Shown: positions 1 through 64,000 of the stretch, in pieces | Layout of the letters: each line of letters starts with the position of its first letter | How positions within the stretch are numbered: position 1 is the stretch's first letter | Assembly: GCA_037439945.1 (NCBI GenBank) | Contig: JBBIVA010000004.1 | Span: 1,309 to 65,308 of the forward strand | Length of the DNA stretch: 64,000 bases | Origin: Marinilabiliaceae bacterium | GTDB lineage: Bacteria; Bacteroidota; Bacteroidia; Bacteroidales; Marinilabiliaceae | Direction of reading: 5' to 3' | Translations under genes and position numbers: made by a program | Notes under the pieces: model-generated | The model's input: only the letters and a program-made list of their open reading frames with translations | Database searches by the model: none | Told to the model about the DNA's origin: nothing

Positions 1-168
1 CCCTTTCCAAATTACAGCTTTTACCCATTCGGTTTTCTCAATTTTATTCCCCTGTGAATCTTTATAATCCATTGAAACAGCAACACTAAAATTTATGGCT
101 TTACTGTTGCCTAAATCCTTAACTTCGGCGTCCTGACCTAAAACACCGGACAAAATTACTTTCAGCAT
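1..168 (-). CDS. SSB-like OB-fold protein, N-terminal part (CDS runs off the window start)
   Basis: Reverse-strand ATG at 166-168. Translation MLKVILSGVLGQDAEVKDLGNSKAINFSVAVSMDYKDSQGNKIEKTEWVKAVIWKG fits the N-terminal OB-fold pattern of single-stranded DNA-binding proteins. Absent from the ORF track because it is truncated. Confidence 0.55.
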   Translation of the reverse strand, partial: MLKVILSGVLGQDAEVKDLGNSKAINFSVAVSMDYKDSQGNKIEKTEWVKAVIWKG

Positions 169-484
169 TTCAATTTTATTTTGGGTTTAACATTAGGTTA
201 TGGCATTGTAAAAATATAAATATTGTTTATTAAAGTCAACCACAAACATGATTTATGTCATATTTTAATCAACTTAAAATTAAGGAATCCGTACTCTATT
301 TAAAATCTGATCTTTCCGATAAAAATTTTTTATGAAAGAAAAACTAATACAGATAAAGTTTTGTTTCACCATTTTGCTAAGAAAAAAATCCATCCTTATA
401 GGATTAACTGCATGCCAAACAATTTTTTTCAACTGTTTAAGTTGTTATAAATTTATCAATTGACCTACTTTGTTTGGATTATAA

Positions 485-520
485 TTAAAAAGGCCCCACA
501 TTTAAATAAGTGAGGCCTTG
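485..520 (-). terminator. putative intrinsic terminator after the DUF3127 gene
   Basis: Arms AAGGCCCCAC (490-499) and GTGAGGCCTT (510-519) pair with one mismatch. A short T run follows on the minus strand, just 3' of the stop at 528. Confidence 0.5.
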
Positions 521-527
521 GTTATTA

Positions 528-902
528 TTAAAATGGTAACTGATCATTAATATCGTCTGGTGGAATTTCTGTTTCCATAAAGGGTGGTGGGGGAATATCT
601 TCAGACTGCCGGGCAGACGCTATTTCTAAACGCCAGGCCTCAAGATTTGAAAAATAATTGGTTTTTCCGTCCTTCTCCCATTTTCTTCCTTTAATATTAA
701 AAAACACCTTAAGTGGGTCTCCAATATTAAATTGGTCTAATAACGCACATTTATCCTGTGTTAGCTGAAACTTAATAAAATCGTTCCAATCACTGTTTCT
801 TTGGTTTTGTACTTCAATAACAAACTCTCGTTTTTTAAATGAAGTGCTAACCTCAATAATATTCTCTTTTACAATGAGGTTACCGGTTATCTCAAAATTC
901 AT
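528..902 (-). CDS. DUF3127-like protein with an SSB-type acidic C-terminal tip
   Basis: 124 aa. N-terminus MNFEITGNLIVKE...KKREFVIE resembles Bacteroidota DUF3127 proteins. C-terminus is PPDDINDQLPF. Confidence 0.6.
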   Translation of the reverse strand: MNFEITGNLIVKENIIEVSTSFKKREFVIEVQNQRNSDWNDFIKFQLTQDKCALLDQFNIGDPLKVFFNIKGRKWEKDGKTNYFSNLEAWRLEIASARQSEDIPPPPFMETEIPPDDINDQLPF

Positions 903-904
903 AA

Positions 905-1366
905 TTACTCAGAATCAATTATAACAATTTTCTCAATTTTATCGCCGCCCCGTATTTCATCAATAATATCAAGGCCTTCATAAACTTTTCCAAAGCACGT
1001 ATGTTGCCTGTCAAGATGTTTGGTGTTATGACGGTTATGACATATAAAAAACTGCGAACCACCTGTGTTCCGACCTGCATGTGCCATACTCAGTACACCC
1101 TTGTCGTGGTATTGGTTTTCACCGGTAAGTTCACAGGGTATCTTGTACCCTGGCCCCCCGGTCCCTGCACGCGTATTTCCAGGCTCTTTAGAAAATGGAC
1201 ACCCTCCCTGAATAACAAAATCAGGAATCACACGGTGAAATGTAAGTCCGTCATAATACCCGCTTTCGGCCAACTTAATAAAATTTTGCACTGTGCCAGG
1301 TGCATCATCGTGGTAAAATTGAACTTTCATTACTCCCTTTGAAGTATGGATTTCAGCATTTTTCAT
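905..1366 (-). CDS. cyclophilin-type peptidyl-prolyl cis-trans isomerase
   Basis: 153 aa with FHRVIPDFVIQGG, GGSQFFI and HLDRQHTCFGKV motifs. Confidence 0.9.
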   Translation of the reverse strand: MKNAEIHTSKGVMKVQFYHDDAPGTVQNFIKLAESGYYDGLTFHRVIPDFVIQGGCPFSKEPGNTRAGTGGPGYKIPCELTGENQYHDKGVLSMAHAGRNTGGSQFFICHNRHNTKHLDRQHTCFGKVYEGLDIIDEIRGGDKIEKIVIIDSE

Positions 1367-1520
1367 CCGTAAATAATTTTTAGTTTAATGTCGCATAGCT
1401 TGACCCGTAATTGCACGAGAACTCTATGTTTGCTATTTTGACTTCGTCGATCGTCGATTCATTGGTGTTTCCCTAAAAGTCGGGACAAGTTGTGTTTTTT
1501 CGCAAACATGTTCGTTTCAT
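1364..1520 (-). repeat. family-1 dispersed repeat, full copy abutting the cyclophilin start codon
   Basis: The reverse complement begins ATGAAACGAACATGTTTGCGAAAAAACACAACTTGTCCCGACTTTTAGGG and ends AAACTAAAAATTATTTACGGATG, where the ATG is the gene start. Homologous to 42961-43137, 34530-34706 and 63255-63430. Confidence 0.8.
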
Positions 1521-1700
1521 CATAATAAAATTAAATTATGAAGGTTTGGTGGCTTGTCCCAATACATTGGGGGAACTCGCCCAGAACATTCGGGGCTTGT
1601 TTCATCATAAAAAATTTATTTTTTTTAGAAATGACCCAACATCTGCGTAAACAGTTTTTTTATTATCGTAACTGCCGTTGCAATAACATGGCTGTTTCAT
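1521..1700 (-). repeat. two shorter degenerate tandem units of the family-1 repeat
   Basis: Minus-strand units 1605->1521 and 1700->1606 each start ATGAAAC(A)(A/G)(G/C)C and end TTTTATTATG or AATTTTTTATG. Unit 1605->1521 carries hairpin CCCAATGTATTGGG. Confidence 0.55.
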
Positions 1701-2170
1701 ACGTAATTAGTTTGCATTTTAAGCACCCTACTTTTAGGGGTTCTTTATTTCAGGATACAGAATTTTCATTATAAGTTTAAAACCGTGTTCCCCAAAAAAG
1801 AGTGGTTAACCTTACCAACAACGCGGAAAGTTTTGGTTAATGATTCATGCCCAAAAGGTTTTTTAATTTTTAAAATTGACCAAACCCTTCCCCATGCACT
1901 TCTGTGTTCTAATCAATTCTTAATACATAAATCCAAACTAAAATCGGACATAAATTTTAAAACTTTAAAGGTAACATTTATAACAGGTACAGCCAAATAT
2001 CTTTTTTACATTTTTTTTAACACAGATAAAAGAAAATGCCATAACTGTTACCCATTTCATAATTCTTGCTTGACTATTTTTATAAACCCGTCAAAATAAT
2101 ATTGCCTTTATCATTAAACATTAAGAAATTACCTGAGTTATAATCAAATATTAACTTAAAAAACAAAATT

Positions 2171-2587
2171 ATGAGTCTGGTAAAAGAATTTCGTGATTTT
2201 GCCATGCGAGGCAACGTAGTTGATATGGCTGTTGGTATAATAATTGGCGGAGCATTTGGTAAAATTGTAACATCCGTGGTAAACGATATTTTAATGCCAC
2301 CAATTGGATTAATGATTGGTGGAATGAAATTTACTGACCTTTCTGTAGTTTTAAAGGATGCAGTTGTTAATGGGTCCGGAGAAATAACAACTGCTGCTGT
2401 TACACTAAATTATGGTAACTTTATTCAAACAACTGTAGATTTTTTTATAATTGCATTAGCAATTTTCGGAGTAATAAAACTAATGAACCAACTTAAGCGA
2501 AAAGAAGAGGAAAAACCCGCAACCCACCCAACGCCAACCAAGGAACAGGAGTTGCTAACTGAAATCAGGGATTTATTAAAAAAGTAA
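2171..2587 (+). CDS. mscL: large-conductance mechanosensitive channel MscL
   Basis: 138 aa. [40 protein letters not shown] is the canonical MscL N-terminus. Confidence 0.95.
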
Positions 2588-2607
2588 ATTTTGTAATCGT
2601 CAACCAA

Positions 2608-2660
2608 AAAAGACCCTTTTTGATAAATAAAAATTAAGAAGGGTCTTCAATATTTTTATC
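2608..2660 (+). terminator. putative terminator after mscL
   Basis: AAGACCCTT (2610-2618) pairs with AAGGGTCTT (2639-2647), followed by a T-rich tail. The long loop lowers confidence. Confidence 0.45.
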
Positions 2661-2780
2661 TTCTTTTCAATAACCTTAAATTTAAACAAAAAACATTTTA
2701 TTACTGATAGTCAAGTCATTTAGATGAAAACTTAAAAAAATATAAATTCTTTTTTATTATCTTTGGGCAAAATTATTTAA

Positions 2781-3365
2781 ATGCTTTTACAACCATCAAT
2801 ATTTCAGGTTAAAATCACCCTAACAGGTATTACACCTCCAATATGGAGAAGGTTACAGGTGCCTTCAGATTTGTTTTTACACGATTTTCACAAGGTAATA
2901 CAAACATCTGTCGGGTGGGAAAATTCACATTTACACCAGTTTGTCAAAAACAGCCGTACTTTTGGCATTGCTGACGATGAATTTGAATTATCTGATAAAT
3001 TCATGGATTATACTTCAATAAGGCTGGTTGACATTCTAAATAAGGAGAATGAAGTTATAAGATATATTTACGATTTTGGTGATACCTGGGTTCATGAAAT
3101 TGTTTTGGAGAAAATCCTTGAACCATCTAAAAATGAATTTTATCCATTTTGTTTGGCAGGAAAAAGAAACTGCCCCCCCGAAAATAGTGGCGGCCCCTGG
3201 GCCTATATGGAAATGGTCAAGATTTTTTCGAACCTTGGACATCCGGACAGGGAAGATATTATGCAATGGATTGATGAAGAGTGGGAGCCAGAAAATTTTA
3301 ACATTGACATTGTCAATGAAATGTTGATGGAAGATGATTTTGGATGTCTTCCTCCAATGGAGTAG
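2781..3365 (+). CDS. pRiA4b ORF-3-like family protein
   Basis: 194 aa. IFQVKITLTGITPPIWRRLQVPSDLFLHDFHKVIQTSVGWENSHLHQF is the signature N-terminus of this family. Confidence 0.8.
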   Translation: MLLQPSIFQVKITLTGITPPIWRRLQVPSDLFLHDFHKVIQTSVGWENSHLHQFVKNSRTFGIADDEFELSDKFMDYTSIRLVDILNKENEVIRYIYDFGDTWVHEIVLEKILEPSKNEFYPFCLAGKRNCPPENSGGPWAYMEMVKIFSNLGHPDREDIMQWIDEEWEPENFNIDIVNEMLMEDDFGCLPPME

Positions 3366-3405
3366 AATTAAATCAGTTTTAAATCAAAAAAATAACCTTC
3401 TATAG

Positions 3406-3900
3406 TCAGTTAATTATTTTTTGATAGGCAACCACATCAAGTAATTTATTGAATTTTTCACCAACTTCCCTAAAATGTGCACATTTTTGATATCCACATT
3501 TTTCAAAAAGGTTTATGCTTACCAGGTTATCCCCGGTAATAATACCAATTAAAACCTTGATATTATTATGCTTTGCTATTTCTTCAAGTTCCTGGACTGT
3601 AGCTTTTCCAATACCCATACCTGTAAACTGATTCTTCAAATAAATGGTTATTTCGGCTGTTCTATCGTAGGCTTGTCTATTTTTATATTGAGATAAATAA
3701 CAGTACCCACAGATTTCACCAATAGTCTTTATCAGAAAGGATTTATATTTTGGATGTGAGATTAATATTACTCTTTTAAGTTCTTCAATCGCAACCAATT
3801 GGGTATGAAAAGTCGCAGTTGAATTAAGAACATAATAGTCATAAATTTCTTTCACAACTTCAAAATCATCATCATTTAACTCAACAAGTTCAATCTTCAT
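3406..3900 (-). CDS. GNAT family N-acetyltransferase
   Basis: 164 aa. Acetyl-CoA binding-type segment QFTGMGIGKATVQELEEIAK, plus similarity to phosphinothricin-acetyltransferase-like GNATs. Confidence 0.8.
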   Translation of the reverse strand: MKIELVELNDDDFEVVKEIYDYYVLNSTATFHTQLVAIEELKRVILISHPKYKSFLIKTIGEICGYCYLSQYKNRQAYDRTAEITIYLKNQFTGMGIGKATVQELEEIAKHNNIKVLIGIITGDNLVSINLFEKCGYQKCAHFREVGEKFNKLLDVVAYQKIIN

Positions 3901-3917
3901 ATTCAGAGTTATTATTG

Positions 3918-4360
3918 TTATTTAATAATGCAAATACTGTTTTCACCACCAATGTAAGGTCCATAATTTTGGGTTCTTGTAAATCCGTATTTCTCATAAA
4001 AGCCAATAGCCTCAGCTTGTTTATTTCCGGTTTCGAGAACTGGTTCCCTTAAATTCAATAGCCTGACCCACTCTTCCTTTTTACTTAATATCTGCTTTGA
4101 AATACCCTTACCGGGATAATTTTTTCTAACAAACATTCTTTTTATTTCAACAATTTTATCTGAAAAAGATTTAAACAACCACAACCAACCGGGTTGTTGT
4201 TATAATTTGGCAATACAACAGTACTACACGCTTCAATCTTATTAAATTGATTTTAATAACTTTGCTTTTTACCTTATTGGTCGCATAACAAAAAATCCGG
4301 TAATGAAATTAATCCGCAAAAATCAATTTCATTGCTATCGGTTTTGATTAACTCAATCAT
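3918..4360 (-). pseudogene. disrupted GNAT acetyltransferase
   Basis: The C-terminal 88 aa are intact (VEIKRMFVRKNYPGKGISKQIL...ETGNKQAEAIGFYEKYGF). The upstream minus strand encodes MIELIKTDSNEIDF... from 4360, then meets stops and a frame change (FNKIEACSTVVLPNYNNNPVGCG lies in another frame). Confidence 0.6.
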
Positions 4361-4400
4361 TTTTTTAACAAGTACAGTAATAAATAATCCTAAATTACCA

Positions 4401-4441
4401 TAAAAAAAGCGTTAAATCTCTAATTATGAAATTTAACGCTT
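4401..4441 (-). terminator. intrinsic terminator after the FKBP gene
   Basis: 11-bp arms AAGCGTTAAAT and ATTTAACGCTT (4407-4417, 4431-4441), followed by T6 on the minus strand. Confidence 0.7.
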
Positions 4442-4465
4442 TTAATAATCTGGTATATGAACCAA

Positions 4466-5272
4466 TTACTCGATACCCAAAAGTTCTACTTCAAAAATTA
4501 AAGTTTCGTTAGGCCCTATGTTTTTCCCTGCACCATTCTCGCCGTAAGCCAGGTTGGCAGGTACATAAAGTTTCCATTTTGATCCAACGCTCATTAACTG
4601 AAGTGCTTCGTTCCATCCCTGGATAAATCCGTTGGCAGCATGAACCATTGGTTCACCCCTGTCAACCGAACTATCAAAAACAGTTCCGTCAATTAAAGTA
4701 CCATGGTAATGAATTTTTACCCTGTCGGTTGGTACAGGTTTTTTACCTTCAGCTTTCACAATTATTTCATACTGAAGACCGCTTTCTAAAGTAACAACTT
4801 CAGGACGTTTCCCGTTTTCAGCTAAAAATGCCATGCCTTTTTCAAGGTTGGTTTGTGCCTTAGCTTTATTGCCAGCATCTTTGATAGCCTTTGCTTTTTC
4901 AAATTCGGTGCGCAAATAAACATCGGCTGTTGTTTCAGTGAAGTATGATTTATCATAAGCTAATTGGTTCATAAAAGCTTTAATAAATATTTCTTCGTTA
5001 AAACCACCAAATTGTTCCTTGCGAAAATCGGCATAACCCTCACGTAGTGATGATTTTGCAAAACCGCGGGCAACGGCTTTCATATCAAGAGAATCCAACG
5101 GTGCATCATTTAATCTCATTTTCCAACCGTTAGCTTCAAGATAACCCAATGCATAACTAATACTGTCTGTAGCATCTTTCATGGTTACTTTGCCCGCCCT
5201 TGGAACTCTGCCACAACCGGCAGAAACTATAAGCAAGGCAAAAAAAACGATAACAACTTTAAATTGCTTCAT
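4466..5272 (-). CDS. FKBP-type peptidyl-prolyl isomerase, lipoprotein (FkpA/FklB-like)
   Basis: 268 aa. Signal peptide with VSAGC lipobox. C-terminal FKBP domain YHGTLIDGTVFDSS...GFIQGWNEAL...LIFEVELL. Confidence 0.9.
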   Translation of the reverse strand: MKQFKVVIVFFALLIVSAGCGRVPRAGKVTMKDATDSISYALGYLEANGWKMRLNDAPLDSLDMKAVARGFAKSSLREGYADFRKEQFGGFNEEIFIKAFMNQLAYDKSYFTETTADVYLRTEFEKAKAIKDAGNKAKAQTNLEKGMAFLAENGKRPEVVTLESGLQYEIIVKAEGKKPVPTDRVKIHYHGTLIDGTVFDSSVDRGEPMVHAANGFIQGWNEALQLMSVGSKWKLYVPANLAYGENGAGKNIGPNETLIFEVELLGIE

Positions 5273-5372
5273 GGTTCTTTTTCCTTTTTTATTAACAATT
5301 AATTATTACAAATATTTATACCATCCAAATTGGCAGGCCGAATATAACGATTTTTAAATAATCCTCCGCCTA

Positions 5373-5957
5373 TTATTCAATTGCAATAAGTTCAACATCG
5401 AAAATTAAAGTAGTATCGGGACCTATAACCCCTCCTGCTCCTTTTGTCCCATAGCCCAGGTGTGGGGGTATAAACAATCTCCATTTTGAACCTACATTCA
5501 TCATCAGCAAAGCTTCTACCCACCCCTGAATTACTCCGTTAACAGGAAAAACGGCAGGTTCATTTCGTTCAACTGAACTATCGAAAACTGTTCCGTTAAT
5601 TAAAGTGCCATGATAATGGCATTTTACTTTATTGGTTGCTTTGGGTTTTTCACCATTACCAGACTTAATAACTTCATACTGTAACCCGCTGTTCAAAGAA
5701 ACTACACCTTCACGTTGCGCGTTTTTAACCAGAAATTCTTCTCCTTCCACTTTTGCTGGTGCACTTTTCTGTGCTTCAATATTTGAAAAATAGTGGTTTA
5801 AAATCTGGTTGGCCTCATCCATTGAAATTATGGTATGGTCACCACCTATTACAGCATTTAAACCATTACTTAGCGAAATAATATCAACCTGGGTTAACCC
5901 CGATGTAATAAGGTTTTGGGCAATGTTCATACCCAGAGCATAACTTACTTTATCCAT
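5373..5957 (-). CDS. FKBP-type peptidyl-prolyl isomerase
   Basis: 194 aa. YHGTLINGTVFDSS...VIQGWVEAL...LIFDVELI. Paralog of the neighbouring gene. Confidence 0.9.
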   Translation of the reverse strand: MDKVSYALGMNIAQNLITSGLTQVDIISLSNGLNAVIGGDHTIISMDEANQILNHYFSNIEAQKSAPAKVEGEEFLVKNAQREGVVSLNSGLQYEVIKSGNGEKPKATNKVKCHYHGTLINGTVFDSSVERNEPAVFPVNGVIQGWVEALLMMNVGSKWRLFIPPHLGYGTKGAGGVIGPDTTLIFDVELIAIE

Positions 5958-6204
5958 ATTTTATTAATTAAAAGCGGGCAAAGGTAATACTAATTACATT
6001 AGTAATGCAATTATAAAATTTTTGATTTATATACTGAAACAGGCTTTTTTTTACAAACTTTGTAATGGAAATAATAATTTTAACCGGCGGTAACAATTTT
6101 TACGTGGCAGTGATGGCGATAAATTAACGTGTACCTGTATTTCCGGTTAATTACACGAAAATCGGTTTTTAAGTTAACAATGTCCATTTTTTTTAGCTAT
6201 ATTG

Positions 6205-7230
6205 ATGAAAAAGTATTTCGTTACAATAATTATTTACATACTGCCATTATATTTGGCAGCCCAGGCCTATTCATTTAAAAATACTTCAAACAAGGAATCA
6301 AATAATATTATCAGGGCCAAAAACAGAACAGGTATAGTTAAAACAGACACAGCCTATGTTTTTTATGATAAAGGCAAAAAGGTTCTTGCTTATAATTATG
6401 TTCCGGCTCGGTTACCCGAAAATGCAGATCAGGCATATTCAAAAAGCGGTTATATACACCCCTTTTATTCCCCTGCCGGAAAAATTTTGACAAAAATTCA
6501 ACCACCTGACCATTTACATCATTATGGAATCTGGAATGCCTGGACTAAAACGGTTTTAAATAACCGGCCCGTTGATTTTTGGAATATTGGTAATAAGAGC
6601 GGAAGGGTTGATTATGCCGGAACTGTTTCATTAATTGAAAGGGATAAGTTCAGTTCGCTTAAAGTGATTCAAAACCACGCGATGGTAAATTCAGGCTCCA
6701 ATAAGGAAACTGTATTAATTGAATCCCTTGAGATAAAAGTTTACCATAAAACTGAAAACATATTTATTGCAGATTATATATCAACATATAAATGCGTTAA
6801 TAAAAACGGGTTAATGCTGGAGGAGTACCGTTATGGCGGCTTTGTTTTAAGGGGCAATGAAAACTGGGGGCCCGAAACAGTTAATATGTTAACGTCGGAA
6901 GGGAAAACCCAGGATAATTCAGATGGAGAAAGGGCAAAATGGTGTTTGGTTACAGAAACAGGTGAAAACCCTGCTGGTATATTAATACTTTCGCATCCCG
7001 AAAACTTTAATCATCCCGAGCCATTAAGAACATGGAATTTAGTGTCAAACAACGGCAAATCAAATATCTTTGTAAATTTTTGCCCTATAAAAAACACAAA
7101 TTGGTTTTTAGAAAGTAATAAGAAATATGTTTTACAATACAGAATTATAAGCTTTGATGGATCAATGGATGAAAAAGATGCCGAATTTCATTGGATGAAA
7201 TATTCTAAAGGAAAAATTCAGAAATTATAA
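6205..7230 (+). CDS. PmoA-family (DUF6807-like) secreted protein
   Basis: Motifs IHPFYSPAGKILT, PPDHLHHYGIWNAW, DFW and YGGFVLRG, plus an N-terminal signal peptide. ATG at 6205 is preferred over TTG at 6202. Confidence 0.65.
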   Translation: MKKYFVTIIIYILPLYLAAQAYSFKNTSNKESNNIIRAKNRTGIVKTDTAYVFYDKGKKVLAYNYVPARLPENADQAYSKSGYIHPFYSPAGKILTKIQPPDHLHHYGIWNAWTKTVLNNRPVDFWNIGNKSGRVDYAGTVSLIERDKFSSLKVIQNHAMVNSGSNKETVLIESLEIKVYHKTENIFIADYISTYKCVNKNGLMLEEYRYGGFVLRGNENWGPETVNMLTSEGKTQDNSDGERAKWCLVTETGENPAGILILSHPENFNHPEPLRTWNLVSNNGKSNIFVNFCPIKNTNWFLESNKKYVLQYRIISFDGSMDEKDAEFHWMKYSKGKIQKL

Positions 7231-7253
7231 CCGGATATCAGTTTATTGATTGC

Positions 7254-7928
7254 CTATAATTTAACCGCCCTTAGAATTTCCCTTTTCCCTGGAGGGCCGG
7301 GAATTAATTCAATAGAAAAACCAGCTTCTTTAATTGCTCTTTTTACTATACCCTTAACACAATAAGTTGTTAGCACACCGTTTTTCGACATTAATTTGTT
7401 TATCTTCTCAAAAACCTGAAATGTCCACAATTCAGGTTGTTTTTCAGGTGCAAATGCATCAAAATAAACAAGGTTGTATTCTTTGTCAGATTCAAAATTC
7501 AGCAGGTCGGTATTAAATTTATTAAGCCAAAAATCTGTGTCAATATTAGTTTCTATACCCCATGGCGATTGGTGAATTAACTTAAATAAATTATTTTCTC
7601 CACCGGGTTGTAATATGGTTGGATAGTTTAAAGAGTTAATTATTGAAACAGGTAATGGGTATTTTTCAATTGAATGGTATCTTATTTTTTTACCAGCTTT
7701 ATTCAATACAGTAAGATAAGTATTTAGGCCTGTACCAAATCCAACCTCAAGAACATTAACATCCGGATCGGTTAATTTCAACAAACCCTCCTTTATAAAA
7801 ATATGGTTTGACTCCTGAATGGCTCCATGGTAAGAATGGTAGTGCTCATTTATTTCGGGAATAAAAATGGTGGTGGACCCATCACCCGATATTTTTATCT
7901 CAATGGCATAACAAACCATCTTCAACAT
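7254..7928 (-). CDS. mnmD: tRNA 5-methylaminomethyl-2-thiouridine methyltransferase MnmD-like
   Basis: 224 aa. GDGSTTIF..EHYHSYHGAIQES, SAM motif LEVGFGTGLN, and YFDAFAPEKQPELW. Confidence 0.8.
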   Translation of the reverse strand: MLKMVCYAIEIKISGDGSTTIFIPEINEHYHSYHGAIQESNHIFIKEGLLKLTDPDVNVLEVGFGTGLNTYLTVLNKAGKKIRYHSIEKYPLPVSIINSLNYPTILQPGGENNLFKLIHQSPWGIETNIDTDFWLNKFNTDLLNFESDKEYNLVYFDAFAPEKQPELWTFQVFEKINKLMSKNGVLTTYCVKGIVKRAIKEAGFSIELIPGPPGKREILRAVKL

Positions 7929-8030
7929 TTTGTTGGTTAATAAGTCTAAAGCATAATATTATTAATTACAAAATATTACACTTTGAAAAAATTTAAGCAA
8001 GCTACAAAACCGGGTTTATTCAATTGGTTT

Positions 8031-8061
8031 AAAAAACGAAGGTGGATTTAATAAACCCACC
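8031..8061 (-). terminator. intrinsic terminator after the transaldolase-family gene
   Basis: GGTGGATTT and AAACCCACC arms with one mismatch and a 3-nt loop. Followed by TTCGTTTTTT on the minus strand. Confidence 0.6.
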
Positions 8062-8082
8062 ACTGTTAAATTAAGCTAACAT

Positions 8083-8748
8083 TTAGAATTTAATGTCATA
8101 CATATCCTTACCATCACGCTGGAACCAGTCAACACTCATATCTGTCAGAGGGTTGCTCCGCAATCTTTCAAGAATCTCAAAATTTACAGTTACAGCATAA
8201 CAACCTGTTAATATTGTACGATGCACCTGGTCAACAGTTTTAAAGCTTTCAGCAAGGACCTTTGTTGGCATTTTATATTCGTTAAAACTTTTAACAATAT
8301 CCCTAACCACATCTATTCCGTGCGATGATATATTGTCGAGACGGCTAACATAGGGAGCAACATAATTTGCCCCTGCCCTGGCAGCTACCAGTGCCTGCAT
8401 ATGAGTATATACAGCGGTTGCAGTAACTTTAATCCCTTTCTTCTTTAACATTGGTATGGCTTTGTAACCCTCTTCGGTAACCGGTATTTTGGCATAAAAA
8501 TTTCCACCTTCTCCAAAATAAGACCTGTATTTTACGGCTTCATCAACCATTCGTTCTGCATTTGAACTAATTAACTGCACATGCAACATTTTGTCGCCGA
8601 CAATCTCAATTAATTGAGGTAAAATTTTCGATAATGGCCTTCCTTCGGAACATAAAATTGAAGGGTTTGTTGTAACTCCTTCTATGGGGAAATAGGAAAA
8701 GAGTTTATTTAGTTCATCTAAATTTGCACTATCAGCTAAAAAAAGCAT
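8083..8748 (-). CDS. transaldolase family protein / fructose-6-phosphate aldolase-like
   Basis: 221 aa. N-terminus LFLADSANLDEL...GVTTNPSIL is typical of short TalC/Fsa enzymes. Confidence 0.8.
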   Translation of the reverse strand: MLFLADSANLDELNKLFSYFPIEGVTTNPSILCSEGRPLSKILPQLIEIVGDKMLHVQLISSNAERMVDEAVKYRSYFGEGGNFYAKIPVTEEGYKAIPMLKKKGIKVTATAVYTHMQALVAARAGANYVAPYVSRLDNISSHGIDVVRDIVKSFNEYKMPTKVLAESFKTVDQVHRTILTGCYAVTVNFEILERLRSNPLTDMSVDWFQRDGKDMYDIKF

Positions 8749-8864
8749 ACTATTTATTTAAATTAAACATTAATACATTAAAATAAACCTGTTTTTCTTG
8801 TTATAAAAACCAAACAAGATAAGCAGATTTTTCCTAATTCTTACTTTTATTCTTAAATAAAAAA

Positions 8865-9434
8865 TTATACACTGCTCCAAGTCAGCTTATTTATACGGGG
8901 CTGCAGGTACCAGATCCCAACCGGGAAGATAACAGCTAAAACAAAATCGGAGAAATACTTATCGAATGATACATCCCTTTTTTCTTCAACAACATTTAAC
9001 AACCTTGCAATAAAATTAAAACAGAATAAAATTGAAACTATAACCAAAAACTGTAAGGCAAAAATCAGAAACAATGATGTATAAAGTATTTCCGCAATTG
9101 AGAAGGTTCCCATAATATAAACAACTGCACCATATACCCAAAACAGAAGGGTTGAAACCAATATAAATGCAGGTAACAATGCAAAAAACCTGAAAAGCGT
9201 TTTGTTTTTAACAATGTTTGATCTATCTCTCTTTATAAGTGCAGAACCAGTAGCCCAAATCCAAAAATATACAACGGCCTGACCAAAAGACATGGCAATG
9301 GGAACAAATAAAAATATATAACCCGGATTAAAAGTAACCTGCGCCAATACTAAACCCAATACAATTAAAATAATTGGTATTATGAATATCCCCGAAAATA
9401 CCTGCCAGTGCCAGGCCTTCAAAATCCATTTCAT
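8865..9434 (-). CDS. hypothetical polytopic membrane protein
   Basis: 189 aa with about 5 hydrophobic segments and no recognisable motif. Confidence 0.5.
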   Translation of the reverse strand: MKWILKAWHWQVFSGIFIIPIILIVLGLVLAQVTFNPGYIFLFVPIAMSFGQAVVYFWIWATGSALIKRDRSNIVKNKTLFRFFALLPAFILVSTLLFWVYGAVVYIMGTFSIAEILYTSLFLIFALQFLVIVSILFCFNFIARLLNVVEEKRDVSFDKYFSDFVLAVIFPVGIWYLQPRINKLTWSSV

Positions 9435-9851
9435 AAAAAGCAGTTATAATAGTTCAACAAAAATAAAAAAAAACAGATACGAGGTTGAAAAGTTATTACA
9501 GGCATATCCATACGGCCGTTTTACAAAACCATAACTCGATTAGCTTTTGTCAGTTTACAATTAATGTTAATTCTGTTTAATTACTAATTATTAGCTCGTA
9601 ATATTATAAATATAATCACCATCAATTTTGGTAATGGCTTACTTTAAAAAATATTTCAACAATTACAATTTAATATTAAAGACTTAAATAGTTGCTTTTG
9701 ACAATATTAACAATTGAATTTGTTTAACATAAAAATACTTTAAAGTTTTTTTGCTTTAAAACAATTTTGATTTGTGATGAATTAACGAATTACTATTTTT
9801 GTATTTTTTTACTTCTTTACTTATTTGTAACAAGTAAATTATTACTTAAAA

Positions 9852-11387
9852 GTGCTAAAGAAACTTCGATTTATACATAAATGGCCCGGTATAATCCTGG
9901 CATTTTTTTTAATACTTTTTTCCCTATCGGGTATTGTACTGAACCATCGCAATTGGTTTTCGGCTGTTGATATTTCGCGAAAATTATTACCGCCCGGTTA
10001 CCAATATTCGAACTGGAACATGGCATCGATAAAAGGGGCCGAAAAACTTACAGATAAAGATTACATTATATATGGTAATACAGGTGTTTGGCTAACCAAT
10101 GATTCGTTAAACCGGTTTATTGATCTAAACCAGGGTTTTCCTTCAGGCATTGATAACCGGAAGATTGAAAAGATTTTACTTACTACAAAAGGTGATCTGC
10201 TTGCAGGTACACTATTTGGCCTTTACAAATATTCGGGGGGAAATTGGGAAAAACTTAATTTACCAGATCCTGACACCCGAATCACCGACCTGAGTGAATG
10301 TGATGGTAATATATATATTCTAACCAGGTCAAATATTATTAAATCAAATAATTTGACCGAATTTGAAATTATCGCTCTGCCGGCACCTGAAAATGCTAAT
10401 GAAAAAGTAAGTCTGTTCAGGACATTATGGACATTGCATAGTGGAGAACTTTTTGGTTTATGGGGAAAAATAATTGTTGATTTACTGGCCTTGGTATTAA
10501 TATTTTTAACAATTACAGGATTGTTGCACTGGTTATTTCCGAAATGGATTAAATTCAGAAAAAAAAGGAAAAACGGTATTGAGTCACATAAAAAGGCGAT
10601 GATTAAAAATCTGCTTCTTCACAATAAGGTTGGATATATTACAGTTATACTTTTATTAATTACGGTACTTACAGGTGTTTTTTTAAGACCTCCTCTGTTA
10701 ATTGCAATTGCCACGGCCAAGGTAAAAAAAATCCCATTTACCATTTTGGATAATCCCAATTTCTGGAATGATAAATTGCGAAGGATTATACAAAAAAGTA
10801 ACAACGACTTTATTATTTCAACATCTGATGGCTTTTTTTATTTTGACAAAACCCTTACAAAAAGACCGGTTCAATTTACCTTTCAGCCACCTGTAAGTAT
10901 TATGGGATGCACAGTTCTGGAGTTTCATCCTGTAAAAGAAAATACTCTTTTAACAGGTTCATTTTCGGGGTTTTTTGAATGGGACTTAACCACCGGTAAT
11001 ATAATTAATGCTGTAACAAATGAACCATATTTAGATAACAAAAAAGTTTCATCACCATTATCACCAAATTTGGTTTCGGGATATATAAAAACCTCATCGG
11101 TTGAATATTTATATGATTACCGGCATGGATTGGACAAACTGCAAGGAAACCACATTCCTTCGGCCATGCCGGAAAAAATATTAAAATCATCGCCCATTTC
11201 ATTGTGGAATGTTGCATTGGAAATTCATACCGGGAGAATTTTTGAGCATTTAACCGGACCTTTTTATATTTTATATATTCCGCTTACCGGTTTGTTATTA
11301 ATACTTATTCTGGTGAGCGGTACAATTGTTTGGTGGAAAGTATTCAAGGGAAAAAGAGTGTTGAATAACAGCAGTTTAACCAAATAA
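9852..11387 (+). CDS. PepSY-associated TM helix domain protein
   Basis: 511 aa. N-terminus LRFIHKWPGIILAFFLILFSLSGIVLNHR, and a C-terminal TM helix preceded by EIHTGRIF. GTG start. Confidence 0.75.
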   Translation: MLKKLRFIHKWPGIILAFFLILFSLSGIVLNHRNWFSAVDISRKLLPPGYQYSNWNMASIKGAEKLTDKDYIIYGNTGVWLTNDSLNRFIDLNQGFPSGIDNRKIEKILLTTKGDLLAGTLFGLYKYSGGNWEKLNLPDPDTRITDLSECDGNIYILTRSNIIKSNNLTEFEIIALPAPENANEKVSLFRTLWTLHSGELFGLWGKIIVDLLALVLIFLTITGLLHWLFPKWIKFRKKRKNGIESHKKAMIKNLLLHNKVGYITVILLLITVLTGVFLRPPLLIAIATAKVKKIPFTILDNPNFWNDKLRRIIQKSNNDFIISTSDGFFYFDKTLTKRPVQFTFQPPVSIMGCTVLEFHPVKENTLLTGSFSGFFEWDLTTGNIINAVTNEPYLDNKKVSSPLSPNLVSGYIKTSSVEYLYDYRHGLDKLQGNHIPSAMPEKILKSSPISLWNVALEIHTGRIFEHLTGPFYILYIPLTGLLLILILVSGTIVWWKVFKGKRVLNNSSLTK

Positions 11388-11471
11388 TAAAAAAAAACAA
11401 CCCTAAATGTTTTGTTTGATTAAAAAAACTTATCTTTATACATTATTTTTTAATAAATTAAATGCCTTAAA

Positions 11472-11864
11472 ATGAACATTTTTGTAGGAAGTTTGCCTTT
11501 TCGTTTGGAAGAAACGGAATTAAAGGAATTATTTGAAGAATACGGTGAAGTGGTATCAGCCAAAATTATCACTGACAAATTCTCAGGCAGAAGTAAGGGT
11601 TTTGGTTTTGTTGAAATGCCCAATGATGAAGAAGCTCAAAGAGCTATTGATGGTTTGAATAGCACAGAAATTGGTGGACGTACCATTGTTGTAAACAAAT
11701 CAGAAGAAAAAAAAGATTCTGACAGAAAAAGGTCTTTTGGTGGTGGCGGTCGTAGCGGAGGCAGAGACGGCGGATATAACAGAAGCGGAGGCGGTTATGG
11801 AAGCCGTGATGGTAACAGAAGAAATGATGGCGGAAGCAGAGGCGGCAACAGAAAAGAATACTAG
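11472..11864 (+). CDS. RRM-domain RNA-binding protein with RGG-rich tail
   Basis: 130 aa. RNP motifs IFVGSLPF and KGFGFVEM. C-terminus is Gly/Arg rich. Confidence 0.9.
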   Translation: MNIFVGSLPFRLEETELKELFEEYGEVVSAKIITDKFSGRSKGFGFVEMPNDEEAQRAIDGLNSTEIGGRTIVVNKSEEKKDSDRKRSFGGGGRSGGRDGGYNRSGGGYGSRDGNRRNDGGSRGGNRKEY

Positions 11865-11920
11865 AAAGGTTTTAAAAGGCCAAGACCTATAAGTATCTTA
11901 AAATCATTTATTCTCTCGAT

Positions 11921-11962
11921 AAAAGCAGGACCCTGGGCCTTTCCGGAGTCCTGCTTTACATT
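11921..11962 (+). terminator. putative terminator after the RRM gene
   Basis: 10-bp arms AAAGCAGGAC and GTCCTGCTTT. The T tail is weak. Confidence 0.5.
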
Positions 11963-12322
11963 TAATCCACAGGGGAATCGTACTGCAAAAACCCAAACGG
12001 TTAATATAATTCAGATAAAACCACTTTAAATTTGCACAAAAACCTTTAACCGTGAATTAAGGAATTTTATCATTACTCCGGTTTTAAAAGGCCGGGAATT
12101 TATTTATTCATCGGGGTAAACGGAAAACCTACAGCTTATCATATACCCATAGATCGTTAGAATTTTAGAATATTAGATTGTAGAAAAAAAAAGGTTCTTG
12201 ATTTTAAGCATTATTCAAGTTCAACGAGTACGTTTGCATGCACTTGTAAATCAAACAAATAAAAAAGTTTAGCGAACTATTACATTTATAAACCGGATAA
12301 ATAAAAGGAGGTAATTCAAAAG

Positions 12323-13222
12323 TTAATTGCATCGTTCACACGATTCGTTTTCAAACTCAATTGATATTGTTGAGTGGTCAATACCAAAACGGTTTATGGT
12401 ATTTTTTGCTTCATTTCTAATGCTTATTTGCTGTTCGCGCAGGATATCATTTTTTACTACCAAATGAAGGCTTAAAATATGGTAAACCCCATCCATGCTC
12501 CATGAATGAATATCATGAACACCCTTTACACCATTAATTTTCAGTAAATCTTCCTGCAAACCATCAGAATCAAAGTCGTTTGGAGTTGACTGCAAAAATA
12601 CCAATAAAACAGCCCTCAAATTTCCCAATACGTTATATAATATAAAAGCAGCAACCAGAACAGATAAAAGCGGGTCAATCCAAAACCAGTTTGTATATCC
12701 AATTATAATACTTCCAAGCAAAACAGCTACCCAGCCTAAAACATCCTCGAGTAAATGAAGCATAACTGCCCGGTTGTTTAACGACTCATCACCTCCTTTA
12801 AGACGCAAAACTGCCAAACCGTTAAATAAAATTCCAAGTATTGCCATCCACATCATACCTGTTGATTTTACCTCCTGGGGAGTAAAAAACCTTGGTATAG
12901 CCTCGTAAAGAATAACTACACTTCCCGATATAAGGATAATACTTGTAATTAGTGCACCCAGGGTTGAAAACCGTTTATATCCATAGGAATACTGCCTGTT
13001 GCGGCCACGCTGGGAAATTTGTTCGAGCCATAATGCACTGCCAATGGCAATAGTATCACCTAAATCGTGAACCGCATCAGACAAAATAGCAACCGAATTA
13101 GTGAAAAATCCCCCGATTAATTCAATTATTGTAAAAATAAAATTAAGCAAAAAAGCAACTTTCAGACGGTTACGCAAACGTTTATCGGAGGTATTATTAT
13201 GGGCTGTTTTACTATTGTCCAT
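12323..13222 (-). CDS. cation diffusion facilitator family transporter
   Basis: 299 aa. ILSDAVHDLGD and HLLEDVLGW motifs, six TM segments and a C-terminal cytoplasmic domain. Confidence 0.9.
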   Translation of the reverse strand: MDNSKTAHNNTSDKRLRNRLKVAFLLNFIFTIIELIGGFFTNSVAILSDAVHDLGDTIAIGSALWLEQISQRGRNRQYSYGYKRFSTLGALITSIILISGSVVILYEAIPRFFTPQEVKSTGMMWMAILGILFNGLAVLRLKGGDESLNNRAVMLHLLEDVLGWVAVLLGSIIIGYTNWFWIDPLLSVLVAAFILYNVLGNLRAVLLVFLQSTPNDFDSDGLQEDLLKINGVKGVHDIHSWSMDGVYHILSLHLVVKNDILREQQISIRNEAKNTINRFGIDHSTISIEFENESCERCN

Positions 13223-13456
13223 TTATATAATTTAAATTCTAAAATTAAATTCTGACCTGATAATATTGTTTAATGCTGAAACAACCACAAATCTATAATG
13301 TTTGGTAGTTCAGTTATTAATTCTCAAAAATGATTTTAAAATCACTATAAACCGACTAAAACGTAATTTTGTTCTTTTTTTCTCAAAACTACCTGATCAG
13401 TTATTACATTTTCATTTATTAAAGCCACACCCTATTATTTTGACAGGTTAAACGGG

Positions 13457-15568
13457 TTGGTTACAAAAGAGTTAATTAGTGAAATTGGTGAATTGGGTTC
13501 TGGACTAAGCATTACTAAAACATATTTTTACGATGACCGGTACCGTGTTATCCAGACTACCGAGACCAATAACAATTGTAATGATGTTTCTAGCAATAAG
13601 TATGATTTTAGTGGTAAAGTTCTACAAACTCGTCGGTATTTAAAAGCAGATTATGAAATAAGCATAAACAAATACTTTGCTTATGATCATGCCGGCAGAT
13701 TGCTCACGGTAGAACAACAAATAGACGGAGACGCAATTAATGGGCGTGTAATATTATCGAAGCACGATTACAACGAAATGGGCCAGCTAAAGCAGAAGCA
13801 TTTGCATAAAACCACTGATATGAGTGGTTATTTGCAAACAGTTGACTATAATTATAATATTCGTTCGTGGATAACATCCATAAACAATCCTGATGCTCCC
13901 GGAAATGACCTGTTTGGAATGAAATTGTATTACAATTACCTGCCGGATTTGGTAAATCCCCAAAATGGAGTTTCATTGCAATATAATGGCAATATTTCGG
14001 CGCAAACCTGGATGAATAACGATAAAAGGGGTAATCTTTATACATATGATGCATTAAACAGACTAACTTCCAACGTTGATTTATTACCCCAATCAAGCCA
14101 ATGGTCAACATCCAACCGAAACAGGGAGTATGGCATAAATTATGATTTAAACGGGAATATTCTGAGATTGCAAAGAACCAACAATGTTGGTATTATTATA
14201 GACAATCTAACCTATAACGGTTACGGTTTAAATGGTAATAAAATAACATCAGTTACCGATGCCAGTAATAATTGGCAGGGGTACAGGAGTAAAGGTTCCT
14301 ATTCATATGACCAAAACGGCAACATGAAATCTGATGGAGCCAGTCAATATTCATATAATTTATTAAATTTGTTATCAAAAGCAAAAGTTAATATGGAGGA
14401 CTATCATTATATCTATGATGCTAAAGGGCGTAAGTTAATGAAGGCATACGACAATTGGATAGATAACGATATAAATGGTTATACACGATATTATAATAAT
14501 GGCATAGAATCTATATATACCTCTGAGAGTATAGACCGTTTGTTTGATTTAGTTCACCACGATGAAGGAGTAGTAAAAGTAATATATGAAAACTGGGTGC
14601 CAAAATACTCTTATGAGTACTATTTAAAAGACCACCTGGGCAATACCCGTGGAATGTTTAAGCGAGGCAGTGGTGAAACGGCCATAGCATTACAGCGCTC
14701 CGATTATTATCCATTTGGGTTACGCACTGTACCCTACAACCCCGAGAACGACAACAAATACCTTTACAACGGTAAAGAGTTACAGGATGAAACAGGTTGG
14801 TTAGATTACGGATGGAGAATGTATGATTCTCAGTTGGGTCGATGGCACTGGGTGGACCCGATGGCGGAAAAGTATTATCCATTATCTCCAAATGCCTATG
14901 TAAATAATAATCCCATTCGTTTTATTGATCCGGATGGAAATAAAATAGTAGATTCAAACGGTAATACAATTTATACTAAAGATGATGGATGGTCAGACAA
15001 TGCTTCAGAAGATGCAAAATTCGTTGCTGCTGTAATGGGGATTTCTATGGTAGGAAGAACTCATTTTAATAAAATGGTTGAATCAGATATTCCTATTGAA
15101 TTGGTTATCAATAGAACTGACATAAGTGGATCTTTGGGATCTAATATGATAACGAAAGGAATAGATCTTAAGCCAACACATTCAAAAATTACAATTTTCA
15201 TGAAACGTGTTGAAGAACATCTAAATAAAGATAAAAACACAAACAAGCCCTATACAGGTTTACATTCTGGAGTTTTTAACAGAATGAAACGTAATAAGTT
15301 TTCAATTATTGAACTAATAGCCGCAATTTGTTCACATGAATTTGGTCACCTAGATAATCCACTAGCTAATTTTAGCTTTCATAATGATGAACTTTTGATG
15401 GAAGAAATTGCTGATTACTATATGTATAAAGCCATTAGTTCAATAATAGAGAATAGAGTTGAAAAAAAGGAAACAGTTGGAATAATTGGAATAATTGAAA
15501 CTAATAAATTAGAAAATGAAAAAAATAATAGGAAACCTATATACCAAGAAGATAGCCCCAATGAATAA
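13457..15568 (+). CDS. RHS repeat-associated core protein, 5'-truncated, with C-terminal HExxH toxin module
   Basis: YD-type repeats ([24 protein letters not shown]). Core end is YYPFGL...[29 protein letters not shown] 209-aa tail follows from 14939, with HEFGH at 15335-15349. The frame is open back to 13397 and encodes YD-like [10 protein letters not shown], but has no ATG/GTG/TTG before TTG 13457. No N-terminal domain or signal is present. Confidence 0.8.
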
Positions 15569-15998
15569 AAAATATTTTTTCTTTATTTCTTTTTTGTTTT
15601 GTTCTATATTGTTAAATGCTCAATTTGAGGAAAGCGAGAAAGAAAAGTTCAAACAATTGAATAAGTTTTTATTTGAAAAAGGAATATTAAAAGAGGAGAA
15701 TATTCCTGACAACGAAATATTCAACTATGTTTTCACAAGAAATCTGATTAAATCAAATTATCAGATTAATTTTAAAATTATTGGGTTTAAATTAAAAGAC
15801 TGTATGGATTGTCAATACTTTATCTGTATTGAAAGTGGTTCTGGTTTTGAAATTTTTGAATTATGCAATATTGGCCCTTTTTATTCAAGTTTATTTTGCC
15901 ATCTTGAAAAAAATCCAAATCTAACTAAAACGCAGATTATAAGATTTTTAAAGGATGTTTCTTATGAAATAGAAATTTTAATTCAACTCCCGCTATGA
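15561..15998 (+). CDS. putative secreted immunity protein for the RHS toxin module
   Basis: ATG 15561 overlaps the RHS stop (ATGAATAA). Predicted signal peptide [21 protein letters not shown]. Small, with no recognisable motif. The call rests on position. Confidence 0.55.
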
Positions 15999-16103
15999 GG
16001 AGATTGCGCAGCAAATACCCAGCTCGGCGTAATTTCTTTGCAAGCAAAGCGGCATAGCCGAGCGGCTGATAAACAAGCGTACTTAAAGAAAGATAAATAT
16101 AAC

Positions 16104-16129
16104 GCCCGGCGTTGTCCGGGCATTTTTTA
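16104..16129 (+). terminator. GC-rich intrinsic terminator hairpin
   Basis: GCCCGG-CGTTGT-CCGGGC followed by ATTTTTTAT. It also lies just 3' of the minus-strand XRE-like ORF stop at 16127. Confidence 0.6.
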
Positions 16130-16547
16130 TAAGCTCCAATTTATTTTACCGTCCAGCAAATCTTTCATACGTTTTTTGGTAAGCATCGAGTTTGTAATCT
16201 TAAAGAGGGCATTCTTCTCGTCCTCGTCAAGCTGATTAATGAGCATAAGCTGCTCGTTGAGTTCGTGGTTCTGAAGCTCTACCACGGAGTTTTCGCTGTC
16301 GTTCAAAAGGTTGTCGGCACTCACGGCAAACACCTTCACCCGTTCGCGCCGATTTATAATCGGGGCAAAGACGAAGCCAGAATGGTAAGATTGTTGAATG
16401 TGGAAAACCATATGTTTGGCATATTTTTTTGTAACTAAGGGCGGTTTTAGGCACGAGTTGCAAACTCGCGGCAACGGATAATTCAATGGTTGTGTTACGG
16501 GATTTACCTCGTACACCTGATTTTATTGATGCAAATACAAAATACAC
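16127..16547 (-). pseudogene. XRE-family HTH regulator, apparently frameshifted
   Basis: Two overlapping minus-strand frames. One gives TALSYKKICQTYGFPHSTI (HTH-like). The other gives RERVKVFAVSADNLL followed by LINQLDEDEKNALFKITNSMLTKKRMKDLL. Neither frame alone encodes a complete HTH domain. Confidence 0.4.
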
Positions 16548-16690
16548 AGGAGAATACGGCTAGGCAGGCAAAACGTTTAATTAACAATTTTACATTAGTT
16601 ATCAAATGGTTATAGCATCGAAAAAATCATTTTTACGTTAAACTAATTACCGAAATCTGGGAAAGGCCATCCTTAAGTGATAATGATAAA

Positions 16691-16744
16691 AATCGCATTT
16701 CTTCACCTTTGGTTTTATAATTCCCCATGGTTAGAAATGCGATT
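16691..16744 (-). terminator. possible long-loop terminator downstream of the DUF4861 gene
   Basis: 12-bp arms AATCGCATTTCT and AGAAATGCGATT with a 30-nt loop. A T run follows on the minus strand. Confidence 0.35.
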
Positions 16745-16845
16745 AATATTAAAAAATATCTGTTCATTAAATAAAAAAATGGTGCTAACGGCCTGAAAAT
16801 ATTATTCAAACAGAAAGTAACAAAAAGGAGATTATATAATTAACC

Positions 16846-18081
16846 TTACTTTTTTACCCAGCCTGCCTCATCAAACTTCAGGGAAGCTTTTTCTAACATT
16901 TCTTTAAAATATTCTTCACTTTCAAAACCTGGATCCTGGAGTTCCCACCCGGCAAAAAATGCGTATCGGGCTGCATTCCTGTCGTCAAGCTTAATTGCTG
17001 CAAGATGGGTTTGAATAATTCCCTCCCCTGCTACCGGTGCTGCCTTGTAATGACTAAACATTGACGCTGGTATTAACAAACCCAATCCCAACTTTTCACC
17101 ATCAAAAGCCTGATTGCCAAAAGTACCTGAAATTTTTATCCCTGCCGATTCAATTTCCATCTGAGGCAAACCATGCAAATCAACAATACCTGTATAAAGT
17201 ACTTCATCCCCCATTAAATCATTTACCCATACTTCACTTCTATAAAAATGCTCCCCTGCATATATTGAAATCCTGTGCGTGATATCATAATTACGTTCGC
17301 CGGCCTGGACATCATTAAATGATAATTCAAAAATTGCCCTTACAGGACCTTCACAAATGAACTTATAGGTACCAAGCCCGGCCGTGCCAATGCGGTATAT
17401 TTCGTCACCTATACCTAATGCAATTGCTCCTGCCCCAAGTGAATTACCAACTTTAAGAATATCCATTCCCCATGCGTCCAACTTATGATAATCCTGTCCA
17501 CGTATTCCGGCACTGTCAAGTACCGGCCTCTTAACCCTTTTACCAAAAATATCAATACCGTTGCGGGCATCATAATAATTCCTAAAACCGAGTACATCAT
17601 TTTCCCATGCCGGGCCTTCCATTTGAAAGATTTTAGAAATTGTAGGGCTGTCATTACTTTTTAATCTCAATTCGGATTCAACCTCATCAAAAGGCTCATT
17701 TTTGTAACCGAAACGAATATTTGTTATTTTTTCAAAACCAGGCATTTTTGTTTCAGGTACCGAATTGAATGAAAACTTTAAGGTTTGGTTCTTTTCAAAG
17801 GACGATACAAACACAATTTCATCCCATTCTCCATCCCCATCCAAATCATCGCATTGTGAAACTGCCACCCTACCCAAATTATCTGTAACCATAACCCGGG
17901 TATCTATTGATTGATTGCCTTTAATTATGGGCCCAACAACGGACCGGTTTAAAGTAATAACCTTGCCGGCAACCATTTCGTTATGCGGATTGGTGATTTC
18001 AACAGTTGGCACACCGGTTGGTGTACATGATACCACCAAAAATGCTAAGGCAATTAGTGCCACTAAAATTTTTAGCTTCAT
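16846..18081 (-). CDS. DUF4861-like lipoprotein (pectin-locus associated, function unknown)
   Basis: 411 aa with lipobox LVVSC. EGPAWENDVLGFRNYYDARNGIDIFGK is paralogous to EGPGWESDKVGYRFYLDWRNANDVFGK in 38769-40037. Confidence 0.7.
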   Translation of the reverse strand: MKLKILVALIALAFLVVSCTPTGVPTVEITNPHNEMVAGKVITLNRSVVGPIIKGNQSIDTRVMVTDNLGRVAVSQCDDLDGDGEWDEIVFVSSFEKNQTLKFSFNSVPETKMPGFEKITNIRFGYKNEPFDEVESELRLKSNDSPTISKIFQMEGPAWENDVLGFRNYYDARNGIDIFGKRVKRPVLDSAGIRGQDYHKLDAWGMDILKVGNSLGAGAIALGIGDEIYRIGTAGLGTYKFICEGPVRAIFELSFNDVQAGERNYDITHRISIYAGEHFYRSEVWVNDLMGDEVLYTGIVDLHGLPQMEIESAGIKISGTFGNQAFDGEKLGLGLLIPASMFSHYKAAPVAGEGIIQTHLAAIKLDDRNAARYAFFAGWELQDPGFESEEYFKEMLEKASLKFDEAGWVKK

Positions 18082-18170
18082 ATGTAAATTATTTATAAAA
18101 TGTTAGTTTTTAGATGTTAGTCCATATCTGGTAGCTCTTACCTGTTAGCTGTGGCTGGTATTTTAAATCG

Positions 18171-18971
18171 CTAAATATCGTTTTCTCCTTTAACGTAACC
18201 AAAGTTAGCCAAAATACCTCCATCAACATAAAGTATATGGCCATTAACAAAATCACTGGCTTTTGATGCAAGGAACAGTGCTGCATTACCAACATCTTCT
18301 GGTTCGCCCCAACGTCCGGCAGGGGTCCTTGTCATTACAAGATCGTTAAACGGATGGTTGCCTTCACGTATAGGTGCAGTTTGAGCGGTGGCAATATAGC
18401 CGGGCCCGATACCATTAACCTGAAGATTATATTTTGCCCACTCACATGTCATATTTGAAGTCAGGAGCTTTAACCCACCCTTAGCCGATGCATAGGCCGA
18501 AACTGAATTACGCCCATAAACGCTCATCATTGAGCACATATTGATAATTTTTCCGGCACGTTTCTCAATCATTTTTGGAGCAACTCTTTTGGCCACAATA
18601 AGCGGAGCTATTAAATCAACATCAATAACCTGTTTGAAATCAGACAAAGGCATATCAAGTATTGGAATTCTTTTAATAATTCCTGCGTTGTTAACCAAAA
18701 TATCAATGCTTCCAACTTCTTTTTCAATTAAGGAGATACCTTTATCAACATCGGCTTCATTTGTTACATCAAATAGAAGGGTAAAAACATCAATACCAAA
18801 ATTGGCATATTCTTTTTTACATTCATCAAGACGCTCTTGCGATAAATCGTTGACACATATTTTAGCGCCTGCTTTGCCAAGCACTTTCCCAATAGCCATA
18901 CCAATTCCGTGTGTACCACCGGTAATTAGGGCTACTTTTCCTGATAGGTTAAACAAATCATTAATTATCAT
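18171..18971 (-). CDS. kduD: SDR oxidoreductase of the gluconate 5-dehydrogenase / KduD type
   Basis: 266 aa. DLFNLSGKVALITGGTHGIG, NNAG and YASAKGG, closely IdnO/KduD-like. Lies in an operon with kduI and kdgF. Confidence 0.8.
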   Translation of the reverse strand: MIINDLFNLSGKVALITGGTHGIGMAIGKVLGKAGAKICVNDLSQERLDECKKEYANFGIDVFTLLFDVTNEADVDKGISLIEKEVGSIDILVNNAGIIKRIPILDMPLSDFKQVIDVDLIAPLIVAKRVAPKMIEKRAGKIINMCSMMSVYGRNSVSAYASAKGGLKLLTSNMTCEWAKYNLQVNGIGPGYIATAQTAPIREGNHPFNDLVMTRTPAGRWGEPEDVGNAALFLASKASDFVNGHILYVDGGILANFGYVKGENDI

Positions 18972-18981
18972 TACAATATAT

Positions 18982-19329
18982 TTATATTAAAAATTCTTTT
19001 CTCAAAGGAGTAAAACAATCAACTATTCTAACGTGTTTTGTTAATCTCTGAATTGAATGCGGTACATCAGAAGGCATACCAAACATGTCGCCTTTTTTCA
19101 GGTGCACGGGTAATTCATTTCCCGAAAATAGTAATACTTCACCTTCAGCCAAAAACGAAACCTGTTCGTGTATGTGGTTGTGCATTGGGTCGGGAGAATT
19201 TGTTGGGCCATCATAAAAATCAACAACAACAAGCATTAGATTATCTGTATTTATAATGCGCCGTTCAATATTCTCAGCAATTTTTGTCACCCCAGCTTCA
19301 TCATATTTTTTGTAAAAACCTTTAAGCAT
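18982..19329 (-). CDS. kdgF: cupin KdgF-like protein (unsaturated uronate linearisation)
   Basis: 115 aa cupin. NLMLVVVDF...HNHIHEQVSFLAEGE...GD.F..P..VPH...DCFTPLR matches the KdgF pattern. Sits between kduI and kduD. Confidence 0.75.
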   Translation of the reverse strand: MLKGFYKKYDEAGVTKIAENIERRIINTDNLMLVVVDFYDGPTNSPDPMHNHIHEQVSFLAEGEVLLFSGNELPVHLKKGDMFGMPSDVPHSIQRLTKHVRIVDCFTPLRKEFLI

Positions 19330-19331
19330 AA

Positions 19332-20168
19332 CTATTTAAGTTCAGATGGTTTACGGGTATCCATATCTCCATAATCGAGGTTTTCACCTGCCATACCCCA
19401 AATAAATGTATAATTTGATGTCCCTGCTGCGCTGTGTATACTCCATGATGGAGATAGTACTGCCTCTTCGTTTTTCATCCATATATGACGTGTTTCATGT
19501 GGCTGGCCCATAAAATGGCAAACAACCTGGTTTTCGGGCACTTCAAAATAAAAATATGCTTCCATACGTCTGTTATGTGTATGAGGAGGCATTGTATTCC
19601 AAACACTGCCGGTTTTCAGCTCTGTCATCCCCATTTGAAGCTGGCAGGTTTCCACTACACTGTTAACCAAAAGTTTGTTAATTTGCCGGTGATTTGCTGT
19701 TTCAAGCGAGCCCATTACCACAACCTCAGCCTCGGCCAGCGTTACTTTTTTATTAGGAAATTGCTTATGTGCCGGAGCAGAGTTTATATATAACCTGGCA
19801 GGATTACTATCACTTTCAGAAAATAAATAAACATCCTTATTCCCGCTACCAAGGTAAAGCGCTTCCTTATAACCAAGTTTGTATTCGTTGCCATCGGCTT
19901 TTATAATTGCCGGTCCACCAACATTGATAAAACCTATTTCTCTTCTTTGCAGAAAATACTGAGCTTTTAGCTCTTCAAACGGTTCAAGATGGATTCCTTT
20001 TATTGTTGGCATTGCACCACCAACAATAAACCTGTCGTACATTGAGTAAACTACTTTTATCTCTCCCGACTTGAACATCTCTTCAATTAAAAAATCCTGA
20101 CGTAACCGTTCTGTGCCATAACTTTTTGCATCGGCCGGATGTGCCGCATACCTTAATTCCCATTTCAT
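19332..20168 (-). CDS. kduI: 5-dehydro-4-deoxy-D-glucuronate isomerase
   Basis: 278 aa. N-terminus LRYAAHPADAKSYGTERLRQDFLIE and cupin core PPHTHNRRMEAYFYF. Confidence 0.95.
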   Translation of the reverse strand: MKWELRYAAHPADAKSYGTERLRQDFLIEEMFKSGEIKVVYSMYDRFIVGGAMPTIKGIHLEPFEELKAQYFLQRREIGFINVGGPAIIKADGNEYKLGYKEALYLGSGNKDVYLFSESDSNPARLYINSAPAHKQFPNKKVTLAEAEVVVMGSLETANHRQINKLLVNSVVETCQLQMGMTELKTGSVWNTMPPHTHNRRMEAYFYFEVPENQVVCHFMGQPHETRHIWMKNEEAVLSPSWSIHSAAGTSNYTFIWGMAGENLDYGDMDTRKPSELK

Positions 20169-20191
20169 ATCTTCTTAGTTTTAAATGGTTT

Positions 20192-21547
20192 TTATTGATT
20201 GTTATTATAAAACAATTTATTGAGTTTTTTATTATCCAATTGGTAAACCTTAACAATTTGTGGTTTTATTTCCTCAGCCTTTTCGTTTCCCGCTCCCTGA
20301 CCAACTTTTTGTATAAACAAATTCAATTCGCCTTTTCTTCGCCATAATTCTGTATCAAATGAAGGTTCCCAAAGTCCAACTTCCAGTTCATTTATTACCT
20401 TTTGGTCCCATATCATTTCTTTTCCTGTTAATGCTGTTGCAATAACCACATTATTACCTGCTTCTTCATCCCTGTAAACAATATAAAACCTCGTTTTTTC
20501 ACCGAAACTTGTTGCCATTAACTGTGGACGACTAATTGGTATACGCCTTGTGCCCCCACCTGTAAGATTAAAACTTGTTTTTCGGTCAGATGCTTTTGAT
20601 AAATGCCAGTTACTTCCATCATGATAAACCACATAAAATTGTGTCAGTGAATCGCCTTTAGCCCTGAAGTAAGTTGCTATTGCAGGGTTTCCTGAAGCGT
20701 CAGTAGTAATTGATGTTTGATTAATCAGATTACTGTTTTGTTCAATTGCAACAGCTATTTCAGAATCACTATACTTTATTGGAATTTTGAGTGATTTCCC
20801 TGCTGATGTTTCCCAGGTTTTACCCCCATCGGTTGAGCGGGCATAACATAAATTATGATTTGTTGATACATCCCAGGTATCACGCCATACATATGCCAGG
20901 TGAATTGTACCAAAACCATCAACTGCCATTTGCCAGTAAGCATTTCTTAATCCTTCCCCGGTAACAAGGTTATCGTGAACCCTCTCCCATCTTTTCTCTT
21001 TTAAAATATATCTGTTTAAAACTATATTTCCTGAACCTGATGATCCGTACCTGTAAACAAAAAACATCCCTCCATCTGGTAATGAATAAAATTCCGGATA
21101 GGTAACCATTTCATTTTCAAGGGAACCGGTCATAAATAGTTTGGGCCCAAGAATAATTCCCCCCGGAGTTACTGATCTGGCATAGTTTAATGGCGAATTA
21201 TGGTGATCCCACGAAACGTGCAAAAACCCCTCACCATCAACCATAATGCTTATACTGTTATGGGCATCTAAAACATTCCCTGAATACTGGGTTTTGTTTA
21301 ATACCCATTTGTTGGTTCCAAGCCTGCGTTTTCCCAAAACAACTGAACCTGCACTATCATAATAAGCTATAAATTGAAATTTTGAGTCAGATACCAGTGA
21401 GTTTTTTCGAAATATAGTTGCATTTACCGATGTTTTCGACCATCCTTTTCCAACATTCGAAATCACGGGCAATGTTTTGCACCCTGTAACGGTCAACCCC
21501 CAAAAAAATAGTATCAGGAAATTCTTTATTACTTTACTTTTTTGCAT
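20192..21547 (-). CDS. BNR-4 repeat (beta-propeller) family lipoprotein, function unknown
   Basis: 451 aa with lipobox LTVTGC. AHNSISIMVDGEGFLHVSWDHHNSPLNY and the YARSTDGGKTW BNR motif. Confidence 0.65.
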   Translation of the reverse strand: MQKSKVIKNFLILFFWGLTVTGCKTLPVISNVGKGWSKTSVNATIFRKNSLVSDSKFQFIAYYDSAGSVVLGKRRLGTNKWVLNKTQYSGNVLDAHNSISIMVDGEGFLHVSWDHHNSPLNYARSVTPGGIILGPKLFMTGSLENEMVTYPEFYSLPDGGMFFVYRYGSSGSGNIVLNRYILKEKRWERVHDNLVTGEGLRNAYWQMAVDGFGTIHLAYVWRDTWDVSTNHNLCYARSTDGGKTWETSAGKSLKIPIKYSDSEIAVAIEQNSNLINQTSITTDASGNPAIATYFRAKGDSLTQFYVVYHDGSNWHLSKASDRKTSFNLTGGGTRRIPISRPQLMATSFGEKTRFYIVYRDEEAGNNVVIATALTGKEMIWDQKVINELEVGLWEPSFDTELWRRKGELNLFIQKVGQGAGNEKAEEIKPQIVKVYQLDNKKLNKLFYNNNQ

Positions 21548-21697
21548 TTATTTGCATTTTATAGTTTTGAAATTGGCAAAAACAATACTAAAACCTAAAC
21601 CCATATAAATTATATAAACCCAAATTAATCAATAGGAGGCGAAGTATGAGCCGAACTATTTGATTTAATTGGGATAATCCCGATTTAGTGATTGTTT

Positions 21698-21719
21698 CAA
21701 TTCCAAATCTTTGGAATTG
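21698..21719. promoter_or_regulatory. perfect 22-bp palindrome CAATTCCAAA-TC-TTTGGAATTG
   Basis: Read directly from the sequence. Lies in the lacI-to-BNR-4 intergenic region, about 150 bp upstream of the BNR-4/kduI operon start. Confidence 0.4.
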
Positions 21720-21737
21720 ATTACAGGCACTTTATCG

Positions 21738-21761
21738 ATTACGCATTTTCAAATGCGTAAT
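21738..21761. promoter_or_regulatory. perfect 24-bp palindrome ATTACGCATTT-TC-AAATGCGTAAT
   Basis: Read directly from the sequence. Lies 18 bp from the first palindrome. No T tract follows, so it looks more like a binding site than a terminator. Confidence 0.4.
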
Positions 21762-21796
21762 TTGGGATAAATATAATAACTTACTTTTTCAGTAAA

Positions 21797-22825
21797 CTAA
21801 GTTCCAGCTTCTATAAATATTCTGTTGGATGATTCCCTTACATACAAACGCACCGGAATAATTTCTTCAATTCCATAACCTGGGTTGTTTCCTTCAACTA
21901 TTCTAATAAGCGACCGGGCAGCTCTTACGCCCATATCAAATGCGTTTTGTTCAACTGTTGTTAGTCTTGGGGCCATTAAATCGGCAAATGGCTCATTGGC
22001 AAAACCTACAACCCCAATATCATCCGGAATTTTATAGTCCAAAGTTAAAATTGCCTGGATTGCCCCTGATGCTGCAAAATCACCTGCACAAAAAAAAGCA
22101 TCAACTTTGTTGTTTTTCAACAAATTGAGAGCATGCTCAAAGCCAGTCTCTTTTGTAATGGCGTTTTCAATAATTATTGATTGATCCAATGGCAGCGATG
22201 CCTCATCAAGGGCATATTTATACCCCTTAAGCCTCTCCTGATAAACATTTACCCCAACCAATCCGGTTAAATGGGCAATCCGGGTATAACCGTTCCTTAT
22301 TAAATGTTTAACTGCCATGTAAGCCCCTGTAAAATTGTCGTTAATTATGCGGGGCCCCGGAACAGTTTTATTTACCCTGTCAAACTGGACTACAGGAACT
22401 CCTTCTTTACTGCATTTAATTATATGGTCAAAATTTATTGTATCAATCGAGTGCGACATTATTATACCGGCTACCCTGTTTTTAAACAATACATTTATAG
22501 CCTGCTTTTCCTTTAACTCTCTTTCGTGACTTTGACAAATTAAAAGATTATACCCCGATGGATTCAGTACTTCCTCAACTGCACTTATCACATGACTAAA
22601 GAAGTTCCTGTTTATCCGGGGTACTAACATACCAATAGTGTCACTTCGTCCTTTCCTTAAAGATGATGCAACAATATTGGGCTGATAACCTAATTCTTCT
22701 GCTTTCTGATGGACCCGAAGGCGAGTAACCTCGCTTACCCGCATATTGCCCGCCAATGCCCTGGAAACAGTAGAAGGTGTAACATCCAAGGCTTCAGCAA
22801 TATCAATTATAGTAATGCGTTTCAT
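21797..22825 (-). CDS. LacI family transcriptional regulator
   Basis: 342 aa. N-terminal HTH ITIIDIAEALDVTPSTVSRALAG and a periplasmic-binding-fold C-terminal domain. Confidence 0.95.
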   Translation of the reverse strand: MKRITIIDIAEALDVTPSTVSRALAGNMRVSEVTRLRVHQKAEELGYQPNIVASSLRKGRSDTIGMLVPRINRNFFSHVISAVEEVLNPSGYNLLICQSHERELKEKQAINVLFKNRVAGIIMSHSIDTINFDHIIKCSKEGVPVVQFDRVNKTVPGPRIINDNFTGAYMAVKHLIRNGYTRIAHLTGLVGVNVYQERLKGYKYALDEASLPLDQSIIIENAITKETGFEHALNLLKNNKVDAFFCAGDFAASGAIQAILTLDYKIPDDIGVVGFANEPFADLMAPRLTTVEQNAFDMGVRAARSLIRIVEGNNPGYGIEEIIPVRLYVRESSNRIFIEAGT

Positions 22826-22855
22826 AAACTGACCCGGCTAATATTATTACAAAAA

Positions 22856-22869
22856 TACAAACGTTTGCA
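22856..22869. promoter_or_regulatory. candidate LacI-type operator ACAAACGTTTGCAC
   Basis: CAAACGTTTG (22858-22867) is a perfect CG-centred palindrome of the classic LacI/PurR type. It lies about 35 bp upstream of the lacI start codon. Confidence 0.45.
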
Positions 22870-23056
22870 CATAAAACACAACAGAAATCTACTTTTTTTG
22901 GTTTTTGGGTAAAATAAAATAAGTGATATTTTACAAACCCCACATGTAGTATATTATAGAATGTGTTTTTAAAAAACATGTATAAGCATAAGAATCTTAA
23001 TATTACAAATTACCTTATATTTTTTTAAATACTCTTAAAGAATTTACATTAATTTT

Positions 23057-23101
23057 CTTGCAAAAAAAGTAAAGCTGTTATATCTTCGTGTTCGTTAACG
23101 A
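23057..23101 (+). promoter_or_regulatory. candidate uxaC promoter with overlapping palindrome TCGTTAACGA
   Basis: TTG (23058-23060) and TATCTTCG (23081-23088) approximate the Bacteroidota -33/-7 (TAnnTTTG) elements, with a 20-nt spacer. The 10-bp palindrome at 23092-23101 sits at the expected transcription start. Confidence 0.3.
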
Positions 23102-23113
23102 CAATTTAATTAT

Positions 23114-24508
23114 ATGGCAAATTTTATTCATCCCGATTTCATTTTAGAAAATAAAACTGCGCAAAAACTCTATCATGACTACGCTGAGAAGCTACCAATT
23201 GTTGATTTTCACTGCCATCTTTCACCAAAACTGATTGCCGATAACCATCAGTTTGACAGCCTTGGGCAAATTTGGCTTGAAGGTGATCACTACAAATGGA
23301 GGGCAATGCGCACAAACGGTGTTGACGAAGAATACTGCACAGGTAAACACTCTTTTCGCGATAAATTCCAGAAATGGGCTGAAACATTACCTTACACAAT
23401 TGGAAACCCGCTGCATCACTGGGCTCATCTTGAGTTGGCAAGGTATTTCAATATTTTTGAATTACTTACACCGTCAAACGCAGGTAAAATATATGATAAG
23501 GCCACCGAAATGTTGCGCCAGGATGACTTTACAACCCAAAACATCCTGAAAAAAATGAATGTTGATGTTGTGGGTACAACAGATGATCCTATTGATAACC
23601 TGGAACATCACAAAGCCCTTATTAATTTTAGCGTTAAAATAAGACCAACCTTCAGGCCCGACAATGTTCTGAAAACAGAAGACCCTGCTTTTTTCCTTGG
23701 TTATATAAAAAAACTTGAGGCAGCCTCGGGTAAATCAATATCAAACCTAGGTGAGCTTATTTCTGCTCTTGACGACCGCCATGCATATTTTAACAGTATA
23801 GGTTGCAAAGCATCGGACCATGGACTTGACAGATTATACTATACGGCTGAATTTAAAAAAGGTGCTGAAAAGTCATTCGAAAAACTATTGGCCGGCCAAT
23901 CCATAACCGGTGAAGAAACAGAAGGTTACAGAACCTATGTAATGTACGAGCTATGTAAAATGAACCACAAACGTGGCTGGGTACAGCAGTTCCATTTAGG
24001 TGCAATGCGCAACAATAATACACGTATGTTCCGCAAACTTGGGGCCGATGTTGGTTTTGATTCAATCGGCAATTCACAGGACGCTGTTAAAATTTCAAGG
24101 TTCATGGATTTGTTGGATACCGAAGATAAATTGGCTAAAACAATTTTGTACAACCTTAACCCTGCCGACAACGAAATGTTTGTTACCATGTTGGGGAATT
24201 TTCAGGATGGCAGGACACCAGGAAAAATACAATATGGGGCAGGTTGGTGGTTTCTTGACCAGAAAGTGGGCATGGAGAAACACCTGAGAGACTTATCAGT
24301 ACTTGGTTTAACTGCAAGATTTGTTGGTATGGTTACAGATTCGAGGAGTTTCCTGTCATACCCGAGACATGAATATTTCCGCAGAATTTTATGCAATTAC
24401 CTCGGGACCGAAATTGAAAAGGGACTCATTCCAAATGATCCGGAACTCTTAAAAAAGGTTGTTGAAGATATTTGCTACTTCAACCCAATGAATTATTTTG
24501 AATTTTAA
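23114..24508 (+). CDS. uxaC: glucuronate isomerase
   Basis: 464 aa. LPIVDFHCHL, DHYKWRAMR and GMVTDSRSFLSY motifs. Confidence 0.95.
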   Translation: MANFIHPDFILENKTAQKLYHDYAEKLPIVDFHCHLSPKLIADNHQFDSLGQIWLEGDHYKWRAMRTNGVDEEYCTGKHSFRDKFQKWAETLPYTIGNPLHHWAHLELARYFNIFELLTPSNAGKIYDKATEMLRQDDFTTQNILKKMNVDVVGTTDDPIDNLEHHKALINFSVKIRPTFRPDNVLKTEDPAFFLGYIKKLEAASGKSISNLGELISALDDRHAYFNSIGCKASDHGLDRLYYTAEFKKGAEKSFEKLLAGQSITGEETEGYRTYVMYELCKMNHKRGWVQQFHLGAMRNNNTRMFRKLGADVGFDSIGNSQDAVKISRFMDLLDTEDKLAKTILYNLNPADNEMFVTMLGNFQDGRTPGKIQYGAGWWFLDQKVGMEKHLRDLSVLGLTARFVGMVTDSRSFLSYPRHEYFRRILCNYLGTEIEKGLIPNDPELLKKVVEDICYFNPMNYFEF

Positions 24509-24589
24509 ATAAAACAGTAACCCCGATGGGTAAGTTATGAAATTTGTTTAATGTTATAAAGCAGAAAATGATATTTGAATTTAACTTTT

Positions 24590-24630
24590 CATCCGTAAAT
24601 TATTTTTTGATTAAGGCCGGATAGCCTGCC
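24590..24630 (-). repeat. orphan right-end module of the family-1 repeat
   Basis: CATCCGTAAATTATTTTTTGATTAAGGCCGGATAGCC matches the gene-proximal ends at 1364-1400 and 42961-43000. Here only ATG AAA AGT TAA follows. Confidence 0.6.
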
Positions 24631-24667
24631 CCAATATATTTTAATTCTAATTTTAACTATAATAAAA

Positions 24668-25705
24668 ATGAAACCAAAAGTTGTTTCTTTCGGAGAAATA
24701 ATGTTGAGATTATCCACACCAGGATACCAGCGATTTGCACAAGCTACGTCATTTGATGCATGTTATGGAGGTGGCGAAGCTAATGTTGCCGTTTCATTGG
24801 CGAACTATGGAATTGACTCCTCGTTTGTTACAGCGTTACCAAAAAATGACCTTGGACGTGCCTGTCATATGGAATTGATGAAATATGGTGTAGAAACGGA
24901 TAATATTAAGTTTGGAGGCGAAAGACTCGGTATTTATTTCCTTGAAACCGGTGCGGTTGCAAGGGCAAGCAAGGTTGTTTATGACCGTGCCCACTCATCT
25001 TTTTCACAGGTTAAAAAAGGCGATTTTGATTGGGACAAAATACTTGATGGTGTTTCATGGTTTCACTGGACAGGGATTACCCCTGCTGTTTCACAGGGAG
25101 CTGCTGATGCCTGCCTTGAAGCTATTCAAACTGCAAACAGAAAAGGTGTTACAGTATCATGTGATTTAAACTACCGTAAAAATTTATGGAAATATGGTAA
25201 AAAGGCAGGAGAAGTTATGCCTGTCCTTGTTGCCGGATGTGATGTGGTTTTAGGAAACGAAGAAGATGCCGAAATGGTGCTTGGAATTAAACCTGAAGGA
25301 GTTAACATAACGGGTGGACATGTTGAAGCTGAAGCATACCGAAGTGTTTCTGAACAAATTATGAAGCAGTTCCCAAGGGTTAAAAAAGTAATTACTACTT
25401 TACGCGGGTCAGTAAATGCCAATCATAATTCATGGTCGGGAGTTTTATTCGATGGCAAAAACCTTTATACAGCCCCAACTTATCAGATTACCCATATTGT
25501 TGACCGCGTAGGTGGTGGCGACTCTTTTATGGGTGGTTTAATTTATGGATTACTAACCTACACCGGTAATGATGAGAAAGCCCTGAATTTTGCTACAGCT
25601 GCATCCTGCTTAAAACATACAATACTTGGCGACTTTAACCAGGTTACTGTAGACGAGGTTGAAAAACTGATGGGGGGCGATGCATCAGGAAGAGTTTCGA
25701 GGTAA
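24668..25705 (+). CDS. kdgK: 2-dehydro-3-deoxygluconokinase (pfkB family)
   Basis: 345 aa. FGEIMLRL, GGGEANVA and DRVGGGDSF motifs. Located between uxaC and eda. Confidence 0.85.
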   Translation: MKPKVVSFGEIMLRLSTPGYQRFAQATSFDACYGGGEANVAVSLANYGIDSSFVTALPKNDLGRACHMELMKYGVETDNIKFGGERLGIYFLETGAVARASKVVYDRAHSSFSQVKKGDFDWDKILDGVSWFHWTGITPAVSQGAADACLEAIQTANRKGVTVSCDLNYRKNLWKYGKKAGEVMPVLVAGCDVVLGNEEDAEMVLGIKPEGVNITGGHVEAEAYRSVSEQIMKQFPRVKKVITTLRGSVNANHNSWSGVLFDGKNLYTAPTYQITHIVDRVGGGDSFMGGLIYGLLTYTGNDEKALNFATAASCLKHTILGDFNQVTVDEVEKLMGGDASGRVSR

Positions 25706-25799
25706 TACCAGAGAAAACAGTATTTAAGATGGTTATGATTTAATTTGTTAGTTCATAAAATCTACCCATCTTAAATCTACAATCAAATAATCTAATATT

Positions 25800-26471
25800 A
25801 TGGCAAAATATAGTCGAAGTGAGGTTTTTTCGGCAATGAAATCTACAGGTGTAGTGCCGGTATTTTTTCATTCTGATTTAGAAGTTTGTAAAAACGTTGT
25901 TAAAGCATGTTATGATGGGGGTATAAGGGTTTTTGAGTTTGTTAACCGTGGCGACTTTGCGCACGAAATATTCAGCGAGCTTAACAAATATGCTTTAAAA
26001 GAACTGCCCGGGATGATAATGGGTGCCGGATCACTTGTTGACCCGGCTACTACTGCCATTTATATTCAGGCAGGTGCAAATTTCATAGTTTCTCCATTAC
26101 TAAATGAAGAGATGGCAAAAATTTGTAACCGCCGTGGCGTTTCATGGTCACCCGGTTGCGGTACAATCTCTGAAATTAATAAGGCACAGGAACTGGGGGC
26201 AGAAGTAGTTAAGTTATTCCCGGCCTCTGAAATAGGGGGCCCTTCGTTTGTTAAAGCTGTAAAGGGCCCAATGCCCTGGACAAACATAATGCCAACAGGT
26301 GGGGTTGATACAACCGAACCGAACCTGAGGGAGTGGTTCGATGCAGGTGTGGTATGTGTTGGAATGGGATCAAACCTTTTTCCAAAGGAGATTATGGCAT
26401 CAAAGAACTATGGTGCTTTAACACAAAAAGTTACCGAATTAATGGAAACACTTAATAAAGTTAAAAAATAA
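25800..26471 (+). CDS. eda: KDPG / 4-hydroxy-2-oxoglutarate aldolase
   Basis: 223 aa. GIRVFEFVNRG, KLFPA and PTGGV motifs. Confidence 0.9.
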   Translation: MAKYSRSEVFSAMKSTGVVPVFFHSDLEVCKNVVKACYDGGIRVFEFVNRGDFAHEIFSELNKYALKELPGMIMGAGSLVDPATTAIYIQAGANFIVSPLLNEEMAKICNRRGVSWSPGCGTISEINKAQELGAEVVKLFPASEIGGPSFVKAVKGPMPWTNIMPTGGVDTTEPNLREWFDAGVVCVGMGSNLFPKEIMASKNYGALTQKVTELMETLNKVKK

Positions 26472-26476
26472 CCATT

Positions 26477-27325
26477 ATGAATTCTCCAATTGAAAAACTC
26501 AATCTTGAAGGAAAAGTTGGTGTTATTACCGGTGGTGGTGGAGTAATATGCTCCACCATGGCTAAAGCTATGGCTATGAATGGAATAAAAACAGCAATTC
26601 TTGACCTTAACCTTGAAGCGGCCGAAATTGTAGCCTCTGAAATTAAATCAACTACCGGAATTGAATCAATTGGCTTATCGGCTAACGTCCTTAATCGTGA
26701 ATCGTTGGAAGAAGCAAAAAAAATAATCAACCAGAAACTTGGTAAAATTGATTTTCTTATAAACGGGGCGGGTGGTAATGCTGCAACAGCAACATCAAAG
26801 GTTGAAAAAATGTCCCTTACCGACAATCCGGAAGATACATTCTTCGGATTACAGATTGAAGGTTTTGATAAAACCTTTGACCTGAACTTTAAAGGAACCC
26901 TTTTGCCTACATTGGTTTTTGCAACCGATATGATTGAAAAACAAAGCGGGGGAATCGTAAACATATCATCAATGAACTCATACAGGCCACTTACCAGAAT
27001 TGCGGCCTATTCAGCATCAAAAGCGGCTATAAACAATTTTACGCAATGGCTTTCAGTTCATTTTGCAAAAACAGGCGTAAGGGTTAATGCTATTGCTCCG
27101 GGATTTTTACTGACAAACCAAAACAGGTTTTTACTGGTTGATGAAAATACAGGCGAATCAACTCCACGCGGGAAAAAAATTATTAACGGAACTCCTATGG
27201 AACGTTATGGCACACCGGAAGAACTCTCAGGAACCCTTATTTATCTTTTATCAGACTGGTCGAAATTCATTACCGGAATAGTTATTCCTGTTGATGGTGG
27301 ATTTAGCGCCTACAGTGGTGTATAA
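26477..27325 (+). CDS. uxuB: SDR-type D-mannonate oxidoreductase-like enzyme
   Basis: 282 aa. LEGKVGVITGGGGVICSTMA, YSASKAA and NAIAPGF. Resembles the short-chain UxuB of Bacteroides. The function is inferred from context. Confidence 0.6.
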   Translation: MNSPIEKLNLEGKVGVITGGGGVICSTMAKAMAMNGIKTAILDLNLEAAEIVASEIKSTTGIESIGLSANVLNRESLEEAKKIINQKLGKIDFLINGAGGNAATATSKVEKMSLTDNPEDTFFGLQIEGFDKTFDLNFKGTLLPTLVFATDMIEKQSGGIVNISSMNSYRPLTRIAAYSASKAAINNFTQWLSVHFAKTGVRVNAIAPGFLLTNQNRFLLVDENTGESTPRGKKIINGTPMERYGTPEELSGTLIYLLSDWSKFITGIVIPVDGGFSAYSGV

Positions 27326-27451
27326 AAAGTTTATACCAAATTAAGCATTATTAAAATCAGGTTATTCTTTAATTGATTCAAATCTGTAAGTAAAACTATA
27401 AATAATATGATTACCTGATTTATTTTTATTTAACCCTTAATATCTGGTCTT

Positions 27452-28531
27452 ATGAGTATCGAATTAAAAAAAGAGTATAAATGGTCGCTTATAGTGCCAA
27501 CAAGCATGGGGGTAAGGATTACCCCTGCCAATGGTCAGCCGGTGCACAGCAGCGATACATTTTTTATGCAGGCAACCAGTGCTGAAACAAATGTTGCCAG
27601 CATCCCTTCTTATCTTGGTTTACCCGTTAAAGTGCTCACTACATTTGTTAAAGATAGCCCTATAGCTCAGTTTATTAAAAGCAACCTTAAGAACCGCCAT
27701 ATGGATTATGAAGGCGTAGAAGTTGAGCAGGGTGACCCATGGGGATACCGTCACCAGTTTAACATTGCCGACAGTGGCTTTGGTGCCCGTGGGCCAAGAG
27801 TTCAAAACGACAGGGCCGGTGAAGTTGGCCGCACATTAAATGTGAAAGATTTTGATTTAGACCGTATTTTTGGTAAAGAAGGTGTACTGGTAGTTCATTT
27901 ATCGGGACTAATTGGAGCTTTATCGCCCGAAACAAGCAATTTTTGCCTTGAGCTTGCCAGAGCTGCAAAAAAATACGGAACCCGTATCTCATTTGATTTG
28001 AACCACAGAGCATCATTCTGGAAGGGACGTGAAAAAGAACTCAGGGCTATTTTTACTGAGATAGCATCTGTTTCAGATATATTAATTGGTAATGAAGAGG
28101 ATTTCCAACTTTGCCTGGGCATTGAAGGACCTGAGGCCGGAGGTAAAGCCATAACCGACAAAATTGACAGCTTCAAGGAAATGATAATGAGAGTAAAAAA
28201 AGCCTTTCCTAATGCATCGGTATTTGCAACTACTTTAAGACAGGTAATAAATGCCAATGAACACCTTTGGGGAGCAATTATGCTTGAAGGTAATAACTGG
28301 CATATTGTTGAACCTCGTGAAATAAGAGTTCTTGACCGTATTGGCGGTGGCGATGGTTTTGTTGGAGGGATGATATATGGAATACTGAAAAATTGGGAAC
28401 CTCAAAAATGGATTCAGTTTGGATGGGCTACCGGTGCACTTGCAACTACTTTTATAACTGATTATGCACAACCTGCCGATGAAGATATGGTTTGGAGTAT
28501 TTGGGGTGGAAATGCAAGGGTAAGAAGATAG
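27452..28531 (+). CDS. pfkB-family sugar/sugar-acid kinase, second paralog, substrate unknown
   Basis: 359 aa. C-terminal DRIGGGDGFVGG anion-hole motif. Diverged from the kdgK at 24668. Confidence 0.75.
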   Translation: MSIELKKEYKWSLIVPTSMGVRITPANGQPVHSSDTFFMQATSAETNVASIPSYLGLPVKVLTTFVKDSPIAQFIKSNLKNRHMDYEGVEVEQGDPWGYRHQFNIADSGFGARGPRVQNDRAGEVGRTLNVKDFDLDRIFGKEGVLVVHLSGLIGALSPETSNFCLELARAAKKYGTRISFDLNHRASFWKGREKELRAIFTEIASVSDILIGNEEDFQLCLGIEGPEAGGKAITDKIDSFKEMIMRVKKAFPNASVFATTLRQVINANEHLWGAIMLEGNNWHIVEPREIRVLDRIGGGDGFVGGMIYGILKNWEPQKWIQFGWATGALATTFITDYAQPADEDMVWSIWGGNARVRR

Positions 28532-28623
28532 ATATTAAAATATCTTTTTTCAATAAACCCAAATGACCAATCAGGGATAAAAAAGAATTAGTTAGTTAAC
28601 ATTAACAACTAAAAATTTAAACC

Positions 28624-29898
28624 ATGGTATATTACAGGCGTGGGTCAGAGAATGATGTATTAACTTCTGAAGATTTAAAAACAGCACTTTATGCTGCCCT
28701 TGATAAACTCGGTGAGAAAAAAAGAGTCCTTGCCATTCCCCCTGATTATACACGTTATCATTCAAGGGCCGGTGAGTTAACTTCATACACTTATGAATAT
28801 TACAAAAACAATCTTGTAGATATTCTACCTGCCCTTGGAACGCATAGTCCAATGTCCGATCATGAAATCAGCCACATGTTCCCGGGTGTACCAAATAATC
28901 TGTTCAGAATTCATGACTGGCGTAACGATGTTGTTACCCTTGGTTTTGTGCCGGCTGATTACATAAAAGAAATTACCGGTGGACGTATTAATTATGAATG
29001 GCCTGCCCAGGTTAATAAACTTCTTATTGATGGTAATCATGACCTTATATTGTCAATTGGCCAGGTTGTTCCCCATGAAGTTATAGGAATGGCCAACTAC
29101 AACAAAAACATTTTTGTTGGAACCGGTGGCTCCGAAGGAATTAATAAAAGTCACTTTATTGGTGCTGCATACGGAATGGAACGAATAATGGGAAGGGCAA
29201 CCAATCCGGTACGTAAGGTATTGAATTATGCGTCAGAGAATTACACAAGTCATTTGCCAATTATATATGTACAAACGGTTGTGGGCAGGGCAAACGATGG
29301 AAAACTTGTTACGCGTGGAATTTTTATTGGTGATGATGAGGAAGTTTTTGAAATGGCCGCTGATTTATCAATAAAAGTGAATTTTGAAATGGTTCAGGAA
29401 CCCCTTAAAAAAGTGGTGGTTTATCTTGACCCATCTGAATTTAAAAGCACATGGTTAGGAAATAAAAGTATATACAGAACCAGAATGGCATTGGCCGATG
29501 GCGCTGAACTCATAGTACTGGCACCCGGACTTAAAGAGTTTGGAGAAGATAAAACCATCGACAAACTGATTCGGAAATATGGTTATTGTGGCACTCCAAA
29601 AACATTACATGCTGTTGAATCAAACCCTGAAATGAAAAGCAATCTTGGTGCTGCTGCCCACCTTATTCATGGAAGCTCTGAGGGGCGTTTTTCGGTTACC
29701 TATTGCCCGGGGTTTTTAACCCAAGAGGAAATTGAGTCTGTTCACTTTAATTATGCAGATTTAAATGAAATGACAAAATTATATGACCCCGAAAAACTTA
29801 ACGACGGGAAAAATATTTTGCAAAATGGCGAAGAAATATTTTATATCTCAAACCCGGCCGTTGGATTGTGGGCACATGGCGACCGTTTCAAAGACTAA
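28624..29898 (+). CDS. LarA-like (lactate racemase superfamily / DUF2088) protein, candidate sugar-acid epimerase
   Basis: 424 aa. PPDYTR, ALGTHSP, VPHEVIGMANYNK and NKSH align by eye with LarA SDHTRP, GFHRP (His108), SHFFAGFSGGRK (His174, Lys184) and NH (His200). Confidence 0.65.
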   Translation: MVYYRRGSENDVLTSEDLKTALYAALDKLGEKKRVLAIPPDYTRYHSRAGELTSYTYEYYKNNLVDILPALGTHSPMSDHEISHMFPGVPNNLFRIHDWRNDVVTLGFVPADYIKEITGGRINYEWPAQVNKLLIDGNHDLILSIGQVVPHEVIGMANYNKNIFVGTGGSEGINKSHFIGAAYGMERIMGRATNPVRKVLNYASENYTSHLPIIYVQTVVGRANDGKLVTRGIFIGDDEEVFEMAADLSIKVNFEMVQEPLKKVVVYLDPSEFKSTWLGNKSIYRTRMALADGAELIVLAPGLKEFGEDKTIDKLIRKYGYCGTPKTLHAVESNPEMKSNLGAAAHLIHGSSEGRFSVTYCPGFLTQEEIESVHFNYADLNEMTKLYDPEKLNDGKNILQNGEEIFYISNPAVGLWAHGDRFKD

Positions 29899-30012
29899 AA
29901 ACAAGGTAAAAGGTAAAAGATAATAGAGAAAGAGAATAAATGTAAAATCAAATTGAACCTGATCATCTAAAATCTATAATGTATAAATAAACCCCTTAAA
30001 ATCAAATAAAAA

Positions 30013-31467
30013 ATGAAAGCATTATCAGACATTGGCCTAATTGGATTGGCGGTTATGGGTGAGAACCTGGTCCTTAATATGGAAAGCAAAGGTTTCCAGG
30101 TTTCTGTATTTAACCGTTCAACAGATAAAGTTGACAGTTTTATTGCCGGACGTGCCAAAGGAAAAAATATTAAAGGTACACATACCCTCAGGGAATTGGT
30201 TCAATCGCTTGAGAAACCACGGAAAGTAATGCTTATGATCAAAGCAGGAAAAGCTCTTGATGATAATATCGAAAGCCTTATACCCCTTCTTGAACCAGGC
30301 GATATTATTATTGATGGTGGTAATACACATTTCCCCGACACAAACAGGCGTACAACATACGTAGAAAGCCATGGTTTGCTATATATAGGAACGGGAGTAT
30401 CAGGTGGTGAAGAAGGAGCTCTTTTAGGCCCCTCAATTATGCCCGGGGGCTCACCAAAGGCATGGCCAATTGTTAAACCAATTTTTCAGGCAATATCAGC
30501 AAAAGTAAATGACGGGACACCATGCTGCGATTGGGTTGGAGAGAATGGTGCAGGTCACTTTGTTAAAATGGTCCACAACGGTATTGAGTATGGTGACATG
30601 CAGCTTATTAATGAAGCGTATCATGTTATGAAGGATATGCTCGGAATGTCAGGCAATGAAATGTATGAAACTTTCAAAGAGTGGAACGAAGGCCCGTTAG
30701 ACAGTTACCTGATTGAAATAACCAGGGACATTCTTGGATACAAGGATACTGATGGATCACCGCTTGTAGAAAAAATTCTTGATACGGCAGGGCAAAAAGG
30801 GACAGGAAAATGGACTGCCGTGTCGGCCCTTGACTTAGGTATTCCTTTAACACTTATCGGAGAAGCAGTTTTCTCACGTTGTCTCTCGGCCATTAAAGAT
30901 GAACGCGTTGCAGCATCCAAAGTAATTTCTGGCCCAAAACCATCGTTTAAAGGCGATAAAAAGCAATTTCTGAAAGACTTGCATGATGCACTTTATGCTT
31001 CAAAGGTAGTATCATATGCACAAGGTTATGCATTGATGGCAGCGGCCGCAAAAGAGTATGGCTGGAATCTAAATTATGGTGGTATTGCCCTTATGTGGCG
31101 CGGAGGATGTATCATTCGTTCGGTATTCCTTGGAAAGATAAAAGATGCATTTGATAAAAATCCAAATCTGACCAACCTGTTACTTGATCCGTTCTTTAAG
31201 GAAATTGTGGAAAAAGCACAGGCCGGATGGCGCAAAGTTGTTGCCGAGGCAGTCTTAAATGGAATTCCTGTACCGGCTTTCGCCACAGCCCTTAACTATT
31301 TCGACGGCTATAGAAGCGAAAGGCTGCCGGCTAACCTGCTTCAGGCACAACGTGATTATTTTGGTGCGCATACATATGAACGTATTGATAAACCACGGGG
31401 TGAATATTTCCATACAAACTGGACCGGAAGAGGAGGAACAACTGCATCGTCAACATATAATGTTTAA
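30013..31467 (+). CDS. gnd: NADP-dependent 6-phosphogluconate dehydrogenase (decarboxylating)
   Basis: 484 aa. IGLIGLAVMGENL, GAGHFVKMVHNGIEYGDMQLI and RDYFGAHTYER. Confidence 0.95.
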   Translation: MKALSDIGLIGLAVMGENLVLNMESKGFQVSVFNRSTDKVDSFIAGRAKGKNIKGTHTLRELVQSLEKPRKVMLMIKAGKALDDNIESLIPLLEPGDIIIDGGNTHFPDTNRRTTYVESHGLLYIGTGVSGGEEGALLGPSIMPGGSPKAWPIVKPIFQAISAKVNDGTPCCDWVGENGAGHFVKMVHNGIEYGDMQLINEAYHVMKDMLGMSGNEMYETFKEWNEGPLDSYLIEITRDILGYKDTDGSPLVEKILDTAGQKGTGKWTAVSALDLGIPLTLIGEAVFSRCLSAIKDERVAASKVISGPKPSFKGDKKQFLKDLHDALYASKVVSYAQGYALMAAAAKEYGWNLNYGGIALMWRGGCIIRSVFLGKIKDAFDKNPNLTNLLLDPFFKEIVEKAQAGWRKVVAEAVLNGIPVPAFATALNYFDGYRSERLPANLLQAQRDYFGAHTYERIDKPRGEYFHTNWTGRGGTTASSTYNV

Positions 31468-31473
31468 TTTTAT

Positions 31474-31517
31474 AAGTCTCAGAGTGCCTTGTGTAACTCT
31501 GAGACTACCCTTTTTTA
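31474..31517 (+). terminator. intrinsic terminator after gnd
   Basis: 11-bp arms AGTCTCAGAGT and ACTCTGAGACT, followed by CCCTTTTTT. Confidence 0.75.
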
Positions 31518-31579
31518 ATACGAAATACAAATAATCAATATCAACCAGTTTAAATAATCATAATTTAACGCCCATCCAA

Positions 31580-32611
31580 ATGAATAATAAATTGATTGCT
31601 TTGTTTGTTTTGGTTGCACTGTTAAGCAGTTGCGGACTAAAACACGATGTAAAGATCCTTAAACTTGGGCACACCCTCGATACAAAACACTCGGTGCATG
31701 TGGCTATGGAATTTATGGCAAAAAGAGCCAATGAGTTGTCCGGCGGAAAACTTGAGATTCAGATTTATCCCGGTGGTGTTTTGGGTTCGGAGAGAGAAAG
31801 CCTTGAGTTACTTCAGCTTGGCAGTTTAGACCTCACGAAAGTTTCAGCTGCGGCCATGGAAGGTTTTGTGGAAGAATATAAAGTTTTTGGATTGCCATAT
31901 ATTTTTAGCGACAAGCAACACTGTTACAATGTTTTGGATGGACCTATAGGAGAAGAAATGCTGGCCAAAGGAGATAAATTCTGGTTAAGGGGCCTGTGTT
32001 TTTACGATGCAGGAGCCCGAAGTTTCTATTCATCGGTTCCCCTTAATACTCCAAATGATTTAAAAGGAAAAAAAATCAGGGTAATGCAAAGCATTACTGC
32101 AGTGGAAATGATACGGGCAATGGGCGGGGCCCCAACACCAATAGCCTGGGGTGAGCTTTATACAGCTCTACAGGGTGGTGTAGTTGACGGTGCCGAAAAC
32201 AATCCTCCAAGTTTTTATTTATCGAGGCACTATGAAGTATGTAAATATTATATTCTTAATGAGCATACTATGATTCCGGATGTAATGATTGTTAGCACAC
32301 ATGCCTGGAATAAGCTTAATGATGATGAAAAAAAGTGGCTTCAGCAGGCTGCTGATGAATCAGTAGTGGTTCAAAGAAAGGAATGGAAAAAGTCGGAAGA
32401 AGAAGCCCTTGCTGCGGTGAAAGAAGCCGGTGTAACGGTAGTTTACCCCGATAAAACCCCTTTTATGGCTCCTGTAGAAGGCGTATTTGACCTTTATAAG
32501 TCAAACCCAAAAGTTTATGACCTCATAAAACAGATTAAGGCCCTTAAAACGGGTACAGCAATACCCGATTCAATTAAACAGGGGAATCAAACCACTGGCC
32601 AAATAAATTAG
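31580..32611 (+). CDS. dctP: TRAP transporter substrate-binding lipoprotein
   Basis: 343 aa with lipobox LLSSC, followed by small and large TRAP permease genes. Confidence 0.9.
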   Translation: MNNKLIALFVLVALLSSCGLKHDVKILKLGHTLDTKHSVHVAMEFMAKRANELSGGKLEIQIYPGGVLGSERESLELLQLGSLDLTKVSAAAMEGFVEEYKVFGLPYIFSDKQHCYNVLDGPIGEEMLAKGDKFWLRGLCFYDAGARSFYSSVPLNTPNDLKGKKIRVMQSITAVEMIRAMGGAPTPIAWGELYTALQGGVVDGAENNPPSFYLSRHYEVCKYYILNEHTMIPDVMIVSTHAWNKLNDDEKKWLQQAADESVVVQRKEWKKSEEEALAAVKEAGVTVVYPDKTPFMAPVEGVFDLYKSNPKVYDLIKQIKALKTGTAIPDSIKQGNQTTGQIN

Positions 32612-32657
32612 AAATAACTAAACCCGCTATAAACAATATAGTAATAAACTCTTAATT

Positions 32658-33143
32658 ATGAAATTCAGAGAAAAAATTGACAGAATACTCGAAATTTTTC
32701 TTATAATAATAATGAGTACTCTGGTAATTGATGTAGTTTGGCAGGTAGCAAGTCGCTACATATTTGCCAATCCAAGTTCTTTCACCGATGAACTGGCAGG
32801 ATTTCTGCTAATTTGGGTAGGTATGGCCGGTGCTGCCTATGTTAAAGGCAAAAATGAACACCTGGCAATAGATATTCTCCATAGTAAACTCTCACCGCAA
32901 AACAGGGCCCGTTTGCTCATATTTATCAATTCCCTTATAGTTATATTCTGTATATCAATTATGATAATAGGGGGAATATGGCTGGTTTATACCCGTTTTG
33001 TTTTGGGACAGATATCTGCAGCTTTACAAATTCCAATTGGTTATGTTTACATGATTGTTCCCATAACCGGAATATTAATGACATATTATGCCATTGATGA
33101 TATAAAATTATTTTTCCAAGAGTTAAAATCCTTAAACCAATAA
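32658..33143 (+). CDS. dctQ: TRAP transporter small permease
   Basis: 161 aa with four TM segments, located between dctP and dctM. Confidence 0.85.
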   Translation: MKFREKIDRILEIFLIIIMSTLVIDVVWQVASRYIFANPSSFTDELAGFLLIWVGMAGAAYVKGKNEHLAIDILHSKLSPQNRARLLIFINSLIVIFCISIMIIGGIWLVYTRFVLGQISAALQIPIGYVYMIVPITGILMTYYAIDDIKLFFQELKSLNQ

Positions 33144-33147
33144 TGCC

Positions 33148-34452
33148 ATGGAGCTCGATATATTAGGAATTCTGGTTCTCGTTTTATCTTTTCTTTTCTT
33201 TCTGGTAATTGGTGTTCCGGTTGCCTATAGTATAGGTTTATCCGCAGTTGCCACCATGTTGGTCAGTTTTGATGCCTTACCTGCTTATTCAACCCTGGCT
33301 CAACGGATGGCCACCAGTCTTGACAGTTTTTCACTTTTAGCCATACCCTTTTTTATTCTCGCCGGGCAGCTGATGAACTCAGGGGGAATTGCCATACGAC
33401 TTATTGAATTTGCAAAAGTAATGGTGGGACGCCTTCCTGGCGGGTTAGCCTTTGTAAATGTTACGGCAAATATGTTGTTTGGGGCAATTTCAGGGTCCGC
33501 CGCAGCATCGGCATCGGCAATTGGTTCAATAATGGGCCCCCAAATGAAAAAAGAGGGATATGAAGAAAATTTCTCTGCAGCAATAAACATTACATCTGCA
33601 ACAACAGGCTTAGCAATTCCGCCAAGTAATATTCTGATAGTTTATTCGCTTGCAAGTGGTGGGGTTTCAATTGCAGCATTATTTCTGGCCGGTTATCTTC
33701 CGGGCATTTTAACAGGTATTGCCCTAATGATTGTAGGCGGGGTTTATGCTTACAGAAAAAAATATCCGGTTGGACAATCTGTTACATTGAAATTTGCAAC
33801 CAAAAAATTTCTTGATGCAATTCCGAGCCTTTTACTTCTTTTAATTGTAATTGGTGGTATTGTAGCCGGCTTTTTTACCGCTACCGAAGCTTCAGCAATT
33901 GCTGTTGTTTATTGTCTTGTACTCGCATTTGTTTACAAGGAGGTAAAAATGAAAAACCTACCGGCAATAATTGTAAACACAGTTAAAACCACCGGAATTG
34001 TTATGTTGCTTATTGCAACATCCATGGGGTTATCATGGGTTATGTCATTCGAAAATATTCCACAAACTGTAAGCGATGGCCTTTTATCGGTTTCATCAAA
34101 CCCGTTTATGATTTTACTTATGATTAACCTTATATTGTTATTTGTTGGTATATTTATGGATATGACACCGGCAGTACTGATTTTTACCCCCATATTTCTG
34201 CCCATAGTAACATCACAACTGGGACTGGATCCTATTCATTTTGGAATAATAATGATTCTTAACCTAAATGTGGGGTTATGCACACCACCGGTTGGATCAG
34301 TATTATTCATCGGATGCAGCGTAGCAAAACTTAAAATTCAGGATGTTGTAAAACCTATGATCCCGTTTTTTATTGCCATGATAGTTATTCTGTTATTAAT
34401 AACGTACATACCATCAATCAGTTTGGTTGTCCCAAGGATGTTTGGGTTCTAA
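33148..34452 (+). CDS. dctM: TRAP transporter large permease
   Basis: 434 aa polytopic protein. LLAIPFFILAGQLMN and FGAISGSAAA motifs. Confidence 0.9.
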   Translation: MELDILGILVLVLSFLFFLVIGVPVAYSIGLSAVATMLVSFDALPAYSTLAQRMATSLDSFSLLAIPFFILAGQLMNSGGIAIRLIEFAKVMVGRLPGGLAFVNVTANMLFGAISGSAAASASAIGSIMGPQMKKEGYEENFSAAINITSATTGLAIPPSNILIVYSLASGGVSIAALFLAGYLPGILTGIALMIVGGVYAYRKKYPVGQSVTLKFATKKFLDAIPSLLLLLIVIGGIVAGFFTATEASAIAVVYCLVLAFVYKEVKMKNLPAIIVNTVKTTGIVMLLIATSMGLSWVMSFENIPQTVSDGLLSVSSNPFMILLMINLILLFVGIFMDMTPAVLIFTPIFLPIVTSQLGLDPIHFGIIMILNLNVGLCTPPVGSVLFIGCSVAKLKIQDVVKPMIPFFIAMIVILLLITYIPSISLVVPRMFGF

Positions 34453-34529
34453 ACAGGATCAAATTCCTGCATAAAGAATGGCATTTGCAGATTGAAATTA
34501 ACTTGCAAATGCCCTTCAAATAATATAAA

Positions 34530-34706
34530 ATGAAACGAACATGTTTACGAAAAACTTAACTTTTACAACTGGTGAACAGGTTTCTCACCTATTTTCGGGA
34601 AACAACATTGATTCGAAAATAGATGATGTAAAAATTGTGAACATGAAGTTCATCCGGCAAACCGGATCAAGCTATCCGGCTTTAAAATAAAAATTATTTA
34701 CGGATG
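34530..34706 (+). repeat. family-1 dispersed repeat, divergent copy ending on the LacI start codon
   Basis: Starts ATGAAACGAACATGTTTACGAAAAAC and ends AGCTATCCGGCTTTAAAATAAAAATTATTTACGGATG, where ATG is 34704. Confidence 0.7.
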
Positions 34707-35750
34707 AAACAAGTCAGAATTAAAGATATTGCAATTAAAGCCGGGGTTTCAATTGGAACTGTTGACAGGGTTTTACATGACAGGGGTGAAGTTGCTGCCG
34801 AAACCCGGGAGAAAGTTTTAACTATGGCCCGGGAAATGCACTATCAGCCAAACATTGTAGCACAGGCGCTTACATCAAAAAAACAATATAACCTTGCCGC
34901 TTTATTACCACGCGGCGGCGATGATAATGTTTACTGGATGTTACATCCACAGGGAATTGAAAAGGCGGTAAAGGAACTACAGCCATTCCAGGTTGATGTA
35001 AGGTTCTTTTTCTTTGAGTTGCATAATGGGCCAGATTTCCTGAAAAAAACAGAAGAAATACTTGAATATAACCCTGAAGGGGTAATTTTTGCACCTATAC
35101 TAAAGAAAGAGTCTTTAAGGTTTTGCGATGGGTTGGATCAGGCAAATATTCCATATATTTTTATAGACACATTCATTGAAAATACCCAATGCCTTGCTTT
35201 CATAGGTGAGGATGCCTATCAGGGCGGGCGCGTTGCTGCAAGCCTTATTGATTATGGCTTAAACACCTTAAAAGATATTTTGATTGTAAACATTGCAAAA
35301 GATTTGGAAAATACCCAACACCTCAATGCCAGGAACCAAGGTTTTATGAGTTTCTTTTTAGATGCCGGAAAAAATATGGGGATGAAAATTACCGTTGAAA
35401 TTCCCTCAGCTGAAAGCAGTGAAGTTGAAAAACGAATGGACTTTATCCTTAATAACAACAAAAATATTGGGGCTGTTTTGGTTTCAAGTGCAAAAACACA
35501 TGTTATAGCCCGGTATATTGAAAAAAAGAAACTTAAAGATATTACCCTTGTTGGATATGAAGTAACACGTAAAAATGTAGATTATCTCAAAAAGGGTATA
35601 ATTCAATTCCTTATCGGTCAAAAACCAAAGGAGCAGGCCGGTAAAGCTGTAAAAAAGATGTTTGACTACCTTACAGCACGAAAACTGCCGGTAAAAAGAG
35701 AATACCAACCGGTTGAAATCATTAATGTTGAAAATGTAGATCTTTTTTAA
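34704..35750 (+). CDS. LacI family transcriptional regulator
   Basis: 348 aa with N-terminal HTH VRIKDIAIKAGVSIGTVDRVLH. Confidence 0.9.
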   Translation: MKQVRIKDIAIKAGVSIGTVDRVLHDRGEVAAETREKVLTMAREMHYQPNIVAQALTSKKQYNLAALLPRGGDDNVYWMLHPQGIEKAVKELQPFQVDVRFFFFELHNGPDFLKKTEEILEYNPEGVIFAPILKKESLRFCDGLDQANIPYIFIDTFIENTQCLAFIGEDAYQGGRVAASLIDYGLNTLKDILIVNIAKDLENTQHLNARNQGFMSFFLDAGKNMGMKITVEIPSAESSEVEKRMDFILNNNKNIGAVLVSSAKTHVIARYIEKKKLKDITLVGYEVTRKNVDYLKKGIIQFLIGQKPKEQAGKAVKKMFDYLTARKLPVKREYQPVEIINVENVDLF

Positions 35751-35852
35751 CCGGAGATAAAATTGTGGGTATGCAAATATATCAAAATGAACACAAAGTT
35801 TCAATTACATGGTTTCGGCGCTTAAAAAAAACTACCGAATAAAAACTTTAAT

Positions 35853-37103
35853 ATGAAAAAACTTTCAAAATACTCAATTGGGATGGGCGACAGATTTGCC
35901 CATCAGGCAAAATGGCAGTTAAAAGCCGTTATCGATGCCGAAAAAAAAGGGTTCAGTATAACCCCTGTGTGGAATAAATCAAACCGGGAACATACATTTA
36001 TTGGGAGTAAACCCGAAGATACAAGAAATGCTGTTGAAGTAGCTGTTAAAACATCAAACTGGAACAAACCATATTTTGTTGATGCCGACCACATTAACCT
36101 GGATACGGTTGATAAATTCATGGCCGGTTCAGATTTCTTCACCATAGATGTGGCTTCATACATTGGTAAACAAGGTGATTGTGCTGAAGTAAATTCATTC
36201 ATTGAAAAAATGAAGCCATATATTGGTACCTTTAACATCCCCGGGATTTCCAAACCATTTAACATTACTGAGGACAAACTGAAAGAAATTGCCGACCAGT
36301 TTTTTTATGCAGCCTGCATGGCCGGCGAAACATATAAAAAAATTGTTGCAGCTAAAGGTGAAGGAAATTTCATAACCGAGGTTTCAATGGATGAAGTACC
36401 AAATCCACAAACCCCTGTTGAACTGTTTTTCATTTTAGCTATGCTGGCCCATTATAAGGTTCCGGCACAAACTATCGCACCCAAATTTACAGGCAGGTTT
36501 AATAAAGGTGTTGATTATGTTGGCAATACCAAAGCTTTTGCCGAAGAGTTTGAATCAAGTCTTTTAGTTATTGACTTTGCTATAGAAAAATTCGGTTTAC
36601 CATCTGAATTAAAAATGAGTATTCATTCTGGTTCAGACAAATTCAGTATTTATGAACCAATTCGCGACCTGACCCAAAAGTATGGTAAAGGTTTTCACCT
36701 AAAAACAGCGGGTACTACATGGCTTGAAGAAGTAATAGGGTTGGCGCTGGCCGGTGGTGAGGCTCTCGATTTCGCAAAGGATATTTATGCAAGAGCCCTT
36801 CAAAATGTTGAAAAACTTTGTGCTCCTTATGCTGATGTTATTGATATTGATGAATCAAAACTACCATCTGCCGAAACTGTTAAAACCTGGAGCAATGAGG
36901 ATTTGGCAAATGCATTGCGTCATATTCCAGGGCATTCACAATACAACCCAAATATGCGTCAATTAGTGCATGTGGCATTTAAACTGGCTGCCGAAAAAAT
37001 TGATAAGTATAATGAACTTCTCGAAAAACATGAAGAGATTGTTGGACAATGCGTTTATGACAATATTTATGAAAGGCATTTAAAAAGGTTGCTTAATCTA
37101 TAA
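35853..37103 (+). CDS. uxaE: tagaturonate/fructuronate epimerase family protein
   Basis: 416 aa. FVDADHI, SIHSGSDKFSIY, HLKTAGTTWLEE and RQLVHVAF match Thermotoga UxaE blocks (SLHSGSDKFSVY, HVKTAGTSYLEA, RQLIHVTYG). Confidence 0.85.
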   Translation: MKKLSKYSIGMGDRFAHQAKWQLKAVIDAEKKGFSITPVWNKSNREHTFIGSKPEDTRNAVEVAVKTSNWNKPYFVDADHINLDTVDKFMAGSDFFTIDVASYIGKQGDCAEVNSFIEKMKPYIGTFNIPGISKPFNITEDKLKEIADQFFYAACMAGETYKKIVAAKGEGNFITEVSMDEVPNPQTPVELFFILAMLAHYKVPAQTIAPKFTGRFNKGVDYVGNTKAFAEEFESSLLVIDFAIEKFGLPSELKMSIHSGSDKFSIYEPIRDLTQKYGKGFHLKTAGTTWLEEVIGLALAGGEALDFAKDIYARALQNVEKLCAPYADVIDIDESKLPSAETVKTWSNEDLANALRHIPGHSQYNPNMRQLVHVAFKLAAEKIDKYNELLEKHEEIVGQCVYDNIYERHLKRLLNL

Positions 37104-37121
37104 TTGCTTAAACAGTAAACT

Positions 37122-37157
37122 AAAAAAGGGCTTCACCGATTTGTGAGCCTTTTTTTA
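37122..37157. terminator. bidirectional terminator between convergent uxaE and GH28
   Basis: A6-GGGCTTCAC...GTGAGCC-T7, with an A run upstream and a T run downstream. Confidence 0.65.
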
Positions 37158-37192
37158 AACCTTTTATACATAATATAACCTGTTACAGTAGA

Positions 37193-38560
37193 TTACTTCG
37201 CCCAGGAAGGGGGTTCAGCCTGTCCGCCAATGGATACATCCTCCAGAATTATATTTCGGGCATCCTGCAAATCAAAGGCTATACCAGCTTTTAAGATTGA
37301 AATATTCTTGAAAAATATATTCTCAATTTTCTTCTCTGAGAAACCATGTATTACTATACCTCCAGCTGTAGCTTCATTGCATACCACATCCTCCACAAAA
37401 ATTTTATGAATAGTGGTAACATTTCCTTTTCCTTCCTTATGGTAAAATGATGTTATAAAAAAGCAGTCCTCAACTTTATCAAGCTTAACATTTTTAAAGA
37501 ATATATTTGAAATTTCTCCGCCCCTGTCGGGATTCGATTTTATATAAAGTCCTCTTTTCAAATATCCTGTGGCATGGCAATTTTCAACAAATATGTTGTG
37601 AACTCCAGCAGACATTTCACTCCCAATAACAATCCCATGCAGCCCTAATAACTTACAATTTCGTATAATAATATTGCGCGAACTCCTGCCAATTGTTCGT
37701 CCTTCTAAATCACGCCCTGCCTTAATTGCCACATTATCATCTGCATTATTAAAAATCACATCTTCAATCAATATATCTTCAGAATATTCAGGATCTATCC
37801 CATCATTGTTTTTGTTTTGAGCATCGAATTCAATACCACGTACAGTAGCATTTTTACACATAAGAAGATGCACACACCAAAATGGTGAATCTTCAATTTT
37901 TACACCTTCAATTAAAATATTTTCGCACTCGTAAAATTGAATCAAATGTGGACGCAGGAAGTGCCCTTCACCAAAAATCCTTTGCTCAACCGGAACATTT
38001 GAATTGTTCATTTTCCTGCTCAATAACTGATCATCCCTTTGCTTGTCCCTCCAAAGCTGCCAGGTTTGCGATGCCTCTCCATCAATTATGCCTTTACCGG
38101 TAATTGCAATATTTTTACAATTATGGGCGTAAATAAATGGGCTGTAATTAAATAACAAGGTGCCTTCCCAACTAGTAGCCACAACCGGCAGATATCCTGA
38201 AGGTTCACCAGAGAATTTTAACACTGCTCCTTCACTCAAATGAAGTTCGGTATTACCTGTAAAATGTATTGGCCCTTCCATTCGGTATACACCCGGAGGT
38301 ACAATAATTCTTCCTCCACCTGCATCTTTTATCGCTGCCATTGCTTTATCGAAAGCTGGTTTACAGTTGGAAACTGAATCCCCCCTTGCTCCAAAATCTG
38401 TTATAAGGAAGAAATTATCAGGGAAAACCGGAACTTTAATACGAGAAAGAATTTCTTCCTTTGAATCAAAGGATACTTTCTTTTTACTTTGTTTAACACA
38501 CCCAATAAAGGGCACTATGGCAACAATTAAAAATGCAACAAATATTTTCTTATTGTTCAT
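37193..38560 (-). CDS. glycoside hydrolase family 28 (polygalacturonase-like)
   Basis: 455 aa. NNDGIDPE, DDNVAIKAGRD, GLHGIVIGSE and RGLYIKS motifs. Signal/lipoprotein N-terminus. Confidence 0.9.
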   Translation of the reverse strand: MNNKKIFVAFLIVAIVPFIGCVKQSKKKVSFDSKEEILSRIKVPVFPDNFFLITDFGARGDSVSNCKPAFDKAMAAIKDAGGGRIIVPPGVYRMEGPIHFTGNTELHLSEGAVLKFSGEPSGYLPVVATSWEGTLLFNYSPFIYAHNCKNIAITGKGIIDGEASQTWQLWRDKQRDDQLLSRKMNNSNVPVEQRIFGEGHFLRPHLIQFYECENILIEGVKIEDSPFWCVHLLMCKNATVRGIEFDAQNKNNDGIDPEYSEDILIEDVIFNNADDNVAIKAGRDLEGRTIGRSSRNIIIRNCKLLGLHGIVIGSEMSAGVHNIFVENCHATGYLKRGLYIKSNPDRGGEISNIFFKNVKLDKVEDCFFITSFYHKEGKGNVTTIHKIFVEDVVCNEATAGGIVIHGFSEKKIENIFFKNISILKAGIAFDLQDARNIILEDVSIGGQAEPPSWAK

Positions 38561-38599
38561 TGTTGTTAATTATTATCCGTTAAACCTAAAGCTTTTTAA

Positions 38600-38765
38600 A
38601 CCCTGTTTAGAAAAGCTTTATTTGTAAGCATTTATGATTACAAATATTTAGTTTTTTAAAGCGATCTGTCAAATAAAAAATCACACAATCAATACATTAA
38701 AATAGTAATTTTTAATGATGGCTATTAGAAAAACCGGCTAAAGACAAATTTGGGTTAAAATACGG
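38600..38765 (-). repeat. family-2 duplicated upstream region (copy X1, 5' of GH28)
   Basis: Shares the blocks GTAAGCATTTATGATTACAAATATTTAGTTTT and AAAACCGGCTAAAGACAAATTTGGGTTAAAA with 40228-40260 and 40336-40367. Confidence 0.7.
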
Positions 38766-38768
38766 GTG

Positions 38769-47011: not shown

Positions 47012-50000
47012 TTAGAAACTCAAATTCATACCAAATACAATAGACCTGCTCCTTGGATATGCGGAATAATCAACACCCGGGGTTAACGGGGTTCTCCTGC
47101 GGGTAGAAACTTCCGGATCAAAACCACTGTAATTTGTCCAAACAAAAACATTATACCCACTCACATAGAACCTTAGATTTTGAATATTTGCCTTTTTTAC
47201 TAAATCTTTGGGCAGGGTATAACCCAATGTTAAAGTATTCAAACGTAGGAATGATCCATCTTCAACAGCCCAGTCAGAAAACACAAATCGGCTCATAAAT
47301 GGCGACCACATAGTTGTATTTGCATTCATTTCCTCCAATTGGGCAGGATCGTTAGATATGGTACCATTGGGCAGGAGGTTTGTCCATCTTTTACCGTCTG
47401 CCATAACTGTAATCATGTTGCGCGAGTGATACTTACTGCTTGATGTATACTCAATTTTATTGGCATTATAAACATCATTTCCATAACTCCAGTTAAAGGC
47501 AGCTGAAAGGTCAAAACCATAAACCCTGCCATTTAAAACCATACCTCCTGTATGCAGGGGATTGGCATCACCAATAATTGTTCTGTCAGAAGTATTTACA
47601 AGGTTATCACCTTCAGTAGTGTTAACTAATTTTAATGTTCCTGGTCGAAGTGTACCAACTATCGGCCGGCTATCAGTAACTCCCTGACTTAAAACCCATG
47701 CTCCGTTAATATATCCGTCAAAATCGGATACTTCATATCGGCCTGCCGTTTTGTAACCATACATTTTACCTACTGAACCTCCTGTTGCTACCCAATAATC
47801 GGCACCTATTTCAGTTGATGCCCACCCTGATTCAGATGAAAAATTATTCATCAACCCCAAGGATTTAATTTCATTACGGTTAAATCCAATATTGGCAGAA
47901 ATATTTAACCCATAATTAGGTTTGTCCATGGCTACCCAGTTAATAGTTGCTTCAATACCCTTATTTTGAGTTTTACCCATATTACGGTATTGATTATCAT
48001 ATCCGGTTCCTGGAACGGGGAATAAAATCAGGAGGTCTTTAGTATTGTTTATATAACCTTCAAAACTACCATTTAATTTACCTCCTAGAGTGGTAAAATC
48101 GAGCCCTACATTCCTTGTAATTGTAGTTTCCCATTTTAAATCAGGGTTTGCCATCGTTTTACTTGCAGCCCAAAAACTATTATACCCATTTACCCATGTA
48201 GTCTCCCTTACTTCAAGAGATTGGGTTAACTGACCCGATGGTATATTATTATTACCGGCAGTACCATAACTAAAGCGTAACTTTAAATCATCCAGCCAAT
48301 TTTTTGTTGATTCCATAAAAGGCTCCGAAGAAACGCGCCAGGCAGCAGCAGCCGATGGAAAATAGCCCCATCTGTTCCCCTCTGAGAATTTTGATGACCC
48401 ATCTGCACGGAAAGTTCCGCTTATTAAATATTTTCCTCTAAAATCGTAATTAAAACGACTGAAGAATGAAAACAAAATATCATCGGGATATAAAAAATTA
48501 TCAATAGAATTTGCTTTTCCCTGTGCTGAAAGTTTGGATGCATCAGCAAATGTAAATGTTTTAGGAAAACCATGAACTGTAGTTGAATGAATTTCCTGTG
48601 TTCGTATAATATATTCTTGTCCCAACAACATATTTAATTTATGATCTTTTGAAATTAGCTTCTTGAAATCATAAGCCATTGTGTTTGTGTTACGTATTGA
48701 TTCACGGGTCAATTTATTAAAAATAATGGCCGGTAAGCCCTGATTTTCAGCAGCAGGTTTATTCCTTACATAATAAGTAGTTGTTCCATAAAAACGGTCG
48801 TCATTATTTCTATAATCGTCCAATCCAACTTCTGTTTTCAATTTCAAATTACTTATAATTTCCCATGCTACACTACCACTTAGATTATAAGATATACGTT
48901 TTTGAAACCTGTCGTTATCTGATAAGGCAACCAAAGGATGGTAAAGTGCAAAATCAGGGTCGGTATCTCCAGTATCAGTTAATCCTGAAACCGGGAAGGG
49001 AGGATATATCATTGCAAATTTCAAACGTGAATCAGCCGAAGAAACTTCATTCTGTTCATTTGTCCCACCACCCTCAATCTGGGTATTTGAGTAACGTACT
49101 GAAAAATCAAGAGAAATCTTTTTATTTGGTTTATTTGTTAATTTCAACGTTAGATTATCACGCTTAAATCCGGACATTTGCATAATAGCTTTTTCGTCAA
49201 CATGGCTATACGTAAATGAGTATTGGTTTTTTTCAGTACCCCCGGTTACGCTAAGGTTGTGGTTAAAAGAAAACCCCCTACGGCCAAAAACTAATTCCTG
49301 CCAGTCGTTAGGTTTAACTTCGCCGTAAAGTTCCATATCCTGAAAGTTTCCAAAAATGTTGCTGTATTCGTTAGGGCTATTATCAAGTAAAGACCTTTCA
49401 AACTGCCACTTAACATAATCACCAGGCGATAACACATCCAACTTATTTGCAAGTTTTTTATAACTTACAAAAGCATTGTAATTAACCGAAACTTTACCCT
49501 CTTTACCTTTTTTAGTGGTTATAATGATTACACCGTTTGCACCTCTTGAACCATAAATGGCCGTTGAAGATGCATCCTTCAAAACGTCAACAGATTCTAT
49601 ATCAGCAGGCGAAATGTCAGAAATTGTTTCAACAGGAAATCCATCAACGATATATAACGGAGAATTATCACCTGTGATTGACCCTCCACCACGAACACGA
49701 ATTTTTATTTCCGCATCGGGCGAACCCTCAGTTGCAGATATTTGCACCCCGGCCAATCGTCCGGTTATCGCTTCAGCTGCACTTGCAACAGGAATTGCCT
49801 GTAAAGCCTCGCCTGTAACCGAAGAAACCGAACCGGTAATATCTTTACGTTGTACTGTTCCATAACCAATGGCAACAACCTCTTTCAACCCGATTGAACT
49901 TTCTTGAAGCGTTACATTTATTGTTGATTGATTACCTACTGAAGCCTCCTTTTCAGTAAATCCAATAAATTTATAAATAAGTACCGATTGCCCTGGGTTA

Positions 50001-50212
50001 TCAACTTGTAGCTGGTAATCACCATTAATATCGGTAATAGTACCGTTGGTGGTTCCTTTTACAATTATATTAACACCCGGCAATGCTTCTCCTGTTGAAG
50101 AAAGCACCCTGCCTTTTATTAATCTGCTTTCCTGGGCGAAGGTAAGCACACTGCTTGTCCATAACCCTAAAAGCATTAAAAATCTTAAAATTTCCCTTTT
50201 TTTCATAATCAT
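47012..50212 (-). CDS. SusC/RagA family TonB-linked outer membrane protein
   Basis: 1066 aa. N-terminal carboxypeptidase-regulatory-like domain (IKGRVLSSTGEALPGVNIIVKGT), plug (IESVDVLKDASSTAIYGSRGANGVIIITTKKG), and a terminal F. Confidence 0.95.
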   Translation of the reverse strand: MIMKKREILRFLMLLGLWTSSVLTFAQESRLIKGRVLSSTGEALPGVNIIVKGTTNGTITDINGDYQLQVDNPGQSVLIYKFIGFTEKEASVGNQSTINVTLQESSIGLKEVVAIGYGTVQRKDITGSVSSVTGEALQAIPVASAAEAITGRLAGVQISATEGSPDAEIKIRVRGGGSITGDNSPLYIVDGFPVETISDISPADIESVDVLKDASSTAIYGSRGANGVIIITTKKGKEGKVSVNYNAFVSYKKLANKLDVLSPGDYVKWQFERSLLDNSPNEYSNIFGNFQDMELYGEVKPNDWQELVFGRRGFSFNHNLSVTGGTEKNQYSFTYSHVDEKAIMQMSGFKRDNLTLKLTNKPNKKISLDFSVRYSNTQIEGGGTNEQNEVSSADSRLKFAMIYPPFPVSGLTDTGDTDPDFALYHPLVALSDNDRFQKRISYNLSGSVAWEIISNLKLKTEVGLDDYRNNDDRFYGTTTYYVRNKPAAENQGLPAIIFNKLTRESIRNTNTMAYDFKKLISKDHKLNMLLGQEYIIRTQEIHSTTVHGFPKTFTFADASKLSAQGKANSIDNFLYPDDILFSFFSRFNYDFRGKYLISGTFRADGSSKFSEGNRWGYFPSAAAAWRVSSEPFMESTKNWLDDLKLRFSYGTAGNNNIPSGQLTQSLEVRETTWVNGYNSFWAASKTMANPDLKWETTITRNVGLDFTTLGGKLNGSFEGYINNTKDLLILFPVPGTGYDNQYRNMGKTQNKGIEATINWVAMDKPNYGLNISANIGFNRNEIKSLGLMNNFSSESGWASTEIGADYWVATGGSVGKMYGYKTAGRYEVSDFDGYINGAWVLSQGVTDSRPIVGTLRPGTLKLVNTTEGDNLVNTSDRTIIGDANPLHTGGMVLNGRVYGFDLSAAFNWSYGNDVYNANKIEYTSSSKYHSRNMITVMADGKRWTNLLPNGTISNDPAQLEEMNANTTMWSPFMSRFVFSDWAVEDGSFLRLNTLTLGYTLPKDLVKKANIQNLRFYVSGYNVFVWTNYSGFDPEVSTRRRTPLTPGVDYSAYPRSRSIVFGMNLSF

Positions 50213-50546
50213 TTAAAACTTTAGGTATTAACCATTAAAATAATTCTGATCTATCCTTAAAAATCATACTCCAGTGATCTAATATACTTTGTTATTAAAA
50301 AATCTATTTTAAAAAAAGTTTTAATATTTTACTTAATTGTTTTAACATCTGTTAACTTTTGCATGTGCAATTTAAGAATTTTACTTCTACTTAACCGTAG
50401 AAAAACTATCGTAATAACTGGTACAAATTGACCATAATCAATAGTAACAAATTATCACATTGCTGACTTACAATACATTACGACAAGCAGCATTATTAAG
50501 GAAACTTATAATAAACCGATTTGGGTAAAAACAAAGGAAGGTTAAT

Positions 50547-51299
50547 TCATTTCTTAAGAAATCTGCCAAGTTCTGGCAATTTAGTACGAATCTCTTTTGC
50601 TACATAATCACAAATTTTAAAACTTCCATATGCTGATAGATGAGTGTCATCGTAAATTGGTGATGTTAAATTACTGTATTCGATGGTATCAATATATAAA
50701 AACAGATTTTTTGATTTCTCTGGTCCATACTGCTCTACCATTTGTTGTGAATGATAATGTAAATCAAACAACACTACTTTTTCTTCATCAGCCACTTTTC
50801 TAACTGACTCAGGATAATCATAGTGTGTATCATAAAACCTGCCATCTTCATCAAATTTTCTTCTAACAATTGGAGTAGCCAAAATGGGGATTGCTCCTTT
50901 TTTTCGTACATCACTTACAAATTTTCTTAAATTCTGGCTGAAATCAGTTTGTGCAGCTGCATAACGTTTGGGATCCTCTGATTTGGCATCATTATGACCG
51001 AATTCAATTATAACAAAATCTCCATTATCAACTTTTGAGATTAATTTATCCCAATGTCCTTCATTAATAAAGCTTTTTGTACTTCGGCCGTTAACAGCCA
51101 AATTTTCAATTTTAACACCGCTTTTAAAATATAAAGGAAACACCTGTCCCCACCCTTTCTCAGGGTTCCCATCTCCATATGGCTTATCAGCCATGGTGGA
51201 ATTACCGGCAAGAAAAATATTAATTTGTTTTCCCTTTTGGCCTAAACTCCAGAAAATGAGCCCAGAAAATACAAGTAAAATGAACAATAGTTTTTTCAT
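50547..51299 (-). CDS. SGNH/GDSL rhamnogalacturonan acetylesterase-like (CE12)
   Basis: 250 aa. IFLAGNSTMAD, GRSTKSF, FGHND and DDTHLS blocks. Confidence 0.8.
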   Translation of the reverse strand: MKKLLFILLVFSGLIFWSLGQKGKQINIFLAGNSTMADKPYGDGNPEKGWGQVFPLYFKSGVKIENLAVNGRSTKSFINEGHWDKLISKVDNGDFVIIEFGHNDAKSEDPKRYAAAQTDFSQNLRKFVSDVRKKGAIPILATPIVRRKFDEDGRFYDTHYDYPESVRKVADEEKVVLFDLHYHSQQMVEQYGPEKSKNLFLYIDTIEYSNLTSPIYDDTHLSAYGSFKICDYVAKEIRTKLPELGRFLKK

Positions 51300-51336
51300 C
51301 CGGTAACCTAAGAAAGAATTAACGTTTAATGAACAT

Positions 51337-51382
51337 AAAAAAACAGAAACCTGTATTTAAAAATACCGGGTTTCTGTTTTTT
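51337..51382 (-). terminator. intrinsic terminator between GH28 and CE12 genes
   Basis: 9-bp arms ACAGAAACC and GGTTTCTGT, flanked by A and T runs so it could act in both directions. Confidence 0.7.
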
Positions 51383-51396
51383 CTACATTCATTATA

Positions 51397-53109
51397 TTAC
51401 TTAATTATAATTGACTCTTTTACAGCTCCGCCAACTATTAAAATTTGTGAAGAAGGGTCATTGAAATTTTTTGAGCTAACTTCAATATTATGAGTTGATT
51501 TTCCTGAAACGGCCAACCCTGGTAAACCCTCTCCCTTGAATGAAAAGCCATTTATTGATACATCCTGGCTGTTAAACAGGGTAAGGGCCGGGCCTGAGTC
51601 CTGAATAATTTTAACATTTACAAATTCAACATCCTTTACATCAATACATGTAAATCCTTTGGGTGCTTTTAACACAATATTTTCAAGTTTTACATTCTCA
51701 AGTTTCATTTCAGGTAACCCCATTAGTAATGCCGCACTTCCAAAACCATTGGCAACAACATTTTTAACAAAAATATTCCTGAAAGCAGGGGTTTCTTCAG
51801 TAACCTGAACAGCCGGAGCATCGGTTTCAATTAATCCTGAGCTACTTGTACCATCATCCAAAACAGGGGCATGACCACCATAAAACAGGTTAAACTGAAT
51901 TGGGTCAGTTGGGATATCGATCATATTTATATCTGATATATAAATATTTTCGATAACACCACCACGTCCACGGGTACTTTTAAACCTTAACCCAATATTT
52001 GTTCCCATAAATGTACAGGATGAAACATGCACGTTTTTAACACCTCCCGACATTTCGCTACCTATAACAAAACCTCCGTGTCCGGCATAAACTACATTAT
52101 TTTTTACAATTACGTTTTCAGTAGGGATATTACGTTCACGCCCTTCTTTATCGCGCCCTGATTTAAAACAAATAGCATCATCACCCACATCAAAGCTGTT
52201 GTTATAAATTACTACGTTTTTACAAGACTCCAGGTCAAGGCCATCGCCATTTTGAGAATACCACTGATTACGAACAACCAGGTTCCGTATGGTTAAATTC
52301 TCACACATTAATGGGTGCAGGTTCCATGCAGGTGAATTCTGAAAAGTTGGCCCATCCAATAAAACCTTGTTACAACTTATAAGACTAACCATAACAGGCC
52401 TAAGAAAATCCTTTATTGACATATAATCATCAAAGGTGTTTAACCTGGGGATATTGCTTCCTGATGCAATAACAAACCCTTTCAAAGCCTGTTCTGTTGG
52501 CCACCACATATCTTTTTTCTCATTTAAAACTCCTCCTCCGGTAGTTAAATTTTTCCACTGATTGGCAGTCATTTTAAATTTTTTCACAGGCCTCCACGCT
52601 TGTCCGTTACCATCAAAAACCCCTTTTCCTGTAAAGGAAATATTTTCAAGGTTTCGCCCTGATATGGGAGATTGGCACCTGTAAGTCATAATTCCCTCAA
52701 AGGTACTCTCAACCAATGGATAATCATCGAAGTTTTTACTAAACCTTACAAGGGCACCTTCCTCAAGGTGAATATTTATATTGCTTTTTAGTACAATTGG
52801 GCCAGTCATCCATAATCCGGCGGGTACAATAACTGAACCTCCACCTTTAACTGAAAGTTTCTCAATTGCTTCTGCAAAATAGGCAGTATTCATTGTAATA
52901 CCATCGCCTGCGGCTCCCAAATCAGCAATATTTATTTTGTTTGGGGGAATTACAGGTTCAATTACTTTAGGCATTTCAAACTCAATATTATTATATACCC
53001 ATGAATAATCGGTGCTGCAATTTTTAACCTGCGAGCAGGACAAAACGGCTACCCCTAACAATAACACCATCACTGATTTAAACCAATTTCCTTTTGTTGT
53101 TGCTCTCAT
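51397..53109 (-). CDS. glycoside hydrolase family 28
   Basis: 570 aa. NGDGLDLE, GDDAICFKSGRD, GHGGFVIGSE and GLRFKS motifs, with a lipoprotein signal. Confidence 0.9.
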   Translation of the reverse strand: MRATTKGNWFKSVMVLLLGVAVLSCSQVKNCSTDYSWVYNNIEFEMPKVIEPVIPPNKINIADLGAAGDGITMNTAYFAEAIEKLSVKGGGSVIVPAGLWMTGPIVLKSNINIHLEEGALVRFSKNFDDYPLVESTFEGIMTYRCQSPISGRNLENISFTGKGVFDGNGQAWRPVKKFKMTANQWKNLTTGGGVLNEKKDMWWPTEQALKGFVIASGSNIPRLNTFDDYMSIKDFLRPVMVSLISCNKVLLDGPTFQNSPAWNLHPLMCENLTIRNLVVRNQWYSQNGDGLDLESCKNVVIYNNSFDVGDDAICFKSGRDKEGRERNIPTENVIVKNNVVYAGHGGFVIGSEMSGGVKNVHVSSCTFMGTNIGLRFKSTRGRGGVIENIYISDINMIDIPTDPIQFNLFYGGHAPVLDDGTSSSGLIETDAPAVQVTEETPAFRNIFVKNVVANGFGSAALLMGLPEMKLENVKLENIVLKAPKGFTCIDVKDVEFVNVKIIQDSGPALTLFNSQDVSINGFSFKGEGLPGLAVSGKSTHNIEVSSKNFNDPSSQILIVGGAVKESIIIK

Positions 53110-53147
53110 AATAAATCATTTATCGGTTTAATTATTTTACTTAATAT

Positions 53148-54791
53148 TTATTTTACTATAGTCAATTCTTTCTTATTTGTAATCCTAAACCAATTAAAAT
53201 CGGCATAACCTGAATCATTTGTCTGGTCCATCCGTGTTGCAAACAACCCAATTTTTGCACCAATCCATCTTCCTTCCCTTGCAATAAATATATTCTCAAT
53301 TTCAATCCAATTATCACTATCCACACGGTATTGAAACTTGCATTCGGCCCCATTTTTTACAGAAACCATAAATTCAACAGAATCACCTTTAAATGGAACC
53401 GAAAACACTTCAGATTCTGCTCTTCCATTCATAGCATCCAAACATGTATTCATAACTAAATATGTTCCTGATGAGCGCTTCTCAATAAATATTGAAGCGT
53501 AATCAATACCCATAACAATTAAACCAGCCCGTTCGCCAATTAGCTTTTCGTTTGGGGTAAAAACCATCCGTGTTGAAGCATCAAACTCAGGTGCAGGCCA
53601 TTTTTGTAAAAGCAAATTTGGAACTTCCCAGAAATTTTTTGCCCCGTTGGGAATTTTTTTTGTAAACAACCGTAATGTTTTATTTTGGGTATTTATAAAC
53701 GACCAGGTATTTTTCGGATTAGCGTGCCATTGCCATTGCAAACCAATTCGTAATTCTGAGAAATCATCTGATTCAGAAGGGGTTATAATTGGAAATGTTT
53801 TGCCAATATTGGGTTTTTTATAAACAGCAACTGGTTCCCCAATTCCATCCCCATCATTATCGCTACCAATTACTGGCCATCCGTTTTTCCACTGCATGGG
53901 GTTTAAATGTACTACTCTTCCATAAGGCCCCATGTCCTGAAAATGAATAAACCAATTTTCCCCTGATTTTAGTTCTACCCAACCTCCCTGATGTGGCCCG
54001 TTAATATTTGTATTTCCCTGGTGCATAACTATCCGGTGCTCATATGGGCCATATGGTGTTTTAGCCCTAAGAGCCAACTGCCAACCATAGGTTACACCGC
54101 CTGCAGGGGCTAAAATGTAGTAATAACCATCCTTTTTATAGAATTTAGGCCCTTCAACAGTTTGATTACCGTTATGGCCATCAAAGATCATTATTCCTTC
54201 TTCAAGTAATTTAGTTCCACAAGGGCTCATTTCGGCCACAACCAAAATACTTTTTATCCCGGCCCTGCTTCCGGCATATGCATGTACCAAATATGCCTTT
54301 CCATTATCATCCCATAATGGACATGGGTCAATAAGGCCCTTTCCCTCTTTTACAAGAACCGGATTGCTCCATTTTCCCTTTGGGTCTTTTGCTTTTAACA
54401 TGTAAATCCCAAAATCGGGATCCCCATAAAATATATAATAAAAACCCTTATGAAACCTAATAGCCGGAGCCCAAACCCCATTTCCATGCTGGGGTTTCGA
54501 AAAAACATCATTTGGTAAAAGTCTTTCAATAGCATGGTTAACAAGCTGCCAGTTCACCAAATCCTTTGAATGCAAAATAGGCAAGCCTGGAATGCAATTA
54601 AAACTTGAAGCTGTCATGTAAAAGTCATTTCCAACTCTAATTACATCAGGGTCAGAATAATCAGCGTGTATAACAGGGTTTTTATACATACCATTACCCA
54701 AATCAGCACTCCATACTTCCGATATCTTGGAAACCTGAGCTTTTAGGTAAACACCCAATATCAAAAAAATTATAAGTAAAATTCTATTCAT
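53148..54791 (-). CDS. glycoside hydrolase family 43
   Basis: 547 aa. ADYSDPDVIRVGNDFYMTASSF and VWAPAIRFHKGFYYIFY, with a C-terminal beta-sandwich domain. Confidence 0.85.
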   Translation of the reverse strand: MNRILLIIFLILGVYLKAQVSKISEVWSADLGNGMYKNPVIHADYSDPDVIRVGNDFYMTASSFNCIPGLPILHSKDLVNWQLVNHAIERLLPNDVFSKPQHGNGVWAPAIRFHKGFYYIFYGDPDFGIYMLKAKDPKGKWSNPVLVKEGKGLIDPCPLWDDNGKAYLVHAYAGSRAGIKSILVVAEMSPCGTKLLEEGIMIFDGHNGNQTVEGPKFYKKDGYYYILAPAGGVTYGWQLALRAKTPYGPYEHRIVMHQGNTNINGPHQGGWVELKSGENWFIHFQDMGPYGRVVHLNPMQWKNGWPVIGSDNDGDGIGEPVAVYKKPNIGKTFPIITPSESDDFSELRIGLQWQWHANPKNTWSFINTQNKTLRLFTKKIPNGAKNFWEVPNLLLQKWPAPEFDASTRMVFTPNEKLIGERAGLIVMGIDYASIFIEKRSSGTYLVMNTCLDAMNGRAESEVFSVPFKGDSVEFMVSVKNGAECKFQYRVDSDNWIEIENIFIAREGRWIGAKIGLFATRMDQTNDSGYADFNWFRITNKKELTIVK

Positions 54792-54830
54792 TAAACACTA
54801 AACTCCTACTATTTGGTTAATTAATTATTA

Positions 54831-55823
54831 TCAGGGTTTGCAAATCCTCTCGAAAGGGTTCCAGTTGTCTTTACCCGCTAAAACTTTTTCAGGTGTATAG
54901 TTACTAATTTGGCCCTCGTTTAACTGATGTGCCCATTTTTGCCGGCTTTCATTACCGGAACCTGGACCATAGGATTTATATTCGGCATAAAAGGTTGTTG
55001 ATTCGGCTTCAGTTTTATTCCAGTTATGCCATCCAAGGGGGTGTATTATAATATCCAAAAAACAGTTTATAAACACTGTTCGCGCATGGTTTCTCCATGG
55101 GCGTCCCAAATATACAGTTTTTGGCGCAGCCGAACCTGAAATACTACAATCCCTGAAAACGAAACCGTATTCAATATCTTTTTCGGTAGATGCCGCTGTA
55201 ATGTAGCCGCTTCCTTTACTATAAATTTCACATTTTTCAAAAAATGCAGTTGCCCATCCAAATATAAAATCTACTGTACCTTCAATATAACATTTATAAT
55301 AAAACTGCCGGCTTCCTGATGTATGAGGATATAATGTATCCTGAGAGCCCAGAAACCTGCAATTTTCAAATACCACACGGTCGCCACTAACCCTCACGGC
55401 CACTGCCTGTCCAACTGCACCAGCCGAGTTCTCAAAGGTTATATTCCGGGCCGTAAAATCATCTCCAAAAACAAAAAATCCAGAAGACCCTGTAGTTCCC
55501 ATTTCTTCACCAAATCTGTTAAGTTTAGATGCAAAATCATCGTAGGTTATTACAGTTTGATCCCTGCACTCACCAATTAAGGTAACCCTTGTTTTGGAAC
55601 CAGGCAATACAATTTTCTCTTTATAAACTCCTTTTGTAATAAATATTATTGTTTCATTCTTCCTGAAATCAGGAACCGCGTTTATGGCACCCTGAACAGT
55701 TAAAAAATCACCTTTACCATTTGCGCATACAACAAAATGGGCTTTAACGGAACTATTAGCATTGTTTTGAGAAAAACAATCCTTAACAAACAGTAGTAAT
55801 AAAATAAACATTAACTGCCTCAT
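54831..55823 (-). CDS. pectinesterase (CE8)
   Basis: 330 aa. GSQDTLY, VDFIFG and YLGRPW catalytic motifs. Confidence 0.9.
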   Translation of the reverse strand: MRQLMFILLLLFVKDCFSQNNANSSVKAHFVVCANGKGDFLTVQGAINAVPDFRKNETIIFITKGVYKEKIVLPGSKTRVTLIGECRDQTVITYDDFASKLNRFGEEMGTTGSSGFFVFGDDFTARNITFENSAGAVGQAVAVRVSGDRVVFENCRFLGSQDTLYPHTSGSRQFYYKCYIEGTVDFIFGWATAFFEKCEIYSKGSGYITAASTEKDIEYGFVFRDCSISGSAAPKTVYLGRPWRNHARTVFINCFLDIIIHPLGWHNWNKTEAESTTFYAEYKSYGPGSGNESRQKWAHQLNEGQISNYTPEKVLAGKDNWNPFERICKP

Positions 55824-56183
55824 TTCAGTTTAATCCTAAAAACATTGTATTTCTATAAATTTCGTATCCGATTTTAATTATATCATGGTTTGCAAGTTAA
55901 TATACACCCTATAAATAAAAGTTGTGTAAATTATCTGAAAAAGTGTAACAAATTGTTTTTTTAAGTGTTATATAATTCATCTACTAACTGATTTTATGAA
56001 CATTGCCAAACCAATAAATTTGGTAGAGTTTTTGAAACAGCGATAAAATTTAACCCGGCTTGAATAATAATTGAAAAGGGACAAATGTAATAAGATATTA
56101 AATTTGGTAATTTTTGTATTTTCGTATTACAATGGTGTTTTTGAAAGTACCACAAGAAACTAACTATATTGTTAACTGTTAAA

Positions 56184-59100
56184 ATGTTATACAAATTATT
56201 AATTAAAAATAAAACAATTTTATCCCTTTTAACCTTCCTGGTTGAGATTGCGATACCATTTCAAATATATGGGGGGGAAATATTACGTTTCGAACATTTT
56301 AATACTCTCCGTGGGTTATCGCAAAACAGTGTTTCGTGTATACTTTGTGATTCGCAGGGTTTTTTATGGATTGGTACAAATAATGGCCTCAACCGCTACG
56401 ATGGGAACAAATTCAGGGTATTTCTGAATGAACAGGAAGGGGTACGAAATTTTACCCATAACCGAATTACCAGATTGTGGGAGGATTTACGTGGTTTTAT
56501 ATGGTTTGAAACACATGATGGTTATTACCATTTTTTTAACCCTGTTACTGAAAAATTCATATCGCTGTCGAGTACAATAGCAAAATCTGAAGAAAAACAC
56601 TACCATTTTTCAGATTATCTTCAATATTCAAAAGATGAGATTTGGTTAGGGCTCTCAGATAAAGGAGTTTTGCGGCTTGTATATGACGAAACTATTGATA
56701 ATTATAAAATTACCAGTTTCTCATCAAGGGGTATAAGTTCAATTTCAAATGACCAGGTTTCATTTGTACGAAAAGATGAAAATGGGAATATTTGGATTGG
56801 CACGGCGATGGGACTGACATTAGTTGAAAAAGAAACCCTGGCTTTACCCACACCAAGGTTTCAGCATATGTTTATCACCAATTCTTTTAAAGATTATATA
56901 GAAACAGCTTCTGAATTATGGTTTGCAACAGATGATGCTGGCATTTTAAAGTCTCAGAAACAAGGTCAACAATACACCTACATAAACACTCATAACACAC
57001 CGTCATTAAAATCAAACGACATAGTAAAATTGTTTAAGACAAAATCTGGGGCTATTTTGGTTGCAATGCGTAACAATGGTATCCAGGTGCTGAAAAAAAC
57101 AAATCAGGATTGGGTCCCGGTTTCAGTGCACGGTAACCAAATCAACCAGATTTATGAGGATAAATATGGTTTATTATGGATTACAACTGAAAACTTTGGG
57201 GTTTCAGCAGTTAACACTAAAACATGGACTACTGATTTTTACAGATTTTTCAACCCAGGTGCAGGTACGGTACCCGATTTGGAAAGACATGTGTTTTATG
57301 AAGATAAAAAAAATAACTTATGGATAGGAACTCATGAAGGTGGGTTAAATATATTTGACAGAGATAATAACAGGTTTACCCAGTATAAAAATAACCCATC
57401 AAATCCAAATTCCCTCTCATCAAACATAGTTATGGCTATTACTGAAGATCATTCGGGTCAGTTATGGGTTGGTACGGGTCAGTTGCAGGGAAGTCTTGAA
57501 AGAGTAGTTTTGAAGGAGCCGGCTTTCGAGAATTTGCTTCCCGACAGAAGAATTAATCATATTTCAGATAATATTGTAAGGGCGCTTTTTGAAGATTCTC
57601 AAAAAAGATTATGGGTAGGGACTAAAGCAGGAAGGATACATGTATATGAAAATGGTGCCCCCGTAATTGTTTTTGAACAATTGAAAACAATCAACGGTAA
57701 TGTTACAGGGATTAGCCCTTACGCTTTTCATGTTGATAAAAAAGGCTTTTTCTGGGTTGGCTCAAAAGGGAAAGGGGTATTTGTTAGCAGGCAACCTTTA
57801 AATAGTTACAAAAATTTAAATAATATAGTATTTGTTAATTATCAACAAATTGCAGGTGACAGTACTAGTTTGAGCAATAACAATGTTTATTCATTTGTTA
57901 CCGACCCAAATGGCAATTTATGGATTGGGACGTACGGAAATGGATTAAACTTGGTAACTGAAAATGAGAATAGTGAAAGAAAGTTTATTAGAATAAACAC
58001 AAATAATTCATCCTTATCAAGCGACCTGGTACGTAACCTGCTAATTGACAGAAAAAGCAGGTTGTGGATAGCCACGGGCTACGGGTTAAACCTTATTGAA
58101 AAAATACCAACAGATAACACCCAGCCAATTATAAGAAATTTTTTGTCAAGCCAGAATTCCAAAGATGGAATTAGCCTTAACGATATTATACATCTTTATG
58201 AAGATTCAAAAGGAGATATTTGGGCTGCTACATTTGGAGGCGGAATAAACAGGCTAAAAGAGCTTAATGCCGAAAAAGCAACTTTTGAAGCGTTTAACCA
58301 GTTTAATGGTCTTAGCCACAACGTTGTATATGGAATTCTTGAAGACAATGACGGTTATCTTTGGTTCAGTTCTGAAAATGGATTAAGCCGACTTAATAAA
58401 CAACATCGCTCATTTGAAGTATTTAATTCAAATAACGGTTTGAATTTTAACCCTTTTTCCGAAAACACCTGTGTTAAAAGTCACGATGGAAGATTAATGT
58501 TTGGCGGTTTCCTTGGCGTTGAAATAATTTCACCGAAAAAACTAATAACAACACCTTGGCAAAACAACATTCAACTTACTGGCTTCCAGTTATTTAACAA
58601 AGATGTTTCTATAGGATTGGGCTCTCCTCTATCAAAAAGCATATCTTTTACCGAGAAAATTACTTTAAGTAATGTTCAGTCAAGCTTTAGTTTTGAATAT
58701 TCGGCCATGGACTTACTCGATCCTGAAAAGAACCAATATTCATACAAACTTGAAAATTTTGACCCCGACTGGAACTTTGTAGGGAACCAGCGCAAAGCAA
58801 CTTTTACAAACCTTTCACCTGGTAAATATATTTTCAGGGTAAAGGCATCTAACCGGGCAGGACAATGGATGACCAACGAACGGTTTGTGCAGATTGAAAT
58901 TTTACCACCATGGTATAAAACTATTTGGGCTTTTATAATTTATTCAGGGGTTTTGGTTTTACTTTTTTTTATTGTCTTTAGAACAATTTCAAAAATTAAC
59001 CATTACAGGAATGAGTTAAAAATAGAACGTAGGGTTAATGACATGAAACTAAGGTTTTTCACCAATATATCACATGAAATTAGAACTCCGCTTACCTTAA

Positions 59101-60584
59101 TTATAGGGCCGATTGAAGATTTAATAAGTAAATCCAAACTGGATACTTCCGACAGGCAAAAATTGGAAATTATCAGGCGAAATGGAAAAAGAATGCTAAA
59201 CCTTACAAATCAATTGCTGGATTTCAGAAAAATCCAAAACAATAAAATGGTTTTAAAGATAAGTGAATTTGATATTGTGGGTTTTACACGTAACATTTTT
59301 GAAAGTTTTGAGCTCCTGGCCCAACATAAAAACATTAACTACAATTTTAATACAAACATCGATAGTTTCTATATCTGGGGCGACCCATCAAAACTGGATA
59401 TTGTAATTTACAATATCATTTCAAACGCGTTAAAATTCACAGAAGCAAATAAATCTGTGAATATAACCCTCGAAAAAAAAATAAACACTGATTTATTTGA
59501 AATTAAAATTTCAGATGAAGGCAGGGGTATACCAAAGGAGCACCTTCCGGAATTATTTGAGAGATATACAATATTAAGTGGTAAGGAATTGGCCGGAACC
59601 GGCATTGGCTTATCACTGGCAAATGAACTAATTAAACTGCATAACGGTGAAATTGATGTATTATCTGAACCAGGAAAAGGAAGTTCATTTATTGTTAAAT
59701 TAAAAACAGGAAAAGAACACTTTGGTTTATCTGATAAAATTATTTTTTCAGGCAAAAATGAAAATACTCATCCAAAGCATGAACCAACTGAAACAATTGA
59801 TATTGAGAGTTTATCCGAAGATGATAACTTAGGTGAAAAAGCTAAACCCATGGTATTGGTGGTTGAAGACAACCATGAAATCAGGGAATATATTAAACAG
59901 TCACTGAGCCCTGAATTTGTTTGTTGCACAGCTGAAAACGGGCAGGAAGCAATTAATTTTATTAATATTCAGAATCCTGATTTAATAATCTCAGATATTA
60001 TGATGCCGGTTATGGATGGTTTGGAAATGACCCGGCATATTAAAGAAAATTTTCAAACATCACATATACCAGTTATTTTATTAACATCAAAAACAGGCCT
60101 TAACGACCAGATAACAGGTATCGAAACCGGTGCAGAGGCATATATAACCAAACCCTTTAATTCAGGTTATTTAAAAGCTATGGTAGGAAACCTTTTGGAA
60201 CAAAGAAGAAATATAATCACAAGGTTTCATGAAAATAAAACAATAGATCCCTCAGCAAAGATCGTAAACTCTAAGGATGAAGAGTTTATCAAACAATTGG
60301 TTGGTTATATTGAAGATAATTATTCGGAAGAATTTTCAATTGAATCACTGGCTGAAAAAATGTGCGTAAGCCGGACGGTGTTTTATAATAAAGTTAAAGG
60401 GTTGACAGGCTTAAGCCCAGTTGAATTTGTGCGTGAATTGAAGCTTAAAATTGCCGCCCAGTTTATTAGCCAGGGTTATAATGTTTCAGAAGCTGCAATG
60501 AAGGTTGGCTTTTCAGATGCAAGATATTTTAGCCGTCAATTTAAGGCTCTATTTGGCTATTTACCCAGTAAACATTCCAAATAA
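56184..60584 (+). CDS. hybrid two-component system regulator (beta-propeller sensor, HisKA/HATPase, REC, AraC HTH)
   Basis: Repeated GLW.GT propeller motifs, one TM segment, the H-box FFTNISHEIRTPLT, the REC motif DLIISDIMMPVMDG, and a C-terminal AraC-type HTH. ATG 56184 is preferred over TTG 56169. Confidence 0.9.
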   Translation: MLYKLLIKNKTILSLLTFLVEIAIPFQIYGGEILRFEHFNTLRGLSQNSVSCILCDSQGFLWIGTNNGLNRYDGNKFRVFLNEQEGVRNFTHNRITRLWEDLRGFIWFETHDGYYHFFNPVTEKFISLSSTIAKSEEKHYHFSDYLQYSKDEIWLGLSDKGVLRLVYDETIDNYKITSFSSRGISSISNDQVSFVRKDENGNIWIGTAMGLTLVEKETLALPTPRFQHMFITNSFKDYIETASELWFATDDAGILKSQKQGQQYTYINTHNTPSLKSNDIVKLFKTKSGAILVAMRNNGIQVLKKTNQDWVPVSVHGNQINQIYEDKYGLLWITTENFGVSAVNTKTWTTDFYRFFNPGAGTVPDLERHVFYEDKKNNLWIGTHEGGLNIFDRDNNRFTQYKNNPSNPNSLSSNIVMAITEDHSGQLWVGTGQLQGSLERVVLKEPAFENLLPDRRINHISDNIVRALFEDSQKRLWVGTKAGRIHVYENGAPVIVFEQLKTINGNVTGISPYAFHVDKKGFFWVGSKGKGVFVSRQPLNSYKNLNNIVFVNYQQIAGDSTSLSNNNVYSFVTDPNGNLWIGTYGNGLNLVTENENSERKFIRINTNNSSLSSDLVRNLLIDRKSRLWIATGYGLNLIEKIPTDNTQPIIRNFLSSQNSKDGISLNDIIHLYEDSKGDIWAATFGGGINRLKELNAEKATFEAFNQFNGLSHNVVYGILEDNDGYLWFSSENGLSRLNKQHRSFEVFNSNNGLNFNPFSENTCVKSHDGRLMFGGFLGVEIISPKKLITTPWQNNIQLTGFQLFNKDVSIGLGSPLSKSISFTEKITLSNVQSSFSFEYSAMDLLDPEKNQYSYKLENFDPDWNFVGNQRKATFTNLSPGKYIFRVKASNRAGQWMTNERFVQIEILPPWYKTIWAFIIYSGVLVLLFFIVFRTISKINHYRNELKIERRVNDMKLRFFTNISHEIRTPLTLIIGPIEDLISKSKLDTSDRQKLEIIRRNGKRMLNLTNQLLDFRKIQNNKMVLKISEFDIVGFTRNIFESFELLAQHKNINYNFNTNIDSFYIWGDPSKLDIVIYNIISNALKFTEANKSVNITLEKKINTDLFEIKISDEGRGIPKEHLPELFERYTILSGKELAGTGIGLSLANELIKLHNGEIDVLSEPGKGSSFIVKLKTGKEHFGLSDKIIFSGKNENTHPKHEPTETIDIESLSEDDNLGEKAKPMVLVVEDNHEIREYIKQSLSPEFVCCTAENGQEAINFINIQNPDLIISDIMMPVMDGLEMTRHIKENFQTSHIPVILLTSKTGLNDQITGIETGAEAYITKPFNSGYLKAMVGNLLEQRRNIITRFHENKTIDPSAKIVNSKDEEFIKQLVGYIEDNYSEEFSIESLAEKMCVSRTVFYNKVKGLTGLSPVEFVRELKLKIAAQFISQGYNVSEAAMKVGFSDARYFSRQFKALFGYLPSKHSK

Positions 60585-60734
60585 TACCTGCAAAAAAATA
60601 AAATACACTACCCTTAAATATTCTTTAATCAACAACGGTTTTAAACCCCGTACTTATAGCTTAAAAGCGATTTTTAATATAAACCCGGATTTGTCGTTAG
60701 CTGTATTTACTAATAACGTCCATTAAAAACCACC

Positions 60735-60914
60735 AGACTAAGTTGTTGTCAATAACACTTAATACATCAAACCGCTTACATAAAACTATAAATTGTTATC
60801 AGAAATGCTTACAATTTATGTTTTTCTAAATGGAACCTTTACCGAACATCCGCCAGGGTTAATCCCGGCTAAGCCATTAGTTCAGTGCATCCCTAATAAC
60901 TTAGCCGTGATAAA
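60735..60914 (+). repeat. family-2 region, orphan third copy (Y) between convergent genes
   Basis: AAAACTATAAATTGTTATCAGAAATGCTTAC (60782-60812) and CCCGGCTAAGCCATTAGTTCAGTGCATCCCTAATAAC (60864-60900) match the reverse complement of 40228-40260 and 40141-40177. Confidence 0.65.
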
Positions 60915-62462
60915 TTATAATTTTAACCTGGCTGCCAAAACCCACGGACTTACCTGACGGATGCTGTTGATGGCATACCTTGCGCCATTTTCGCCTTCCA
61001 TTGCAGCAACTGCAGCCGTAATAACTGCTACATCATCATTATTATCCGAACTAACTTCAATTTCCTGTTTAGATTCAGTACCGGCCTTTTTTTGTTCAGG
61101 TTCAATTTGTTGGTTAAGTGTCCCATCTTTACGCATCTTAAAGAATTTCTCAGCCACCTGGGGCAATAATGCATAGGTTAAAACATCTTCATCCTGAATG
61201 ATATAATCCTTTATTTTTTCTTTTGTTTTTTCCAGTTCAGGTTCAAGCAAATCTGCCGGACGACAAGTGATTGGCCCCTCATCGCCCAATATTTTTTTTG
61301 TCAGCTCAGTGCTTATAGGGGCAGGAGTCCGGCCATATTCGCCCTTTACAATTCCTTTAGACTCTTTAGGTACCATTTTGTACCTTTCGCCCATCAGAAC
61401 ATTAAATACAGCCTGTGTACCAACAATCTGGCTCGATGGGGTTACCAAGGGCGGGTATCCAAAATCTTTTCTTACTCTGGGTACTTCTTGCAAAACTTCA
61501 TCGTACTTATCAAGGGCATTTGATTGTTTCAACTGTGATATCAAATTTGAAATCATTCCACCCGGAACCTGGTAAATTAGGGCATTTACATCAATTCCCA
61601 TAACCTTAGGGTCAAGAAGCCCGCTTTCAATCCATTTATCCTTCATTGGCCTGAAATATTCAGCAATTTCACTAAGTTTTACCAAGTCGAGACCTGAATC
61701 ACGTTCTGTACCTTGTATAGAGGCAACCAAAGGTTCTGTGGCAGGTTGTGATGTGCCTAAAGCCATTGGGGAGATGGCCGTATCAACCACATCAACCCCG
61801 GCTTCAATGGCTTTTAAAAGGGTCATTGACGCTAAACCACTGGTATAGTGGGTATGCAACTGAACAGGAAGCTTTATCTTGGATTTTATCGCTTTAACCA
61901 ATTCATAGGCATCGTAGGGTTTTAATAAACCGGCCATATCCTTGATACAAATAGAGTGTGCACCCATATCCTCAAAAATTTTCGCATCCTGAACGAATAG
62001 GTCAAATTTGTGTACCGGACTGGTAGTATATGAAATACAAGCCTGGGCATGGCCCCCTTCTTTAATACAGGCTTTTATTGACTTTTCAATATTTCTGTGA
62101 TCATTAAGGGCATCGAAAATACGGATAATATCCATTCCGTTGGCCACAGCTTTCTGAACAAAATACTCGACAACATCATCTGCATAGTGTTTATAACCTA
62201 AAAGGTTCTGGCCCCTTAACAACATTTGCAATGGGGTATTTTTTGCAAGTGCCTTTATTTTTCTCAGCCTGTCCCATGGATCTTCGTTTAAAAATCTGAT
62301 ACATGCATCAAATGTTGCCCCACCCCAGGCTTCCAAAGAATGATAACCAATATTGTCAAGTTTTTCTATAATGGGCAACATCTCTTCGGTTCTCATACGG
62401 GTAGCTATTAACGATTGGTGTGCATCCCTAAGAACTGTTTCTGTTATTCTTACCTTATTCAT
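60915..62462 (-). CDS. oxaloacetate decarboxylase alpha / pyruvate carboxylase B-type carboxyltransferase (5S) without biotinyl domain
   Basis: 515 aa. ITETVLRDAHQSL and IKDMAGLL motifs. No AMKM motif. C-terminal DDVAVITAAVAAMEG....INSIRQVSPW tail. Confidence 0.85.
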   Translation of the reverse strand: MNKVRITETVLRDAHQSLIATRMRTEEMLPIIEKLDNIGYHSLEAWGGATFDACIRFLNEDPWDRLRKIKALAKNTPLQMLLRGQNLLGYKHYADDVVEYFVQKAVANGMDIIRIFDALNDHRNIEKSIKACIKEGGHAQACISYTTSPVHKFDLFVQDAKIFEDMGAHSICIKDMAGLLKPYDAYELVKAIKSKIKLPVQLHTHYTSGLASMTLLKAIEAGVDVVDTAISPMALGTSQPATEPLVASIQGTERDSGLDLVKLSEIAEYFRPMKDKWIESGLLDPKVMGIDVNALIYQVPGGMISNLISQLKQSNALDKYDEVLQEVPRVRKDFGYPPLVTPSSQIVGTQAVFNVLMGERYKMVPKESKGIVKGEYGRTPAPISTELTKKILGDEGPITCRPADLLEPELEKTKEKIKDYIIQDEDVLTYALLPQVAEKFFKMRKDGTLNQQIEPEQKKAGTESKQEIEVSSDNNDDVAVITAAVAAMEGENGARYAINSIRQVSPWVLAARLKL

Positions 62463-62599
62463 AATAAATTAATAAAAAACACTCAGACGGAACCATATTA
62501 TCTAGTACCTGTAAATTATTCCTCTGATCAATGTTAAATACAACAATATATTTATGTCACAAATAGAAAGGTTAAAAACAAATGCATACAGAATAAAAA

Positions 62600-62974
62600 C
62601 TACTCTATAATAATAAGTACTTCTCCTGCAGAAATTACAGCGCCTTCTGACGTTTTAACTTCTGAAACAACCCCATCAATTGGTGATGTTAAGTCATTTT
62701 CCATTTTCATTGCCTCAAAAACCAAAAGTTTCTGTCCTTTTTTTACAACATCACCGGGCGAAACAAAGACCTTAATTACACTACCTGGCATTATAGCAGT
62801 CACTTTATTTCCTTTTAATGGTGCTTTATTTTCTTTAAGGTTTGAACTTGAAATATAGGGTTTTAGCCTTGGGGCAGCATTTATTGTTTCTGTTGCCTTG
62901 GCGGCTCCGGCTTTTATTTCAACTACTTCAACCTCGTATTGGGTTTGATTAACTGTTATGAGATACCTTTTCAT
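62600..62974 (-). CDS. biotin carboxyl carrier (biotinyl domain) protein
   Basis: EAMKMEN biotinylation motif. Start is set at MKRYLITVNQ (ATG 62972-62974) because the ORF-track N-terminal extension translates a family-1 repeat module. Confidence 0.8.
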   Translation of the reverse strand: MKRYLITVNQTQYEVEVVEIKAGAAKATETINAAPRLKPYISSSNLKENKAPLKGNKVTAIMPGSVIKVFVSPGDVVKKGQKLLVFEAMKMENDLTSPIDGVVSEVKTSEGAVISAGEVLIIIE

Positions 62975-63014
62975 CCGTAAAAAATTTTTAGTTTTATTGT
63001 TGGATAGTTTGACC
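62972..63014 (-). repeat. family-1 right-end module abutting the biotin-carrier start codon
   Basis: CATCCGTAAAAAATTTTTAGTTTTATTGTTGGATAGTTTGACC parallels CATCCGTAAATAATTTTTAGTTTAATGTCGCATAGCTTGACC at 1364-1405. Confidence 0.6.
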
Positions 63015-63134
63015 TTTACCCAGGTACGTTTGCCTTTATCAAGGTCATTGCCTATCACTACTTTTGTAATTAAAATATTGTTCAAATTATGCGTATTTGC
63101 TCTTCTGCCCTGGTCTAAAAACCTTTTAATTTTT

Positions 63135-63257
63135 CAACCGTAAATAACTTGTTTTTGAATTGTCGGATAGCCTGTCCCGACTATTCGGGAATTACCAATT
63201 AACAAAATTTACAAAAGGAATGTTCCGGCCTAACTATTAAAAAATTTTATTCGGATG
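63135..63257. repeat. composite of family-1 fragments in both orientations
   Basis: A reverse-oriented right-end module (CCGTAAATAACTTGTTTTTGAATTGTCGGATAGCC) is fused to a forward hairpin segment (CTGTCCCGACTATTCGGGAA). That is followed by a forward right end (AAAAAATTTTATTCGGATG). Confidence 0.5.
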
Positions 63258-63430
63258 AAACACCAATGTTTGTAAAAACAACTTGTCCCGACTTTTCGGT
63301 AAACACCTGTGAATCGAAGATCGATGAAGTCAAAATAGCAAAGATGGAGTTCTACCGTAAAAACGGGACAACCTGTTCCGCAACGCGGAAAGCTATCCGA
63401 ACTTAATCAAAAATTTATTTACGAATGAAA
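63255..63430 (+). repeat. family-1 dispersed repeat, full copy with no downstream gene
   Basis: ATGAAACACCAATGTTTGTAAAAACAACTTGTCCCGACTTTTCGG ... GCTATCCGAACTTAATCAAAAATTTATTTACGAATGAAA. Only ATG AAA ATT AAT CTG TAA follows. Confidence 0.8.
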
Positions 63431-63768
63431 ATTAATCTGTAAATGGTTTCTGATTTTGATGGTCATTTCAAAAAACAACTTCATGACTTATCCACCACAA
63501 CTTAGTTTTTATAATTTTAATCAACCACCACAAAAATAGTTTATTAGAGTGAAAAAACTACATTAATAGTTTTTTCAGGGACTATAATTAATTGATTTTA
63601 CAGTTAGTTTCTTCTCAACTGGTTGAAAATGAATAGAGAAAAAAATCTTTAATTAAAGTTAAATTAATTGGTTGATAATCTTTATGAAAAATAATGCGGG
63701 GGGGGGTAGCCAATAAAAAAAGTGATAGGGGGGATATTATGGACTAAGATAAAAAAATGAATTGTTAT

Positions 63769-63983
63769 CACTACTATCCGATAAAAAGTTGTTTTGTCCC
63801 TAACGGGACAAAAGTTCAATTCTCAATTAGGTGTTTTACCGATATTCTGTACCTAACGGCACTGTGCCGTCAGGTACAGAATATCGGTAAAGTTGAATCG
63901 ACCCCAATTTTCAGTGTCCTGAAGGGACACCGCAATTAGTTGGCATTATAGTATGTTATCGAAAAATTTATCGGACAGTAGTG
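63769..63983. mobile_element. MITE-like element (about 215 bp) with 17-bp terminal inverted repeats and 9-bp flanking direct repeat
   Basis: The TIRs are CACTACTATCCGATAAA (63769-63785) and TTTATCGGACAGTAGTG (63967-63983), matching 16/17. AATTGTTAT lies immediately outside both ends (63760-63768 and 63984-63992). The interior is filled with hairpins, including a 19-bp perfect stem at 63836-63854 / 63872-63890. Confidence 0.65.
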
Positions 63984-64000
63984 AATTGTTATAAAAAGAT

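Follow-up and report, generated by a model that had tools for sequence, protein, structure and literature searches.

A route from mannonate to gluconate was proposed for Thermotoga in 2012 (Rodionova 2012, as cited in PMC7583248, PMC6978723, and PMC3750489). The Thermotoga operon gnd-uxaRED-gntEK is induced by pectin, and relatives carry a TRAP transporter, uxaPQM, under UxaR (PMC3750489). The GntE activity was demonstrated in vitro in 2020 and 2024. LarAH19 and LarAH20 have D-gluconate 2-epimerase activity (PMC7583248), as does LarAH15 (PMC11770544). GntE1, GntE2 (kcat, 197/s), and LarAH15 (kcat, 111/s; narrow spectrum) epimerize D-mannonate and D-gluconate in vitro. However, the GntE Km values for free mannonate are high (9 to 120 mM), so free mannonate may not be the best substrate.

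LarAH15, from Phytophthora nicotianae, was characterized in 2024 and is probably a member of LarAH group 18. This assignment comes from a primer-derived heptapeptide and the grouping of the P. infestans ortholog, not from the full sequence: the LarAH15 primer encodes TLLFAEG, the LarA-domain N terminus of P. infestans PITG_09435, and PITG_09435 sits in group 18 (Desguin 2020). Table S1 of that study gives the gene context of group 18 as an SDR, 6PGDH, a ribokinase-family kinase, UxaC, and KduI.

RESULTS

Layout of the hexuronate block

The window is the whole 64-kb stretch of DNA analyzed here. It holds a co-directional catabolic block on the plus strand that is opened by uxaC (23114 to 24508), whose product, a glucuronate/galacturonate isomerase, scored 654 bits with Pfam UxaC and 603.5 bits with NCBIfam NF002794 (cutoff, 387) in a profile search. 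The KDPG/KHG aldolase gene eda (25800 to 26471; NCBIfam NF005499, 361.8 bits; cutoff, 275) ends 5 bp before the gene for a UxuB-like, SDR-type fructuronate reductase/D-mannonate oxidoreductase (26477 to 27325; 282 aa; NCBIfam PRK08277 "D-mannonate oxidoreductase," 382.3 bits; cutoff, 281). It is followed by a diverged pfkB kinase gene, called Kin2 here (27452 to 28531; 359 aa; Pfam PfkB, 63.8 bits; cutoff, 25.8), by a LarA homolog that is a predicted hexonate 2-epimerase (28624 to 29898; 424 aa), and by gnd, for an NADP-dependent decarboxylating 6-phosphogluconate dehydrogenase (30013 to 31467; 484 aa; TIGR00873, 774.2 bits; cutoff, 426.7). The TRAP transporter DctP-DctQ-DctM (31580 to 34452; Pfam DctP, 271 bits; DctQ, 100.7 bits; DctM, 417.7 bits) is a probable hexuronate importer. 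Downstream, also on the plus strand, are LacI_b, a LacI-family regulator (34704 to 35750; Pfam LacI and Peripla_BP_4), and uxaE, for a tagaturonate/fructuronate 3-epimerase (35853 to 37103; Pfam UxaE, 174.6 bits; cutoff, 27.1; E = 5.9e-22 against Cohnella UxaE 6IL9). A sequence-only reading of this DNA had placed four co-directional open reading frames between eda and the transporter, and we found exactly those coordinates. Its family labels (SDR of the mannonate oxidoreductase type, pfkB, LarA-like, and gnd) have profile scores far above chance, and the UxaC and UxaE that it named are both in place.

Unsaturated uronates may be handled in parallel. The minus strand (18171 to 20168) carries, as had been claimed, a KduD-like SDR (PRK07097, 434 bits; cutoff, 369), a KdgF-like cupin (Cupin_2), and KduI (NF002091, 425 bits; cutoff, 250), which would take unsaturated uronates to KDG for KdgK1 and Eda. 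KdgK1, a kdgK-type pfkB kinase (24668 to 25705, plus strand; PfkB, 113 bits), has as its top match the kinase half of a KHG/KDPG aldolase-kinase fusion model (502 bits) and retains the motifs FGEIMLRL and GGGEANVA. Judged by sequence, KdgK1 is the genuine KDG-kinase-like paralog in the window, and Kin2 is the diverged one.

A tblastn search of the 64-kb window with E. coli proteins (E ≤ 1e-3) gave no match to uxuA, uxaA, or uxaB, in agreement with the sequence-only reading, and none to long-chain UxuB, P-loop GntK, or an FGGY kinase.

The LarA homolog is a predicted GntE-type epimerase

The LarA homolog scored 669.5 bits with NCBIfam NF052594, "nickel-dependent putative hexonate epimerase" (cutoff, 500), and 34.7 bits with Pfam Lar_N (cutoff, 23.3). 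Its translation contains PPDYTR, GTHSP, VPHEVIGMANYNK, and NKSH, the four motifs in which LarA catalytic and cofactor residues had been spotted by eye. An alignment of 81 orthologs from seven phyla bears this out. Seven LarA functional residues (D41, R44, H74, H151, K161, H177, and K281) are invariant in all 81, including the cofactor residues K161 and H177. Of the GntE specificity signature, E152, V153, and H346 are likewise invariant, and position 345 is alanine in 79 of the 81 (for residue roles, see PMC7583248 and PMC11770544). Among solved structures, the homolog is closest to Thermotoga GntE2 (4NAR; Foldseek TM, 0.77), with E values of 1.8e-35 for a single sequence and 7e-52 for a profile; all 19 significant structural hits belong to the LarA superfamily. 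These features point to a LarAH group-18, GntE-type, nickel-pincer-nucleotide-dependent hexonate 2-epimerase, with D-mannonate and D-gluconate as the predicted pair. Gluconate/mannonate C2 epimerase activity in this superfamily, which the sequence-only reading had mentioned, is real (PMC7583248, PMC11770544).

Many databases label such homologs "nickel-dependent lactate racemase," and some close homologs carry the name "D-mannonate epimerase." A lactate racemase identity is ruled out for the window protein, because it has E, V, A, and H at the positions of the LarA pocket residues F175, F176, W358, and T359.

In the proposed mechanism, the nickel-pincer nucleotide would be covalently tethered on K161, with H177 as a nickel ligand and H74 and H151 as the acid/base pair. 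C2 would be transiently oxidized, with the hydride passing to the cofactor, and re-reduction from the opposite face would yield D-gluconate. The window is without larB, larC, and larE. NikR-LarB-LarC-LarE adjoin the operon in Saccharicrinis, LarB, LarC, and LarE lie near it in a spirochaete MAG, and LarC is common in Marinilabiliales; we infer that the source organism makes the cofactor.

Gene neighborhood across relatives

Conservation of the block, which the sequence-only reading had proposed to check, extends across phyla: SDR-epimerase-gnd recurs in seven of them, with more than 591 species matched. We counted neighbors in 79 related loci, 49 of which had full flanks and were used for the 5-kb counts. 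Within 5 kb of the epimerase lie gnd (38 of 49 loci), the SDR (36 of 49), and a non-KdgK pfkB kinase (30 of 49). The SDR is within 10 kb in 55 of the 79 loci, uxaE is nearby in 36, and uxaC in 30. A LacI_b ortholog occurs within 10 kb in 29 of the 79, mostly directly upstream of the SDR. The Alkaliflexus imshenetskii locus is syntenic gene for gene, and the TRAP transporter holds the same position there and in the Carboxylicivirga and Planctomycetota loci.

In 7 of the 79 loci, a bona fide uxuA directly follows the SDR inside the same operon. This arrangement establishes that the SDR makes mannonate, which is thereby a branch point. The presence of uxuA had been thought to count against the route; that argument is invalid, because the UxuA and epimerase branches coexist in one operon, as in Thermotoga.

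The neighborhoods also bear on substrate choice. Conceivably, the epimerase acts on another pair (L-gulonate/L-idonate, D-altronate/D-allonate, or D-galactonate/D-talonate) or runs from gluconate to mannonate to feed UxuA. Curators give group 18 only the name "putative hexonate epimerase," uxuA lies within some operons, and in many relatives the epimerase and gnd are separated by a GFO/IDH/MocA oxidoreductase and a PdxB-like dehydrogenase, a hint of further sugar-acid chemistry. However, the SDR scores above the D-mannonate oxidoreductase cutoff and is directly followed in relatives by UxuA, which uses D-mannonate. The strongest neighborhood partners are uxaE, uxaC, and gnd, the E-V-A-H signature is that of proven gluconate/mannonate epimerases, and the window holds no uxuA, idonate, or altronate enzymes. 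We therefore consider this alternative very unlikely.

Kin2 and the order of steps

In the profile search, Kin2 fell below the cutoffs of the KdgK, IolC, and fructokinase models. Because every specific kinase model is below cutoff and PfkB is above it, the earlier label "diverged" is accurate. Kin2 is 33% identical to KdgK1 (BLASTP) and 24 to 30% identical to genuine KdgK in an alignment in which it forms a distinct clade. It retains the NEED and DRIGGGD motifs and has SAETNVA in place of the GG dipeptide. Its best solved homolog is T. maritima TM0067 (PDB 2AFB; E = 1e-30), a long-form 2-keto-3-deoxygluconate kinase, with which it shares the pfkB fold, the catalytic GxGD Asp, and the NxxE motif. 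Unlike TM0067, Kin2 is far under every KdgK cutoff, no longer has the GG dipeptide or the N-terminal FGE motif, and belongs to a clade of its own. It always directly adjoins the LarA homolog (27 full-length orthologs and three named genomes). As far as its sequence tells, Kin2 is a KdgK paralog outside both known gluconokinase families, and the sequence gives no specificity. We predict a hexonate 6-kinase, with gluconate the most likely substrate and mannonate a possible one. Whether the kinase or the epimerase acts first depends on this substrate.

Kin2 could instead be a second KDG-type or other keto-deoxy/hexonate kinase, with an unlinked GntK taking gluconate in its place and the epimerase and Gnd acting as proposed. 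Indeed, it resembles only KDG, KDGal, and IolC-type kinases, all below cutoff, and many epimerase operons are without it, including that of the closest genome-scan relative (L002). We find this improbable, given the separate clade and altered substrate-side motifs, the constant position beside the epimerase, a genuine KdgK already 2 kb upstream, and a window without GntK or an FGGY kinase.

Alternatively, Kin2 may act first as a mannonate 6-kinase, in which case the LarA homolog would epimerize 6-phospho-D-mannonate to 6-phospho-D-gluconate ahead of Gnd. Lactobacillus suebicus extracts convert mannonate and ATP to 6-phosphomannonate and interconvert 6-phosphomannonate and 6-phosphogluconate, but do not turn free mannonate into gluconate (PMC6978723). 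The Bacteroidota order SDR-Kin2-epimerase-gnd would mirror these reactions, the Km of characterized GntEs for free mannonate is high, and Kin2 is seen only beside the epimerase and is of no known gluconokinase type. Also, the H-G-S-S/T-x-G-R stretch that follows the AAH motif is invariant in group 18 and corresponds to NVRGAGT in GntE2; one may speculate that the group-18 stretch binds phosphate. However, three GntE-clade enzymes, including the probable group-18 ortholog, turn over free mannonate at 59 to 197 per second according to the literature, and the order in Planctomycetota loci is SDR-epimerase-Kin2-gnd. In 11 of the 49 loci, SDR-epimerase-gnd has no kinase within 5 kb, and in an acidobacterium (L067) a bona fide GntK/IdnK gluconokinase adjoins the epimerase and uxaE; the kinase-less operons fit a replaceable, ordinary gluconate kinase. 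Moreover, lactobacilli in the Desguin table carry group-01 lactate racemases only, and nothing indicates that a LarA-type enzyme is behind the activity in L. suebicus. A kinase-first order is thus unlikely.

DISCUSSION

The block is probably the form that the Thermotoga-type "GntE branch" of hexuronate breakdown takes in Bacteroidota. Residues, literature, and synteny best support the scheme of the sequence-only reading, in which nickel-pincer-nucleotide-dependent conversion of mannonate to gluconate, a kinase, and Gnd are fed by UxaC, UxaE, and the SDR. Galacturonate and glucuronate would enter through the TRAP system and be isomerized by UxaC. In the galacturonate arm, UxaE would turn tagaturonate into fructuronate, and uxaE is proposed to tie galacturonate to the mannonate route. 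The SDR would use NAD(P)H to reduce fructuronate, giving D-mannonate. After epimerization, Kin2, as a dedicated pfkB kinase, would phosphorylate D-gluconate at C6, and Gnd would convert 6-phosphogluconate to ribulose-5-P, CO2, and NADPH. Flux in this direction would carry hexuronate to pentose phosphate with no net redox change.

The comparator in Thermotoga maritima is GntE2 (TM0442; LarAH20; PDB 4NAR), encoded in the UxaR-regulated operon aldH-pelB-gnd-uxaR-uxaE-uxaD-gntE-gntK. The window protein shares its superfamily, fold, catalytic and cofactor residues, and E-x...A-H specificity pattern. Both pectin loci have uxaE, gnd, and an SDR fructuronate reductase, the window SDR being analogous to UxaD. 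In both, the branch coexists with a kdgK/eda route (in Thermotoga also with uxuA), and some Thermotoga species share the TRAP transporter. However, identity to GntE2 is about 24% in the Foldseek alignment, and the proteins belong to LarAH groups 18 and 20, respectively. At the signature positions that differ, the window protein reads E-V against E-S in GntE2; its catalytic Lys is preceded by N in place of G, and its AAH is followed by HGSS in place of NVRG. In the window, a diverged pfkB kinase stands where Thermotoga has the gluconate kinase GntK, an FGGY-type enzyme. The regulators are LacI-type and GntR-type (UxaR), respectively.

L. plantarum LarA (5HUQ) is more distant, with about 16% identity and the pocket replacements described above. 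It shares the fold (TM, 0.68), and the window protein has kept its nucleotide-tethering Lys, nickel-ligand His, Arg, two catalytic His, Asp, and Lys. The L. suebicus hybrid isomerase-phosphoketolase pathway likewise runs from hexuronate through mannonate and 6-phosphogluconate to ribulose-5-P, is redox-neutral, and skips UxuA, KdgK, and Eda. It differs in that the kinase step comes first and the kinase candidates are gluconokinase homologs.

The sequence-only reading had called such a route unusual in a Bacteroidota pectin locus. It is not, since NF052594 is a curated family, the group-18 context is tabulated, and the Thermotoga proposal is long-standing. LarAH group 18 corresponds to NF052594, "NPN_18_hexonate"; the window protein is a member, with the group-18 motifs present, and the window shares the published context of an SDR, 6PGDH, a ribokinase-family kinase, UxaC, and KduI. 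Pathway and enzyme family are thus both in the literature already, and the locus described here adds another instance.

Results

The four open reading frames of the block lie exactly where the sequence-only reading had placed them. They are an SDR (26477-27325, +) that begins 5 bp past eda, a diverged pfkB kinase that we call Kin2 (27452-28531, +), a 424-aa LarA homologue (28624-29898, +), and gnd, encoding 6-phosphogluconate dehydrogenase (30013-31467, +). They belong to a one-direction run (23114-37103) of uxaC, a kdgK-type kinase gene, eda, SDR, Kin2, LarA homologue, gnd, dctPQM, a LacI regulator, and uxaE, with intergenic gaps of 4 to 251 bp. The run sits within a pectin polysaccharide-utilization locus (PUL) whose other members are SusC and SusD, two GH28 proteins, a GH43 protein, a GH88/105-type hydrolase, a CE8 pectinesterase, a GDSL esterase, a hybrid two-component regulator and, on the minus strand, KduI, a cupin, and a KduD-like SDR. 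The family assignments of the block are strong. The SDR scored 382.3 bits against NCBIfam PRK08277 (cutoff, 281) and is of the D-mannonate oxidoreductase type. In tblastn searches with E. coli proteins, UxuA, long-chain UxuB, UxaA, UxaB, GntK, FGGY kinase, and GntU had no match in the 64-kb window. Therefore, the earlier statement that uxuA, uxaA, and uxaB are absent holds for this window.

Scans for sigma-70 promoters and intrinsic terminators over 22700-37300 gave counts at or below the shuffle means, with models that do not cover Bacteroidota promoters. Rfam gave zero matches in the window at gathering thresholds, and thus no Ni/Co or other riboswitch. Weak palindromes were all that a short inverted-repeat scan of the intergenic regions found. 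Two of these, centered on CTTGCAA, lie upstream of uxaC (23049-23072; 87% complementarity) and upstream of the second LacI gene (34492-34519; 71%). Short and imperfect as they are, they may be LacI-type operators.

Two DUF4861 proteins (16846-18081 and 38769-40037, both -) flank the cytoplasmic catabolic block. Both resemble the BT3233 family with scores under its cutoff, and the same DUF4861 gene is present in the syntenic locus of Alkaliflexus imshenetskii. A 444-aa ORF of the PUL (40422-41756, -), between a DUF4861 protein and the GH88/105-type hydrolase, had no Pfam match at E ≤ 1e-4. Upstream of the PUL are a 703-aa ORF with a TTG start and only a faint RHS-repeat match (13457-15568, +), an overlapping 160-aa ORF of no family that follows it (15516-15998, +), and a PRiA4_ORF3-like gene (2781-3365). 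These three may be mobile or toxin-related. Central-metabolism genes also lie close to the PUL, namely a fructose-6-phosphate aldolase/transaldolase-like gene (8083-8748, -; 203 bits against a cutoff of 246) and, at the far end, genes like those for the oxaloacetate decarboxylase alpha subunit and biotin carrier (60915-63085, -).

The LarA homologue is a predicted hexonate 2-epimerase

The LarA homologue matched Pfam Lar_N modestly (34.7 bits; cutoff, 23.3). It scored 669.5 bits (cutoff, 500) against the NCBIfam equivalog NF052594, "nickel-dependent putative hexonate epimerase," and at most 30 bits against each of the other LarAH models. Among solved structures, its best relative is that of Thermotoga maritima TM0442 (GntE2 or LarAH20; PDB 4NAR), matched at E=1.8e-35 by the single sequence and at 7e-52 by a profile, and the profile also matched the LarA apoprotein 2YJG (E=2e-5). 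An AF2 model, built on a comparatively shallow alignment, had a pLDDT of 81.9, with low confidence at the cofactor loop (residues 153 to 173). A Foldseek search of the PDB with this model returned 4NAR (TM 0.77) and 5HUQ (TM 0.68), and all top 19 matches were LarA-family proteins. By its predicted fold and Lar_N domain homology, the window protein is assigned to the LarA superfamily.

The motifs quoted earlier (PPDYTR, GTHSP, NKSH, and a fourth) are all present in the translation, and the catalytic and cofactor residues picked out by eye proved correct on proper alignment. In the mapping onto LarA and GntE2, the PPDYTR residues D41 and R44 match LarA D72 and R75, H74 matches H108, H151 matches H174, K161 matches K184, which tethers the nickel-pincer nucleotide (NPN), and H177 matches H200, a nickel ligand. 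K161, H177, and R44 align with GntE2 K164, H180, and R41, and K281 (LarA K298) was placed by alignment to GntE2 and by the "N K S" signature published for group 18. All seven residues, the Lys and His residues included, are unchanged in all 81 orthologues, which span seven phyla. The substrate pocket has E152, V153, A345, and H346 at the positions of LarA F175, F176, W358, and T359. E152, V153, and H346 are likewise invariant in the 81 orthologues, and A345 is alanine in 79 of them. The protein carries the group-18 motifs PHEV (E152, V153), TWLGNKS, and AAAHLIHGSS (A345, H346). The E, V, A, H pattern has been assigned to gluconate 2-epimerases by Urdiain-Arraiza et al. 2024 (PMC11770544). In the aligned columns, then, the window protein matches both the GntE specificity signature and the group-18 signature.

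The sequence-only reading had pointed to a gluconate/mannonate C2 epimerase activity in this superfamily, and the literature bears this out for three enzymes. LarAH19 and LarAH20 have NPN-dependent D-gluconate 2-epimerase activity (Desguin et al. 2020; PMC7583248), and LarAH15 of Phytophthora nicotianae is a narrow-spectrum GntE with a Km of 9.4 mM and a kcat of 111 per second (PMC11770544). In the table of Desguin et al., group 18 takes in Tannerella, Melioribacter, Acidobacteria, spirochaetes, and clostridia, as well as planctomycetes, diatoms, and Phytophthora infestans (PMC7583248). The LarAH15 forward primer codes for M-A-TLLFAEG, which fits "MTLLFAEGSKTAELSD" of the group-18 P. infestans protein. 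Judged from this primer-encoded peptide, LarAH15 is probably a group-18 enzyme that has already been assayed. From its relatives GntE1, GntE2, and LarAH15, we predict that the window protein is an NPN-dependent D-mannonate <-> D-gluconate 2-epimerase. Public records name some close homologues "D-mannonate epimerase" and mislabel many as "lactate racemase."

NPN biosynthesis genes occur in relatives

No larB, larC, larE, or nikR was found in the 64-kb window. In Saccharicrinis sp. FJH62 (locus L048), the operon is followed by genes for a TonB-dependent receptor, NikR, LarB, LarC, and LarE. The last four each score above their curated NCBIfam cutoffs, and the stretch (L048:12819-18599) also holds an unannotated 244-aa protein. 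This arrangement suggests that, in Bacteroidota, the nickel for NPN synthesis comes from a supply that is nickel-regulated and possibly TonB-dependent. A spirochaete MAG (L055) also has LarB and LarE (above NCBIfam cutoffs) and LarC (by BLASTP) near the operon. In a homology search, LarC was common in Saccharicrinis, Prolixibacteraceae, Draconibacterium, and Mangrovibacterium and widespread in Marinilabiliales; among the LarC matches listed (at least 66% identity), none belonged to the named Marinilabiliaceae genera with the epimerase. The cofactor question is answered positively at the level of the lineage, for relatives of the window genome.

The epimerase operon is widespread in anaerobic polysaccharide degraders

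One genome per species was scanned with a degenerate pattern. Relatives of the epimerase turned up in at least 591 genomes, and the best 80 loci (64 to 78% identity) were kept. Their sources are Bacteroidota, Ignavibacteria, Acidobacteriota, Verrucomicrobiota, Planctomycetota, Spirochaetota, and two MAGs labelled Gammaproteobacteria. The window proteins and reference enzymes from E. coli served to score the ORFs of these loci. Counts refer to the 79 loci with an epimerase call by the ORF pipeline; L055, the 80th, carries it too. Within 10 kb of the epimerase were a mannonate-oxidoreductase-type SDR in 55 of the 79 loci, gnd in 52, a Kin2 orthologue (>60% identity) in 29, another pfkB kinase in 19, bona fide UxuA in 7, and a classical gluconokinase in 1. 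Of the 49 loci with at least 4 kb on each side, 38 had gnd and 36 had the SDR within 5 kb. The sequence-only reading had proposed looking for the block beside uxaC and uxaE across Bacteroidota. The block recurs in multiple phyla, and uxaE and uxaC lie within the same 10 kb in 36 and 30 of the 79 loci, respectively. In the cultured type strain of A. imshenetskii, the locus is syntenic gene for gene, with 84% identity to the window for the epimerase and 91% for Kin2. Among reference Bacteroidota, LarA homologues are uncommon (COG set, 9 of 192 genomes); the epimerase operon nevertheless occurs widely in anaerobic polysaccharide degraders, both Marinilabiliales-type and others. The view that this route is unusual in a Bacteroidota pectin locus does not stand, since the pathway is published and the enzyme family is curated.

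Two genes, neither of them in the window, are inserted between the epimerase and gnd in 24 to 32 of the 80 related loci. One encodes a GFO/IDH/MocA oxidoreductase, and the other a PdxB-like D-2-hydroxyacid dehydrogenase (2-Hacid_dh plus DUF3410) that scored 427.6 bits against PRK00257 (cutoff, 434; examples at L021:11287-13417, L091:12546-14662, and L090:12447-13577). The latter may be a housekeeping pdxB by gnd, or it may bring extra phospho-sugar-acid chemistry. A HAD-like 300-aa protein takes the place of Kin2, directly upstream of the epimerase, in a few loci (L018:7581-9780; L042:7722-9897; L062:9056-9991), and in three such loci (L015, L018, and L042) a PPi-phosphofructokinase-type gene precedes it. 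By its score, the PFK-family gene is of the PPi-phosphofructokinase type, and we therefore rejected the PFK-family and HAD-like genes as an alternative hexonate kinase.

Carboxylicivirga, Paludibacter, Draconibacterium, and others have the operon SDR-UxuA-Kin2-epimerase-gnd, or the same without Kin2. The inserted UxuA is a true mannonate dehydratase (TIGR00695, 540 bits; cutoff, 199.55). Because it directly follows the SDR, D-mannonate is the SDR product and a branch point. UxuA is no alternative to the epimerase branch; both coexist in one operon. The presence of an essential uxuA together with a lack of larBCE had been put forward as a refutation of the route. As to uxuA, that argument is invalid, and even a uxuA elsewhere in the genome would not refute the model, because relatives carry a bona fide uxuA inside the same operon.

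Kin2 is a diverged partner kinase of the epimerase

By homology, Kin2 is assigned to the pfkB/ribokinase family of sugar kinases (Pfam PfkB, 63.8 bits; cutoff, 25.8), and its GxGD Asp motif (DRIGGGD) and NxxE motif (GNEED) are kept across 27 orthologues. It is 33% identical to the neighboring genuine KdgK-type kinase (KdgK1, 24668..25705), and its best solved relative is the T. maritima 2-keto-3-deoxygluconate (KDG) kinase 2AFB. We rejected KdgK, the JGI label on homologues, because its scores lie under all of the KdgK equivalog cutoffs (NF041332, 94.3 bits against 440; NF040938, 41.2 against 400; NF052444, 21.5 against 400). Kin2 is far under every curated kinase cutoff in NCBIfam. It had no NCBIfam or Pfam match to the known gluconokinase families (P-loop GntK/IdnK and FGGY GntK), and would be a non-orthologous gluconokinase if it is one.

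The N-terminal GG dipeptide, the pfkB sugar-lid motif, is missing in the Kin2 clade (SAETNVA, versus GGGEANVA in KdgK1 and GGAEANVA in 2AFB), and TSMG takes the place of the FGE strand. A second, distinct pfkB clade directly adjoins the epimerase in 15 loci, mostly of Ignavibacteria and Verrucomicrobiota. A GFGxRxPxV motif is common to both epimerase-linked clades and is not found in KdgK. These contrasts point to divergence of Kin2, and they cannot separate gluconate from mannonate as its substrate. The 27 full-length orthologues form a tight clade (mean identity, 80%). Across the Bacteroidota loci (L002 to L081), Kin2 is 77 to 86% identical, versus 66 to 73% for the epimerase and 43 to 81% (mostly 59 to 73%) for the SDR. 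The constraint on Kin2 is strong, unusually so for a peripheral catabolic kinase. Kin2 is immediately upstream of the epimerase in 3 of 3 named genomes, and is therefore a dedicated partner.

Discussion

The pathway interpretation of the sequence-only reading, from fructuronate through D-mannonate, D-gluconate, and 6-phosphogluconate to ribulose-5-P, is essentially right, and it arrives again at a pathway already published and an enzyme family already curated. The order of the two middle steps turns on the substrate that Kin2 accepts, and we favor epimerization before phosphorylation with moderate confidence. GntE-clade enzymes turn over free mannonate at 59 to 197 per second, which argues for this order. 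So do the 11 of 49 SDR-epimerase-gnd operons without a kinase within 5 kb, which are simpler to explain if the absent step is an ordinary gluconokinase. The order is also favored by an acidobacterial locus in which a true GntK/IdnK adjoins the epimerase and uxaE, and by the Planctomycetota, where Kin2 follows the epimerase.

Kin2 and the group-18 LarA homologue might instead be the missing genes of an L. suebicus-type route, with a kinase for mannonate and a 2-epimerase for 6-phosphomannonate. In L. suebicus extracts, mannonate is phosphorylated and 6-P-mannonate is then epimerized to 6-phosphogluconate (PMC6978723), and the millimolar Km values of GntEs leave room for a better, phosphorylated substrate. 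However, the table of Desguin et al. has only group-01 LarA in lactobacilli (PMC7583248), and the lack of a tie between the L. suebicus activity and a LarA-type protein favors the epimerase-first order. We consider the kinase-first assignment improbable; if true, no earlier NPN enzyme would be known to act on a phosphorylated sugar acid, and Kin2 would be the first mannonate kinase to be identified. In a milder version, Kin2 would be a gluconokinase, the first from the pfkB family and a third, non-orthologous type.

If the assignment is true, many anaerobic pectin degraders (Marinilabiliales, Prolixibacteraceae, Paludibacter, Ignavibacteria, Verrucomicrobiota, and Planctomycetota) would route hexuronates to the pentose phosphate pathway at zero net redox cost, in a manner dependent on nickel and the NPN cofactor. 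For sediments, soda lakes, and guts, this would affect metabolic models of pectin fermentation, and it would mend the widespread misannotation as "lactate racemase" and "2-dehydro-3-deoxygluconokinase." It also bears on the engineering of galacturonate-to-product pathways, an interest voiced in the L. suebicus work (PMC6978723). The substrate of Kin2 is directly testable in A. imshenetskii, the cultured carrier of an identical locus.

The genomic context published for group 18 (SDR, 36%; 6PGDH, 32%; ribokinase-family kinase, 16%; UxaC, 12%; KduI, 12%; Table S1 of Desguin et al., PMC7583248) is found in the window with all five functions. As described in papers that cite them (PMC7583248, PMC6978723, PMC3750489), Rodionova et al. 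2012 put forward a route in which GntE, the LarA homologue of T. maritima, turns D-mannonate into D-gluconate, and GntK and Gnd then lead into the pentose phosphate pathway. The Thermotoga operon aldH-pelB-gnd-uxaRED-gntEK is induced on pectin (PMC3750489). Of the six functions of this branch (UxaC, UxaE, UxaD, GntE, GntK, and Gnd), five are in the window by homology; the slot of the sixth, Thermotoga GntK, holds a pfkB enzyme that is a candidate kinase only. In the UxuA-bearing relatives, the branch point is mannonate, the same as in Thermotoga.
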